This document shows, piece by piece, positions 1-38,251 of a stretch of DNA of 38,251 nucleotides. Below the pieces are notes generated by a model. The model worked only from the letters and a program-made list of their open reading frames with translations. It ran no database searches and was not told the DNA's origin. This DNA comes from Gemmatimonadota bacterium (GTDB lineage Bacteria > Gemmatimonadota > Gemmatimonadetes > Gemmatimonadales > GWC2-71-9), in NCBI GenBank assembly GCA_039591485.1, contig JBDHDN010000003.1:1-38251 (forward strand). The letters are read 5' to 3'. The translations under genes and the position numbers were made by a program. Position 1 is the first letter of the stretch. The number at the start of each line of letters is the position of its first letter.

Positions 1-477
1 ATCTGCACGTGGGTCCGCCTGCAGGACCGCGTGTCGGGCCGCGTGTTCTCGGTGTACAACGTCCACCTCGATCACGAATCGCAGCCCTCGCGGGAGGAGA
101 GTGCTCGGCACCTCGCCGCCCACCTCACCCAGCGGCCCGAGGGTGAGGCGGTGATCGTGCTCGGGGACTTCAACGCGGGTGAGGACAACCTCGCCCGTCG
201 CCTGCTGGCTACCGACGGGTCGGTGGCCACTGCCGTTACGCCGCCGGGGCATCCAGCCCTCGTCGATACCTACGGCCTCCTCCGGACTTCGACGGGCGCT
301 GAAGGTACGTTCAACGGCTTCGTAGGTGACACGACGGGTGAGCGCATCGACGCGATCCTCGTGTCCGGCGACTGGATGATCCTCGGGGCAGCGATCGACC
401 GCACGCAGCGCGATGGGCGCTATCCATCGGACCACTTCCCCGTCACCGCCGTGCTCGCTATCGCGCCCTCGCGCTAG
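1..477 (+). CDS. Endonuclease/exonuclease/phosphatase (EEP) family protein, 5'-partial
   Basis: Frame open from base 1 (ICTWVRLQDR...). EEP motifs NVHLDH, GDFNA, RIDAI and YPSDHFPV. Confidence 0.9.
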   Translation: MCTWVRLQDRVSGRVFSVYNVHLDHESQPSREESARHLAAHLTQRPEGEAVIVLGDFNAGEDNLARRLLATDGSVATAVTPPGHPALVDTYGLLRTSTGAEGTFNGFVGDTTGERIDAILVSGDWMILGAAIDRTQRDGRYPSDHFPVTAVLAIAPSR

Positions 478-495
478 GAGTGCTAACTTCGCGCC

Positions 496-1143
496 ATGCA
501 GGAGCACCACCTGACGGTCCCCTGCACCGCCCGCTATCTCACGCTCGGCGCGGCCAGTCCGACCACCCGGGAGGTCTGGTTCGTCTGCCACGGGTACGGC
601 CAGCTCGCCTCTCAATTTCTCGCCGACTTCGCGGTCCTCGACGACGGGCTGCGGTACGTCGTCGCACCAGAGGGACTGTCGCGCTACTACACGAACCACG
701 CGCGGCGCGAGGTCGGAGCGAGTTGGATGACCCGACACGACCGGCTGGCAGCGATCGACGATTACGTCCGCTACCTCGACAAGCTGCACGATTACGTGTT
801 CTCGTCGATCCCTCGCGCCGGCACGACGCTTACGGTCCTCGGCTTCTCCCAGGGCGGAGCGACGGCTGCGCGATGGATCAGCCTCGGCAGGGCGGTCGCC
901 GACCGCCTCGTGCTCTGGGGTGAGTTGCTGCCACCCGATCTCGACCTCGAGATGGCGTGGGGCAAGATCGAGGATGCTCGGCTCACGTTCGTCATCGGGA
1001 AGGATGACCGCTACGTCGATCGGGAACGGCTCGTGGCGCTGGAGGAGAAGCTGCTGGACCACGAGATCCCGTACGAGACAGTCGAGTATGGCGGCGGCCA
1101 TTGGATCGACCGGGAGGTGCTGAAGACACTCGCGACCTCGTGA
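496..1143 (+). CDS. Alpha/beta hydrolase, phospholipase/carboxylesterase-like
   Basis: HGYGQ oxyanion motif, GFSQGG nucleophile elbow, GKDD acid and GGH His. Confidence 0.85.
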   Translation: MQEHHLTVPCTARYLTLGAASPTTREVWFVCHGYGQLASQFLADFAVLDDGLRYVVAPEGLSRYYTNHARREVGASWMTRHDRLAAIDDYVRYLDKLHDYVFSSIPRAGTTLTVLGFSQGGATAARWISLGRAVADRLVLWGELLPPDLDLEMAWGKIEDARLTFVIGKDDRYVDRERLVALEEKLLDHEIPYETVEYGGGHWIDREVLKTLATS

Positions 1144-1160
1144 GTCCCGGGGAGAACATC

Positions 1161-1904
1161 ATGTCCATCCGCCTTCGAGCACGTCACCTGTTCCACGCCT
1201 TGCTCGCGTGTACGGTGCAGGCGATCCCGCACTCCGCTGCCTTCGCACAGGACCCCGACGCAACCGACAGACGCTTCCGCGAGGCTCGCGAGCGGATGGT
1301 AGCCCTCATCGAGGCGCGGGATGTGACCGACTCGGCCACCCTGGCAGCAATGCGAGCGGTGCCGCGGCACGAGTTCGTGCCGGCCGATCTGCGCGACCGT
1401 GCGTACGCCGACCATCCGCTGCCGATCGGCCACGGGCAGACGATCTCCCAGCCCTACATCGTCGCCTTCATGACCGAGGTCCTCGGTGTCTACCCCGGCA
1501 TGAAGGTGCTGGAGGTCGGAACCGGCTCCGGATATCAGTCGGCCGTGCTGGCCGAACTCGACGTGAACGTGTTCACGATCGAGATCTTCGAGGCGCTGGC
1601 AACGAGCGCTCGTGCGCGGCTCCGCCGGCTGGCATACGACAACGTCACCGTGCGTCATGGAGACGGCCACCACGGCTGGGAGGAGGAGGCACCGTTCGAT
1701 CGGGTGATCGTCACCGCGGCAGCGGGGTACATCCCTCCCGCACTCACCGAGCAGCTGCGGCCCGGAGGACGCATGGTCATCCCAGTCGGAAGCGTGTACG
1801 GTGTGCAGAATCTGATTCTCGTCTTGAAGGACGAGGAGGGGGCGCTCAGGACCCAGGGGCTGCTGCCGGTCCGGTTCGTGCCGATGCTCGAGGGCCTGCG
1901 CTGA
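1161..1904 (+). CDS. pcm: Protein-L-isoaspartate(D-aspartate) O-methyltransferase with N-terminal extension
   Basis: VPRHEFVP, AYADHPLPIG.GQTISQPYIVA, VLEVGTGSGYQ, APFDRVIVTAA and VRFVPM. GGAGA RBS before ATG 1161. Confidence 0.93.
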   Translation: MSIRLRARHLFHALLACTVQAIPHSAAFAQDPDATDRRFREARERMVALIEARDVTDSATLAAMRAVPRHEFVPADLRDRAYADHPLPIGHGQTISQPYIVAFMTEVLGVYPGMKVLEVGTGSGYQSAVLAELDVNVFTIEIFEALATSARARLRRLAYDNVTVRHGDGHHGWEEEAPFDRVIVTAAAGYIPPALTEQLRPGGRMVIPVGSVYGVQNLILVLKDEEGALRTQGLLPVRFVPMLEGLR

Positions 1905-1909
1905 GCCGC

Positions 1910-4309
1910 GTGCCCCGACGCCCGCATCTCGTTGTCGTCCTGGTCTCGTGCGCGACGGTGGCGTTCGAGATCGTCCTGGTCCGATGGTTCTCCGTCGCCA
2001 CCTTTCACCACTTTGCGTATCTCGCCATCGGTGTGGCGATGCTCGGGGTGGCTGCGGGCGGAACCATCGGCGTCGTGCGCGGGCCGCGCACGGATGCTGC
2101 CGCTGGGGCATGGCTCAACGCATCTGCGCTGGCGACGGGCTTCACTCTGCTCGTCGTGCCGCTGCTCATTCCGCACATTCTCGTCGATCCGGCTCAGCTG
2201 CCGTGGGACCCCGCACAGTGGCTCCGCCTGGCACTCCTCGACGCTCTCTTGGCGCTGCCGTTCACCGCAGGAGCTCTGGCAGTGCTCTCGGGGCTGGAAC
2301 TGGAGCGGGACCGTCCTGGCACGCTCTACGGCGCGAGCTTCCTGGGCTCCGCAACCGGGGCAGTGGCTGCACTCGTGGTGTTGTTCCTCTTCCCTCCTCA
2401 GCGAGCGATCGCAGTGCCCGCGGTTCTGGCAGCAGCTGCCGCCTTGGGCACGCCGGTCGCTCGCCGGGCCTTCCGGCTTGCTGCGGCGCTCCTGGTCACG
2501 GGCGCTATCGCCGTGCAGCCAACGCCCTGGCTCAAGCCGTCCCCCTCACCCTACAAGGCTCTGCCGCAGGTTCAGGCGTTTCCGAACGCCCGCACGGTCG
2601 CCGAGCGGCACGGACCGACAGGAGTGGTGACGGCGGTCGCGGCGCCTGCCTTCCGCTTCGCACCTGGTCTCTCTCTCGGATACGGCGGCCGTGTCCCAGC
2701 GCAGATCGGCCTGTTCGTCGACGGGGAAGTGGCGGGGGCCGTCCCCGAGCCTGGCGATCGGGGGGCAGTGGCCGAGTTGCTCGACTGGTTGCCGAGTGCC
2801 GCGCCATACGTCGTCCGCCGCGGGGCGACCCTCGTCATCGACCCGGGAGGTCGGCTTGAGGTGGACAACGCACTCGCGCACGGTGCCACATCCGTCACCG
2901 TGGTGGAGCCCGTTCGGGACCTCGCGATTCTCGCCGCACGGCCATCACCCGCCGCCGAGGGGGTTCGCTGGGTCACGGCCGAGCCCCGGGTAGTGCTGGC
3001 CGGCTCGCACAGGCAGTTCGACGTGATCGCATTGGGACCCTCGGGCGGGCTGGGCGGCGAGGCCGCGGGCCTGTACGCCCTCGACGCCGACTTCCTACAC
3101 ACCGTCGACGGCTATGTCGCATGCCTCGCGGCGCTGGCGCCTGGAGGCGTGCTCGCTGTCACGCGCTGGTTGTCGGTGCCGGCACGGGGGACCGTTCGCG
3201 CCATTCTCACCGCGGCTGGGGCACTCGAGCGGAGCGGGTGGACCGACACGGACCGTCGGCTTCTCGGCATCCGTAGCTGGGGCACGCTCACCCTGTTGAT
3301 CAAGCCGGACGGATTCGATGACGGTGCGCTCGCCCGGCTCGAGGCGTGGGCGCACTCCCGCCTGTTCGACGTCGAGCACCCGGGCGTGCGTATCGCCCCA
3401 GCCGAGCCGTTCCATCAATCCTCGGACTCCGGCCTGCCGGAGGCGTGGCGTGCCATCGCGGCAGGGACGTCGGCCGTCGAGCGGTTCGCGGCACACTATC
3501 CGTTCGATGTGTCACCGGCGACCGATGCCAGGCCCTACCCGGAGCACTTTCTCTCCACCAGCGCGCTCGCAACGCTGCTGGAGTCCGGGAGCGGCGAATG
3601 GCTCCCGTTCGCCGAATGGGGGTACCTCACCGCACTCGCAACGCTGGTGGTGAGCGCACTCGTCGGGTCGTTGCTGCTGCTCGGACCGGCTACCCTCCCC
3701 CGCCACTTGCGTCGCCGTCCCCCGGCACGCACCGTCGGCTACTTCGCGGCGATCGGCCTCGGTTTCATGCTGGTCGAGATTGCAGGGATCCAGGTCCTCG
3801 GCCTCCTGCTCGGCCACCCGGTATACGCGGTGACGGCCGTACTCGGTGGCCTCCTCATAGGCTCGGGATGCGGCAGCGCGTTCACCGATCGGCTGCGGGA
3901 CGGACGGGCCGCTACCCTGCCGGTACTGGCGGTCGCCGCTCTCGCGGCGCTGCTCGCCGCGGGCCTCCTCCCTGCGACACATGCGCTGCTTCCGGAGGGT
4001 GCCCTACTCAGATGGGCTGTGGCCGTCATGAGCATCATGGGGATCGGCTTCCTGATGGGGCAGCCTTTCCCCGTTGGCCTGATGACGCTTACCCGACGAG
4101 AGCGTGCACGGGTGGCCTGGGCGTGGGCGGCAAACGGGGTTGCCTCGGTCGTCGCGGCCCCACTGGCATCGATCGTGGGGATCGAAGGGGGAACGCAGGT
4201 CCTCTTGGCCGGCGGTGCCGGCTGCTACCTCCTTGCCGGGGTACTCCTGGCAACGCGGCCGGCGGCGGACCGGATGCTCAGTAGCGCAGCAGGCTCGCCC
4301 CCCAGGTGA
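1910..4309 (+). CDS. Multi-TM membrane protein with central spermidine-synthase/SAM-methyltransferase-like domain
   Basis: Real part of ORF 1208..4309 starts near GTG 1910, next to the pcm stop. N- and C-terminal TM bundles (FEIVLVRWFS..HHFAYLAI; YFAAIGLGFMLVEI; WAWAANGVASV) flank a Rossmann-like domain (VTVVEP, FDVIAL, LAPGGVLAV, PATDARPY). Start uncertain. Confidence 0.75.
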   Translation: MPRRPHLVVVLVSCATVAFEIVLVRWFSVATFHHFAYLAIGVAMLGVAAGGTIGVVRGPRTDAAAGAWLNASALATGFTLLVVPLLIPHILVDPAQLPWDPAQWLRLALLDALLALPFTAGALAVLSGLELERDRPGTLYGASFLGSATGAVAALVVLFLFPPQRAIAVPAVLAAAAALGTPVARRAFRLAAALLVTGAIAVQPTPWLKPSPSPYKALPQVQAFPNARTVAERHGPTGVVTAVAAPAFRFAPGLSLGYGGRVPAQIGLFVDGEVAGAVPEPGDRGAVAELLDWLPSAAPYVVRRGATLVIDPGGRLEVDNALAHGATSVTVVEPVRDLAILAARPSPAAEGVRWVTAEPRVVLAGSHRQFDVIALGPSGGLGGEAAGLYALDADFLHTVDGYVACLAALAPGGVLAVTRWLSVPARGTVRAILTAAGALERSGWTDTDRRLLGIRSWGTLTLLIKPDGFDDGALARLEAWAHSRLFDVEHPGVRIAPAEPFHQSSDSGLPEAWRAIAAGTSAVERFAAHYPFDVSPATDARPYPEHFLSTSALATLLESGSGEWLPFAEWGYLTALATLVVSALVGSLLLLGPATLPRHLRRRPPARTVGYFAAIGLGFMLVEIAGIQVLGLLLGHPVYAVTAVLGGLLIGSGCGSAFTDRLRDGRAATLPVLAVAALAALLAAGLLPATHALLPEGALLRWAVAVMSIMGIGFLMGQPFPVGLMTLTRRERARVAWAWAANGVASVVAAPLASIVGIEGGTQVLLAGGAGCYLLAGVLLATRPAADRMLSSAAGSPPR

Positions 4310-5276
4310 ATCCCGACCCGAACGCCGCGAGGCACACCAGGCTGCCGTGCTTCACCAATCCGTCGCGCACCGCCTCGCTGAGCGCGATGGGGATGCTCGC
4401 CGCGGTCGTGTTGCCGTACTTCGCGATGTTGCTGAACACGCGCTCGGGTGGCAACCCGAGGCGCTTGCGCACGGCTTCGGTGATGCGCTCGTTCGCCTGG
4501 TGCGGGATGACGAGGTCGACGTCCGCCGGCGTCAAGCCCTCCGCTTCCAGCACCTCGGCGATCACCTCGGGAAACCGCGTCACCGCGTTCCGGAACACCT
4601 CGCGCCCGTTCATGTGCGGTGCCGTGAGCCCCTCGTCGATCATGCCGCTCGTGAGCCAGGGACTGTTGGTCGCGCCGGGGCACGGGATCGTCAACTCGTT
4701 TGCGAACCGGCCATCGGCGTGCAGGCGGTGCTGCAAGAGCGCGCTCCCGCCGTTCCCGTCGGTCGCTTCGAGGCACACCGCTCCCGCACCGTCTCCGAAC
4801 AGGACGGCGGTGTCGCGGCCCGCGGTATTCATGCGCAACCCCACGGAGTGCACTTCCGCACCGACGAGCAGAACGCGGTCGTGCATACCGGTGCGGATGA
4901 GCGCATCGGCGACGGACAGCCCGTACACGAAGCCCGTACACTGATTGCGCACATCCAATGCCCCGATCGAGTCGATCCCGAGCTGCGCCTGCAAGAGCAC
5001 CCCGTTGCCCGGGAAGTAGAGATCGGGGGACAGGGTGGCGAACACGATGAAGTCGAGGTCCGAGGCCTGCCACCCTGCGTCCGTGAGCGCCGCCCGGGCC
5101 GACTCGACGCCAAGCTGGGCCGACCCGGTACCGGGCTGAACGAACCGGCGTTCCCGAATTCCCGTGCGCTCCTGGATCCACGCATCGGAGGTATCCATGA
5201 GCTGTTCGAGGTCGTGATTCGTGACGACCCGTTCGGGCACGTAGTGCCCGACACCGGCGATCCGTGTGTGACGCAT
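4278..5276 (-). CDS. fabH: 3-oxoacyl-ACP synthase III
   Basis: WIQERTGIRERR, QCTGF (Cys), LFGDGAGA, PHQANERI (His), GNTTAASIP (Asn), FGSGFTWG. Confidence 0.95.
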   Translation of the reverse strand: MRHTRIAGVGHYVPERVVTNHDLEQLMDTSDAWIQERTGIRERRFVQPGTGSAQLGVESARAALTDAGWQASDLDFIVFATLSPDLYFPGNGVLLQAQLGIDSIGALDVRNQCTGFVYGLSVADALIRTGMHDRVLLVGAEVHSVGLRMNTAGRDTAVLFGDGAGAVCLEATDGNGGSALLQHRLHADGRFANELTIPCPGATNSPWLTSGMIDEGLTAPHMNGREVFRNAVTRFPEVIAEVLEAEGLTPADVDLVIPHQANERITEAVRKRLGLPPERVFSNIAKYGNTTAASIPIALSEAVRDGLVKHGSLVCLAAFGSGFTWGASLLRY

Positions 5277-5385
5277 GTCCCCACCCCGACCGAATGGTTG
5301 CCCTGATTCCTACTGCTCCGGTCCGGTTCGGTCAATCACCGGGCCGCTCCGGCAACCGGTGGCCTCCGTTCGAGCCCCGTGCTAG

Positions 5386-6159
5386 CGCATCAACGAGGAT
5401 CAGTTCCTGATAGCGGCACTGCACAAAGTCGTCGAGATTCACAGCACCAGCATACCCGCAGCCTACCAGCACCGGTTCGGCAGCCGGGCGCGAGCCCTTC
5501 TCCTGCTGGTGGCGGACGGCGTCGGTGGCCGTCCGGGCGGAGACGAAGCCAGCTCGCTCACGCTCGACGCGATCGTGAGCTACGTGACCACGTCGATGCG
5601 CTGTTTCTACAAGCTCGATGAGCAGATCCCCTCCGATCTGCTCGCGGAGCTGGCACAGGTCGTCCGCGAGAGCCATGACCGGCTCCGCTCGCACGCGATG
5701 GAGGCACCGGACCGCGAGGGGATGGCGACCACGCTGACGATGGCGCACGTCCTGTGGCCGCGGGTGTACGTCGTGCAGATCGGGGACAGCCGCTGCTATC
5801 ACCTGCGCGACGGGCGGCTGCTGCAGGTCACCAGGGATCAGACGGTGGTGCAGGACCTCGTCGATCAAGGGGCGTTGCAGCCGGACGAGGCCGCCAAGTC
5901 ACCCTTCTCGAGTATGCTGCTGCAGGCCATCGGGGGCGACTCGGACGTCCAGCCCGTCATCTCTCGCGTGGACATGCAGTCGGGCGACACGCTGCTCCTC
6001 TGCACGGACGGGCTCACCAAACACGTGCCCGACGCCGAGCTGGAGCAGGCCCTGCTCGCCGCACCCGGGGCGGAGGATGCATGCCATGCGCTGCGCGACA
6101 CCGCGCTGGAACGCGGTGGCACCGACAACGTGACGGTGATCGTCAGCCGGTTCCGCTAG
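5386..6159 (+). pseudogene. PP2C/PPM-family Ser/Thr phosphatase, apparently 5'-truncated
   Basis: Motifs NEDQF, VADGVGG, GDSRCY, LCTDGL and GGTDNVT. Homology extends upstream of GTG 5509 to R-I-N-E-D (5386), directly preceded by in-frame TAG 5383-5385 with no ATG/GTG/TTG start for motif 1. Confidence 0.65.
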
Positions 6160-8891
6160 CGGTCTCCCCCGCCGGCTTCCCTGAGCTGCCGCAGCAACTC
6201 GCCGACCTGCCGCATCTCGTCCCCGTAGCGCGCCCAGTCCCCCGATCGCTGTGCCTCGATCGCACGCTCGTACGCGCTGCTCGCCCGGTCGATAAGGTCG
6301 CCGACCGAGCCGCCGGCAACGGGCGCGCCTTCGGCCGCCGCTGCCAGCGCTGCCGCCTCACGCTCCGCGGCCGGTCGATCGGTGCCGGTCGCACCGCCGA
6401 ACAACACAGCTAGCGCCTCTTCGAGCGTCTCCTCCATCGCGACCTGGTTCTCGTACGCCACGATCACGCGCTTCAGCTCCGGGATGCGCCCGCCTTCCGC
6501 CCGGAGGTACAAGGCCTGCACGAAGATGAGCGACTCCTCGATCGGAATCACCAGGAGGTTCCCCCTGATGACCTGCGAGCCGCGCTGATCCCACAAGGAG
6601 ATCTGGCGGGAGATCTCGGTGTCCTGGTTGATGCGGTTCACCACCTGCGTGGGACCGAACACCAGCCGCTGCCGTGGGAAACGGTACACGACCAGCTCCC
6701 CGAACCGCTCGCCGTCGTTCCGCGCGATCATCCACGCCGACAGGTTGTCCTTGCCGCGCGGCGTAAAGGGGGTCATCACGATGAACTCCTCGCGGCTCTC
6801 GCCGGGGAGTTTCATGATGATATGTCGCAGGAACGGATCCCGACCGGACTCTCCCCGCGTGACCACCGGGATCTGCCACTCATCCTCCCGGTGATAGAAG
6901 ACCTCGGGCTCGCCCATGTGATACGTCGCGTACAGCATCGTCTGGACGCGGAACAGATCCTCCGGGTACCGCAGGTGGGCGCGCAGGTCCGCGGACAGCT
7001 CGTCCAGCGGCCGGAAGATGCCGGGGAAGATGCTCGCATACGTCTCGATCAGCGGATCGTCCGGGTCCGCGATGTACGCCTCGATGGTCCCGTCGTACGC
7101 GTCGAGCACGACCTTCACGCTGTTCCGCATGTAGTTCATGCCGTTCGACAGCCGGGCGGCGTAGGGATACCGGTCGGTCGCCGTGTAGGCATCCAGGATC
7201 CACACCAGATGTCCGTTTTCACCGATCACCATGTACGGATCGCCGTCCCAGTAGAGGAATGGCAGGGCTTTGCGGACGCGCTCCTGGATCCGCCGGTGAT
7301 ACATAACCCGGGAGTCGCCGGTGATGTCCTCGGACAGCAGGATCTTCATGGAACCGAACCTGGTGGCGTACACGATCCGCCGCAGCAGGGACGAGACAGG
7401 CACACCTCCAGCACCGCTGTACGTGGTGAACACGTTCCCTTCACCGGAGGGATAGTCGAACTCCTCCTGCCGGGTCTTCACGAAGACCCACTCGTTCGAC
7501 AGCTCCCCGTAGTAGATGCCCGGGCGCGAGACTTCGAGGGAGACATCCGACACCGGGGGGAGGTCCCTGATGAGCAGCACCGGCAGACCTTCCTGAGTAA
7601 CCTGATTCACCGGCCCGAGGGTGAGACCCATGCCGTGGGTGAAGGTCAGGTGCTCGTTGATGAACGAGCGGGTCGGCAGGGAGGCGGAGTTCAGCTCCCG
7701 CGGTGACAGGAGCACCTGGCGATACTCGCCGTCGATCCAGTAGCGGTCGTCGTCCACCGAGACGAAGTCGTAGTACGTCCGGATCTCCTGGAGCTGCCCG
7801 AAGGTCTGCAATAGCGGCTCGCGATCCCACAGACGCACGTTGCGGATCGTGGGCGCATTGGCCTGGATGTCCCGGAGCGTGAGGCGGGACTCGCCACTGA
7901 GATCGCGGACCTGCACATCGGCGAGCCCCCATGCCTCGCGCGTCGCGGTGATGTGCCGTTCGAGCTGCGGCCGCTCGCGGTTCAGCTCGTTCGGCACGAC
8001 CGCAAATCGCTGCACGGCCGAGGTAGCCACGGCGCCGAGCAATGCCGCACCGACGTAGAGCACGACGGCGATCACCGTATGCCGGACGAGCCGCCGCTGC
8101 CCCCCTCCCCACAGCACCAGACCCATGCCGACGAGGGCTGCGATCCCAGTCGCGCGCAGAGCGGGCAGCTTGACGGCGAGATCGCTGTAGCTTGCACCGT
8201 CGAAGGGACCCGTCGTCGCGTACATGATGGACGGGACCTCCACGATGAACACCCGTAGCGCGAGCGTAAGCAACAGAAACGCCACCAGCCCGGCGAGGTG
8301 CCATTGCGCGCTCGGCTCGACGGTCACCCGGCGTCGCAGCAGGATCACGTCCCGCCGCAGCAGATACACCGGAACCGTCAGCACCAGCGCCACGATGGCG
8401 AGTGTCGTCAGCAGGCTGATTCCCGTCGCGAACGCGGGAACCGAAAAGACATAGTGGCCGATGTCCCGCCCGAAGACCGGATCCACCGTCCCGAAGGCGG
8501 ACCGCTCGAGGTACCGCAGCACCGTCAGCCACGCGCCGGACGAGGCCGTCCCGATCATCAGCGCGAAGACCAGCGCCACCGGATACGTCAGGAGCCGCAG
8601 CATGCGGTTGATGTTGATGGAGGGCTGCGATCCACGCAGCGGGACGATCAGCGGATCGGGCACGACGCCGCGGAGGGCGATGCGCATGTTCGCGAACAGG
8701 AAGGCGAACGCGAGCACCGTCACGCCTCCGCCGAGCGCCAGCTTCGTGAGCAACTGCTTGACGAAGATCGGCTCGAACTGGAGTGCCTGAAACCAGTACC
8801 AGTCCGCTAGGAAGGCGGTCAGTGCCGGGATCCCGGCAACCAGGAGTAGCAGCGCTACGACTGCCAGGATCAAGAGGATGGTCCGTCGCAT
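6156..8891 (-). CDS. UPF0182 family integral membrane protein
   Basis: DPVFGRDIGHYVF, NVRLWD, DDDRY, HLTFTHG.G, NYMRNSVK.V.DAYDG, HLRYPEDLF, GNLLVIP and PELKRVIV. Confidence 0.93.
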   Translation of the reverse strand: MRRTILLILAVVALLLLVAGIPALTAFLADWYWFQALQFEPIFVKQLLTKLALGGGVTVLAFAFLFANMRIALRGVVPDPLIVPLRGSQPSININRMLRLLTYPVALVFALMIGTASSGAWLTVLRYLERSAFGTVDPVFGRDIGHYVFSVPAFATGISLLTTLAIVALVLTVPVYLLRRDVILLRRRVTVEPSAQWHLAGLVAFLLLTLALRVFIVEVPSIMYATTGPFDGASYSDLAVKLPALRATGIAALVGMGLVLWGGGQRRLVRHTVIAVVLYVGAALLGAVATSAVQRFAVVPNELNRERPQLERHITATREAWGLADVQVRDLSGESRLTLRDIQANAPTIRNVRLWDREPLLQTFGQLQEIRTYYDFVSVDDDRYWIDGEYRQVLLSPRELNSASLPTRSFINEHLTFTHGMGLTLGPVNQVTQEGLPVLLIRDLPPVSDVSLEVSRPGIYYGELSNEWVFVKTRQEEFDYPSGEGNVFTTYSGAGGVPVSSLLRRIVYATRFGSMKILLSEDITGDSRVMYHRRIQERVRKALPFLYWDGDPYMVIGENGHLVWILDAYTATDRYPYAARLSNGMNYMRNSVKVVLDAYDGTIEAYIADPDDPLIETYASIFPGIFRPLDELSADLRAHLRYPEDLFRVQTMLYATYHMGEPEVFYHREDEWQIPVVTRGESGRDPFLRHIIMKLPGESREEFIVMTPFTPRGKDNLSAWMIARNDGERFGELVVYRFPRQRLVFGPTQVVNRINQDTEISRQISLWDQRGSQVIRGNLLVIPIEESLIFVQALYLRAEGGRIPELKRVIVAYENQVAMEETLEEALAVLFGGATGTDRPAAEREAAALAAAAEGAPVAGGSVGDLIDRASSAYERAIEAQRSGDWARYGDEMRQVGELLRQLREAGGGDR

Positions 8892-8942
8892 GATCTCAAC
8901 CTGTCTCCGACCCGCCGCCGTTACGCCGCGCGCCGGCCGTGT

Positions 8943-11522
8943 TCAAAAGGCAAACCCGATCGCCGCGTAGACGCCGAGTTTCTCCTCGCTCTGGGCGAGG
9001 GCCAGGCTCAGGGTGTTCGGCCGTCCCAAGAAAGCGATCCAGATGCCACCTCCGGCGGCCCAATGCCAGGTGGACGACGTCTCTCCCTCGAGATACACCC
9101 GACCGACGTCTCCGAGTCCGAAGATACCAAACCGGGCCGGGAGGAGCAGAAACGCCTTGACGAGCTGGAGTCTGAGCTCCGCATTGCCCCAGAGTGCGGC
9201 ATCACCGCCGTATCGATGCTGCCGACCAAGGCGAACGGACCGTTGATCGCCGATGAAGGCCGCTTCTTGGAAGGGGTAATCTCCCCAGACCTTCTTGCCT
9301 CCCACGCGGAGCGCCAGCGTGGGCTCGAGCGGTGCCCCCGATGCCGTGAGGTACGTCGCGGCGTGGCCGTGGACCTCGCCGAACGTGCTCTCGACATCCC
9401 ACATGTTTGGGAAGATCCGTCCACCCACGACGACGTGCACGCCTCGCCTCGCAGCGGCCGCGACGTCGCGGGTGTCGAGCTCGAAATCGCCGCGGAGCCC
9501 GATCTGACCGAATCCATCCTCGCCGTAGAGCACGGTGTCCTGGAGAATGCGGCCATCCTGCTCCCTCGTGCGGCGGTAGGTGAACGTCGGACCGAGGGCC
9601 AAGTCGGCGCGGCCCACCGGCACCGAGACCGCCGGATCGGCGACGATCAGCTGCTGCCGCACCCGGTAGTAGTCATCGTCTCGTGACAGCTCGACGTCGT
9701 TGCCGAGCCCGTTGAACCGCAGGACTTCGATGCCCGACAGCCGGACGTCGAACAGGCCTCGGACCCGGGAGTTGCGCCGGTACACGTCGGCAGAGAAATC
9801 GACCCGGCCGGTCAGCGCTCCGGTCGAGAAGCCACCGCGGAACAGCGTCTTCGAGGCGTAGGGGAGCTTGCGGAATCCGTAATGAGTGACGACGGCACCA
9901 CCGCCGAGAAAGAGACCGACATCCGGGCCAAACCCGGCCCACAAGACCGGCATCCACTCATATCCCCAGTCGCGGGGCGGCAGCGATGTGGGGCGGCTCT
10001 TCGGTGGCAGCATGAAGCGACGGGTGTCCACGCTGACGCGACCTGCCGTGCTCGGCGGATCGGTCGTGTAGAAGTGCACGCCGCCACCGGCGCTCGTGTT
10101 CTCGACGTCGTCGGCGCCCGCGCCGACGATGTGCACGGGAATGCCACCCGACGGCCCCCGGACAATCACCCGATCGGCACCGCCGTACAGGAAGATCCGG
10201 AGTTCCTCGGTTTCATCATCGAGGAATCGGCGGCGCCAGTGCGGATCCGCTTCTCGTCCGTCACTGCCCAAGGCGCGCACCGATACCGTGCTCGACCCGT
10301 CGGGACCACGCTCGACGATCACCGTCTCGTCTACGTCCGTCCCGTGCACTTCCACCTCGCCGGCCAGCAGCTCGTAATAGTCCCGCGCCCTGGTTGGGAG
10401 CTGGTCGCGTCGAGACTTCAGTGCCGCCGCGAGCCGCTGGCCGTCCAGCGCGTAGTACTCGGGCGGGAGCCGCCGCACGGCGGCGTCGATCACCGGGTCG
10501 GGCAGGCTGTCGATAAAGGCGGTGACTACGGAGTCCCACGCCGGCCATTCCAGCTCGACCAGGAACCGGCGATCCAGATCCCGTCCGTTCCACGCGAACG
10601 CGGCAGCCTTCGGCAGGTCGTCGTCGAAGTTCAGGAGAAAGGGCGCGTACTGGCGGCCAAGACTGAGCATGAGCCCGTCGAACTTCGCGAAGGCCTGGTC
10701 ACGGTCTTCGGGCAGCACGGTCCACGTAATGGTGCTCCCCGTGTCGTGAGGGTGCCGCAGGAAGTTCCACTGCCCGCGGTGCCGGTCCCAGTCCCCGATG
10801 AAATAGTCGAACAGCCGAGCCGAAAGAAACGCCGGAACGTCGACCTTGTTGGCGCCTGACCGTCTCACTCGTGTATACAATTCATCTGCGTCGATGATCT
10901 CGGCTGCGTCATCGAACGGAGGGATACCCGGCTCGATCGTCGCCCGGCGCTCGATGTAGCCGACCAGACCGCCGAAGCGCGCTCGGTGCTCACCCAAGCG
11001 CGGATCGTCGGGCAGGACCACGAGGCGCGGGTTGGTTCGCGGGATGCCCACTGCCTCGAGCAGCTCTCGGACGACCGAGACACCACCGGGGTGTTGGGAG
11101 CTGATCTGGTCCTGCACCAGGCTTTCTACCCAGGTGTCCTGCAGCTCCTCCGGGAGAACCGCGTCGGGGATCTTGTCCACGCCACGGAATCCATACATGT
11201 ACCCATCCGCACCGCGAAACCAGAGCGAGGGGGTCTGGAATCCTCCGCCCGCGGACACCGGTGTCAGTCCACCACCCTCGCGCGCGAGATCGAGCACCTC
11301 GACCGTGATCGGTGCGGTCCAGAGGTCGCGGTAATGGCTGCCGAACAACCAGCGGTGGAGCCCACCTGCCGCATAGCGCCCACCGATCACCACTTCTGTC
11401 GAGTCCGGCGCGGCCGGCTCCTGCGCCCGTGCCGCTGTCGACACCAGGACACTCACGATGCAGAGCCACCCCAACCGTGTGAGCCAACCGCCTGCGAGAC
11501 GTGAAGCTGTGGACATGATCAT
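8943..11522 (-). CDS. Omp85 (BamA/TamA-like) beta-barrel outer-membrane protein with N-terminal kinase-like domain
   Basis: Signal peptide ending ARA-Q. C-terminal amphipathic beta-strands with DTRD, VRLG...RYGGD, NAELR, DVGRVY and terminal GFAF. ATGA overlap with upstream phosphoesterase stop (alternative start 11516). Confidence 0.8.
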   Translation of the reverse strand: MIMSTASRLAGGWLTRLGWLCIVSVLVSTAARAQEPAAPDSTEVVIGGRYAAGGLHRWLFGSHYRDLWTAPITVEVLDLAREGGGLTPVSAGGGFQTPSLWFRGADGYMYGFRGVDKIPDAVLPEELQDTWVESLVQDQISSQHPGGVSVVRELLEAVGIPRTNPRLVVLPDDPRLGEHRARFGGLVGYIERRATIEPGIPPFDDAAEIIDADELYTRVRRSGANKVDVPAFLSARLFDYFIGDWDRHRGQWNFLRHPHDTGSTITWTVLPEDRDQAFAKFDGLMLSLGRQYAPFLLNFDDDLPKAAAFAWNGRDLDRRFLVELEWPAWDSVVTAFIDSLPDPVIDAAVRRLPPEYYALDGQRLAAALKSRRDQLPTRARDYYELLAGEVEVHGTDVDETVIVERGPDGSSTVSVRALGSDGREADPHWRRRFLDDETEELRIFLYGGADRVIVRGPSGGIPVHIVGAGADDVENTSAGGGVHFYTTDPPSTAGRVSVDTRRFMLPPKSRPTSLPPRDWGYEWMPVLWAGFGPDVGLFLGGGAVVTHYGFRKLPYASKTLFRGGFSTGALTGRVDFSADVYRRNSRVRGLFDVRLSGIEVLRFNGLGNDVELSRDDDYYRVRQQLIVADPAVSVPVGRADLALGPTFTYRRTREQDGRILQDTVLYGEDGFGQIGLRGDFELDTRDVAAAARRGVHVVVGGRIFPNMWDVESTFGEVHGHAATYLTASGAPLEPTLALRVGGKKVWGDYPFQEAAFIGDQRSVRLGRQHRYGGDAALWGNAELRLQLVKAFLLLPARFGIFGLGDVGRVYLEGETSSTWHWAAGGGIWIAFLGRPNTLSLALAQSEEKLGVYAAIGFAF

Positions 11523-12673
11523 CCCTCCGCATCCGAAAGGAGCCACATCGAGAACGCCTCTCCTACGATGCCCTTACCTTCGACGACCATCACCGCGAGC
11601 CGGATCCGACCGTCCGACAGGACATCGAGACGCATGTACCCGCTCGCCGCCTGTGCAAACCGCGACTCGTCGAGGTACACCGTGCGGGTCGTGTGATCGA
11701 AGTACCCGGCACCACTCACCAACACGTGCCCGAACGTGGAGTCGCGCACGACCTGCAGATTGTGCTCATGGCCGGCGGCATAGAAGAGGACCGACGCGTC
11801 GGCAAAGGCCGACCGCAGCGAGTCCACCAGCTCGCGATACTCACGCCCGGGGAGATCCTGGTTCGAGATCCCCGATGTCCGGGCGATCGGATACGCCGAG
11901 CCAATGATCGGCAGCGGCACCCAGAGCCAGGACTTGAGTGCTCGGAGGGGGAACAGGTGGTCGAGCACCGAGAAGTGCCCGCCGTGGATGCCGCCGGTCA
12001 CCACCGGATGGTGGGCAACGACGCCCACCCAGCCACTGTCCCCCGCCGCCATCTGCCTGACGAGCGCCGTCACTTCCCCGGGAGCATCGGCTGCGCACTC
12101 CGACTCGGGATCCGTGGGCTTCGCATGCGGGTGCAGCCACCACTGCGTGTCGAGGACCACGAGCCGGAAGCTGGGTGTCAGTCGCACGCTGACCGGACCC
12201 GGGCAACCACCTGGGGGAAGCACGGCCACCGCAGGGAGGTCCTGGGACTCGATCAGCAACTGTTGCCGCAGCACCCGCGCCCAGCCATCGGGAGCCGACC
12301 GGCCCCAGTCGTGGTTCCCGGGCACGAAGATGGCCCGGGCCCCCGTGCCGCGGACCACTTCCACCTGCGACAACAGTCGCCGCTCCGCCTCGTCTCGACC
12401 AGGATCGTCGTCTTCGGGAATCCCGACGGGATACACGTTGTCCCCGAGAAACACCACGGTCGCGGGGGCCGCAGAGGATCGCAGCTCGGCGGCGAGAGCC
12501 GCCAACACCGGGTCGCCCGGCTTCGGAGCTCCGGCGTCTCCGATCAGATAGACGCGAGCGCGGACCGTCCTACCATGAGCCTCCGGTGCAGGCGGCGTCA
12601 CGATCTGCGGGCCCGACCGGCACGCGGTGAGGGCCACGAGGGTGGCGATCAGGCACCGCCGTGATCCCGTCAT
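11519..12673 (-). CDS. Calcineurin-like metallophosphoesterase, lipoprotein
   Basis: GDAG, LGDNVY, PGNHDW, AHHP and AGHEH motifs. Lipobox LTAC. Confidence 0.9.
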   Translation of the reverse strand: MTGSRRCLIATLVALTACRSGPQIVTPPAPEAHGRTVRARVYLIGDAGAPKPGDPVLAALAAELRSSAAPATVVFLGDNVYPVGIPEDDDPGRDEAERRLLSQVEVVRGTGARAIFVPGNHDWGRSAPDGWARVLRQQLLIESQDLPAVAVLPPGGCPGPVSVRLTPSFRLVVLDTQWWLHPHAKPTDPESECAADAPGEVTALVRQMAAGDSGWVGVVAHHPVVTGGIHGGHFSVLDHLFPLRALKSWLWVPLPIIGSAYPIARTSGISNQDLPGREYRELVDSLRSAFADASVLFYAAGHEHNLQVVRDSTFGHVLVSGAGYFDHTTRTVYLDESRFAQAASGYMRLDVLSDGRIRLAVMVVEGKGIVGEAFSMWLLSDAEG

Positions 12674-13956
12674 GGCCCGTGCGCCTCGGGGGCGCCGGCG
12701 AACGCCGTCGAGAAGTCTCGGCCGGACGGGTGCTGGAAGACGCGAAGCCCGAACTCGGGCGCGATCGCGAGCAGATGATCGAAGATGTCGGCCTGAATGC
12801 CTTCGTAGCGCGTCCAGTCGGTGTCGTTCGAGAAGGCATAGACCTCGAGCGGCAGGCCCTCCGGCGTGGGTGGCAGCTGTCGCACCATCAGTGTCATCCC
12901 GCGGTGGACCTTGGGATGGCGGCGCAGATAGTTGGCGGCATACGCCCGAAAGGTGCCGATGTTGGTGAGGCGTCGCGCATTCGCCGGCACGTCGGCTCCC
13001 TCCGACCGGCGGGACTGGACCAGCTCGGCACGTTTCCCGGCGATGTATTCGCGCAGCAGATCGAACGCTGCGAAGCGAGTGATGGCGTCGTCGTCGAGGA
13101 AACGGATCGTGCTCATGTCGATGTGCATGGCCCGTTTGATCCGTCGGCCGCCGGATTCCGACATCCCACGCCAGTTCTTGAACGACCCCTCGATCAACTT
13201 GTGCGTCGGGATCGTAGTGATCGTCTTGTCCCAGTTCTGCACTTTGATGGTGTGCAGAGCGATGTCGATCACGTCACCATCTGCCCCGAACTGCGGCACC
13301 TCGATCCAGTCGCCCACGCGCACAAGGTCGTAACTCGCCAATTGCAGACTGGCCACGAACGACAAAATCGTGTCGCGGAAGATCAGCAGCAGCACTGCCG
13401 TCATCGCCCCGATCCCGCTCAAGAAGATGAGCGGGGATCGGTCGAGCAACGTGGCGATCACGACGATACCGCCGACGATGTACAGCACGAGCTTGGCGAT
13501 CTGTACGTAGCCCTTGACCGGGCGGTGCTCCATTCGCGGCAGCGTCTGCACGATGGCGCCGGCCGCCGACAGGAATGCACCGACCACCAGCAGGGTCACC
13601 AGGACCATTGCCGCAGTGGCCCCTCGGCCGATAATGGCCGCGAGTGCGGGCGGAACGTTCGGCAGCAGATGGACGCCGTAGAACACAACCGCGGCCGGTG
13701 CCAGATGCGCGAGCCGTGCGAAGACGCGGTGCTCCTGCAGCACGTCGTCCCACAGGAAGGCCGTGCCCCGCACGAGCCGACCGATCGTCGTGAGCAGGAT
13801 CTGCCGGGTGACGATGTCCGCCAGAACGGAGGCCACAGCAACGAGGGCCAGGCCGGTCGCGACGGCACCTACCGAGGGACCGGTGAGCCACTGCCACCAC
13901 GCGGGGCCGGTGGCCGCGTCTGCCTGTATGAGGTCGAGGAGGACTGTGATCGACAG
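12670..13956 (-). CDS. MscS-family mechanosensitive channel (YbdG-like)
   Basis: GAMTAVLLLIFRDTIL, GDWIEVP..GADG.V, VQNWDKTITTIP, FKNWRGM.ESGGRRIKR, TNIGTFRAY and MVRQL. Start uncertain: CTG 13956 follows GGAGGT; longest ORF to 14025. Confidence 0.88.
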   Translation of the reverse strand: MSITVLLDLIQADAATGPAWWQWLTGPSVGAVATGLALVAVASVLADIVTRQILLTTIGRLVRGTAFLWDDVLQEHRVFARLAHLAPAAVVFYGVHLLPNVPPALAAIIGRGATAAMVLVTLLVVGAFLSAAGAIVQTLPRMEHRPVKGYVQIAKLVLYIVGGIVVIATLLDRSPLIFLSGIGAMTAVLLLIFRDTILSFVASLQLASYDLVRVGDWIEVPQFGADGDVIDIALHTIKVQNWDKTITTIPTHKLIEGSFKNWRGMSESGGRRIKRAMHIDMSTIRFLDDDAITRFAAFDLLREYIAGKRAELVQSRRSEGADVPANARRLTNIGTFRAYAANYLRRHPKVHRGMTLMVRQLPPTPEGLPLEVYAFSNDTDWTRYEGIQADIFDHLLAIAPEFGLRVFQHPSGRDFSTAFAGAPEAHGP

Positions 13957-14148
13957 GAGACACCTCCAAGGGGCCGCCGTCAGCTCGGTGGACCCTGATA
14001 CGCGACGGACCGGCGGCGGTACCACGACCGCGAGCTCGCGATGCTCGCCGGCGCGCGGGGGCTCGACCCCCCAATCTACTACGGCATCACAGCCCGGGCC
14101 CGCCGAGCACTTCCGAGGGGCTCGGCCCCGTCAGCAGTGGTTTATCGG

Positions 14149-14676
14149 TCAGCGCAACGCGCGCACTTCGGCGAGGGCGCCGTCGAACTGTTCGGATGCC
14201 TTCTGCACGTAGGCCGTGACCTCGTCGACGTAGCCGTCCGCCGATGCCGACCAGACACGATTGAGGTAGCGCTCTCCCGCCGCAAACGCATTCATGACGT
14301 CCGCGTACGCCTGGAGTCCGTGCACGTGCGCGATGCTCTCGCGAGCGTCGACGAACCGGGCCAGGTCGTCCGCGAAGGCGGTGTCGAGCCAGAAGCGCAC
14401 GTCGTACGGATCCATCGTCGACAGTTCGCTCCTGAGCCGAGAGAGCCCATCGACGACGCGCTCGAGGCTCGACTCCACGAGCTGCATGTTGCTGGTGAGC
14501 TTGCCGGCCGCCCGCGCCTCCCGGCGCGCGGTGAGCCGCACCAGCGCGATGCCCGCAGCGCCCACGACGAAGGCAGCGGCGTATGCTCCCCAGCGGACCT
14601 GCTCCTCGTCGAGCACCGTCACGAGGGCACCGGCGAGGAAGCCGGCGACGACCAACAGATAGCCGATGACTCGCAT
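14149..14676 (-). CDS. Hypothetical membrane protein (2 N-terminal TM + helical domain)
   Basis: ATG 9 nt after the OPT stop with G-rich RBS; two hydrophobic segments; host-like codon usage. Confidence 0.75.
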   Translation of the reverse strand: MRVIGYLLVVAGFLAGALVTVLDEEQVRWGAYAAAFVVGAAGIALVRLTARREARAAGKLTSNMQLVESSLERVVDGLSRLRSELSTMDPYDVRFWLDTAFADDLARFVDARESIAHVHGLQAYADVMNAFAAGERYLNRVWSASADGYVDEVTAYVQKASEQFDGALAEVRALR

Positions 14677-14685
14677 CGTTCCCCC

Positions 14686-16431
<1,746 letters not shown>

Positions 16432-16600
16432 GAAGCCGTCCTTTCGGTGCGGGGGCGAAATCGCCATGCTCGGACCGAGCACAGGTATACTGTCGCCCAG
16501 GCTGTGGGCTGGCCAGCCCGGGGTCGGAGGGTTCGGACGAATATCCCCGGCCGGTGGCGTGTACTCTTGACGAGCGACCTTCAGGAGAGGCGGAGCGGCT

Positions 16601-17185
16601 GTGGACATTCCACTGGGGAACAGCGACCTGCTCGCCGATCGCCCGCTGGTACTCCGGGTGCGGTCAGGTGATCGGGACGCCTTCGGTGAGCTGGTGCTCA
16701 AGTACATGCGGCGGGCGTACTTCGCCGCTCTCGGCATCGTCGGCTCGCACGACGATGCCATGGACCTGTCGCAGGATGCCTTCGCCCGGGCCTTTCGAGC
16801 GCGCAAGCGGCTCGATCCAGATCGCCCGTTCTACCCGTGGCTCTATCAGATCCTGCGCCGTCTCTGCTTCAACCATCTCCGCAACCAGAGGACCCGTCGC
16901 GCTCGGCTCGAGGAAGCGGCAGGCTGGCTGACCGATCGGGCACGCAGTGAGGCGGCAGCGACCGCACCGGACCGGACGGTGGAGCGGGCCGAGCTCAGAG
17001 CGCGCCTCGAGACGGCGATCGCCACGCTCCGCCCGCACGAACGCGAGGTCATTGTCATGCGGGAGTTCGAAGGTCTCACGTATCGGGAGATTGCCGACCT
17101 GCTGGGAATCCCGATCGGCACGGTCATGTCGCGTCTGTACGCGGCGCGCAGGAGGCTGGCAGCCATCCTTGGGGAGGCGACATGA
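16601..17185 (+). CDS. ECF RNA polymerase sigma factor (RpoE/SigW-like)
   Basis: GDRDAFGELV, DAMDLSQDAF, F.PWLYQI and GLTYREIADLLGIPIGTVMSRL. Confidence 0.92.
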   Translation: MDIPLGNSDLLADRPLVLRVRSGDRDAFGELVLKYMRRAYFAALGIVGSHDDAMDLSQDAFARAFRARKRLDPDRPFYPWLYQILRRLCFNHLRNQRTRRARLEEAAGWLTDRARSEAAATAPDRTVERAELRARLETAIATLRPHEREVIVMREFEGLTYREIADLLGIPIGTVMSRLYAARRRLAAILGEAT

Positions 17186-17646
17186 GTGGTTTCGATTTGC
17201 ATCCAGACGATCGGGCGCGTCATCTGATGATGGCGGCGTTGGACGGCGAGTTTTCGCGCCAGGAGCAGGCGGATCTCGATCGGCTGCTGCGGCAGGACGC
17301 CGCACTCCGTGCCGAGTGGCAACAACTTCAGCGTGTGAAGGAGGTAACGACGACCATGTCCCTGCGTGATCCGCCGAAAGAGGTGTGGGAGGGGTATTGG
17401 CACGGGGTGTACCAGCGCTTCGAGCGCGGTCTCGCCTGGATTCTGGTGTCCGTGGGTGCGATCGTTGTGCTTTCGTGGGGAGCCTGGGGGGGTCTGCGCG
17501 AGCTGTGGAACGACCAGCAGCTCCCGGTGCTCGTCAAGGCCGGGTCGTTCGCCCTGATCGTCGGGCTCGTCATCCTCGCGGTTTCCGTCGTACGGGAGAA
17601 GCTGTTCATTCGCCGATCGGATCCTTACAAGGACGTCGTCAGATGA
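17182..17646 (+). CDS. Putative anti-sigma factor (membrane, two TM)
   Basis: ATGA overlap with the sigma gene; ASD-like N-terminus (LMMAALDGE) lacking HxxxCxxC; two TM helices. Confidence 0.75.
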   Translation: MSGFDLHPDDRARHLMMAALDGEFSRQEQADLDRLLRQDAALRAEWQQLQRVKEVTTTMSLRDPPKEVWEGYWHGVYQRFERGLAWILVSVGAIVVLSWGAWGGLRELWNDQQLPVLVKAGSFALIVGLVILAVSVVREKLFIRRSDPYKDVVR

Positions 17647-17963
17647 TGATCACTACCGCATCCTCGATCGCGGGCTACCGCGTTGTGAAGACGTTCGGAC
17701 TCGTGAGAGGCAACACGATCCGGGCACGGAACCTCGGCCGCGACCTGCTTGCCGTAATCAAGAACATGATCGGCGGCGAGATCGAGGAGTACACCAAGCT
17801 GATGGGCGAGTCGCGCGACCAGGCGCTCGACCGGATGATGGCGAACGCGGCCGAGTTGGGCGCGAACGCCATCACGGACGTCAAGTTCATGACGTCCTAC
17901 ATCATGGGCTCGGCGTCGGAGATCCTTGCGTACGGCAACGCCGTTACGATCGAGCCGGAGTGA
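17643..17963 (+). CDS. YbjQ/UPF0145 family protein
   Basis: MIITT-like start, GLVRGNTIRA, GGEIEEYT.L, A.ELGANAI and EILAYG.AV. ATGA overlap. Confidence 0.92.
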   Translation: MMITTASSIAGYRVVKTFGLVRGNTIRARNLGRDLLAVIKNMIGGEIEEYTKLMGESRDQALDRMMANAAELGANAITDVKFMTSYIMGSASEILAYGNAVTIEPE

Positions 17964-17977
17964 GCCTGAGGGGATCA

Positions 17978-19459
17978 ATGCGAACCGGATGGGGATTGAT
18001 GGCCGGGCTGTGGATCGCGCTCGCAGGCTCTGCCGGGCCGGCGGAGCTGGCCGGGCAGGACAGGGCAGTTGAGGGGCGCTGGCAGGGCGCGATCCTCGTG
18101 CTCGGCAGCGAGCTGGGGATCGGGGTGCAGGTCGTGAAGGACGCGGAGGCGTGGACCGCGACGATCGACATCCCGCAGCAGGGTGCGATGGGTCTGCCGC
18201 TCCGCAACGTGACCGTCGAGCTGCCACGGGTGCACTTCGAGCTGATGGGCGGTCCGGGTCTCGCCGTGTTCGACGGTACGCTTGTGGGTGACAGCATCAC
18301 GGGGACGTTCACTCAGGCCGGTGTCGAAGGCACCTTTCACCTCGGTCGCGAAGATACCGTAGGCGAGACCGAGGCGACGAGCACTGGCGACACGGTCACC
18401 GCCTACCGTGAAGAGGAAGTGACCTTCGCCAACGGCGACGTCACCCTCGCCGGCACGCTCACCCTGCCGAGCACCCCGGGACCCTACCCGGCCGTGGTAC
18501 TCATCACCGGCTCCGGCCCGCAGGATAGGGATGAGCAAGTCTTCGGCATGCGGCCGTTCCGGCTGATCGCGGATCATCTCGCCCGCGCTGGGATCGCCGT
18601 GCTGCGCTATGACGATCGCGGCGTGGGCGGATCGACGGGCAACGTGCAGCTCTCGACGTCCGAGGACTTCGCTGCGGATGCCATTGCCGGCGTGGCATTG
18701 TTGCGGGACCGTCCTGACATCCGGTCCGATAGGGTTGGTCTGGTCGGCCACAGCGAGGGGGCGATCGTGGCACCGATCGCCTCCGTGAAGTCCCCAGACG
18801 TCGCGTTCCTCGTGCTGCTCGCCGGCACGGCCGTCACAGGAAGTGAGATTCTGCTTGCTCAGGGAGAGCTCATCGCGCGGGCCGGGGGAGCGAGCGAGGA
18901 GGACGTCGCCACCCAGCGACGCCTTCAGGAGATGGTTTTCGCCGCCGTGCGGGCCGACACGGGCTGGGATGCGCTCCAAGCCGAGATCGAGCGGCAGATT
19001 CGCGCCGGCATCGACGACCTTCCCGAGGAACAGCGCGCAGCCATCACCGACCTCGACTCGTTCGTGGCGACGCGGAGCCAGCAGCAGCTCGTCGCCGTCA
19101 GGACCCCGTGGTTCCGTTACTTCCTCGACTACGATCCGAAGCGCGACCTGCGCCGCGTCGCGGTACCGGTACTCGGTGTCTTCGCCGAGAAGGATCTCCA
19201 GGTACCGCCCTCGGTGAACCTTGAGCCGATGCGGGCTGCGCTCGATGCAGCGCCGACGGACGATGTCACGATCGAGGTGATCTCGGGAGCCAACCATCTG
19301 TTCCAGGCGGCGACCACCGGAAGCCCCGACGAGTACGCTTCGCTCCCGAAGGAGTTCGTGGCGGGATTCATGGAACTGGTGAGCGGGTGGATCGTGAGGC
19401 GGACGGGCGGGCCGGGACCTGACGGGACGACGGCCCCCGGCGGTGCTGGGGGAGCCTGA
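17978..19459 (+). CDS. Secreted alpha/beta hydrolase (S9/S15-like) with N-terminal beta domain
   Basis: Signal peptide; LAGTLTLP, GSGPQDRDE, RYDDRGVGGS, GHSEG, KDLQV and NHLFQ. Confidence 0.85.
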   Translation: MRTGWGLMAGLWIALAGSAGPAELAGQDRAVEGRWQGAILVLGSELGIGVQVVKDAEAWTATIDIPQQGAMGLPLRNVTVELPRVHFELMGGPGLAVFDGTLVGDSITGTFTQAGVEGTFHLGREDTVGETEATSTGDTVTAYREEEVTFANGDVTLAGTLTLPSTPGPYPAVVLITGSGPQDRDEQVFGMRPFRLIADHLARAGIAVLRYDDRGVGGSTGNVQLSTSEDFAADAIAGVALLRDRPDIRSDRVGLVGHSEGAIVAPIASVKSPDVAFLVLLAGTAVTGSEILLAQGELIARAGGASEEDVATQRRLQEMVFAAVRADTGWDALQAEIERQIRAGIDDLPEEQRAAITDLDSFVATRSQQQLVAVRTPWFRYFLDYDPKRDLRRVAVPVLGVFAEKDLQVPPSVNLEPMRAALDAAPTDDVTIEVISGANHLFQAATTGSPDEYASLPKEFVAGFMELVSGWIVRRTGGPGPDGTTAPGGAGGA

Positions 19460-19567
19460 GCAGCCGGAAGTCTTGTGGGGAATCCGCCACGACCGAAACC
19501 GTGCAGGCCACGTACCGTAGTGACGCCGACTCGCACACGACCATCGCCAGCCCTCGGAGACCCCGCC

Positions 19568-21133
19568 ATGCGCCGTCGCGTTGCCGTTGCGATCACCACG
19601 CTCGTTCTTTCGCTTCCGGCTCCCGTCCTCGCCCAAGGTGACCCGCTGGCCAGCATCACCGAAGCCGAGCTGCGCGAGCACATCTTCTTCCTCGCGTCCG
19701 ATTCCCTGCAAGGGCGGGACTCCCACGAGGAGGGGTACCGCATCGCCGCCCGGTACGGTGCGGAGCATTTCGTATCCGCCGGACTCCAGCCGATGTTCAC
19801 CGACGCGAGCGGTGCGCCCAGCTTCTTCCAGCAGGTGCCGTTTGAAAGCGCGGCGCTGAGCCCGTCGAGTGTGCTGCGCATAACGGTCGACGGAACGGAG
19901 ACGGTGTACCGGATCGGCGAGGATCTCTTTGCCCAGCAGGTCTTCGGGACGAGAGACGCGTCGATCTCCGGTACGCCGGTGTTCGTGGGGTACGGGATCG
20001 AAGAGCCCGACCTCGGCTGGAACGACTACGAGAACGTCGATCTCGCCGGGAAGATCGCCGTCATGGTGGCCGGCACGCCGATGCGCGACGGGGAGCCGGT
20101 GCTGCCGGAGGAACGGCATCAGCACTACTCGAGCCTTCGGAGCAGCGGGCAGTCGGTGGTCGGGCCGGTGGCGAACCGCCAGGGAGCCGCGGTCATCGTC
20201 CTGCCCGACTCCGGGTTCATGCCGCTCTGGGAGCGCATGGCCCCGATGTCCACCCGCCCCTCGATTCGTCTCGCGGGGGCGAGCCGGCCCGAGGCCGACC
20301 CCATGGCGCTGGCCTGGGCCGTCGTGCCGAGGGCGGGCGTGGGATACGAGATGCTGGCGGGGACCGGGTTCGATCCGGTCACGCGCACCGGCGAGTACAC
20401 GCCCGGCCCGCTGAGGGGGGTTCACGTGTCGATCGAGATGACGCACGAGGCGGAACCTGCGTTCGAATCACCGAACGTCGTCGGCGTGGTGCCTGGCACC
20501 GACCCCGTCCTCACGAACGAGTACATCGTGGTCACGGCGCACCTCGATCACGTTGGCGTGGGAAACGACCAGGTGTTCAACGGTGCGGACGACAACGCGA
20601 GCGGGTCGGCGGCCGTCATCGAGGCGGCGGAGGCGGCGGGGCTCGCACCCGGCAAGCGCTCGATCATGTTCGTGCTGCTCACCAGCGAGGAGGACGGTTT
20701 GCTCGGCGCCTTTCACTTCGCCGACAACCCGCCCGTGCCGATCGAGCAGATCGTGCTGAACATCAACCTGGACATGGTGGGCCGGAACTCGCCCGCGTTC
20801 CCCGACGTGCTGCTGGCGATGGGATCGGAACTCAGGCGGCCCGAGCTGCTCCAGCTCATCCGCGACGTGAACGAGACGGTGGGCGCCAACCTCGACTGGC
20901 GGCTCAACGAGGGTCCCGATCCCCAGAATCACGTGCAGCGGAGCGATCAACTGGCGTTCATGCGGAAGCAGATCCCCGCCATCCTGATCACACGCGGGTT
21001 CATGGGGCCGGACTACCACGAGCCGTCCGACGATCCCGAGACGATCAACTACACGAAAGTACGGGACGCGGCGCGGCTCGCGTTCGGGCTCGCGATCGAG
21101 GCGGCGAACCGGGAGGTGCTGTTCGAGAACTAG
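19568..21133 (+). CDS. M28-family metallopeptidase with PA domain, secreted
   Basis: Signal peptide; LASDSLQGR, VFVGYG (PA), AHLDH, GADDNASG, SEEDGL, NLDMVG, RSDQ and DYHEPSD. Confidence 0.9.
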   Translation: MRRRVAVAITTLVLSLPAPVLAQGDPLASITEAELREHIFFLASDSLQGRDSHEEGYRIAARYGAEHFVSAGLQPMFTDASGAPSFFQQVPFESAALSPSSVLRITVDGTETVYRIGEDLFAQQVFGTRDASISGTPVFVGYGIEEPDLGWNDYENVDLAGKIAVMVAGTPMRDGEPVLPEERHQHYSSLRSSGQSVVGPVANRQGAAVIVLPDSGFMPLWERMAPMSTRPSIRLAGASRPEADPMALAWAVVPRAGVGYEMLAGTGFDPVTRTGEYTPGPLRGVHVSIEMTHEAEPAFESPNVVGVVPGTDPVLTNEYIVVTAHLDHVGVGNDQVFNGADDNASGSAAVIEAAEAAGLAPGKRSIMFVLLTSEEDGLLGAFHFADNPPVPIEQIVLNINLDMVGRNSPAFPDVLLAMGSELRRPELLQLIRDVNETVGANLDWRLNEGPDPQNHVQRSDQLAFMRKQIPAILITRGFMGPDYHEPSDDPETINYTKVRDAARLAFGLAIEAANREVLFEN

Positions 21134-21157
21134 GGTCGTACGGCGGTCTGACGGGAC

Positions 21158-21188
21158 GGCGGCAGGGATCGGGAACGCCCCTGCCGCC
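21158..21188. terminator. GC-rich hairpin between convergent genes
   Basis: GGCGGCAGGG (21158-21167) pairs with CCCTGCCGCC (21179-21188); no strong U-tract. Confidence 0.5.
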
Positions 21189-21226
21189 CTCGCGGGTCAT
21201 ACCGCCGCCACCTCCTTTACACCGCC

Positions 21227-22267
21227 TTACTGACCTACCGCCCTTAGCTCGTCGAGGAAACCCGCGTCCACCCACCAAATGTCCGCGTTGCCGCGGCCGG
21301 GAGCGTCGTAGATCTCGTTCAGCGTCTCGGCACTGAGCGAGTCGGGCCGGTCTTTCCATGGCGTGCGGCGCGTGGAGAGGTAGAAGAAGTAGCGGCCGTC
21401 GGGGGAGATGTACGCAGACAGGTTGCCGCTCCTGCCCGTGTCGATGACGTCCGGAAGACGTACCGGTTCGCTCCACGTATCCTCTTCGCTGCGGAACGTG
21501 ACGTAGTAGTCCGGCCGGCCATCCCCGCCTTCCGGCCCGTGGCTCGGCATGATGAGGAAGCGCTCGTCCGGATCGATGAACGCGTTGAACTGCATGCCCC
21601 AGTCGTTCACGGGCGACGGGAGGCGCTCGGGCTCGGTGTACTCACCGTCTACGAGGCGGGAGCGGTAGATGTGGCTCCCTGCCGTGCCCGGCACCGACCT
21701 GCTGAAGTAGAGCGTGCCGTCCCGCGTCATCGACGGGAAGAACGAGCCGGTGCTGTCGTTATTGATCGGTGCGTCGAGCAAATAGGGCTCGCCCCAGCCG
21801 TCGCCCACGCGGTTTACCGCCCAAATGTTCTCATACGCCCAACGGCCGCGCTCCTCGGGCTCGAGCGGCACGCCGTCGGGGCGCCGGTCGGAGAGGAACA
21901 GCATCCGCTGCCCGTCGGGGGTGATGTGCGGCTCGACCTCCTGGTGGACGGCGTCGGCGGAGAAGGGCACTACCTCAGGCTGCGTCCACCGACCATCCAC
22001 CAGCTGGCTCCCCATGATGACCGAGTAGCCGGACTCCATCACGCACCAGTACATCTCGGCGCCGTCCTGGGTCATCGCGATGTCGCGCGTGTACATGCCG
22101 GTCGAGACGACACCCGGAGCGAACACTTGCGGCTCCGCGCCGGGCGGCGTCTGGCCGAGGTACGGGCCGGTGAGGGTGGGGGGACCGTCGTTCTCCGGCG
22201 TAACGCACGCGGCGGCGAGCGCGAGCAGGAAGCCGGCGACGGCCGGCATGGCAAGCGGTCGAGGCAT
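21227..22267 (-). CDS. PD40/TolB-like beta-propeller lipoprotein
   Basis: Lipobox AAAC; GPYLGQTPPG..P.VFAPGVVS; repeats PHITPDG..MLFLSDR, AFIDPDE and YISPDGRYFFY.S. Confidence 0.8.
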   Translation of the reverse strand: MPRPLAMPAVAGFLLALAAACVTPENDGPPTLTGPYLGQTPPGAEPQVFAPGVVSTGMYTRDIAMTQDGAEMYWCVMESGYSVIMGSQLVDGRWTQPEVVPFSADAVHQEVEPHITPDGQRMLFLSDRRPDGVPLEPEERGRWAYENIWAVNRVGDGWGEPYLLDAPINNDSTGSFFPSMTRDGTLYFSRSVPGTAGSHIYRSRLVDGEYTEPERLPSPVNDWGMQFNAFIDPDERFLIMPSHGPEGGDGRPDYYVTFRSEEDTWSEPVRLPDVIDTGRSGNLSAYISPDGRYFFYLSTRRTPWKDRPDSLSAETLNEIYDAPGRGNADIWWVDAGFLDELRAVGQ

Positions 22268-22364
22268 CCTCGCACCTGCGGGATGTTGAAGACGGTTGAC
22301 GATCACTATAACGCAGATGTATATACGGCCTTTGGTACCGGTGCACAACCTCTGCGCCCGCCGG

Positions 22365-22396
22365 AGACGCGCCAGCCCTAGGAGCTGGTAACGCGA
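22365..22396 (+). repeat. Degenerate att-like copy of the tRNA-Leu anticodon arm (left end of cassette A)
   Basis: AGACGCGCCAGCCCTAGGAGCTGGTAACGCGA is 31/32 identical to 25546-25577, including the non-tRNA tail AACGCGA. Confidence 0.85.
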
Positions 22397-22401
22397 ATCG
22401 C

Positions 22402-25257
22402 TCACTGCACCTCACCGAGATAGCGATCGTACCATCGGAGCGTGTGGCGGATGACCTCGTTCCACGGCGGGATATGCCCGGCTTCCAGCACCACGAATTC
22501 CTTGTCACGGTCGGGGACGTCGAACGCATCGAAGTACGGCACCTGGCCGGTCTCGTACGGGTGCATGAAGTCGCGCCGTCCGTTGATCAGCATGGTGGGC
22601 GTCGTGATGCGGGAGGCGAAGTTCCATGGTGCGTTCTCGGGCATCACGACGTCGCGCCATACCGGATCGAACGCCCCACCCACCAACACCAAGGCCCGGA
22701 ACCGCTTCTCCAACGCCACCGGAACCGCGATTTCCGCACCGAGGCTCAGGCCCAGGAAGCCCAAGGCGTCACTGCGTAGGTCGGATCGCTCAGTCACGTA
22801 GTCCACCGTGCGATGCAGGTCCTGCGTGACCCACACCGTCCACTGGCGACGTGCGATGCCGCGTGCGCGGGACTCGACAGGGCGCTCGTAGGAGCCCTTG
22901 TACATGGGGTAGACCAGTACTCGGCCGCTCCGTGGCACGTAGGAGATCAGCGCCAACTCAGAGGGATTCTCGGAGGCGCGCGGGCTGAACGCGGAACTAC
23001 CCGGGAAATAGACGACAGTCTGAAAGGGAGGCTCGGCGTTCCGTGGAAGAAAGACGTAGGCGGCGATCCGCTCGCCGCCGTACGCCGCGGTGTAGCTGAC
23101 CCGTTGGCGAATCCAGTGCCGCGCGGTGTCGGTGGCCTCGACGCGAGCAGCGAGGTCCGTCGGAACGTATTCGTAGAACCGGCGGAAGATGGCGAACGTC
23201 GCGTCGTCTACCGGCTGCACGCGGTTGAAATCGAAGAACGGCTGTTCGATCGGGTCGAGCAACGCGGTCGCCGGCGCCGACTCGTATGCAGCGCACCGGA
23301 ACCCGTTTCTGGGATCGCGGGACCACGGGTCCGCGGCATCGCCGTCGGCGTAGAGGTACTCTGGATCGGTCCACGCGCCGCCTAGGATGTGCCGAGACTC
23401 ACCAGTCGCATTGTGAACCCATTCACGGACGTTGCCCGCCATGTCGTGCGTGCCGGACGGACCGATGCCCCCGAGGCTGCCGACGGCGATGGTGCTGTCG
23501 CCACTGAAATTGCTGACGGTGAGGATATGATCCCACACGACCTCGGTGAAGCCGGCGGCGTGCCGCCAGTGGTAGTACGTCGGCAGGGCCTTGCCATTGG
23601 CACGACAGAACGCGGCCGCTTCGTACCAGCTCACGCCGCCCACGGGATGGTCAGCGCGGCCGGCGGAGTGCTGACTGAGCTCCCACGTGGCCGGACCCTG
23701 GCGCCCCGTGCGGTCGACGAAGGTCTCCATGGCGTCGTCCCAGGAGACGGGCCGGCCGTTGCGCACGAACGGTTCTACCCAGTGCGTCGAGTCCTCGTAG
23801 CCCCCGGCGGCGACGAAGTCCTGGAACGCGCGATTGGTGACCTCGAACCGATCGAGACGAAACGAGTCCAGCGCCATCGGCATGGCGGACGAGGCGTCGG
23901 TGCCGGCAGGAACCCAGAGCATGTCGCCGGATTCCTCCTCCGGAACCAGGCGTGCCGTGACCGATCCGAACTCGGAGATCATGCTGACTTCCAGCGGATG
24001 ATACCCCGAGCGGGCGAACCGGACGCGCAGTTGGCCGGCCGGCAGCGGAAACTGCTCGAGCGGGGTCACACCGGCATCAAACCACACGGAGTCGCCATGC
24101 CGGTACCCACGGAACTGAACGGTCGCTCCGGGGGGGGCCGATGCGATGTCGACCGGCAACGTGGTGATCGAGAGGTACTCGGTGAGCGTCGGGTCATCCG
24201 GTCGCCTGAGGAGCGCCTCACGCGCGAGGCCGTACGCGCCTGCGAACCGGCCTGCCTCCACTAGTTGCTCGATGCCCGGAATCGCCACTTCCTGGACCCA
24301 GCGGCGGTCAGCGGTATCGCGGAACCAGCGAACACCCACGAGTGCTCCCGCCACGGCGACAACGGCTGCTGCCCCGATGAAGACGCGGCGTGTACGGGCC
24401 GGCAGACGAGGGGTCGACGGGCCTGCCGGCGGCGCCAGGGCCGCCGCAAACTCCGCTGCCGTGGCGAAGCGCGCATCGCGGTTCGGAGCGAGCGCGCGGT
24501 CGACGACGGCCGCCGTGGCCGGTGGAACATCCGGTCGTCTTTCGCCGATGCGCGCCGGGGTCTCGGTCACGATGCGAGCGATGAGCTCCGGAAGCGACGC
24601 CGCGCTGAACGGGGTCGCGCCGGTGAGCATTTCGTACAGCACGGCACCGAGAGCATAGATGTCCGACCGTGAATCGAGATCGCGTTCTCCCGCAGCCTGT
24701 TCCGGACTCATGTAGCGCGGGCTGCCCAGCGAAAGGCCCGTTTCGGTAAGACGGCCGCTGCCCGCCTCGCTGACGGCGAGCGCGATGCCGAAATCCGCCA
24801 CGAGCACCTTGCCGTCCTGCAGCAAGATGTTCTCCGGTTTGATGTCTCGATGAATCACTCCGCGGCGGTGTGCGAAGTCGAGCGCCTCCGCGACTTCGAT
24901 CGCGATTCGCGTCGCCGCCGCGAGGTCGAGTTGGCCCTCACGCGCCAGGGTGTCGCGGAGGGACTCACCGTCGACATACGGCATCACGTAGTAGAGGAAC
25001 CCAGCGGCTTCCCCAGAGTCATAGAGCGGCAGGATGTGCGGGTGCTGGAGATTAGCGGTCGTCTTGATCTCCTGCACGAACCGCTCGGCCCCGAGCACAG
25101 CGGCCAGTTCCGGGCGCAGCACCTTGAGCGCCACCTGACGTTCATGCTTGAGATCTACCGCGAGATAGACCGTCGCCATCCCGCCGCTACCGATCTCTCG
25201 ATCGATGGCATACCGGTCGGCGAGGGCTGCTTTGAGGCGATCGAGTTGGTCGGACAT
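22402..25257 (-). CDS. Transmembrane Ser/Thr protein kinase fused to FGE-sulfatase-like and alpha/beta-hydrolase domains
   Basis: GSGGMATV, VALK, HRDIKPEN, DFG, YMSPEQ; TM VFIGAAAVVAVAGALV; FEVTN, HPVGGVSWYEAAAFC, DMAGNVREW, NGFRC; GLSLG, NGRRD, AGH. Confidence 0.9.
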   Translation of the reverse strand: MSDQLDRLKAALADRYAIDREIGSGGMATVYLAVDLKHERQVALKVLRPELAAVLGAERFVQEIKTTANLQHPHILPLYDSGEAAGFLYYVMPYVDGESLRDTLAREGQLDLAAATRIAIEVAEALDFAHRRGVIHRDIKPENILLQDGKVLVADFGIALAVSEAGSGRLTETGLSLGSPRYMSPEQAAGERDLDSRSDIYALGAVLYEMLTGATPFSAASLPELIARIVTETPARIGERRPDVPPATAAVVDRALAPNRDARFATAAEFAAALAPPAGPSTPRLPARTRRVFIGAAAVVAVAGALVGVRWFRDTADRRWVQEVAIPGIEQLVEAGRFAGAYGLAREALLRRPDDPTLTEYLSITTLPVDIASAPPGATVQFRGYRHGDSVWFDAGVTPLEQFPLPAGQLRVRFARSGYHPLEVSMISEFGSVTARLVPEEESGDMLWVPAGTDASSAMPMALDSFRLDRFEVTNRAFQDFVAAGGYEDSTHWVEPFVRNGRPVSWDDAMETFVDRTGRQGPATWELSQHSAGRADHPVGGVSWYEAAAFCRANGKALPTYYHWRHAAGFTEVVWDHILTVSNFSGDSTIAVGSLGGIGPSGTHDMAGNVREWVHNATGESRHILGGAWTDPEYLYADGDAADPWSRDPRNGFRCAAYESAPATALLDPIEQPFFDFNRVQPVDDATFAIFRRFYEYVPTDLAARVEATDTARHWIRQRVSYTAAYGGERIAAYVFLPRNAEPPFQTVVYFPGSSAFSPRASENPSELALISYVPRSGRVLVYPMYKGSYERPVESRARGIARRQWTVWVTQDLHRTVDYVTERSDLRSDALGFLGLSLGAEIAVPVALEKRFRALVLVGGAFDPVWRDVVMPENAPWNFASRITTPTMLINGRRDFMHPYETGQVPYFDAFDVPDRDKEFVVLEAGHIPPWNEVIRHTLRWYDRYLGEVQ

Positions 25258-25353
25258 ATGGGAGAGAAGATGCAACAGGGCGAGCACTGACGCGAGCCAC
25301 CGTTGGGGCTCGTCTACCCTCCCAGAAGGGACCCGGGGGCATTCCGGCTGCCC

Positions 25354-25374
25354 GGACCCGCACCTAAACCCGTA
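25354..25374 (+). repeat. 12-bp-period motif (GGACCCGCACCT-AAACCCGTA), candidate integrase arm site of cassette A
   Basis: 172 bp upstream of the tRNA 5' fragment; equivalent to the motif pair 178 bp upstream of the intact tRNA. Confidence 0.5.
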
Positions 25375-25474
25375 ACGCGACGATCCCCTACGGGCCGGCC
25401 AGACATGAGAGAAGCAGCTACATGGTGAGGCGGGAGTTGACCTGGCTCCGGCCAGCGAGCGGACCCCGTCCTTG

Positions 25475-25525
25475 CGGGGAAAGCCTACTCCCCCAACACG
25501 CTCGACACTACCTTACGGTCGGTTC
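25475..25525 (+). promoter_or_regulatory. Putative replacement tRNA promoter carried by cassette A
   Basis: TACCTT (-10-like) at 25509-25514; aligns ungapped (offset 3988) with 29463-29513. Confidence 0.5.
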
Positions 25526-25570
25526 GCGGCCGTGGCGGAACTGGTAGACGCGCCAGCCTTAGGAGCTGGT
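25526..25570 (+). repeat. tRNA-Leu 5' fragment (45 nt), att junction between cassettes A and B
   Basis: Exact copy of 29514-29558 (identity extends 6 nt upstream, CGGTTC). Diverges after the anticodon stem, so no variable arm, T-arm or 3' acceptor strand. Confidence 0.95.
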
Positions 25571-25639
25571 AACGCGAGTCTGCCAACCCCCTCCAAGCCC
25601 CGTCAGGACAAGCCTTTCAATAATCGGCCGATGTTCGGT

Positions 25640-25676
25640 GGACCTGCATCTGGACCCGCGTTAGACCGGGACAATC
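25640..25676 (+). repeat. Tandem 12-bp motif pair, candidate arm sites at left end of cassette B
   Basis: GGACCTGCATCT-GGACCCGCGT; 25641-25661 is 20/21 identical to 29337-29357. Confidence 0.7.
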
Positions 25677-25712
25677 ACCGTCTACGACAGAGGCCGTCCC
25701 CCGGCTCTCCCG

Positions 25713-26747
25713 TCAGTCTCTTCGGCCCGGGACGTACGGATCCGGCGTGCCCGGCTTGATCGGTGGCTCCAGTTGAAGAGATTGTGCATGCTCGACGAGC
25801 ACCTGGCCGGCTGGATAACGGACCCAGAAGTTCGGCGGCGCATTGAGAACCGGGTATTCCTCCTTCGGGTCCAGCAACAGATTGTAGAACAGCGGCACTC
25901 CGTAACTCCGGACCGGGTCGCCGGCAATCGTGCTGATTTCCTTCACCATCATCTTCCATTCACGCCACTTCACCCCGTAGAGCTCCTTGCCGACATAGAC
26001 AACCACTTACTCCCGATTGGATTGCTCGGTCATGCCCGTCAAGAAGTCAGTTTGGTCAATGCCGTCGATAACACGATCATCGGGCACTTCGCCATCGACT
26101 ATCCGAGCGAACGTCGTGAAGAGGTCCATTTCATGCACAATCTCGTTGTTGACGGCTCCCTCCGGTACATGGCCAGGCCAGCGTATGATGAATGGCACCC
26201 GCAGTGACCCTTCTAACCCGGTGAAATAACTGCCGCGCCAGGGACCGGAGAATCCCTGATGCGGAATCACGCCCTCAGGTCCGTTGTCTGCCGTGAAGAT
26301 GAAGATGGTGTTGTCCTTGATGCCCAATTCGTCGACCGCGTCAAGAAGCTCGCCGACGTATGCGTCGGTCTGGGCCAGCACGTCGGCCCAATGGCCGTTG
26401 CCAGTCTTCCCCTTGTTGTCAGGGTGGGGCTCGACTGGCAGGTGGGTCTGGGTGTAGGGAACGAAGGCGAAGAATGGCCCGTCTTCGGGTGCCTTCCGAC
26501 GCATGAAATCGATGGTGCGGTCGGTGATTTCACGATCGCTCGTTAGACGCTTGGCGCTGTCGTATACCTCAAGTTCTCTCGGAGTCTGACCGCGCTCGGC
26601 CTCCACGACATACTCGTACTTGACCAACGGATGCACGCCCGGCCGAAAGAGATCGTTGTCCGGCCAGTAACTCTCATCTGACGAATTGGGAATGCCAAAC
26701 CATTCGTCGAATCCCTGGTCAGTCGGATAGCGGCCGGGCGTATCACC
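25713..26747 (-). pseudogene. Arylsulfatase pseudogene (5'-truncated, internal TAA)
   Basis: Homology starts at GDTPGRYPTDQGFDEWFG, just after the expected GKWHL; CxPxR region absent. PFFAFVP...H.P, IFTADNG, EGSLRVPFIIRWPG, MDLFTT, IDGID and LFYNL..DP.E. In-frame TAA 26007-26009 splits ORFs 26007..26636 and 25713..26006. Confidence 0.9.
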
Positions 26748-26765
26748 TCGAACTGACCACGACGC

Positions 26766-28913
26766 CTACTCGGCGATGCCCGCAAGATCGAGAATGAATG
26801 CGTACCGGAATGCAATCTCTCGCCAGCCCTGGTAGCGGCCCGAAGAGCCTCCGTGTTCCCCTTCCATGTTCATCTGCAGCAGGAGAACGTTGTCGTCGGT
26901 TTTCAGCGCGCGCAGCTTCGCCACCCATTTGGTCGGCGCCCAGTACTGCACCTGCGTGTCGTGGAGGGCCGCGGTCACCAACATGTTGGGATAGTCCTGT
27001 CTCCGGACGTTCTCGTAGGGCGAATACGAGAGCACGTACCGGTAGTACGCCTCCTGCTGCGGGTCGCCCGACCCGGACACCGCGGTATTGCTCATGAACG
27101 ACGCAAGCACATCCACATTCGGCACCTGCGCCACGATTCCCTTGAACAGGTCGGGCCGCATGTTGGCGACGGCGCCCATCAGGAGTCCACCAGAGCTAAT
27201 GCCGTGGGCGAAGAGTCTGTCTGGGCTCGCGTAACCTTCACTGATTAGGAACTCAGCCACGGCGATGAAGTCGGTGAACGTGTTGCGCTTCTTGAGCCCC
27301 TGACCATCCTCGGCCCACTGACTGCCCATCTCCTCACCACCGCGGACGTGGGCGATGGCGTAGATGAAACCGCGATCGAGGAGGCTCAGGACTGGCGGGT
27401 CGAACGCCGCATCCACAGTCGCGCCACCGTAGCCGTACAGCAGTAGATGGCTCGCGCCGTCCCTCCTGGTGCCCTTGCGGTATACGATGGAGACCGGGAC
27501 CGAGACACCGTCCCGCGCTGGCGCATGGAGCCGCTCGGACACGTACTCGGCCGGATCGAAGTCGCCCAGGACTTCCTCCCGCTTCACCAACTCCTGCTCC
27601 CGCGTATCCATGTTGTAGTCGTACACAGAAGTCGGAGTCGTGAAGGATGAGTATTGATAGCGGAGAATGTTGGACTCGGGATCACTCCTCAAAATGTTGG
27701 CGTGATATACCGGCTCTCCGAAATCGAGGTAGTACTCGCCTTCCCCGGACCATGGCCGAATCCACACGTGAACCACTCCCTCTCTCCTCTCCACCACCAC
27801 TAGATGATCCCGGAACACTTCGAAACCCTCGAGCAGCACGTCTTCTCGGTGGGGGATCACTTCCTCCCAGTGCTCCACGCCCGTCTCGCTGACAGGGGTG
27901 CGCATCAGCTTGAAGTTCTGAGCCCCGCCGTGGTTCGTCCGTATGTAGAAGTAGTCGCCTACAGGAACGAAGCTGTAATCGTGCCCCGGCTGGCGCGGCA
28001 GGAAGAGGTTGAATGCCCCGTCAGGTTGATCGGCGTCCAAGTATCGCCACTCGTTGCCCCATGGTCCCCAAGTCTCGATCACGAGGTAGCCGTTCCTTGG
28101 CCAAACGAGGCAGCGGGACCTCTCCTCCTCGTGAACCAGCTCATCCTCTATGGGATCGGTGCCGAGAACGTGACGGTAGATCTGATACGGGCGCGGGTTG
28201 ACCGGGGGGCGGGTCTGCTTCGCGTAGAACAGGGTGCGGCCGTCGTTGGCCCAGGCCATGTTGGCCGTTACAGAGTCAATGACGTCATCGAGGAATTCAC
28301 CGGTCCCGAGGTCCTTGAATCGTATCGTGGAGTAGTGACGCCCGACTGTATCGACAGCAAAGGCCATGATCTCCTGGTTCGGACTGAGGGTCGGGAAGCG
28401 CACAGCGGTGTACGCGTGGCCCTCGGCGATCTCATTAACGTCGATGAGGATCTCTTCGTCGGCCTCCAGACTGCCTCTCTTCCGGGCATATATCGGATAC
28501 TCCTTTCCCTCCTCATGGCGGTAGTAGTGGAAGTAGTCACCCTGGCGCCACGGCACGGAGAGATCGGTCTCCCTCACGCGTCCGGATATCTCCTGGAAGA
28601 GTGTCTCCTGGAGCGCCTCCGTACGGGCCATCATGGCCTCGGTGTGCGCGTTCTCCGCTTCCAGGTAGGCGATCACCTCGGGGTTCTCGCGATCCTGTAG
28701 CCAGAAGTAATTGTCGATCCGTACGTGCCCGTAAGCCTCGAGGCGCGTGGGGGCAATCTTGGCCACAGGAGGCAGGATCTCCTGGGGCGTCTCCTGGGCT
28801 CCTCTTTCCTCAGTCGCCCAATGGCTCAGCACGGTGCCGCCAAGGCACACGCTTGCGAGGAGGGGTGCCCACAGAACGCCGCCGACAAGGCGTGCTTCTC
28901 GCCGATCACGCAT
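26766..28913 (-). CDS. Oligopeptidase B-like S9A serine peptidase, probably secreted, divergent specificity pocket
   Basis: DNYFWL, VIAYLEAENA, ARDGVSVPVSIVY, HVRGGEE.G..W, KRNTFTDFI, GISSGG (Ser), HDTQV (Asp) and EHGG (His). AAGGAG RBS; hydrophobic N-terminus. Confidence 0.9.
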   Translation of the reverse strand: MRDRREARLVGGVLWAPLLASVCLGGTVLSHWATEERGAQETPQEILPPVAKIAPTRLEAYGHVRIDNYFWLQDRENPEVIAYLEAENAHTEAMMARTEALQETLFQEISGRVRETDLSVPWRQGDYFHYYRHEEGKEYPIYARKRGSLEADEEILIDVNEIAEGHAYTAVRFPTLSPNQEIMAFAVDTVGRHYSTIRFKDLGTGEFLDDVIDSVTANMAWANDGRTLFYAKQTRPPVNPRPYQIYRHVLGTDPIEDELVHEEERSRCLVWPRNGYLVIETWGPWGNEWRYLDADQPDGAFNLFLPRQPGHDYSFVPVGDYFYIRTNHGGAQNFKLMRTPVSETGVEHWEEVIPHREDVLLEGFEVFRDHLVVVERREGVVHVWIRPWSGEGEYYLDFGEPVYHANILRSDPESNILRYQYSSFTTPTSVYDYNMDTREQELVKREEVLGDFDPAEYVSERLHAPARDGVSVPVSIVYRKGTRRDGASHLLLYGYGGATVDAAFDPPVLSLLDRGFIYAIAHVRGGEEMGSQWAEDGQGLKKRNTFTDFIAVAEFLISEGYASPDRLFAHGISSGGLLMGAVANMRPDLFKGIVAQVPNVDVLASFMSNTAVSGSGDPQQEAYYRYVLSYSPYENVRRQDYPNMLVTAALHDTQVQYWAPTKWVAKLRALKTDDNVLLLQMNMEGEHGGSSGRYQGWREIAFRYAFILDLAGIAE

Positions 28914-28930
28914 CTGACATCTCCTTGGCC

Positions 28931-29071
28931 CTAGGGTGTGGAGGTCTCTCGGCCGTGATGCTTCAGGTCCTCGGCGAGGTAGACCGTTGCCATGCCGCCG
29001 CTGCCGATCTCCCGCTCGATCGTGTAGCGGTCGGCAAGGGCCTTCCTGAGGCGGCCCAGAACGTCTGACAT
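28931..29071 (-). pseudogene. Ser/Thr kinase 5' stub (46 codons)
   Basis: MSDVLGRLRKALADRYTIEREIGSGGMATVYLAEDLKHH then unrelated GRETSTP-TAG; closely parallels the N-terminus of the kinase at 25257. Missed by the ORF track. Confidence 0.9.
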
Positions 29072-29158
29072 GACTTCACTGCCCAGAATGGCGATGTGCC
29101 AACGATACGGTACGCGGACGCAGTGGGCTAGAACAAACCCTACAGATGTCCAGGGTTC

Positions 29159-29170
29159 AGACCCGCACCT
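29159..29170 (+). repeat. Single copy of the arm-like motif (AGACCCGCACCT)
   Basis: 11/12 identical to 25354-25365; 177 bp before the next copy. Confidence 0.45.
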
Positions 29171-29335
29171 GCCTTGAGTCGCCCCGGAGGCGGGTCCTTC
29201 CGCTCCGTGCTGTCAAGATGGGACCCGTTGGGCGAGCGAGGTGTGATGCCCACCAGCTCGGCAGCCAGTAGCGGAGCACTTGCGTTGCCGGTGACCCTAC
29301 CTAGCTCGGGGTCTGCAGATCTCGCAAGAATCGCG

Positions 29336-29372
29336 TGACCCGCATCTGGACCCGCGTCGATACCGGAAAATC
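29336..29372 (+). repeat. Tandem 12-bp motif pair, candidate arm sites at right end of cassette B
   Basis: TGACCCGCATCT-GGACCCGCGT...ACCGG...AATC, direct repeat of 25640-25676. Confidence 0.7.
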
Positions 29373-29462
29373 CGTTACGAATCCGTCTGACGTACTGGAA
29401 GATCCTACATCAGCAGTGTTGAAGCGGGCCTGTCTGCGACCCACCAATAGCCCCTGCTTCCG

Positions 29463-29513
29463 GTCGGAAGAGCTAGGCCGACAACAGGTTGGACGCTACT
29501 TTACGGGCGGTTC
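29463..29513 (+). promoter_or_regulatory. Putative promoter of the intact tRNA-Leu, supplied by cassette B
   Basis: TACTTT (-10-like) at 29497-29502, GC-rich spacer, and dyad GTCGG-N10-CCGAC upstream. Confidence 0.5.
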
Positions 29514-29596
29514 GCGGCCGTGGCGGAACTGGTAGACGCGCCAGCCTTAGGAGCTGGTGGGGTTTCCCCGTGTGGGTTCGACTCCCTCCGGCCGCA
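29514..29596 (+). tRNA. tRNA-Leu (anticodon TAG), CCA not encoded
   Basis: Acceptor GCGGCCG/CGGCCGC plus discriminator A; D-arm with GGTAGAC; anticodon arm CCAGC-CTTAGGA-GCTGG; variable arm GGGG-TTT-CCCC; T-loop TTCGACT. Confidence 0.96.
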
Positions 29597-29601
29597 TCGA
29601 C

Positions 29602-29634
29602 AAGCCCCGCACCGAACTAGCCGTTGCGGGGCTT
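29602..29634 (+). terminator. Hairpin downstream of tRNA-Leu
   Basis: AAGCCCCGCA (29602-29611) pairs with TGCGGGGCTT (29625-29634). Confidence 0.6.
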
Positions 29635-29691
29635 CGTGTGCGCACTCCGAGCGGTCAGGACAGGGGTGACAGGTCGCGGCCGCCGGCGGCA

Positions 29692-29708
29692 GCAAGCACC
29701 GTGCTTGC
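29692..29708. promoter_or_regulatory. Perfect palindrome, candidate operator upstream of the ACP gene
   Basis: GCAAGCAC-C-GTGCTTGC, 65 nt upstream of the ACP start. Confidence 0.35.
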
Positions 29709-29773
29709 CACTGGGGCGCCGGACCTCCAGAATTCGACTGCCAGTCCGTCATTTCTCGGCACAGGAGACAGCG

Positions 29774-30016
29774 ATGGAGCGCAGCGAGATCCAGCACCGT
29801 GTTACGAGCGTCGTGGCGAACGTGTTGAACGTCGATCCCGGCGAGGTACTGCCCGAGTCGAACCTCGTCTTCGACTTGGGAGCCGATTCCTTCTCGAGCG
29901 TCGAGTTGATCGCCGGCTTCGAGGAGGAGTTCGACATCGAGATGGACGAGGACAAGGCCCGCGAGGTCCAGACGGTCGAGGGAGCCGTCGATTTCATTGC
30001 GCAGTACATGAAGTAG
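29774..30016 (+). CDS. acpP: Acyl carrier protein
   Basis: 80 aa, acidic; DLGADSFSSVEL (phosphopantetheine Ser), FEEEFDIE and TVEGAVDFI; AGGAG RBS. May be a non-canonical paralogue. Confidence 0.88.
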   Translation: MERSEIQHRVTSVVANVLNVDPGEVLPESNLVFDLGADSFSSVELIAGFEEEFDIEMDEDKAREVQTVEGAVDFIAQYMK

Positions 30017-30047
30017 CGCTCCACCGGACCCACCTTCCGGAGTCATC

Positions 30048-32189
30048 ATGGTCGATCCCACCGCTCCGAGCCGAAACCGACTCGAGCCGATCTTCTCGCC
30101 GAAGTCCGTTGCCGTCGTTGGAGTCACGCGCGTTCCCGGTACCGTTCCCTACGACATCTTCCGGAACATCCTGAAAGACGATTTCCAGGGGACGATCTAT
30201 CCGGTCAGCCCCGGCGCGCGATCCATTGCCGGGGTCAAAGCGTACAAGTACGTCCTCGATATCCCCGATCCTATCGACCTGGCGGTGATCGTCTTCCCCG
30301 CCAACGTCGTCAAGCTGGCGCTGGAACAGTGCGGCGAGCGGGGTGTGAAGGGCGCGATCGTCATCAGCGCGGGATTCCGAGAGGTCGGCGCCGCCGGCTC
30401 GGCGCGCGAAGAGGAGATCAAGGGGATCGCTCGGAAGCACGGGATATCCATGATCGGGCCGAACTGCCTCGGGATGATCAACACCGACGCGAGCGTGCAC
30501 CTGAACGCGTCGTTTGCGCGCCGCATGCCGGCGGCGGGATCGATCGGGTTCCTGTCCCAGAGCGGTGCGCTGTGCACCGCGGTGCTTGACTACGCGCACG
30601 CGAAGCACATCGGCTTTTCCAAGTTCGTCTCCTTCGGCAACAAGGCTGACGTCAGCGACATCGATCTGATGCTGGCGCTCAAAGACGATCCCGCCACTAA
30701 GGTCATTCTCATGTACCTCGAGGAGATGATCGACGGGGCAGCGTTCGTCGACGCGGCCCGCACGGTGATCCACGAGGCAGGCAAGCCGGTGCTCGTGCTG
30801 AAGTCTGGACGGACGGAGCAGGGGGCATCGGCCGCCGCCTCACATACGGGATCGCTTGCGGCAAGCGACGAGATCGTGGACGCAGCACTCAAGCAGGCGG
30901 GTGTCATCCGGTGCCACACGATCGAGGAGATGTTCAACAACGCCATCGCGATGGCCTACCAGCCGCTTCCGCGGGGACGTCGCGTTGCGATCATCACGAA
31001 CGCCGGTGGCCCGGGCGTGCTGACGACCGACGCCGCCATCCACGAGAAGCTGGAGCTCGCAACCTTCTCCGAGCAGACGCGCGACACGTTCAAGCAGTCG
31101 CTGCCCGCGACGGCCAACCTCAATAACCCCGTGGACGTGATCGGCGACGCACGGGCCGACCGCTACCGCGTCGCGCTCGGAAGCGCGCTCGAGGACGAAA
31201 ACGTGGACGGCGCGCTCGTCATCCTCACACCGCAGTCGATGACCGACATCGACGTGATCGCGGAGGAGGTGTGCGATGTCGCGTCGGTGTATGACAAACC
31301 GACATACGCTTCGTTCATGGGTGAGACCGACGTCGCCTCGGGGATCACCATTCTGCAGCGCCGCAACATCCCACACTACGTGCTGCCCGAGTCCATGTGC
31401 CGCGCGTTTGCGCGGGCACACGACTTCCGGTCGGAGAGCGGGCGGCGGCTCACTCCGGCCCGTCACTTCGACGACGTGGACGTCGCAGCCGCGCGCAGTG
31501 CGCTCGAGGTCGCCATCGCCGCCGGGCGCACCTACCTGACCCCGTCCGACGCCATCAAGGTGCTGGACGCGTACCGACTGCCGGTGCTGCGCGGCGCCGT
31601 CGCGCACTCGGTGGAGGACGCCGCGCGCATGGCGGCGGACGTGGGCTTTCCGGTCGCAATGAAGGTCGAGTCGGACGACATCGTCCACAAGTTCGACGTC
31701 GGCGCGGTCGTACTTGCCGTCGAGACGCCCGAGGGCGCCTCCGCTGCGTACGAAACCATCATCACGAATGCCACGGCGCATCAACCGGAGGCCCGCATCA
31801 CCGGCGTGTACGTGCAGCGCATGGCGGGCGAAGGCGACGAGGTGATCCTCGGCGTCAAACGCGATCCGGCCTTCGGCCCCGTGGTGATGTTCGGCCTCGG
31901 TGGCCTGTTCGTCGAGATCTTCCGTGACGTGGCGTTCCGGATGGCCCCCATCCCACTCGAGCACGTCCGCGAGATGATGCACGAGGTCAGGGGATTGCCG
32001 ATCCTGACCGGGGCGCGCGGGCGCCCGCATCGCGACATGGAGGCCCTCGAAGAATGCCTCCAACGGCTGTCACAGCTGGTCGTCGACTGTCCGCAGATCC
32101 AGGAGCTCGACATCAACCCCCTGATCGTCCGCAATCGGGGGGACGGCTGCGCGGTCACCGACGCGCGGATCTTGGTCGCCGGCGCATGA
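30048..32189 (+). CDS. ADP-forming acetate/acyl-CoA ligase, fused alpha-beta (CoA-binding + ATP-grasp)
   Basis: PKSVAVVG, ISAGFRE, IGPNCLG, SQSGAL, GNKADV, ASHTGSL (phospho-His), NAGGPG, NPVDVIG, HKFDVG, FGPVVMFGLGG and ELDINPL. No GNAT domain. Confidence 0.92.
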   Translation: MVDPTAPSRNRLEPIFSPKSVAVVGVTRVPGTVPYDIFRNILKDDFQGTIYPVSPGARSIAGVKAYKYVLDIPDPIDLAVIVFPANVVKLALEQCGERGVKGAIVISAGFREVGAAGSAREEEIKGIARKHGISMIGPNCLGMINTDASVHLNASFARRMPAAGSIGFLSQSGALCTAVLDYAHAKHIGFSKFVSFGNKADVSDIDLMLALKDDPATKVILMYLEEMIDGAAFVDAARTVIHEAGKPVLVLKSGRTEQGASAAASHTGSLAASDEIVDAALKQAGVIRCHTIEEMFNNAIAMAYQPLPRGRRVAIITNAGGPGVLTTDAAIHEKLELATFSEQTRDTFKQSLPATANLNNPVDVIGDARADRYRVALGSALEDENVDGALVILTPQSMTDIDVIAEEVCDVASVYDKPTYASFMGETDVASGITILQRRNIPHYVLPESMCRAFARAHDFRSESGRRLTPARHFDDVDVAAARSALEVAIAAGRTYLTPSDAIKVLDAYRLPVLRGAVAHSVEDAARMAADVGFPVAMKVESDDIVHKFDVGAVVLAVETPEGASAAYETIITNATAHQPEARITGVYVQRMAGEGDEVILGVKRDPAFGPVVMFGLGGLFVEIFRDVAFRMAPIPLEHVREMMHEVRGLPILTGARGRPHRDMEALEECLQRLSQLVVDCPQIQELDINPLIVRNRGDGCAVTDARILVAGA

Positions 32190-32320
32190 TCGCGTGCGAC
32201 GAGGAGTACACGCACGCGACCGAGGTAACCACGATCACGCAGTTCACGGACATCGGGACCGCGCCATCTACGCGTCCGCGGCTCAGCAACCGGGCGTCTT
32301 GGAGCATCGCTCATGGATGA
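32186..32320 (+). CDS. Possible 44-aa small protein
   Basis: ATG overlaps the ligase stop (ATGA) and its TGA overlaps the next start by 8 nt; no recognisable motif. Confidence 0.3.
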   Translation: MIACDEEYTHATEVTTITQFTDIGTAPSTRPRLSNRASWSIAHG

Positions 32321-34289
32321 GCTGACGCAGGAGCAGATCGACCTCCTGACGGCACAGGGCTGCACCGCTGACGATTGGTCGCAGGTGTCTCTCGATCCTG
32401 CGGCCGACCTGTCCCGCCTCCGCAACGCGCACTTCCGGGGACACGTGAGGGTAGGAGCCAACGCGGCTGACGTCAGCGTCGACGGCGTGCGGCTGCCATG
32501 TGGCATCTTCGACGCCACGGTGGCCGACTGCTCCATCGGAGCGCACGTCCGCATCGCGCGCGTCGGCTCCGTGGTCGCGCGCTACGACATCGGCGACGGT
32601 GCGGTGATCCAGGACGTCGCCGCGCTGACGGCCGACGCCGGCGCCACGTTCGGGGTCGGAACCGAGATCGAGACCGTGAACGAGGCGGGGGGCCGAGTGG
32701 TGCGGCTGCTGCCCGAGCTCTCCGCGCAGACGGCGTACCTCCAGGCGTTCCGCCTGCACTCCGGCGAGCTACGGAGGGCTCTCGAGGCCCTGGTGAGCGT
32801 CGAGGTCGAGACGAGCCGCCGGGATCGTGGCGTCGTGGGTGCCAACGCCCATGTGCTCCACTGCGGCACGATCAGGAACGTCGTGATCGGCCCCCATGCC
32901 GTGATTCGGGGAGCGACACTGCTGGACGACGGGACCGTCCTGAGCTGCGTGGAGCACCCCACCGTGGTGGGCGAGGCGGTGCAGGCAAGCCACTTCGTCG
33001 TCGCGGAGGGCGCGAGCGTGACGGGCGGCGTCCTCTTGGACAAGGTGTTCGTGGGACAGGCGTGCAGGCTCGGTAAGCAGTTCTCGGCGGAGAGCTCCCT
33101 GTTCTTCGCCAACTGCGAGGGGTTTCACGGTGAGGCGGTCTCCGTCTTCGCCGGTCCGTACACGGTCACGCACCACAAGTCCACGCTGCTCATTGCATCC
33201 GTCCTCTCCTTCTACAACGCCGGGTCCGGCACGAACCAGAGCAATCACATGTACAAGCTCGGGCCCGTCCATCAGGGCGTGTTCGAGCGTGGCAGCAAGA
33301 CGGGATCGTTCTCCTACGTCTTGCACGAGACGCACGTCGGTCCGTTCAGCGTCATCATCGGCAAGCACTACACGAACTTCGACACGCCCAACCTGCCGTT
33401 TGCGTACATCCATGAGGTGGACGGCCGCTCCGAGATCATCCCCGGCCTGAATCTCTCCTCGATCGGCACGGTCCGCGACGGAGAGAAGTGGCCCGCGCGC
33501 GACAGGCGGAAGGCGCCCGCGCGGCGGGATCTGATCTCGTTCGACGTCTTCACGCCGTTCACGGTCGAGAGGATGCGCGCCGGCCGCGCGGCCCTGCAGC
33601 AGCTCCAGGAAACGACGCCGAAGGAGAAGTCCGTCGTACGGCTCGGCGGCGTCACCATCAAGCGGCTGCTGCTCAGGAAGTGCGCGAGGCTCTATGCGCA
33701 GGGCGTGACGCGCTACCTGAACGGTCACGTCCTCGATCGCATTGCTGCGGCGGCGGCCGGCCCGTGGGGCGAGGTGCAGCGCAAGCTGCAACCGGCCGTC
33801 GCGCTCGCCGATCCTCTCGCCTGGACCGACGTGGGAGGACTCCTGATGCCGGCGGAGCGACTCCGCTCGCTCGAGGCGGACATCGTCGCGGGCTCCGTGC
33901 GTTCCCCCCATGAACTGGACGAGCGATTCGCCGCCATTGCCGAGGCGTACGCGCAGGATGAGTGGGCATATGTCTGCGCTGCGTTTACCCAGGATTACGG
34001 CCATGCGCCTCATGCCATGTCACCCGAGCAGGCGCGGGCGCTGCACGCAGCCTATGACGAAGCCGCCGGTGCACTGCACGCATCCATCCTCGATGATGCC
34101 AGGATCGAGTTCGGCGCCTCGGCGCGCATTGGCTATGGGCTCGGCATGACCGAGGAGGAGCGGCTCGAGGATTTCACCGCGGTCCGCGGCAGCACCGACA
34201 CGAACGGGGTGGTGCAGAAGCTCGTCCAACAGAAGGCGGCCATGACCGAGCGCTCACGGCAGCTCACGGAGATCCTCGCGCGCTTCTGA
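32313..34289 (+). CDS. DUF4954 family protein (beta-helix/hexapeptide-like)
   Basis: LT.EQI..L..QGC.ADDW, SLFFANCEG.HGEA, FAGPYTVTHHKSTLLIA and NAGSGTNQSNHMYKLGP.HQG..ERG.KT, recalled as hallmarks of this family. Confidence 0.8.
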   Translation: MDELTQEQIDLLTAQGCTADDWSQVSLDPAADLSRLRNAHFRGHVRVGANAADVSVDGVRLPCGIFDATVADCSIGAHVRIARVGSVVARYDIGDGAVIQDVAALTADAGATFGVGTEIETVNEAGGRVVRLLPELSAQTAYLQAFRLHSGELRRALEALVSVEVETSRRDRGVVGANAHVLHCGTIRNVVIGPHAVIRGATLLDDGTVLSCVEHPTVVGEAVQASHFVVAEGASVTGGVLLDKVFVGQACRLGKQFSAESSLFFANCEGFHGEAVSVFAGPYTVTHHKSTLLIASVLSFYNAGSGTNQSNHMYKLGPVHQGVFERGSKTGSFSYVLHETHVGPFSVIIGKHYTNFDTPNLPFAYIHEVDGRSEIIPGLNLSSIGTVRDGEKWPARDRRKAPARRDLISFDVFTPFTVERMRAGRAALQQLQETTPKEKSVVRLGGVTIKRLLLRKCARLYAQGVTRYLNGHVLDRIAAAAAGPWGEVQRKLQPAVALADPLAWTDVGGLLMPAERLRSLEADIVAGSVRSPHELDERFAAIAEAYAQDEWAYVCAAFTQDYGHAPHAMSPEQARALHAAYDEAAGALHASILDDARIEFGASARIGYGLGMTEEERLEDFTAVRGSTDTNGVVQKLVQQKAAMTERSRQLTEILARF

Positions 34290-34402
34290 TCCCGGCACGA
34301 GGCATCTCACCGACGGCGTACCGAGCACTCTCCGGTACCTCTCCGGAACCTGGCTCGACGCGCATGCGTTGACCATCCTGAACCGGACGTCGGGGGTACG
34401 TC

Positions 34403-34936
34403 ATGCTCAGAAACCTCTCCGCTGCCCTTGTCCTGGGACTGCTCGCCGGGCCAGCCACTCCACTGTCCGCGCAGGTGATCCCATGGAGCCAATACGGTAG
34501 CGTCATCCAACAGCTCGGCGATACCGAGATCCAGATCCGCTACCGCCGGCCGGTGGCACGGGGGCGGGACCTGTTCGGTGCCCTCGTGCAATGGGGCGAG
34601 CCGTAGACACCGGGGGCCGACTCGGCGACGACCATACGTGTCAGTGGCGACGTGCTCGTCGCAGGACACGCCCTTCCTGCCGGGACGTACTCGATCTGGA
34701 TGATCCCGGACCCCGACGCGTGGACCATCATCCTGCACGAGGCCTGGCAGGTCTATCACACCCCCTACCCAGAAGGCAGGGAAGTCCTCCGCTTCACGAG
34801 GCCGCCGGACACCGGACAATACACGGAGACGCTCTCGTTTCATTTTCCCCGAGTCGACGGGCCGGAGGCGACGTTGGCATTCCAGTGGGGAACGACCCTC
34901 GTCGAGATCCCGATCTCGATCGAACAGGACCACTGA
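34403..34936 (+). pseudogene. DUF2911 family secreted protein interrupted by an in-frame TAG
   Basis: Signal peptide, Y.RPVARGRDLFGALV.WGEP*TPGADSAT and LPAGTYSIW.IP..DAWTII. TAG 34604-34606 is in frame with ORF 34652..34936. Confidence 0.85.
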
Positions 34937-35047
34937 CGAGGGCGTGTCCGGATCGAGAGGACCCGTGCCAGCTTGGTGGGCGCTCGGTCGGGGAACCCCT
35001 CACCCGAGCTGTCCGTTCTCTGGATACCAGAGTCACGGAGGCGCATC

Positions 35048-36154
35048 ATGCGGATACCGCCAACGCTCGCTTCGGCGATCGCGCTCGCGAGCGTGCCGAT
35101 CTCACTCGACGGGCAAGCCGACGAGGAGTGGAGCACCGACTTCTCCCGGCACACCGTGCCTCTCGATGAAATCGTCTCCGGCGGTCCACCCAAGGACGGC
35201 ATCCCCGCCATCGACGACCCCCGCTTCGTATCGGTCAGCGAGGCCGATCGCTTCCTCGAGGATCGCGAGCCCGTGGTGTTGCTCACGATCGCCGGAGCGG
35301 TCCGAGCCTACCCACTGCAAATCCTCATCTGGCACGAGATCGTCAATGACACGGTGAACGGTACACCGGTTGCGGTGACATACTGCCCGCTCTGCAACAC
35401 GGCGCTGGCGTTCGATCGCCGGCTCGACGGTCGCGTGCTCGACTTTGGTACCACCGGCCGTCTGCGGCACTCGGACCTGGTGATGTACGACCGACAGACG
35501 GAGTCCTGGTGGCAGCAGGCCACGGGAGAGGCGATCGTCGGCGAACTGGCCGGTCGCCGGCTCGACTTCATTCCGGCACCGCTGATCAGCTGGAAACAGT
35601 TCAAGCGCACCTATCCCGAGGCTCCGGTCCTCTCGCGCGATACCGGCTATCGGCGGGACTACGGCCGGAACCCCTACGTACGCTACGATGACCGCGGCGG
35701 CAGCCCATGGCCTTCGTTCTTCCGCCGGCAGACGGACGCGCGTCTGCCAGCGATGGAGCGCGTCGTATCCGTCCTGGTCGACGGTCGTGCCGCCGCGTAT
35801 TCGTTCGAGCACCTCGCCGACGTGGGGGTCGTCAACGATCGGGTCGCCGACCAGCCCCTCGCGATCTTCTGGGCGCCGGGTACGGCCAGCGCACTCGACG
35901 ACGGTCAGATCGCCGACGGTCGGGACGTCGGATCCACCAACGTCGTGCTACGTCGCGTCGGTGACCGTGAGCTCATTTTCGAGGCCGTCGCACCCGGTCG
36001 CTATCGCGACAAGGAGACAGGCTCCGAGTGGGACCTCCTTGGGCGAGCCGTCGCAGGAGAGCTCCGGGGTACGCGACTGCGGGCAGTGCCACATGGCAAT
36101 CACTTCTGGTTCGCCTGGGTGGTATTTCAACCGGACACGAAACTCGTGCGGTGA
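35048..36154 (+). CDS. DUF3179 family protein, secreted
   Basis: GGPPKDGIPAIDDP, RAYPLQILIWHEIVND, TYCPLCN, FGTTGRL..SDLVMYDRQTESWWQQ and FWFAW. GGAGG RBS. Confidence 0.88.
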   Translation: MRIPPTLASAIALASVPISLDGQADEEWSTDFSRHTVPLDEIVSGGPPKDGIPAIDDPRFVSVSEADRFLEDREPVVLLTIAGAVRAYPLQILIWHEIVNDTVNGTPVAVTYCPLCNTALAFDRRLDGRVLDFGTTGRLRHSDLVMYDRQTESWWQQATGEAIVGELAGRRLDFIPAPLISWKQFKRTYPEAPVLSRDTGYRRDYGRNPYVRYDDRGGSPWPSFFRRQTDARLPAMERVVSVLVDGRAAAYSFEHLADVGVVNDRVADQPLAIFWAPGTASALDDGQIADGRDVGSTNVVLRRVGDRELIFEAVAPGRYRDKETGSEWDLLGRAVAGELRGTRLRAVPHGNHFWFAWVVFQPDTKLVR

Positions 36155-36236
36155 GGATCGAGTTGACGGTGTCCGATACCGCCTCGCGGCAGTGGCACGA
36201 GATCTTCGTGATACAGGATCATCTGCACCGCACCCA

Positions 36237-37538
36237 TCACGCGGATGTCGGGAGATCCACTGCAATCGGCTCCAGACGCGGAACCAGCACGTGGATGAGC
36301 AGCAGCGCCGCGACGTACGCGAGCCCCAGCACGACGAAGATCGGGGCGTAGTTCCCCTGGGTGGCTTCCAGGATGGCGCCGGTCGCGCGCTGGAACAGGA
36401 AGGCTGCGATCATACCGGCGCACCCGCCGATCCCGATCACCGAGGCGACCGCGCGTCGCGGGAACATGTCACTCACGGTCGTGAAGAGATTGGCGGACCA
36501 TCCCTGATGTGCGGATGCTGCGACACTCACGAGCACGACGGCTGCCCACATGCTCGTGACACCTGGAGCAAGAATGGTCGGAACGACCAGCAGCGCCGAG
36601 AGCAGCATCGCCGCCTTCCTGCCGCCGTTGACGCTACATCCATGCTTGATCAGCGTACTCGAGAGCCAGCCACCCCCCACCGACCCGACATCGGCCGCCA
36701 CGTAGATCACGATCAGCGGCAATGCGAGACCGGCCAGCTGCACATTCCAGTTCTCGTCGAGAAACTTGGGAAGCCAGAACAGGTAGAACAACCACACCGG
36801 ATCCGTCATGGCCTTGCCGATGATGAAGGCCCATGCGGCTCGGTACCTCACCAAGTGACGCCAGGGGATTCGGACCGGTGGATCTGGCGGATCGCTGCGA
36901 ATGTGCGCCAACTCGGCCGGCGAGACCCTGTGGTGGCTCGACGGTTCGCGATACACCGCGAGCCAGACCGGCAACCAGACGAAACCGAGCGAGCCGGTAA
37001 TGATGAAGGCCCACCGCCACCCCAGGGTGAGAGTGATCCACGGAACCAGAATCGCGGCCGCCACGACCCCCACGTTGGTCCCCGCGTTGAAGATGCCGGT
37101 GGCCAGGGCACGTTCCTTCTTCGGAAACCACTCGGCCGTCGCCTTGACCGCCCCGGGAAAGTTCGCGGACTCGCCCACACCGAGGAGCCCACGCGCGATA
37201 GAGAATCCTGCTACCGTCCGGCAGAGGGCGTGCGCCATTGCCGCCAGGCTCCAGGCCGACACCGCGAGGGTGAAGCCACGACGGACACCGATACGGTCCA
37301 TCACACGTCCGGTGACCAGGAGCCCCACGCCGTAGGCAATACTGAACCAGGAGACGATGGCGCCGTAGTCGGACTCGCTCCAGCCCAGTTCACGGGTCAA
37401 GGTGGGCGCGAGGATGCCGATGACCTGACGATCCATGTAATTGACCGTGGTCACGCCGAACAGCAGCGCGACCACCGTCCACCGATAGCCGAATCCTGGG
37501 TGCGGCCGGGAGGAAACGCCGATATCGGCTGACGGCAC
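36237..37538 (-). CDS. MFS transporter, ExuT-like (hexuronate) family
   Basis: RWTVVALLF, NYMDRQ, GRVMDRIGVR, AEWFPKKERALATGIFNAG, DPVWLFYLFWLP and HQGWSAN. GTG 37538 overlaps the upstream TAG. Confidence 0.9.
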   Translation of the reverse strand: MPSADIGVSSRPHPGFGYRWTVVALLFGVTTVNYMDRQVIGILAPTLTRELGWSESDYGAIVSWFSIAYGVGLLVTGRVMDRIGVRRGFTLAVSAWSLAAMAHALCRTVAGFSIARGLLGVGESANFPGAVKATAEWFPKKERALATGIFNAGTNVGVVAAAILVPWITLTLGWRWAFIITGSLGFVWLPVWLAVYREPSSHHRVSPAELAHIRSDPPDPPVRIPWRHLVRYRAAWAFIIGKAMTDPVWLFYLFWLPKFLDENWNVQLAGLALPLIVIYVAADVGSVGGGWLSSTLIKHGCSVNGGRKAAMLLSALLVVPTILAPGVTSMWAAVVLVSVAASAHQGWSANLFTTVSDMFPRRAVASVIGIGGCAGMIAAFLFQRATGAILEATQGNYAPIFVVLGLAYVAALLLIHVLVPRLEPIAVDLPTSA

Positions 37539-38251
37539 TACGCAGGCGCCCCCTCGAGCCACGTCGCCTGCTGCTGCGCCTTCAATGCCAACTCGGTTGC
37601 GAGGAAACAATGCTCCTGGGACATGGCCGTCTCGGTACGACGCACGACGTCATCGACGATTTGCGGACCGTAGGGGAGCTCCATGTCGCGGCAGTCAAAG
37701 TGATTGATGCCCTCCTCGTCCACCAGGAAGAGATGCTCCGGACCGTCGCGTCCGCCGATGTCGATGTTCTTGCGCACCTCGAGAAACCCTTCCGTTCCTT
37801 CCACGATGATCCGCGTGTCTCCCCAAACGCCGAGTCCCTTGGGTGTGAACCAATCCAGCCTGACGTAGCCGGTCCCCCCATTCCCCCGGAGCAAGAACTC
37901 GCCGAAGTCCTGGAACCCCGGATGATCCCGATGCCGGTAGTTGGCGACCTGGGAGGAGACGACCTCTCCCCGCGAGGAGCCGGTGAAGAACAGGAACTGA
38001 TCGACCTGATGGGAACCGATGTCACAGATGATGCCGCCGTAGGCATCGGGATCCCAGAACCACTCGGGGCGCTCGGTCAAGCCGACCTGGTGGGGCCCCA
38101 ACCCGATCGAATGGATCACATCGCCGATCGCGCCCGCCTTGACCAGTTCTCCCGCCTTGACCGTGCCGGGACTCTCGAAGCGCTCGGAGTACATGATCGA
38201 GTAGATCTGCCGCGTCTCGGCCTGGATCCGGCGTACCTCCGCGAGCTGCTC
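37538..38251 (-). CDS. Gfo/Idh/MocA-family oxidoreductase, 5'-partial
   Basis: Frame open to the window edge; YSER, GAIGDV, GPH, GGIICDIGSHQVDQF and WFTP.GL..WGD.R. Confidence 0.88.
   Translation of the reverse strand, partial: EQLAEVRRIQAETRQIYSIMYSERFESPGTVKAGELVKAGAIGDVIHSIGLGPHQVGLTERPEWFWDPDAYGGIICDIGSHQVDQFLFFTGSSRGEVVSSQVANYRHRDHPGFQDFGEFLLRGNGGTGYVRLDWFTPKGLGVWGDTRIIVEGTEGFLEVRKNIDIGGRDGPEHLFLVDEEGINHFDCRDMELPYGPQIVDDVVRRTETAMSQEHCFLATELALKAQQQATWLEGAPA

What the first reader, a model, noticed from the sequence alone, without database searches (positions are those of the whole stretch)
22365..29596. Tandem array of integrase-less mini-islands entering tRNA-Leu from the 5' side, each bringing its own replacement tRNA promoter
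Seen: three copies of the tRNA-Leu anticodon arm (22365-22396, 25526-25577, and the intact gene 29514-29596). The two displaced copies share the same non-tRNA tail (AACGCGA) right after the anticodon stem. The ~175 bp upstream of the second and third copies are homologous but diverged (motif pair, GAAG..CTACAT, CAACA.G.T.GAC.CTAC.TTACGG.CGGTTC). No integrase lies in either interval. Established: tyrosine-integrase elements usually duplicate the 3' part of a tRNA and often cross over in the anticodon loop. Inference: here attP carries promoter + 5' half, so each insertion rebuilds the tRNA at its right end and pushes older cassettes leftwards. This gives a chronological stack (A older, B newer) of 3-4 kb cassettes mobilised in trans, an integron-like accretion site at a tRNA.
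Basis: partly seen in the sequence, partly recalled or inferred. Interest (0 to 1): 0.88.

Follow-up and report, generated by a model that had tools for sequence, protein, structure and literature searches.

The report
Integrase-less gene cassettes stacked at tRNA-Leu
Two 3-4 kb gene cassettes without any recombinase gene sit in tandem inside a leucine tRNA gene of a sediment Gemmatimonadota bacterium, each carrying a new front half of the tRNA, and the same conserved junction recurs in several related genera, which points to an undescribed local variant of tRNA-targeted gene capture.

Summary
The window holds one intact tRNA-Leu(TAG) at 29514-29596. It also holds a displaced 5' half (25526-25570, 45/45 identical) and a shorter remnant (22365-22389, 24/25). 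Both displaced copies break at the same base, one nucleotide past the anticodon stem, and continue into the same tail.

The pattern is not private to this contig. The same junction, a conserved ~95-nt tail, and a motif I call S (invariant ATNTTCGGTGG) occur in 8 of 401 family genomes across 4 genera, and in one metagenome contig. S also lies ~175 nt upstream of intact tRNAs.

One relative (G005) has the unoccupied allele of the site that is occupied in another (G007). Intact displaced halves sit beside upstream DNA that is only 56-84% identical. This argues for recent displacement rather than old duplication.

No tyrosine or serine recombinase lies on any array contig that was scanned.

My best reading (0.55) is site-specific accretion of non-autonomous, CIME-like cassettes entering from the 5' side, with the recombinase supplied in trans and not identified. 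Spread by homologous recombination alone is the main rival.

Entry from the 5' side, tandem arrays and integrase-less elements are each already known. I therefore class this as a new variant of a known kind. Strict chronological stacking is not upheld.

The parts
17960..19459 (+). Alpha/beta hydrolase gene. It is the last gene of the conserved left flank (MscS, g14041, YbjQ, hydrolase); the variable slot begins after it.
   Evidence: Pfam hits. Synteny with G007, G004, G008 and G001.
19475..22250 (.). M28 peptidase (19475-21133, + strand) and a PD40-repeat protein (21227-22250, - strand). This is variable-slot content to the left of the array.
   Evidence: Pfam. No homologue in the corresponding slot of the relatives examined.
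22365..22389 (+). Copy 1: remnant of a displaced tRNA-Leu 5' half (tRNA positions 21-45, 24/25 identical). The 5' part has been lost.
   Evidence: (D2).
22390..25570 (.). Cassette A, 3181 bp. It consists of a short tail (AACGCGAATCGC...), the KinFGE gene, upstream region A and the 5' half.
   Evidence: A homologous arrangement (decayed 5' fragment, short tail, KinFGE 3' end) occurs in G006:C172.
22402..25287 (-). Ser/Thr protein kinase with an FGE-sulfatase domain and a C-terminal extension. The likely start is the ATG at 25257.
   Evidence: Pfam Pkinase 5e-49 and FGE-sulfatase 2.6e-23. Alignment.
25288..25525 (+). Upstream region A, the former tRNA upstream region. It contains a degenerate S motif at 25354-25374.
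25526..25570 (+). Copy 2: displaced tRNA-Leu 5' half (acceptor 5' strand, D arm and anticodon arm), 45/45 identical to the intact gene.
   Evidence: (D1). Rfam scores 25526-25591 at only 22.1 bits as a tRNA, below the 29-bit gathering threshold.
25571..29558 (.). Cassette B, 3988 bp. It consists of the tail, the S motif, a sulfatase pseudogene, the S9 peptidase gene, a kinase N-terminal fragment, a second S motif, upstream region B and the 5' half that is now part of the working tRNA.
25571..25661 (+). Conserved tail plus downstream S motif (ATGTTCGGTGGACCTGCATCTGGACCCG at 25631-25658).
   Evidence: 81-83% identical to the units in G007 and L063 and 65-71% to those of three other genera. ATNTTCGGTGG is invariant in all 14 units aligned.
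25713..26815 (-). Sulfatase pseudogene, broken across three reading frames.
   Evidence: Pfam Sulfatase and Sulfatase_C hits on separate ORFs. ORF list.
26766..28913 (-). S9 prolyl oligopeptidase gene.
   Evidence: Pfam Peptidase_S9_N 4.5e-99 and Peptidase_S9 5.2e-59.
28955..29071 (-). Kinase N-terminal fragment of 39 codons. A stop follows at codon 46.
   Evidence: 31/38 identical to residues 11-48 of the cassette A kinase. Translation.
29336..29356 (+). Upstream S motif, about 175 nt before the tRNA.
   Evidence: The same position holds in G007, G003, G004, G000:C623 and G159:C9.
29357..29513 (+). Upstream region B, the presumed tRNA promoter region. The promoter itself was not shown.
   Evidence: Conserved with G004, G007 and G003. 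No sigma-70-type site detected.
29514..29596 (+). Intact tRNA-Leu(TAG).
   Evidence: ARAGORN. Rfam tRNA at 56 bits.

Best explanation
The interval 22390-29558 is a tandem array of two non-autonomous cassettes: A (3181 bp) and B (3988 bp). Both were inserted into tRNA-Leu(TAG) at the anticodon stem-loop.

Each cassette, read as a circle, would carry an attP-like unit of about 310 bp. The order is S motif, about 156 nt of tRNA upstream DNA, tRNA positions 1-45, then (at the crossover) a conserved tail of about 70 nt and a second S motif.

Recombination with the chromosomal tRNA would join the incoming upstream region and 5' half to the resident 3' half. This rebuilds a working gene. The resident upstream region and 5' half would be left at the cassette's left border, fused to the tail.

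The anticodon stem-loop is a 5-bp inverted repeat around 7 nt. I infer it is the core site, and that the two S motifs are arm-type binding sites for a tyrosine recombinase made elsewhere in the genome or by a helper element.

Shown: the structure, its recurrence in other genomes, an occupied and an unoccupied allele, and the absence of recombinase genes on the array contigs scanned.

Inferred: the site-specific mechanism, the circular intermediate, promoter function, and the trans-acting enzyme.
For: 1. The junction is precise and identical wherever the unit is found. tRNA identity ends after ...GAGCTGGT, one nucleotide past the anticodon stem. This holds in both window copies, G007, L063, G106, G159 (5 units), G124, G173 (2 units), G072 and G304. 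It is the layout expected for an anticodon-centred att site mirrored to the 5' side.

2. Displaced halves are intact while their flanks are not. WIN copy 2, G007 and G159_d2 are 45/45 identical to their own tRNA, while the adjacent 150 nt are only 63%, 56% and 84% identical. At those flank rates, 45/45 has probability 9e-10 to 5e-4. These halves were therefore under tRNA selection until recently. Other units show graded decay: 43/45, 41/45, 39/45, and truncated copies. That suggests repeated events over time.

3. The left-hand contexts differ for the same junction. They are the cassette A kinase (window), an M1-like peptidase (G007), an unrelated ORF (L063), and MalQ-like and MFS genes (G106).

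4. There is an unoccupied allele. G005 has the M1-like peptidase, about 190 nt, then the intact tRNA. G007 has the orthologous peptidase (86.6% aa), then a 5' half, tail, S motif, kinase-TPR gene, S motif, upstream region and tRNA. Neither G005 nor the displaced G007 copy has an upstream S motif. The exchange point therefore lies in or next to the 5' half, not at S.

5. The tail and S motif are conserved (65-85% pairwise, ATNTTCGGTGG invariant in 14 of 14 units) across 4 genera, while the DNA just beyond S is unalignable. RNAalifold finds no consensus fold (-4 kcal). This fits a protein-binding site better than an RNA.

6. The pattern is specific. It gives 12 sites in 8 of 401 family genomes and 0 sites for the reversed control. 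It gives 0 hits in 79 genomes of 11 other families of the phylum.

7. Contigs from three studies reproduce the local junctions with 0-1 differences: 22097-22444, 22030-22668, 25178-25549, 25520-25847 and 29006-29537. Cassettes A and B are at similar depth (about 3-6x) in all three runs.
Against: 1. No recombinase was found.
- No PF00589 hit lies on an array contig in 6 of 6 genomes scanned (G000, G007, G106, G159, G072, G124).
- PF00239 gives no hit in G000, G007, G106 or G159.
- None of the cassette ORFs put through Pfam is a recombinase.
- The only tyrosine recombinases shared by G000 and G007 look like XerC and XerD. That label is my reading of their scores, not a test.
- No integrase-bearing parent element with these ends turned up.

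2. Once one junction exists, RecA-dependent recombination through the 45-51 nt of identity would give the same structures.

3. Decay is not ordered by distance from the tRNA in G159. The adjacency of G159 contigs C5 and C9 is assumed, not shown.

4. Kinase genes also stand in tandem without tRNA fragments between them (G006 kinase 3 and kinase 4). Their N-termini are about 80% identical. This offers another route to rearrangement.

5. No promoter or terminator was detected.

6. All the data come from metagenome-assembled genomes. The k=31 contigs cannot link across the 51-nt shared segment. An integrated cassette B cannot therefore be told apart from a single-copy circle beside an empty site.
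Confidence: 0.55

Rival explanations
1. One ancient illegitimate join created the first junction between the 5' half and the tail. After that, cassettes were gained, lost and exchanged between relatives only by homologous recombination. This would be Campbell-type insertion of excised circles, or unequal crossing-over, through the identical tRNA 5' half and the similar upstream and kinase N-terminal sequences. No dedicated recombinase would be involved.
For: - No recombinase gene was found in or near any array.
- The shared segment is 51 nt of perfect identity.
- The kinase N-terminal coding DNA is about 80% identical between cassettes.
- A contig in run X2 joins 25210 to 29025 in frame, as a recombinant or related kinase would.
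- G124 and G173 share the same decayed 5' half, which shows vertical inheritance of old units.
Against: - It gives no reason for the break to fall exactly at the edge of the anticodon stem.
- It gives no reason for the tail and S motif to stay conserved across 4 genera, with ATNTTCGGTGG invariant in 14 of 14 units, while the neighbouring DNA is saturated.
- Recombination on 45-51 nt of homology is inefficient. This rests on established knowledge and was not tested here.
Confidence: 0.25
2. The array is an old local tandem duplication of the kinase, upstream region and tRNA 5' segment. It has since diverged in place. The displaced halves are kept identical to the tRNA by gene conversion or by some function of their own.
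For: - A kinase next to tRNA-Leu is the common arrangement (G003, G016, G007, G106).
- G006 has at least 4 kinases in a row.
- The junction of copy 1 with the KinFGE gene has a counterpart in G006.
Against: - The cargo of cassette B (sulfatase, S9 peptidase) is unrelated to that of cassette A.
- Perfect identity stops at the tRNA boundary, while the adjacent DNA is 63-73% identical.
- The same junction lies in unrelated left-hand contexts in G007, L063 and G106.
- G005 carries the unoccupied form.
Confidence: 0.1
3. The array is an assembly artefact. Two strains, or a circle and a chromosome, were joined through the 51-nt shared segment in a metagenome assembly.
For: - The window is a contig of a 652-contig metagenome-assembled genome.
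- The k=31 contigs break exactly at the shared segment.
- The alternative pairing (upstream A to the 3' half, upstream B to the tail) would give a 3988-bp circle plus a chromosome carrying cassette A only.
Against: - Every local junction is reproduced in runs from three studies. Cassettes A and B are at about equal depth in each.
- Independent assemblies show the same architecture. These include displaced copies that differ from the working tRNA by 2-6 bases and so cannot be collapsed repeats (G106, G159_d1, G159_d3).
- Even under this reading, each junction and the 5'-side insertion remain real.
Confidence: 0.05
4. The 5' half with its tail is a functional RNA gene, a tRNA-derived small RNA transcribed from the retained upstream region. 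Its conservation reflects that function rather than recombination.
For: - Intact 5' halves and a conserved tail.
- A retained conserved upstream region.
Against: - No consensus secondary structure (alifold -4 kcal).
- No Rfam family apart from a sub-threshold tRNA match.
- Many units are decayed or truncated.
- The S motif also occurs upstream of intact tRNAs, where it would not be part of such an RNA.
- No RNA data were examined.
Confidence: 0.05

Closest known systems
tDNA-integrated genomic islands that displace a 5' tDNA fragment (Islander catalogue)
   Same: - An intact tRNA gene has a same-orientation 5' fragment upstream of it.
- The crossover is centred on the anticodon arm.
- The incoming DNA restores the gene.
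- Tandem arrays occur.

The Islander table lists 159 of 3919 islands with a 5' fragment, 2083 with an anticodon-centred site and 125 tandems of two or more (passages read).
   Different: Islander requires an integrase gene inside each island. Here none is present in any cassette or on any array contig scanned. The cassettes are only 3-11 kb, and the cargo is dominated by Ser/Thr kinases.
[quoted passage not shown]
   Same: These elements are flanked by att sites but have lost their integration and transfer genes. They stand in tandem at a tRNA gene because later elements integrate into a retained att site (definition read in PMC5704250).
   Different: CIMEs are described as decayed ICEs or IMEs, with related autonomous elements present in the same species. 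They sit at the 3' end of their target genes. Here no autonomous relative was found. Entry is from the 5' side. The att-like unit itself is conserved across genera.
Integron cassette arrays
   Same: Promoterless or short cassettes without their own recombinase are stacked at one site. The newest would in principle sit next to the attachment site. A retained promoter could read into + strand cassettes, as may happen in G159 and G106.
   Different: There is no intI next to the site. The genome's integron integrase lies on another contig, and homologues in 9 loci have no tRNA within about 10 kb. No attC-like folded repeats are present. The repeated unit is a tRNA promoter with a 5' half.

Membership tests
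tDNA-integrated genomic island (Islander criteria) | An intact tDNA plus a cognate end fragment in the same orientation, with a 5' fragment lying upstream of the gene | tested here: met
   Both fragments are on the + strand and upstream of 29514.
tDNA-integrated genomic island (Islander criteria) | A tyrosine integrase gene within or overlapping the island | tested here: not met
   Pfam on the cassette ORFs. None of the 5 PF00589 hits in G000 lies on contig C3.
tDNA-integrated genomic island (Islander criteria) | Length between 2 and 200 kb | tested here: met
   3181 bp and 3988 bp, from the coordinates.
CIME (cis-mobilizable element) | attL-like and attR-like sites retained at both ends | tested here: met
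   The left end is the 5' half, tail and S motif. The right end is the S motif, upstream region and 5' half. The same holds in 14 units.
CIME (cis-mobilizable element) | No integration or transfer genes | tested here: met
CIME (cis-mobilizable element) | Derived by decay from an ICE or IME with the same att sites; a related autonomous element exists | tested here: not met
   No integrase-linked copy of the junction or tail was found in the species-representative genomes, one metagenome scan, viral contigs, plasmids or phages, nor in 401 family genomes.
CIME (cis-mobilizable element) | Excision and mobilisation by an incoming element's integrase | not testable with these tools
   This needs experiments or read-level junction data.
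Integron | An intI gene adjacent to the attachment site of the array | tested here: not met
   The integron integrase (TIGR02249, 410 bits) is on G000:C101, not on C3. ARAGORN found no tRNA in the 9 loci examined around this gene and its homologues.
Integron | Cassettes bounded by attC imperfect palindromes | tested here: not met
   No consensus hairpin is found in the repeated unit.
Plain tandem segmental duplication | Units alike along their whole length | tested here: not met
   Only the ends are shared. The cargo is unrelated.

The most novel reading that the evidence does not exclude
tRNA-Leu(TAG) in a few Gemmatimonadota genera would be a dedicated gene-capture platform. A host-encoded or helper-encoded recombinase that is never carried by the cassettes would recognise a conserved unit of about 310 bp (S motif, tRNA promoter, 5' half, tail, S motif). 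It would insert circular cassettes from the 5' side, into the working tRNA or into any displaced copy whose anticodon arm is still intact. The result would be variable arrays that mainly shuffle Ser/Thr kinases with different sensor domains. Retained tRNA promoters could also drive cassettes lying on the + strand. That would be an integron-like system built on a tRNA gene rather than on attI and attC.
Probability: 0.2. Interest if true: 0.85.

Novelty: new variant of a known kind. Interest (0 to 1): 0.6.

Why it matters
tRNA genes are the classic landing sites for mobile DNA, but nearly all described cases enter from the 3' side and carry their own integrase. This case differs in three ways:
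- A conserved att-like unit is found in four genera of a poorly studied phylum.
- It marks arrays of small cassettes that never carry a recombinase.
- Each cassette must bring a working promoter and front half for an essential tRNA.

If the mechanism is site-specific, an unidentified trans-acting recombinase and its binding motif (S) are waiting to be found. The locus would then be a natural cassette platform that diversifies signalling kinases.

If the mechanism is homologous recombination only, the locus shows how a single accidental junction can seed a long-lived gene-exchange hotspot.

Either way, the finding gives concrete, testable sites: the junction, the S motif, the predicted 3988-bp circle and the empty allele.

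Tried and rejected
**Is the tail a decayed tRNA 3' half?** Local alignments against the 3' halves and downstream DNA of 6 genomes were significant only against the window's own (p 0.02-0.06 in 300 shuffles, uncorrected). Rfam aligns 25526-25591 to the tRNA model at 22.1 bits, below the threshold. This is suggestive but not established.

**Is the crossover at the S motif rather than in the tRNA?** Rejected. Neither G005 nor the displaced G007 copy has an upstream S motif.

**Is the integron integrase the trans-acting enzyme?** It is present in 95 of 151 family genomes, including 9 of the 10 genomes with tail hits. No third integrase was found in G007, G006 or G003. ARAGORN found no tRNA in 9 loci around it. 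There is no real association, so the idea was dropped.

**Is there a serine recombinase?** None was found in G000, G007, G106 or G159.

**Chance matches.** The exact junction word also hit L061, L062, L064 and L065. These are AT-rich phage-like DNA.

**Other partial tRNA hits in relatives.** Of 12 hits fetched, 7 were complete tRNA-Leu(TAG) genes and 4 were other tRNA calls. Only one (G006:C172) was a true fragment.

**Right-flank protein (30048-32189) as a synteny anchor.** Relatives reach only 41-45% identity, and a paralogue exists on C79. It was not useful.

**Reads.** Run X21 (raw reads) gave only 5 partial reads, so it provides no read-level test. The listed joints with sides of 20-27 nt lie in kinase-domain DNA and most likely come from other organisms' kinases.

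**Unpublished genomes.**
- G021 and G091 and G156 are flagged unpublished.
- They enter only the tallies 36/41, 40/41 and 95/151.
- No specific claim rests on them.

Full report
**What is in the window**

The window is the whole of contig C3 of a 652-contig, 4.56-Mb metagenome-assembled genome that is 89.7% complete. A congeneric record found with the junction word is titled as a Gemmatimonadota MAG.

ARAGORN finds a single tRNA gene, tRNA-Leu(TAG), at 29514-29596. Its first 45 nt recur without a mismatch at 25526-25570. Positions 21-45 recur with one mismatch at 22365-22389. Shuffled sequence gave no match in 100 trials.

Both displaced copies lose similarity to the tRNA after ...GAGCTGGT, one base past the anticodon stem. 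Both continue with AACGCGA.

The genes between the copies are as follows:
- Cassette A (22390-25570) holds a 961-codon Ser/Thr kinase with an FGE-sulfatase domain.
- Cassette B (25571-29558) holds a sulfatase broken over three frames, an S9 prolyl oligopeptidase, and a 39-codon kinase N-terminal stub.
- All of these genes are on the minus strand.

No recombinase is present in the interval.

**The locus in relatives**

To the left, the genes MscS, a large ORF, YbjQ and an alpha/beta hydrolase are syntenic in G004, G007, G008 and G001.

To the right, relatives have a CDP-alcohol phosphatidyltransferase-like gene followed by three ORFs of about 419, 206 and 416 codons. I read these as tig, clpP and clpX from their size and order alone. 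In G000 this block lies on contig C295. The window instead continues with an acyl-carrier protein, an ADP-forming acyl-CoA ligase-like gene and a DUF4954 gene.

The slot between the hydrolase and the tRNA is highly variable:
- 10.1 kb in the window.
- 1.9 kb in G004.
- 6.9 kb in G007.
- 9.5 kb in G008 and G001, where it holds a pyrimidine-catabolism operon.

**The same junction elsewhere**

An exact scan for the 19-nt junction word gave these results:
- Among the species-representative genomes it found only the G007 contig.
- The metagenome scan found three stretches. One is real: L063, with a 45/45 5' half, the tail and the motif. Two are AT-rich chance hits.
- The two viral hits are the same kind of chance match.

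In G007 the displaced half (L051 9274-9318) is followed by the same tail, a kinase-TPR gene, and then the intact tRNA 2870 bp further on.

BLAST with the tail hit 10 of 151 family genomes. A pattern built from the conserved blocks hit 12 sites in 8 of 401 family genomes, and the reversed control hit none. The genera are g1 (G000, G007), g9 (G106, G159, G304), g45 (G124, G173) and g59 (G072). A second pattern found nothing in 79 genomes from 11 other families of the phylum. Nothing was found in the plasmid or phage collections.

G159 carries at least five units on two contigs, and G106 carries one unit 5.8 kb upstream of its tRNA.

G006:C172 carries at least four kinase genes in a row. Its right end overlaps, by 49 identical bases, the contig that starts with the intact tRNA. 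A decayed 5' fragment lies between its second and third kinase.

**Anatomy of the repeated unit**

I aligned fourteen units. tRNA identity ends at the same column in all of them. Twelve then read AA.

The tail contains CCGTCA and a block ATNTTCGGTGG that is invariant in 14 of 14 units. This block is followed by RYCT...TGGRYCYG. I call this block S.

A closely similar S motif (GGTGGACCCGCATCTGGACCCGCG) lies about 175 nt upstream of intact tRNAs in the window, G007, G003, G004 and G159, and on the small G000 contig C623. A full displaced unit therefore reads S, upstream region, 5' half, tail, S, in about 310 bp.

No consensus RNA fold emerges. No Rfam family matches apart from a sub-threshold tRNA hit.

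**Occupied and unoccupied alleles, and where the exchange point lies**

In G005 an M1-like peptidase gene is followed after about 190 nt by the intact tRNA. In G007 the orthologous gene (86.6% aa, 84% nt) is followed by the displaced half and then the kinase cassette.

Neither of these upstream regions has an S motif. The inserted segment must therefore begin inside or next to the 5' half, not at S.

**Age of the displaced halves**

Three displaced halves are 45/45 identical to their own tRNA, while the 150 nt before them are only 63%, 56% and 84% identical to the working copy's upstream DNA. Other halves have 2, 4 or 6 changes, or are truncated.

Identity that stops at the tRNA border is what purifying selection on a working tRNA leaves behind. 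It is not what neutral decay after an old duplication would leave, and it is not what conversion tracts would leave.

This supports repeated and partly recent displacement events. It does not support a strict stack in order of age, because the mismatch counts in G159 are not ordered by position.

**Mechanism**

The evidence for site-specific recombination of circular cassettes by a tyrosine recombinase is:
- The break falls at the edge of the anticodon stem-loop, which is a natural 5-bp inverted repeat around 7 nt.
- The junction is identical in unrelated left-hand contexts.
- A conserved motif pair flanks the unit at arm-site distances.

The anticodon arm would then be the core site and S would be the arm site. 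This is the mirror image of ordinary tDNA islands. The Islander table already lists 159 of 3919 islands with 5' fragments, 2083 with anticodon-centred sites and 125 tandems (I read passages, not the whole paper).

Integrase-less elements bounded by att sites and stacked by accretion are known as CIMEs (I read passages of PMC5704250).

What is unusual here is that no autonomous relative and no recombinase was found:
- None lies on the array contigs of the six genomes scanned for PF00589.
- No serine recombinase is present in four of them.
- None of the cassette ORFs put through Pfam is a recombinase.

The main rival therefore stays open. In it, one old accidental junction is later propagated by RecA through the 45-51 nt of identity.

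The conservation of the tail and S is the chief argument against that rival. That argument is an inference.

**Assembly**

Contigs from three studies reproduce each local junction with 0-1 differences. They place cassettes A and B at similar low depth.

They break at the 51-nt shared segment, as k=31 graphs must. The link from upstream region A to the tail of cassette B is therefore not independently verified. A single-copy 3988-bp circle beside a chromosome carrying only cassette A would give the same contigs.

Independent assemblies with diverged displaced copies (G106, G159) show that such arrays exist.

**Verdict**

It is not right on three points. The ordering is not strictly chronological, 5'-side entry is not novel in itself, and the promoter and the trans-mobilising enzyme remain undemonstrated.

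I class this as a new variant of a known kind and score interest at 0.6.

Noticed in passing
G000 contig C101:1105-2148 (- strand), locus L097: The genome encodes an integron integrase (TIGR02249, 410 bits against a cut-off of 265). Homologues occur in 95 of 151 family genomes and often lie 100-400 nt from a contig end. ARAGORN found no tRNA in the 9 loci examined around this gene and its homologues.
   Followed up: partly
G000 contig C623:540-737, locus L098: A third copy of the S motif and tRNA upstream region (78% identical to upstream region B) ends after only the first 20 nt of the tRNA. It then continues into unrelated DNA, so the breakpoint differs from that of the array.
   Followed up: partly
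window 29597-38251 and G000 contig C295: The 3' side of the tRNA is also variable. Relatives have a CDP-alcohol phosphatidyltransferase-like gene and then three ORFs that I read as tig, clpP and clpX within 1-6 kb. In G000 that block lies on C295. The window instead carries an ACP, an ADP-forming acyl-CoA ligase-like gene, a DUF4954 gene and others. No integrase or 3' tRNA fragment was seen.
   Followed up: partly
window 25210 / 29025 (run X2): One contig at depth 5.8 follows the cassette A kinase up to 25210 and then continues, in frame, from 29025 in the cassette B kinase stub, skipping 3814 nt. It could come from a strain that lacks cassette B after recombination between kinase N-termini, or from a related kinase of another organism.
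   Followed up: no
L074-L077 (G032:C3, G026:C10, G017:C89, G019:C135): ARAGORN-88-nt tRNAs with Pro(TGG), Val(CAC) and Ala(GGC) anticodons. Their first 26 to 40 nt resemble tRNA-Leu. These are long-arm tRNAs with unexpected anticodons.
   Followed up: no
L053 1184-10472 (G008:C2) and the matching stretch of L057 (G001:C14): In the same slot these relatives carry a seven-gene pyrimidine-catabolism cluster. It comprises the two dihydropyrimidine dehydrogenase subunits, a cytosine/uracil permease, an aminotransferase, a dihydropyrimidinase-like amidohydrolase, a CN hydrolase and an aldehyde dehydrogenase.
   Followed up: partly
L054 9839-11972 against L051 7082-9202: The M1-like peptidase gene next to the tRNA is 84% identical at the DNA level between G005 and G007. 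The flanking conserved genes are 71-75% identical. This may indicate a recent exchange of that segment.
   Followed up: no
G000 contig C23:3002-3880: The closest G000 homologue (90% aa over 293 residues) of the G007 cassette kinase-TPR lies on another contig, among several kinase paralogues and without any tRNA upstream sequence.
   Followed up: no
L088 4148-5132 (G159) and L090 8696-9662 (G106): Two g9 cassettes begin, directly after the S motif and on the + strand, with the same pair of genes: a hypothetical protein of about 220 aa with no Pfam hit, and an HTH_34 regulator. They would be read from the displaced tRNA upstream region.
   Followed up: no

Follow-up and report, generated by a model that had tools for sequence, protein, structure and literature searches.

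A tandem array of integrase-less gene cassettes in front of a leucine tRNA gene in a Gemmatimonadota genome

Results

The window, a stretch of 38,251 nucleotides from a Gemmatimonadota bacterium (assembly GCA_039591485.1, contig JBDHDN010000003.1; here contig C3 of genome G000), carries, ahead of a leucine tRNA gene, short gene cassettes that form a variable array (Table 1). The cassettes lie in the region 19460-29596, upstream of tRNA-Leu(TAG), and each is flanked by a copy of the 5′ half of that tRNA gene. They are 2.4-5.8 kb long and carry their own promoters. ARAGORN identified only one intact tRNA-Leu in the window. The source genome (4.56 Mb) is an assembly of 652 contigs with a completeness of 89.7%, and all genomes with which it was compared are metagenome-derived drafts. 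In four public runs, which provided short assembled contigs only, 22097-22444, 25178-25549 and 29006-29537 are bridged, the first of these with 0 differences. At the joints from ~25134 to ~28960 the other letters found in these short contigs are those of kinases of other organisms. Neither an excised circle nor an empty site showed up in them.

Table 1. Features of the cassette array, in window coordinates
Feature	Position	Strand	Details
Putative oldest variable segment	19460..22364	.	M28 peptidase and PD40 lipoprotein-like ORF (Pfam)
M28 peptidase	19475-21133	+	Pfam
PD40 lipoprotein-like ORF	21227-22405 (frame)	-	Pfam
tRNA-Leu fragment, positions 21-45	22365..22399	+	1 mismatch; fused to AACGCGAATC; left junction of cassette A
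Kinase A, 951 aa	22402..25257 (ORF to 25287)	-	ATG 25257
Locus-specific kinase promoter block, 30 nt	25267..25296	+	10 nt upstream of the kinase A ATG
Diverged U box copy	25355..25385	+	followed directly by TAACGCGA (arm start); first motif of the original prediction
Promoter copy	25478-25525	+	
Copy of tRNA positions 1-45	25526-25570	+	ends GCTGGT
Conserved arm	25571..25660	+	AACGCGAGTC, then AAGCCCCGTCA box, then TTCGGTGG, U′ box last
U′ box	25637-25660	+	arm end
Sulfatase pseudogene	25713..26636	-	two frames (25713-26006, 26007-26636); Pfam
Prolyl oligopeptidase, 715 aa	26766..28913	-	Pfam, 332.5 and 199.7 bits
Kinase stub, 46 codons and stop	28931..29071	-	ATG 29071; stop 28931-28933
Second GACCCGCACCT	29160..29170	+	upstream region of stub; partly kept in G003 and G004
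U box with flank	29337..29372	+	direct repeat of 25641-25676, 78% identical
Promoter of intact tRNA	29466-29513	+	
Intact tRNA-Leu(TAG)	29514-29596	+	ARAGORN; Rfam tRNA, 56 bits

The original prediction described cassette A as essentially a kinase gene, and this description holds. Kinase A is a Hanks-type enzyme with a complete Pkinase domain (PF00069, 167.5 bits, profile positions 1-252 of 263), together with PEGA, FGE-sulfatase-like and alpha/beta-hydrolase tail domains (Pfam). Its ATG matches the N-termini of its homologues in the alignment. Both predicted kinase starts were confirmed, and both genes read leftwards, facing away from the tRNA-Leu promoter copies. We considered kinase A as an orthologue of the FGE-type kinases adjacent to tRNA in G003 and G006; with identities of 55% and 50% for the kinase domain and of 37% and 39% for the tail, this assignment was rejected. 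The suggestion that kinases at this locus share a promoter was borne out in part. The 30-nt block upstream of kinase A is common to four different kinases from three genomes, three of these kinases belonging to G006 and G007. It is absent from the other G000 kinases; allowing up to seven substitutions, it occurs once in the whole 4.56-Mb genome, before kinase A.

A homologous kinase N-terminus is indeed present in cassette B (82% identical to kinase A and to kinases of the relatives over 38-39 aa), but it belongs to a dead stub. The frame reads MSDVLGRLRKALADRYTIEREIGSGGMATVYLAEDLKHH, then GRETSTP. Only its first ~39 residues are kinase-like, the homology ends near 28954, and the stub has no Pfam match. 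A low-GC block (GC 0.58-0.62 versus about 0.67) made up of the prolyl oligopeptidase and the sulfatase relic follows; the latter is truncated and interrupted and is missing profile positions 1-141. The GC content of the cassette B cargo is foreign, which counts in favour of integration. The stub is a relic, the low-GC block having taken the place of its kinase body.

Each cassette begins at a junction where the tRNA sequence breaks off behind the anticodon stem (GCTGGT) and a conserved arm of ~100 nt takes over. Partial copies in G000, G007, G114 and G167 all end where the anticodon stem has its 3′ end, and AACGCGAG or AAGAT plus the arm follow. In G034, which belongs to another genus, an unrelated cassette whose cargo is small-terminase-like has its breakpoint within the anticodon loop of this tRNA. 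Within the window, promoter and 5′ half (25478-25570) are 86% identical to 29466-29558 over 93 nt. The tRNA half itself (25526-25570) has 0/45 differences from the intact gene, whereas 45 of the 60 positions upstream are identical. Overall, in three of the five partial copies the half is free of differences while the adjoining 60-nt promoter side differs at 14-18 positions (Fisher p 1e-5 to 2e-4). Such a contrast is expected if functional 5′ halves that had long been separate were joined recently, and is unexpected after duplication in situ followed by decay. It therefore fits serial site-specific integration better than local duplication.

Local duplication would mean that kinase, intergenic region and tRNA 5′ half were copied by illegitimate or unequal recombination without a site-specific recombinase, and that the array later grew, shrank and was homogenized by homologous recombination and gene conversion, like the numerous other kinase arrays of G000. 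We regard this as unlikely. Duplication plus decay does not yield an identical tRNA half beside a diverged promoter, and it leaves unexplained that the same anticodon-stem breakpoint recurs with different cargo in different genera, that cassettes of unrelated cargo share an arm at 86% identity, and that the remaining kinase arrays of the genome have no such junctions or motif. On the other hand, the cassettes are devoid of recombinases, kinase domains have been exchanged between loci, and head-to-tail kinase arrays and N-terminal stubs abound in G000 (see below). Moreover, a kinase adjoins tRNA-Leu without any fragment in G003 and G016, so the adjacency could be ancestral.

The same locus differs in length among relatives. 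The closest one, G004, is syntenic up to window position 19402 and then has only ~1.7 kb before the tRNA, compared with ~9.9 kb in G000; the putative oldest segment of the array is missing from it. In G007, 2.76 kb comprising arm, kinase and U region lie between two copies, and in G005 a single tRNA is found between the same flanking genes. The boundary fits the repeats exactly for G005/G007 and roughly for G000/G004. A deletion between repeats would look alike and could account for the G005/G007 difference just as well.

The arm in the window is 86% identical to that of G007, and its boxes are invariant in eight aligned copies from five genera. Twelve local arm instances were found. A search pattern checked on known copies (CTGGYAA, 22 N, AANNNCCGTCA, 26-36 N, TTCGGTGG) matched the arm junction exactly in six of the 401 genomes of the family, from four of its 78 genera; the backward control gave 0 matches. 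Two short metagenome contigs, and no others there, also carry the pattern. The U box lies ~175 nt upstream of the tRNA copies and recurs at the arm end, ~70-90 nt past the breakpoint, which is how arm-type sites are laid out around a core. The covarying element of the arm is a direct repeat (GGACC..GGACC versus GGGTC..GGGCC), which suggests binding of the DNA by a protein. Cargo-free tandem arms 119 nt apart occur in G167:C9 and G181:C365, an arrangement that the simple version of serial integration does not predict.

Arms also remain conserved at sites where the tRNA part has decayed, an observation that speaks against serial integration. Conservation of this kind needs continuing selection, which is absent for a dead relic. 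One explanation is that the unit of tRNA promoter, 5′ half and arm is a functional gene, either for a small RNA derived from the tRNA or for a leader with a regulatory role. The copies would then be paralogues under selection, and kinases would adjoin them through shared divergent control regions. The invariant boxes and the perfectly kept tRNA part in three of five copies agree with this, as do tandem arms 120 nt upstream of a same-strand PP-loop GMP-synthase-like gene (G167:C9), arms upstream of a same-strand 215/221-aa gene in G114 and G167, and terminator-like hairpins after some unit copies. However, RNA structure in the arm was rejected, since the consensus folds weakly (-14.6 kcal/mol) and compensatory changes appear in only 2 of the 19 predicted pairs. 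Single-strand folds were no better than shuffles (z 0.1 to 0.8), and no Rfam 15 family matched the arm at E up to 1 (21500-30500) or up to 5 (the loci of three relatives); the sole match in the arm scan was a 22-bit tRNA over 25526-25591. The arm also reaches into the 3′ end of a convergent gene in G000, G007 and G167:C5b, and its direct repeat points to a DNA-bound protein. A functional unit thus seems improbable to us.

The conserved box proper is GGTGGACCYGCATCTGGRCCCG. The original prediction had instead taken GACCCGCACCT as an anchor shared by both cassettes. Its copies do lie at 25355 and 29160, 97 and 88 nt from the kinase ATGs, but they are not positional homologues: in the MAFFT alignment the copy at 25355 is homologous to the box at 29337 and not to the copy at 29160. 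Nor is the 11-mer enriched beyond chance, with three matches in the window at up to one mismatch (1.40 expected; 18 of 100 shuffles reach three). GACCYGCAYCT occurs 33 times genome-wide, with four copies in 25355-29347 and one on C623. As a general kinase promoter it was rejected, being upstream of only two kinases, both on C3, among 106. A better-defined pair of conserved boxes now replaces GACCCGCACCT as candidates for protein binding.

Sensor kinases are the most frequent cargo of the array, although other cargo is present too. Among nine non-empty cassettes examined with Pfam, five carry a kinase at the tRNA-proximal end and four have none. Of the proposed backbone, the repeated boundary module with differing cargo thus stands; a universal kinase 5′ end does not. 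A strict form of the original prediction would make arm, kinase promoter and kinase 5′ end the backbone of a dedicated family of mobile kinase cassettes, and this family a main route by which kinase paralogues spread. The kinase complement of G000 is difficult to reconcile with this. It amounts to ~114 kinase ORFs, many of them N-terminal stubs, with TPR, PD40 or other sensor tails, and includes ordinary head-to-tail arrays on C197 (five), C105 (four to five) and C84 (three) that have neither tRNA junctions nor the motif. Of 106 kinase starts, 104 have neither the motif nor a tRNA-Leu fragment nearby and just two do, so the locus cannot be the principal route by which kinases spread.

In G000 a kinase start lies within 500 bp of 2 of the 43 tRNA genes, with ~1.0 expected. 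Divergent kinase starts were present within the same distance of 5 of the 21 intact tRNA-Leu(TAG) genes examined, where the kinase density of G000 predicts ~0.006 per site; the positive loci come from two genera only and are therefore not independent. In the kinase-domain tree the locus kinases are scattered and do not form one clade (eight changes for nine rows; shuffled mean 8.7). The kinase domain of G007 K-807 is 91% identical in protein sequence to a kinase on G000:C23, and the C-termini of the two are unrelated. It follows, even on a conservative reading, that kinase domains and sensor tails in this lineage have separate histories. One kinase gene of the G167 array matches a gene on G000:C451 over its whole length with 91.3% DNA identity, compared with only 82% for clpX between the two genomes, but C451, a contig of 3.5 kb, may have been mis-binned. 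This gene, the locus-specific promoter block, the five kinase-bearing cassettes and the tRNA-Leu(TAG) count are what the strict form can draw on; given the kinase-free cassettes, the scattered tree and the counts above, we consider it very unlikely.

None of the nine non-empty cassettes contains a recombinase or integrase (Pfam), which also speaks against serial integration. PF00589 has no match on any unit-bearing contig; the matches in the genome are on contigs other than that of the array, and no complete element pairing an integrase with the arm was found in any genome examined. The array has direct repeats of part of a tRNA gene at both ends and the intact gene at one end, as an integrative element does, but no integrase inside, as one targeting a tRNA would have.

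A recombinase encoded elsewhere could in principle be an integron integrase, with the unit as an attC-like site. G000:C101 encodes a full-length one (TIGR02249, 410 bits; cut-off 265), and so do G114 and G167. Apart from two Xer-like proteins, G000 has no other complete tyrosine recombinase; no resolvase-type serine recombinase was found there, and an array of recombinase-free cassettes would suit such a system. However, the attC-like hairpin was rejected by five folds on either strand (DNA parameters; z 0.12 to 0.83 versus shuffles), which largely refutes the idea. The integrase is never on a unit-bearing contig (C101 versus C3 for the array), and the cassettes are 2.4-5.8 kb long with promoters of their own. 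An association of the integrase with the unit was also rejected: it is present in 4 of 6 unit-bearing genomes, yet in 207 of 401 family genomes. Integron-type movement is therefore highly improbable.

Discussion

The genomes directly show the repeats and junctions, the conservation of the arm, what the cassettes carry and the mosaic make-up of the kinases. These observations partly support the original prediction: a cassette array without integrases adjoins the tRNA gene, but the spread of kinases mainly followed other routes. The reading that we favour, and hold to be about evenly poised, is that 19460-29596 is an integration hotspot holding tandem integrase-less cassettes that arrived by serial site-specific integration. 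We infer a site-specific mechanism, a circular intermediate and an order of events. Circular elements would have carried an attachment site in which a U box, tRNA promoter and tRNA 5′ half lay to one side of the crossover and an arm ending in a second U box to the other. The recombination partner of these circles may have been the anticodon stem-loop of the chromosomal tRNA gene. With every arrival, the working promoter and 5′ half would have come from the new element, and the earlier 5′ half would have been displaced to the left, where it stayed as a dead fragment joined to the arm of the new element. The kinases are presumably transcribed away from the tRNA from the locus-specific promoter. 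Their bodies may later have been reshuffled by recombination with paralogues, and in cassette B foreign low-GC DNA took the place of the kinase body. The recombinase would have acted in trans or has been lost; with a recombinase outside the cassettes, these would be relics resembling cis-mobilisable elements, stacked by accretion.

The arms conserved beside decayed tRNA parts, and the kinase gene 91% identical in DNA across genera, raise the idea that the system is still active and mobilized in trans. It would follow integron-like logic with other chemistry and have the tRNA-Leu(TAG) anticodon stem-loop as its landing site. The tRNA 5′ half and the conserved arm with its U boxes would form the cassette recombination site, and kinases and small metabolic genes would move among several genera by a recombinase encoded elsewhere. 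This we find improbable.

If the cassettes are or were moved in trans, the locus would be a compact gene-capture site at a tRNA gene that uses the rarely employed 5′ half, and a concrete route by which environmental bacteria carrying more than 100 sensor kinases could exchange single kinase genes. Even conservatively, it is a hypervariable site useful for strain comparison.

Integrase-less elements that retain att sites and are stacked in tandem have been described (PMC5704250). By the definition of CIMEs given there, attL/attR-like repeats are present and the integration and transfer genes are missing, and the array shares these att-like tRNA repeats, the missing genes and the tandem position beside an intact gene. 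It departs from them in several respects: what is repeated is a 5′ half with promoter rather than a 3′ end, the cassettes are short (only 2.4-5.8 kb), none of the genomes examined yielded a related element with an integrase, and four genera share the conserved arm. Elements that recombine with the 5′ portion of a tRNA gene are known, although uncommon according to the passage on them in PMC6563490. There too the element supplies the 5′ part of its target gene (Zhao and Williams 2002, via PMC6563490), which leaves displaced 5′ halves on the upstream side of the intact copy. The elements covered in that passage are single and have their own integrase, in contrast to the integrase-less array described here. 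Integron arrays and integrase-less attC clusters likewise consist of recombinase-free cassettes ending in a conserved site, with the integrase elsewhere. Here, however, the site does not fold into a hairpin, the cassettes span several kb and have their own promoters, and the array abuts a tRNA gene rather than attI beside intI. Finally, bacterial Ser/Thr kinases are said to expand in a lineage-specific manner by tandem duplication and/or recombination (Perez et al. 2008, as summarized in PMC11032199). The ~114 kinases of G000, many in tandem, with sensor tails and mosaic histories, fit that summary; what sets this locus apart is that its kinases are interleaved with tRNA fragments and the arm, behind a promoter block unique in the genome.

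Organization of the tRNA-Leu locus

The source genome, G000, is a draft (652 contigs, 4.56 Mb, 89.7% complete, GC near 0.67), and the window is its contig C3. In the window, two partial copies of the 5′ part of tRNA-Leu(TAG) are cut immediately 3′ of the anticodon stem (GCTGGT), and AACGCGA(G/A)TC follows in both (Table). The segments between tRNA copies, cassettes A and B, each begin with a conserved arm of ∼ 100 nt, which together with the tRNA promoter and 5′ half forms the unit. Across G000 and its relatives, nine non-empty cassettes were bounded at both ends on one contig. Five of these contain a kinase or kinase stub, always tRNA-proximal and reading away from the tRNA, and none of the nine contains a recombinase gene. 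The G034 cassette (2.4 kb, L023:4511-6981), at the tRNA-Leu(TAG) gene of a different genus, is without an arm of the G000/G007 type; the break in its tRNA fragment falls within the anticodon loop, and the small-terminase-like ORF among its cargo is of the Sf6 kind.

Features of the tRNA-Leu(TAG) locus in G000 and cassettes bounded at both ends on one contig
Feature	Genome (contig)	Position	Content
tRNA-Leu(TAG)	G000 (C3)	29514-29596	single tRNA gene of the window
Partial tRNA copy	G000 (C3)	25478-25570	promoter region plus tRNA bases 1-45; 86% identity across 93 nt
tRNA fragment	G000 (C3)	22365-22399	bases 21-45
Cassette A	G000 (C3)	kinase ATG 25257	one 951-aa kinase, with PEGA, FGE-sulfatase-like and hydrolase parts; nothing else
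Cassette B	G000 (C3)	stub ATG 29071	truncated sulfatase relic (two frames), prolyl oligopeptidase, 46-codon kinase stub
Cassette	G007		TPR kinase
Cassette	G114		three small ORFs, PD40 kinase
Cassette	G006		two kinases
Cassette	G167 (C5)		221-aa ORF, saccharopine dehydrogenase
Cassette, first	G167 (C9)		PP-loop GMP-synthase-like gene
Cassette, second	G167 (C9)		three small ORFs
Cassette	G034	L023:4511-6981	small-terminase-like ORF, two small ORFs
Empty arm pair	G167 (C9)	L047:395-620	arms 119 nt apart
Empty arm pair	G181 (C365)	L050:340-545	arms 119 nt apart

Downstream of the tRNA, G000 carries an acyl-carrier-like ORF and an ADP-forming acetyl-CoA synthetase (29624-32189); in relatives this side holds a CDP-alcohol transferase gene and tig-clpP-clpX, the latter being on contig C295 in G000. 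An intact sulfatase gene lies 3′ of tRNA-Leu on the same strand in G005 (L025:10174-11784), and the G000 sulfatase relic (25713-26636) lies inside cassette B on the strand opposite to the tRNA-Leu gene. On G000 contig C623 (541-737, L066), the first 20 bases of the tRNA, preceded by the tRNA promoter and a conserved upstream box (the U box), give way to unrelated DNA. The break matches exactly the start (base 21) of the window fragment at 22365; either one copy was broken into these two pieces or the assembly is at fault. In metagenome contig L056, the C623 gene recurs at 96% identity, fused to a tRNA remnant and arm.

Kinase starts beside tRNA-Leu

As originally noted, the kinase starts of both cassettes point away from the tRNA copies and lie 97 and 88 nt from an 11-mer motif; the two had been proposed as possible mobile kinase cassettes. 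The 11-mer copies are present, but alone they are not significant (3 matches with ≤ 1 mismatch versus 1.40 expected). Nor are the two copies counterparts: when the spacers separating kinase and tRNA were aligned for G000 (including contig C623) and relatives, the copy at 25355 proved homologous to a longer box at 29337 (GACCCGCATCTGGACCCGCG), the U box, and not to the copy at 29160. The U box lies ∼ 175 nt upstream of tRNA copies and occurs a second time at the arm end (25637-25660). A degenerate form of the motif has 33 copies in G000, four within this 4-kb stretch and one on C623; the motif stands upstream of only 2 of 106 G000 kinase starts, both at this locus, and is thus no general mark of kinases.

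Among all 43 tRNA genes of G000, two lie within 500 bp of a kinase start, against ∼ 1.0 expected. We surveyed 21 intact tRNA-Leu(TAG) genes whose flanking sequence was usable, excluding a G006 copy at a contig end. A divergent kinase start lies within 500 bp of five (G000, G003, G007, G016 and G114), which are not independent because all fall within two genera; the chance expectation is ∼ 0.006 per site and orientation at the G000 density (106 kinase starts in 4.56 Mb). The other 16 have none (G001, G002, G004, G005, G008 with two copies, G015, G027, G034, G049, G057, G167, G208, G240, G292 and G345). In G000 (≤ 7 substitutions allowed), one 30-nt block occurs solely in front of kinase A (the cassette A kinase), stopping 10 nt short of its ATG; it also precedes the cassette kinase K-807 of G007 and K2 and K3 of G006; these four kinases share only 50-62% identity in the kinase domain. 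The cassette B stub and the G003 kinase have a second type of upstream region in common, of which G004 keeps a remnant.

Integration or duplication

In the partial copies of G000, G007 and G167:C5a, the tRNA part shows no differences from the intact gene in 45 positions, and the 60 nt upstream of it show 14-18. A dead duplicate would be expected to decay evenly; this pattern would result from two separately evolved functional 5′ halves, recently joined. Gene conversion confined to the tRNA part could mimic an identical tRNA part beside a diverged promoter, as could a function of the partial copy. Two other partial copies, with 4 and 6 differences in the tRNA part, are older. G007 and G005 have both flanks in common (an M1-peptidase-like gene, 84%; CDP-alcohol transferase and tig-clpP-clpX, 71-75%), and differ by 2.76 kb exactly between the two copies. 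In the closest relative, G004, synteny with window positions 1747-19402 is followed after ∼ 1.7 kb by the tRNA, with no kinase; the matching G000 interval is about 9.9 kb. The locus is best read as an array of integrase-less cassettes built up by accretion upstream of tRNA-Leu; recombination would have taken place at the anticodon stem-loop of the tRNA gene, with incoming elements supplying its promoter and 5′ half.

A conserved boundary unit

G000 and G007, of the same genus, share the junction of tRNA 5′ half and arm at 86% identity (100 nt), with unlike cargo. The unit recurs in three further genera (G114 and G167 in one, G080 and G132 in two others), and the invariant blocks of the arm are AA..CCGTCA, TCGG and TTCGGTGG. 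The exact arm pattern was found in 6 of 401 family genomes and 4 of 78 genera (backward control, 0 matches), a genome tally that, like that for the integron integrase, includes the unpublished G311, G099, G226, G164 and G265; further genome tallies include the unpublished G021, and locus-level claims are independent of all unpublished genomes. Two contigs from one metagenome also carry the pattern. An Rfam search of the unit matched no family, the consensus RNA fold of the arm is weak, and single-strand DNA folds of the unit on both strands were none better than shuffles.

Arm conservation persists where the tRNA part has decayed, which is unexplained, as are the tandem arms without cargo. The G167 pair lies 120 nt upstream of the same-strand PP-loop GMP-synthase-like gene, and the G181 pair is followed by an extension and a strong hairpin. 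Also unexplained is GCTGGTAACGCG in G114, about 50 nt upstream of the intact tRNA.

Exchange of kinase segments

In a kinase phylogeny (81 G000 kinase domains and nine locus kinases), the locus kinases did not form one clade: they need 8 changes against a shuffled mean of 8.7, and 124 of 500 shuffles were as low. K-807 (L021:11037-11897) is a mosaic. Its domain is 91% identical in protein and 82% in DNA to a non-cassette G000 kinase (C23:2997-3857, L064), from about codon 3 to around residue 290, with unalignable tails; full-length orthologues of the C23 kinase are only 53-70% identical. K-759 of the G167 array (L046:7168-9492) matches G000 C451:290-2614 (L065) at 91.3% DNA identity over the whole gene, across two genera, and homology stops about 20 nt beyond the gene on both sides. 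For the same genome pair clpX is 82%, clpP 79% and tig 68% identical. The K-759 match reflects horizontal transfer or else mis-binning of C451, a 3.5-kb contig. From these domain and gene identities, kinase segments move between contexts, in part via recombination within the conserved kinase domain.

About 114 kinase ORFs are present in the 4.56 Mb of G000, with many head-to-tail arrays and N-terminal stubs. The arrays reach five kinase genes, and at least 10 short ORFs match the kinase N-terminus only (contigs with arrays or such ORFs: C197, C105, C84, C258, C409 and C571). By eye and uncounted, many G000 kinases have a TATCTT-like hexamer ∼ 7-15 nt ahead of their start codon, a position that suggests leaderless or near-leaderless transcripts.

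Recombinases and comparison with known systems

G000 encodes two Xer-like tyrosine recombinases, one integron integrase and two recombinase fragments; no resolvase-type serine recombinase was found. The integrase is full-length (C101:1105-2148, L067; TIGR02249, 410 bits), but TIGR02249 scores above cut-off in 207 of the 401 family genomes and its presence is therefore uninformative about the units. Short repeats with AAGCTT lie 3′ of it (C101, about 2560-2860), with no obvious attC array.

The published view (PMC11032199) ascribes kinase expansion to tandem duplication and/or recombination, and the word 'mobile' is absent from the paper. A literature search of limited coverage found no description of kinase cassettes at tRNA genes. 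Recombination at the 5′ part of tRNA genes is already known (PMC6563490), as are integrase-less stacked, or accretion, elements (PMC5704250). What is new is that no cognate integrase was found, that kinases are the preferred cargo, and that both features are combined with small cassettes and a cross-genus arm with paired U boxes.
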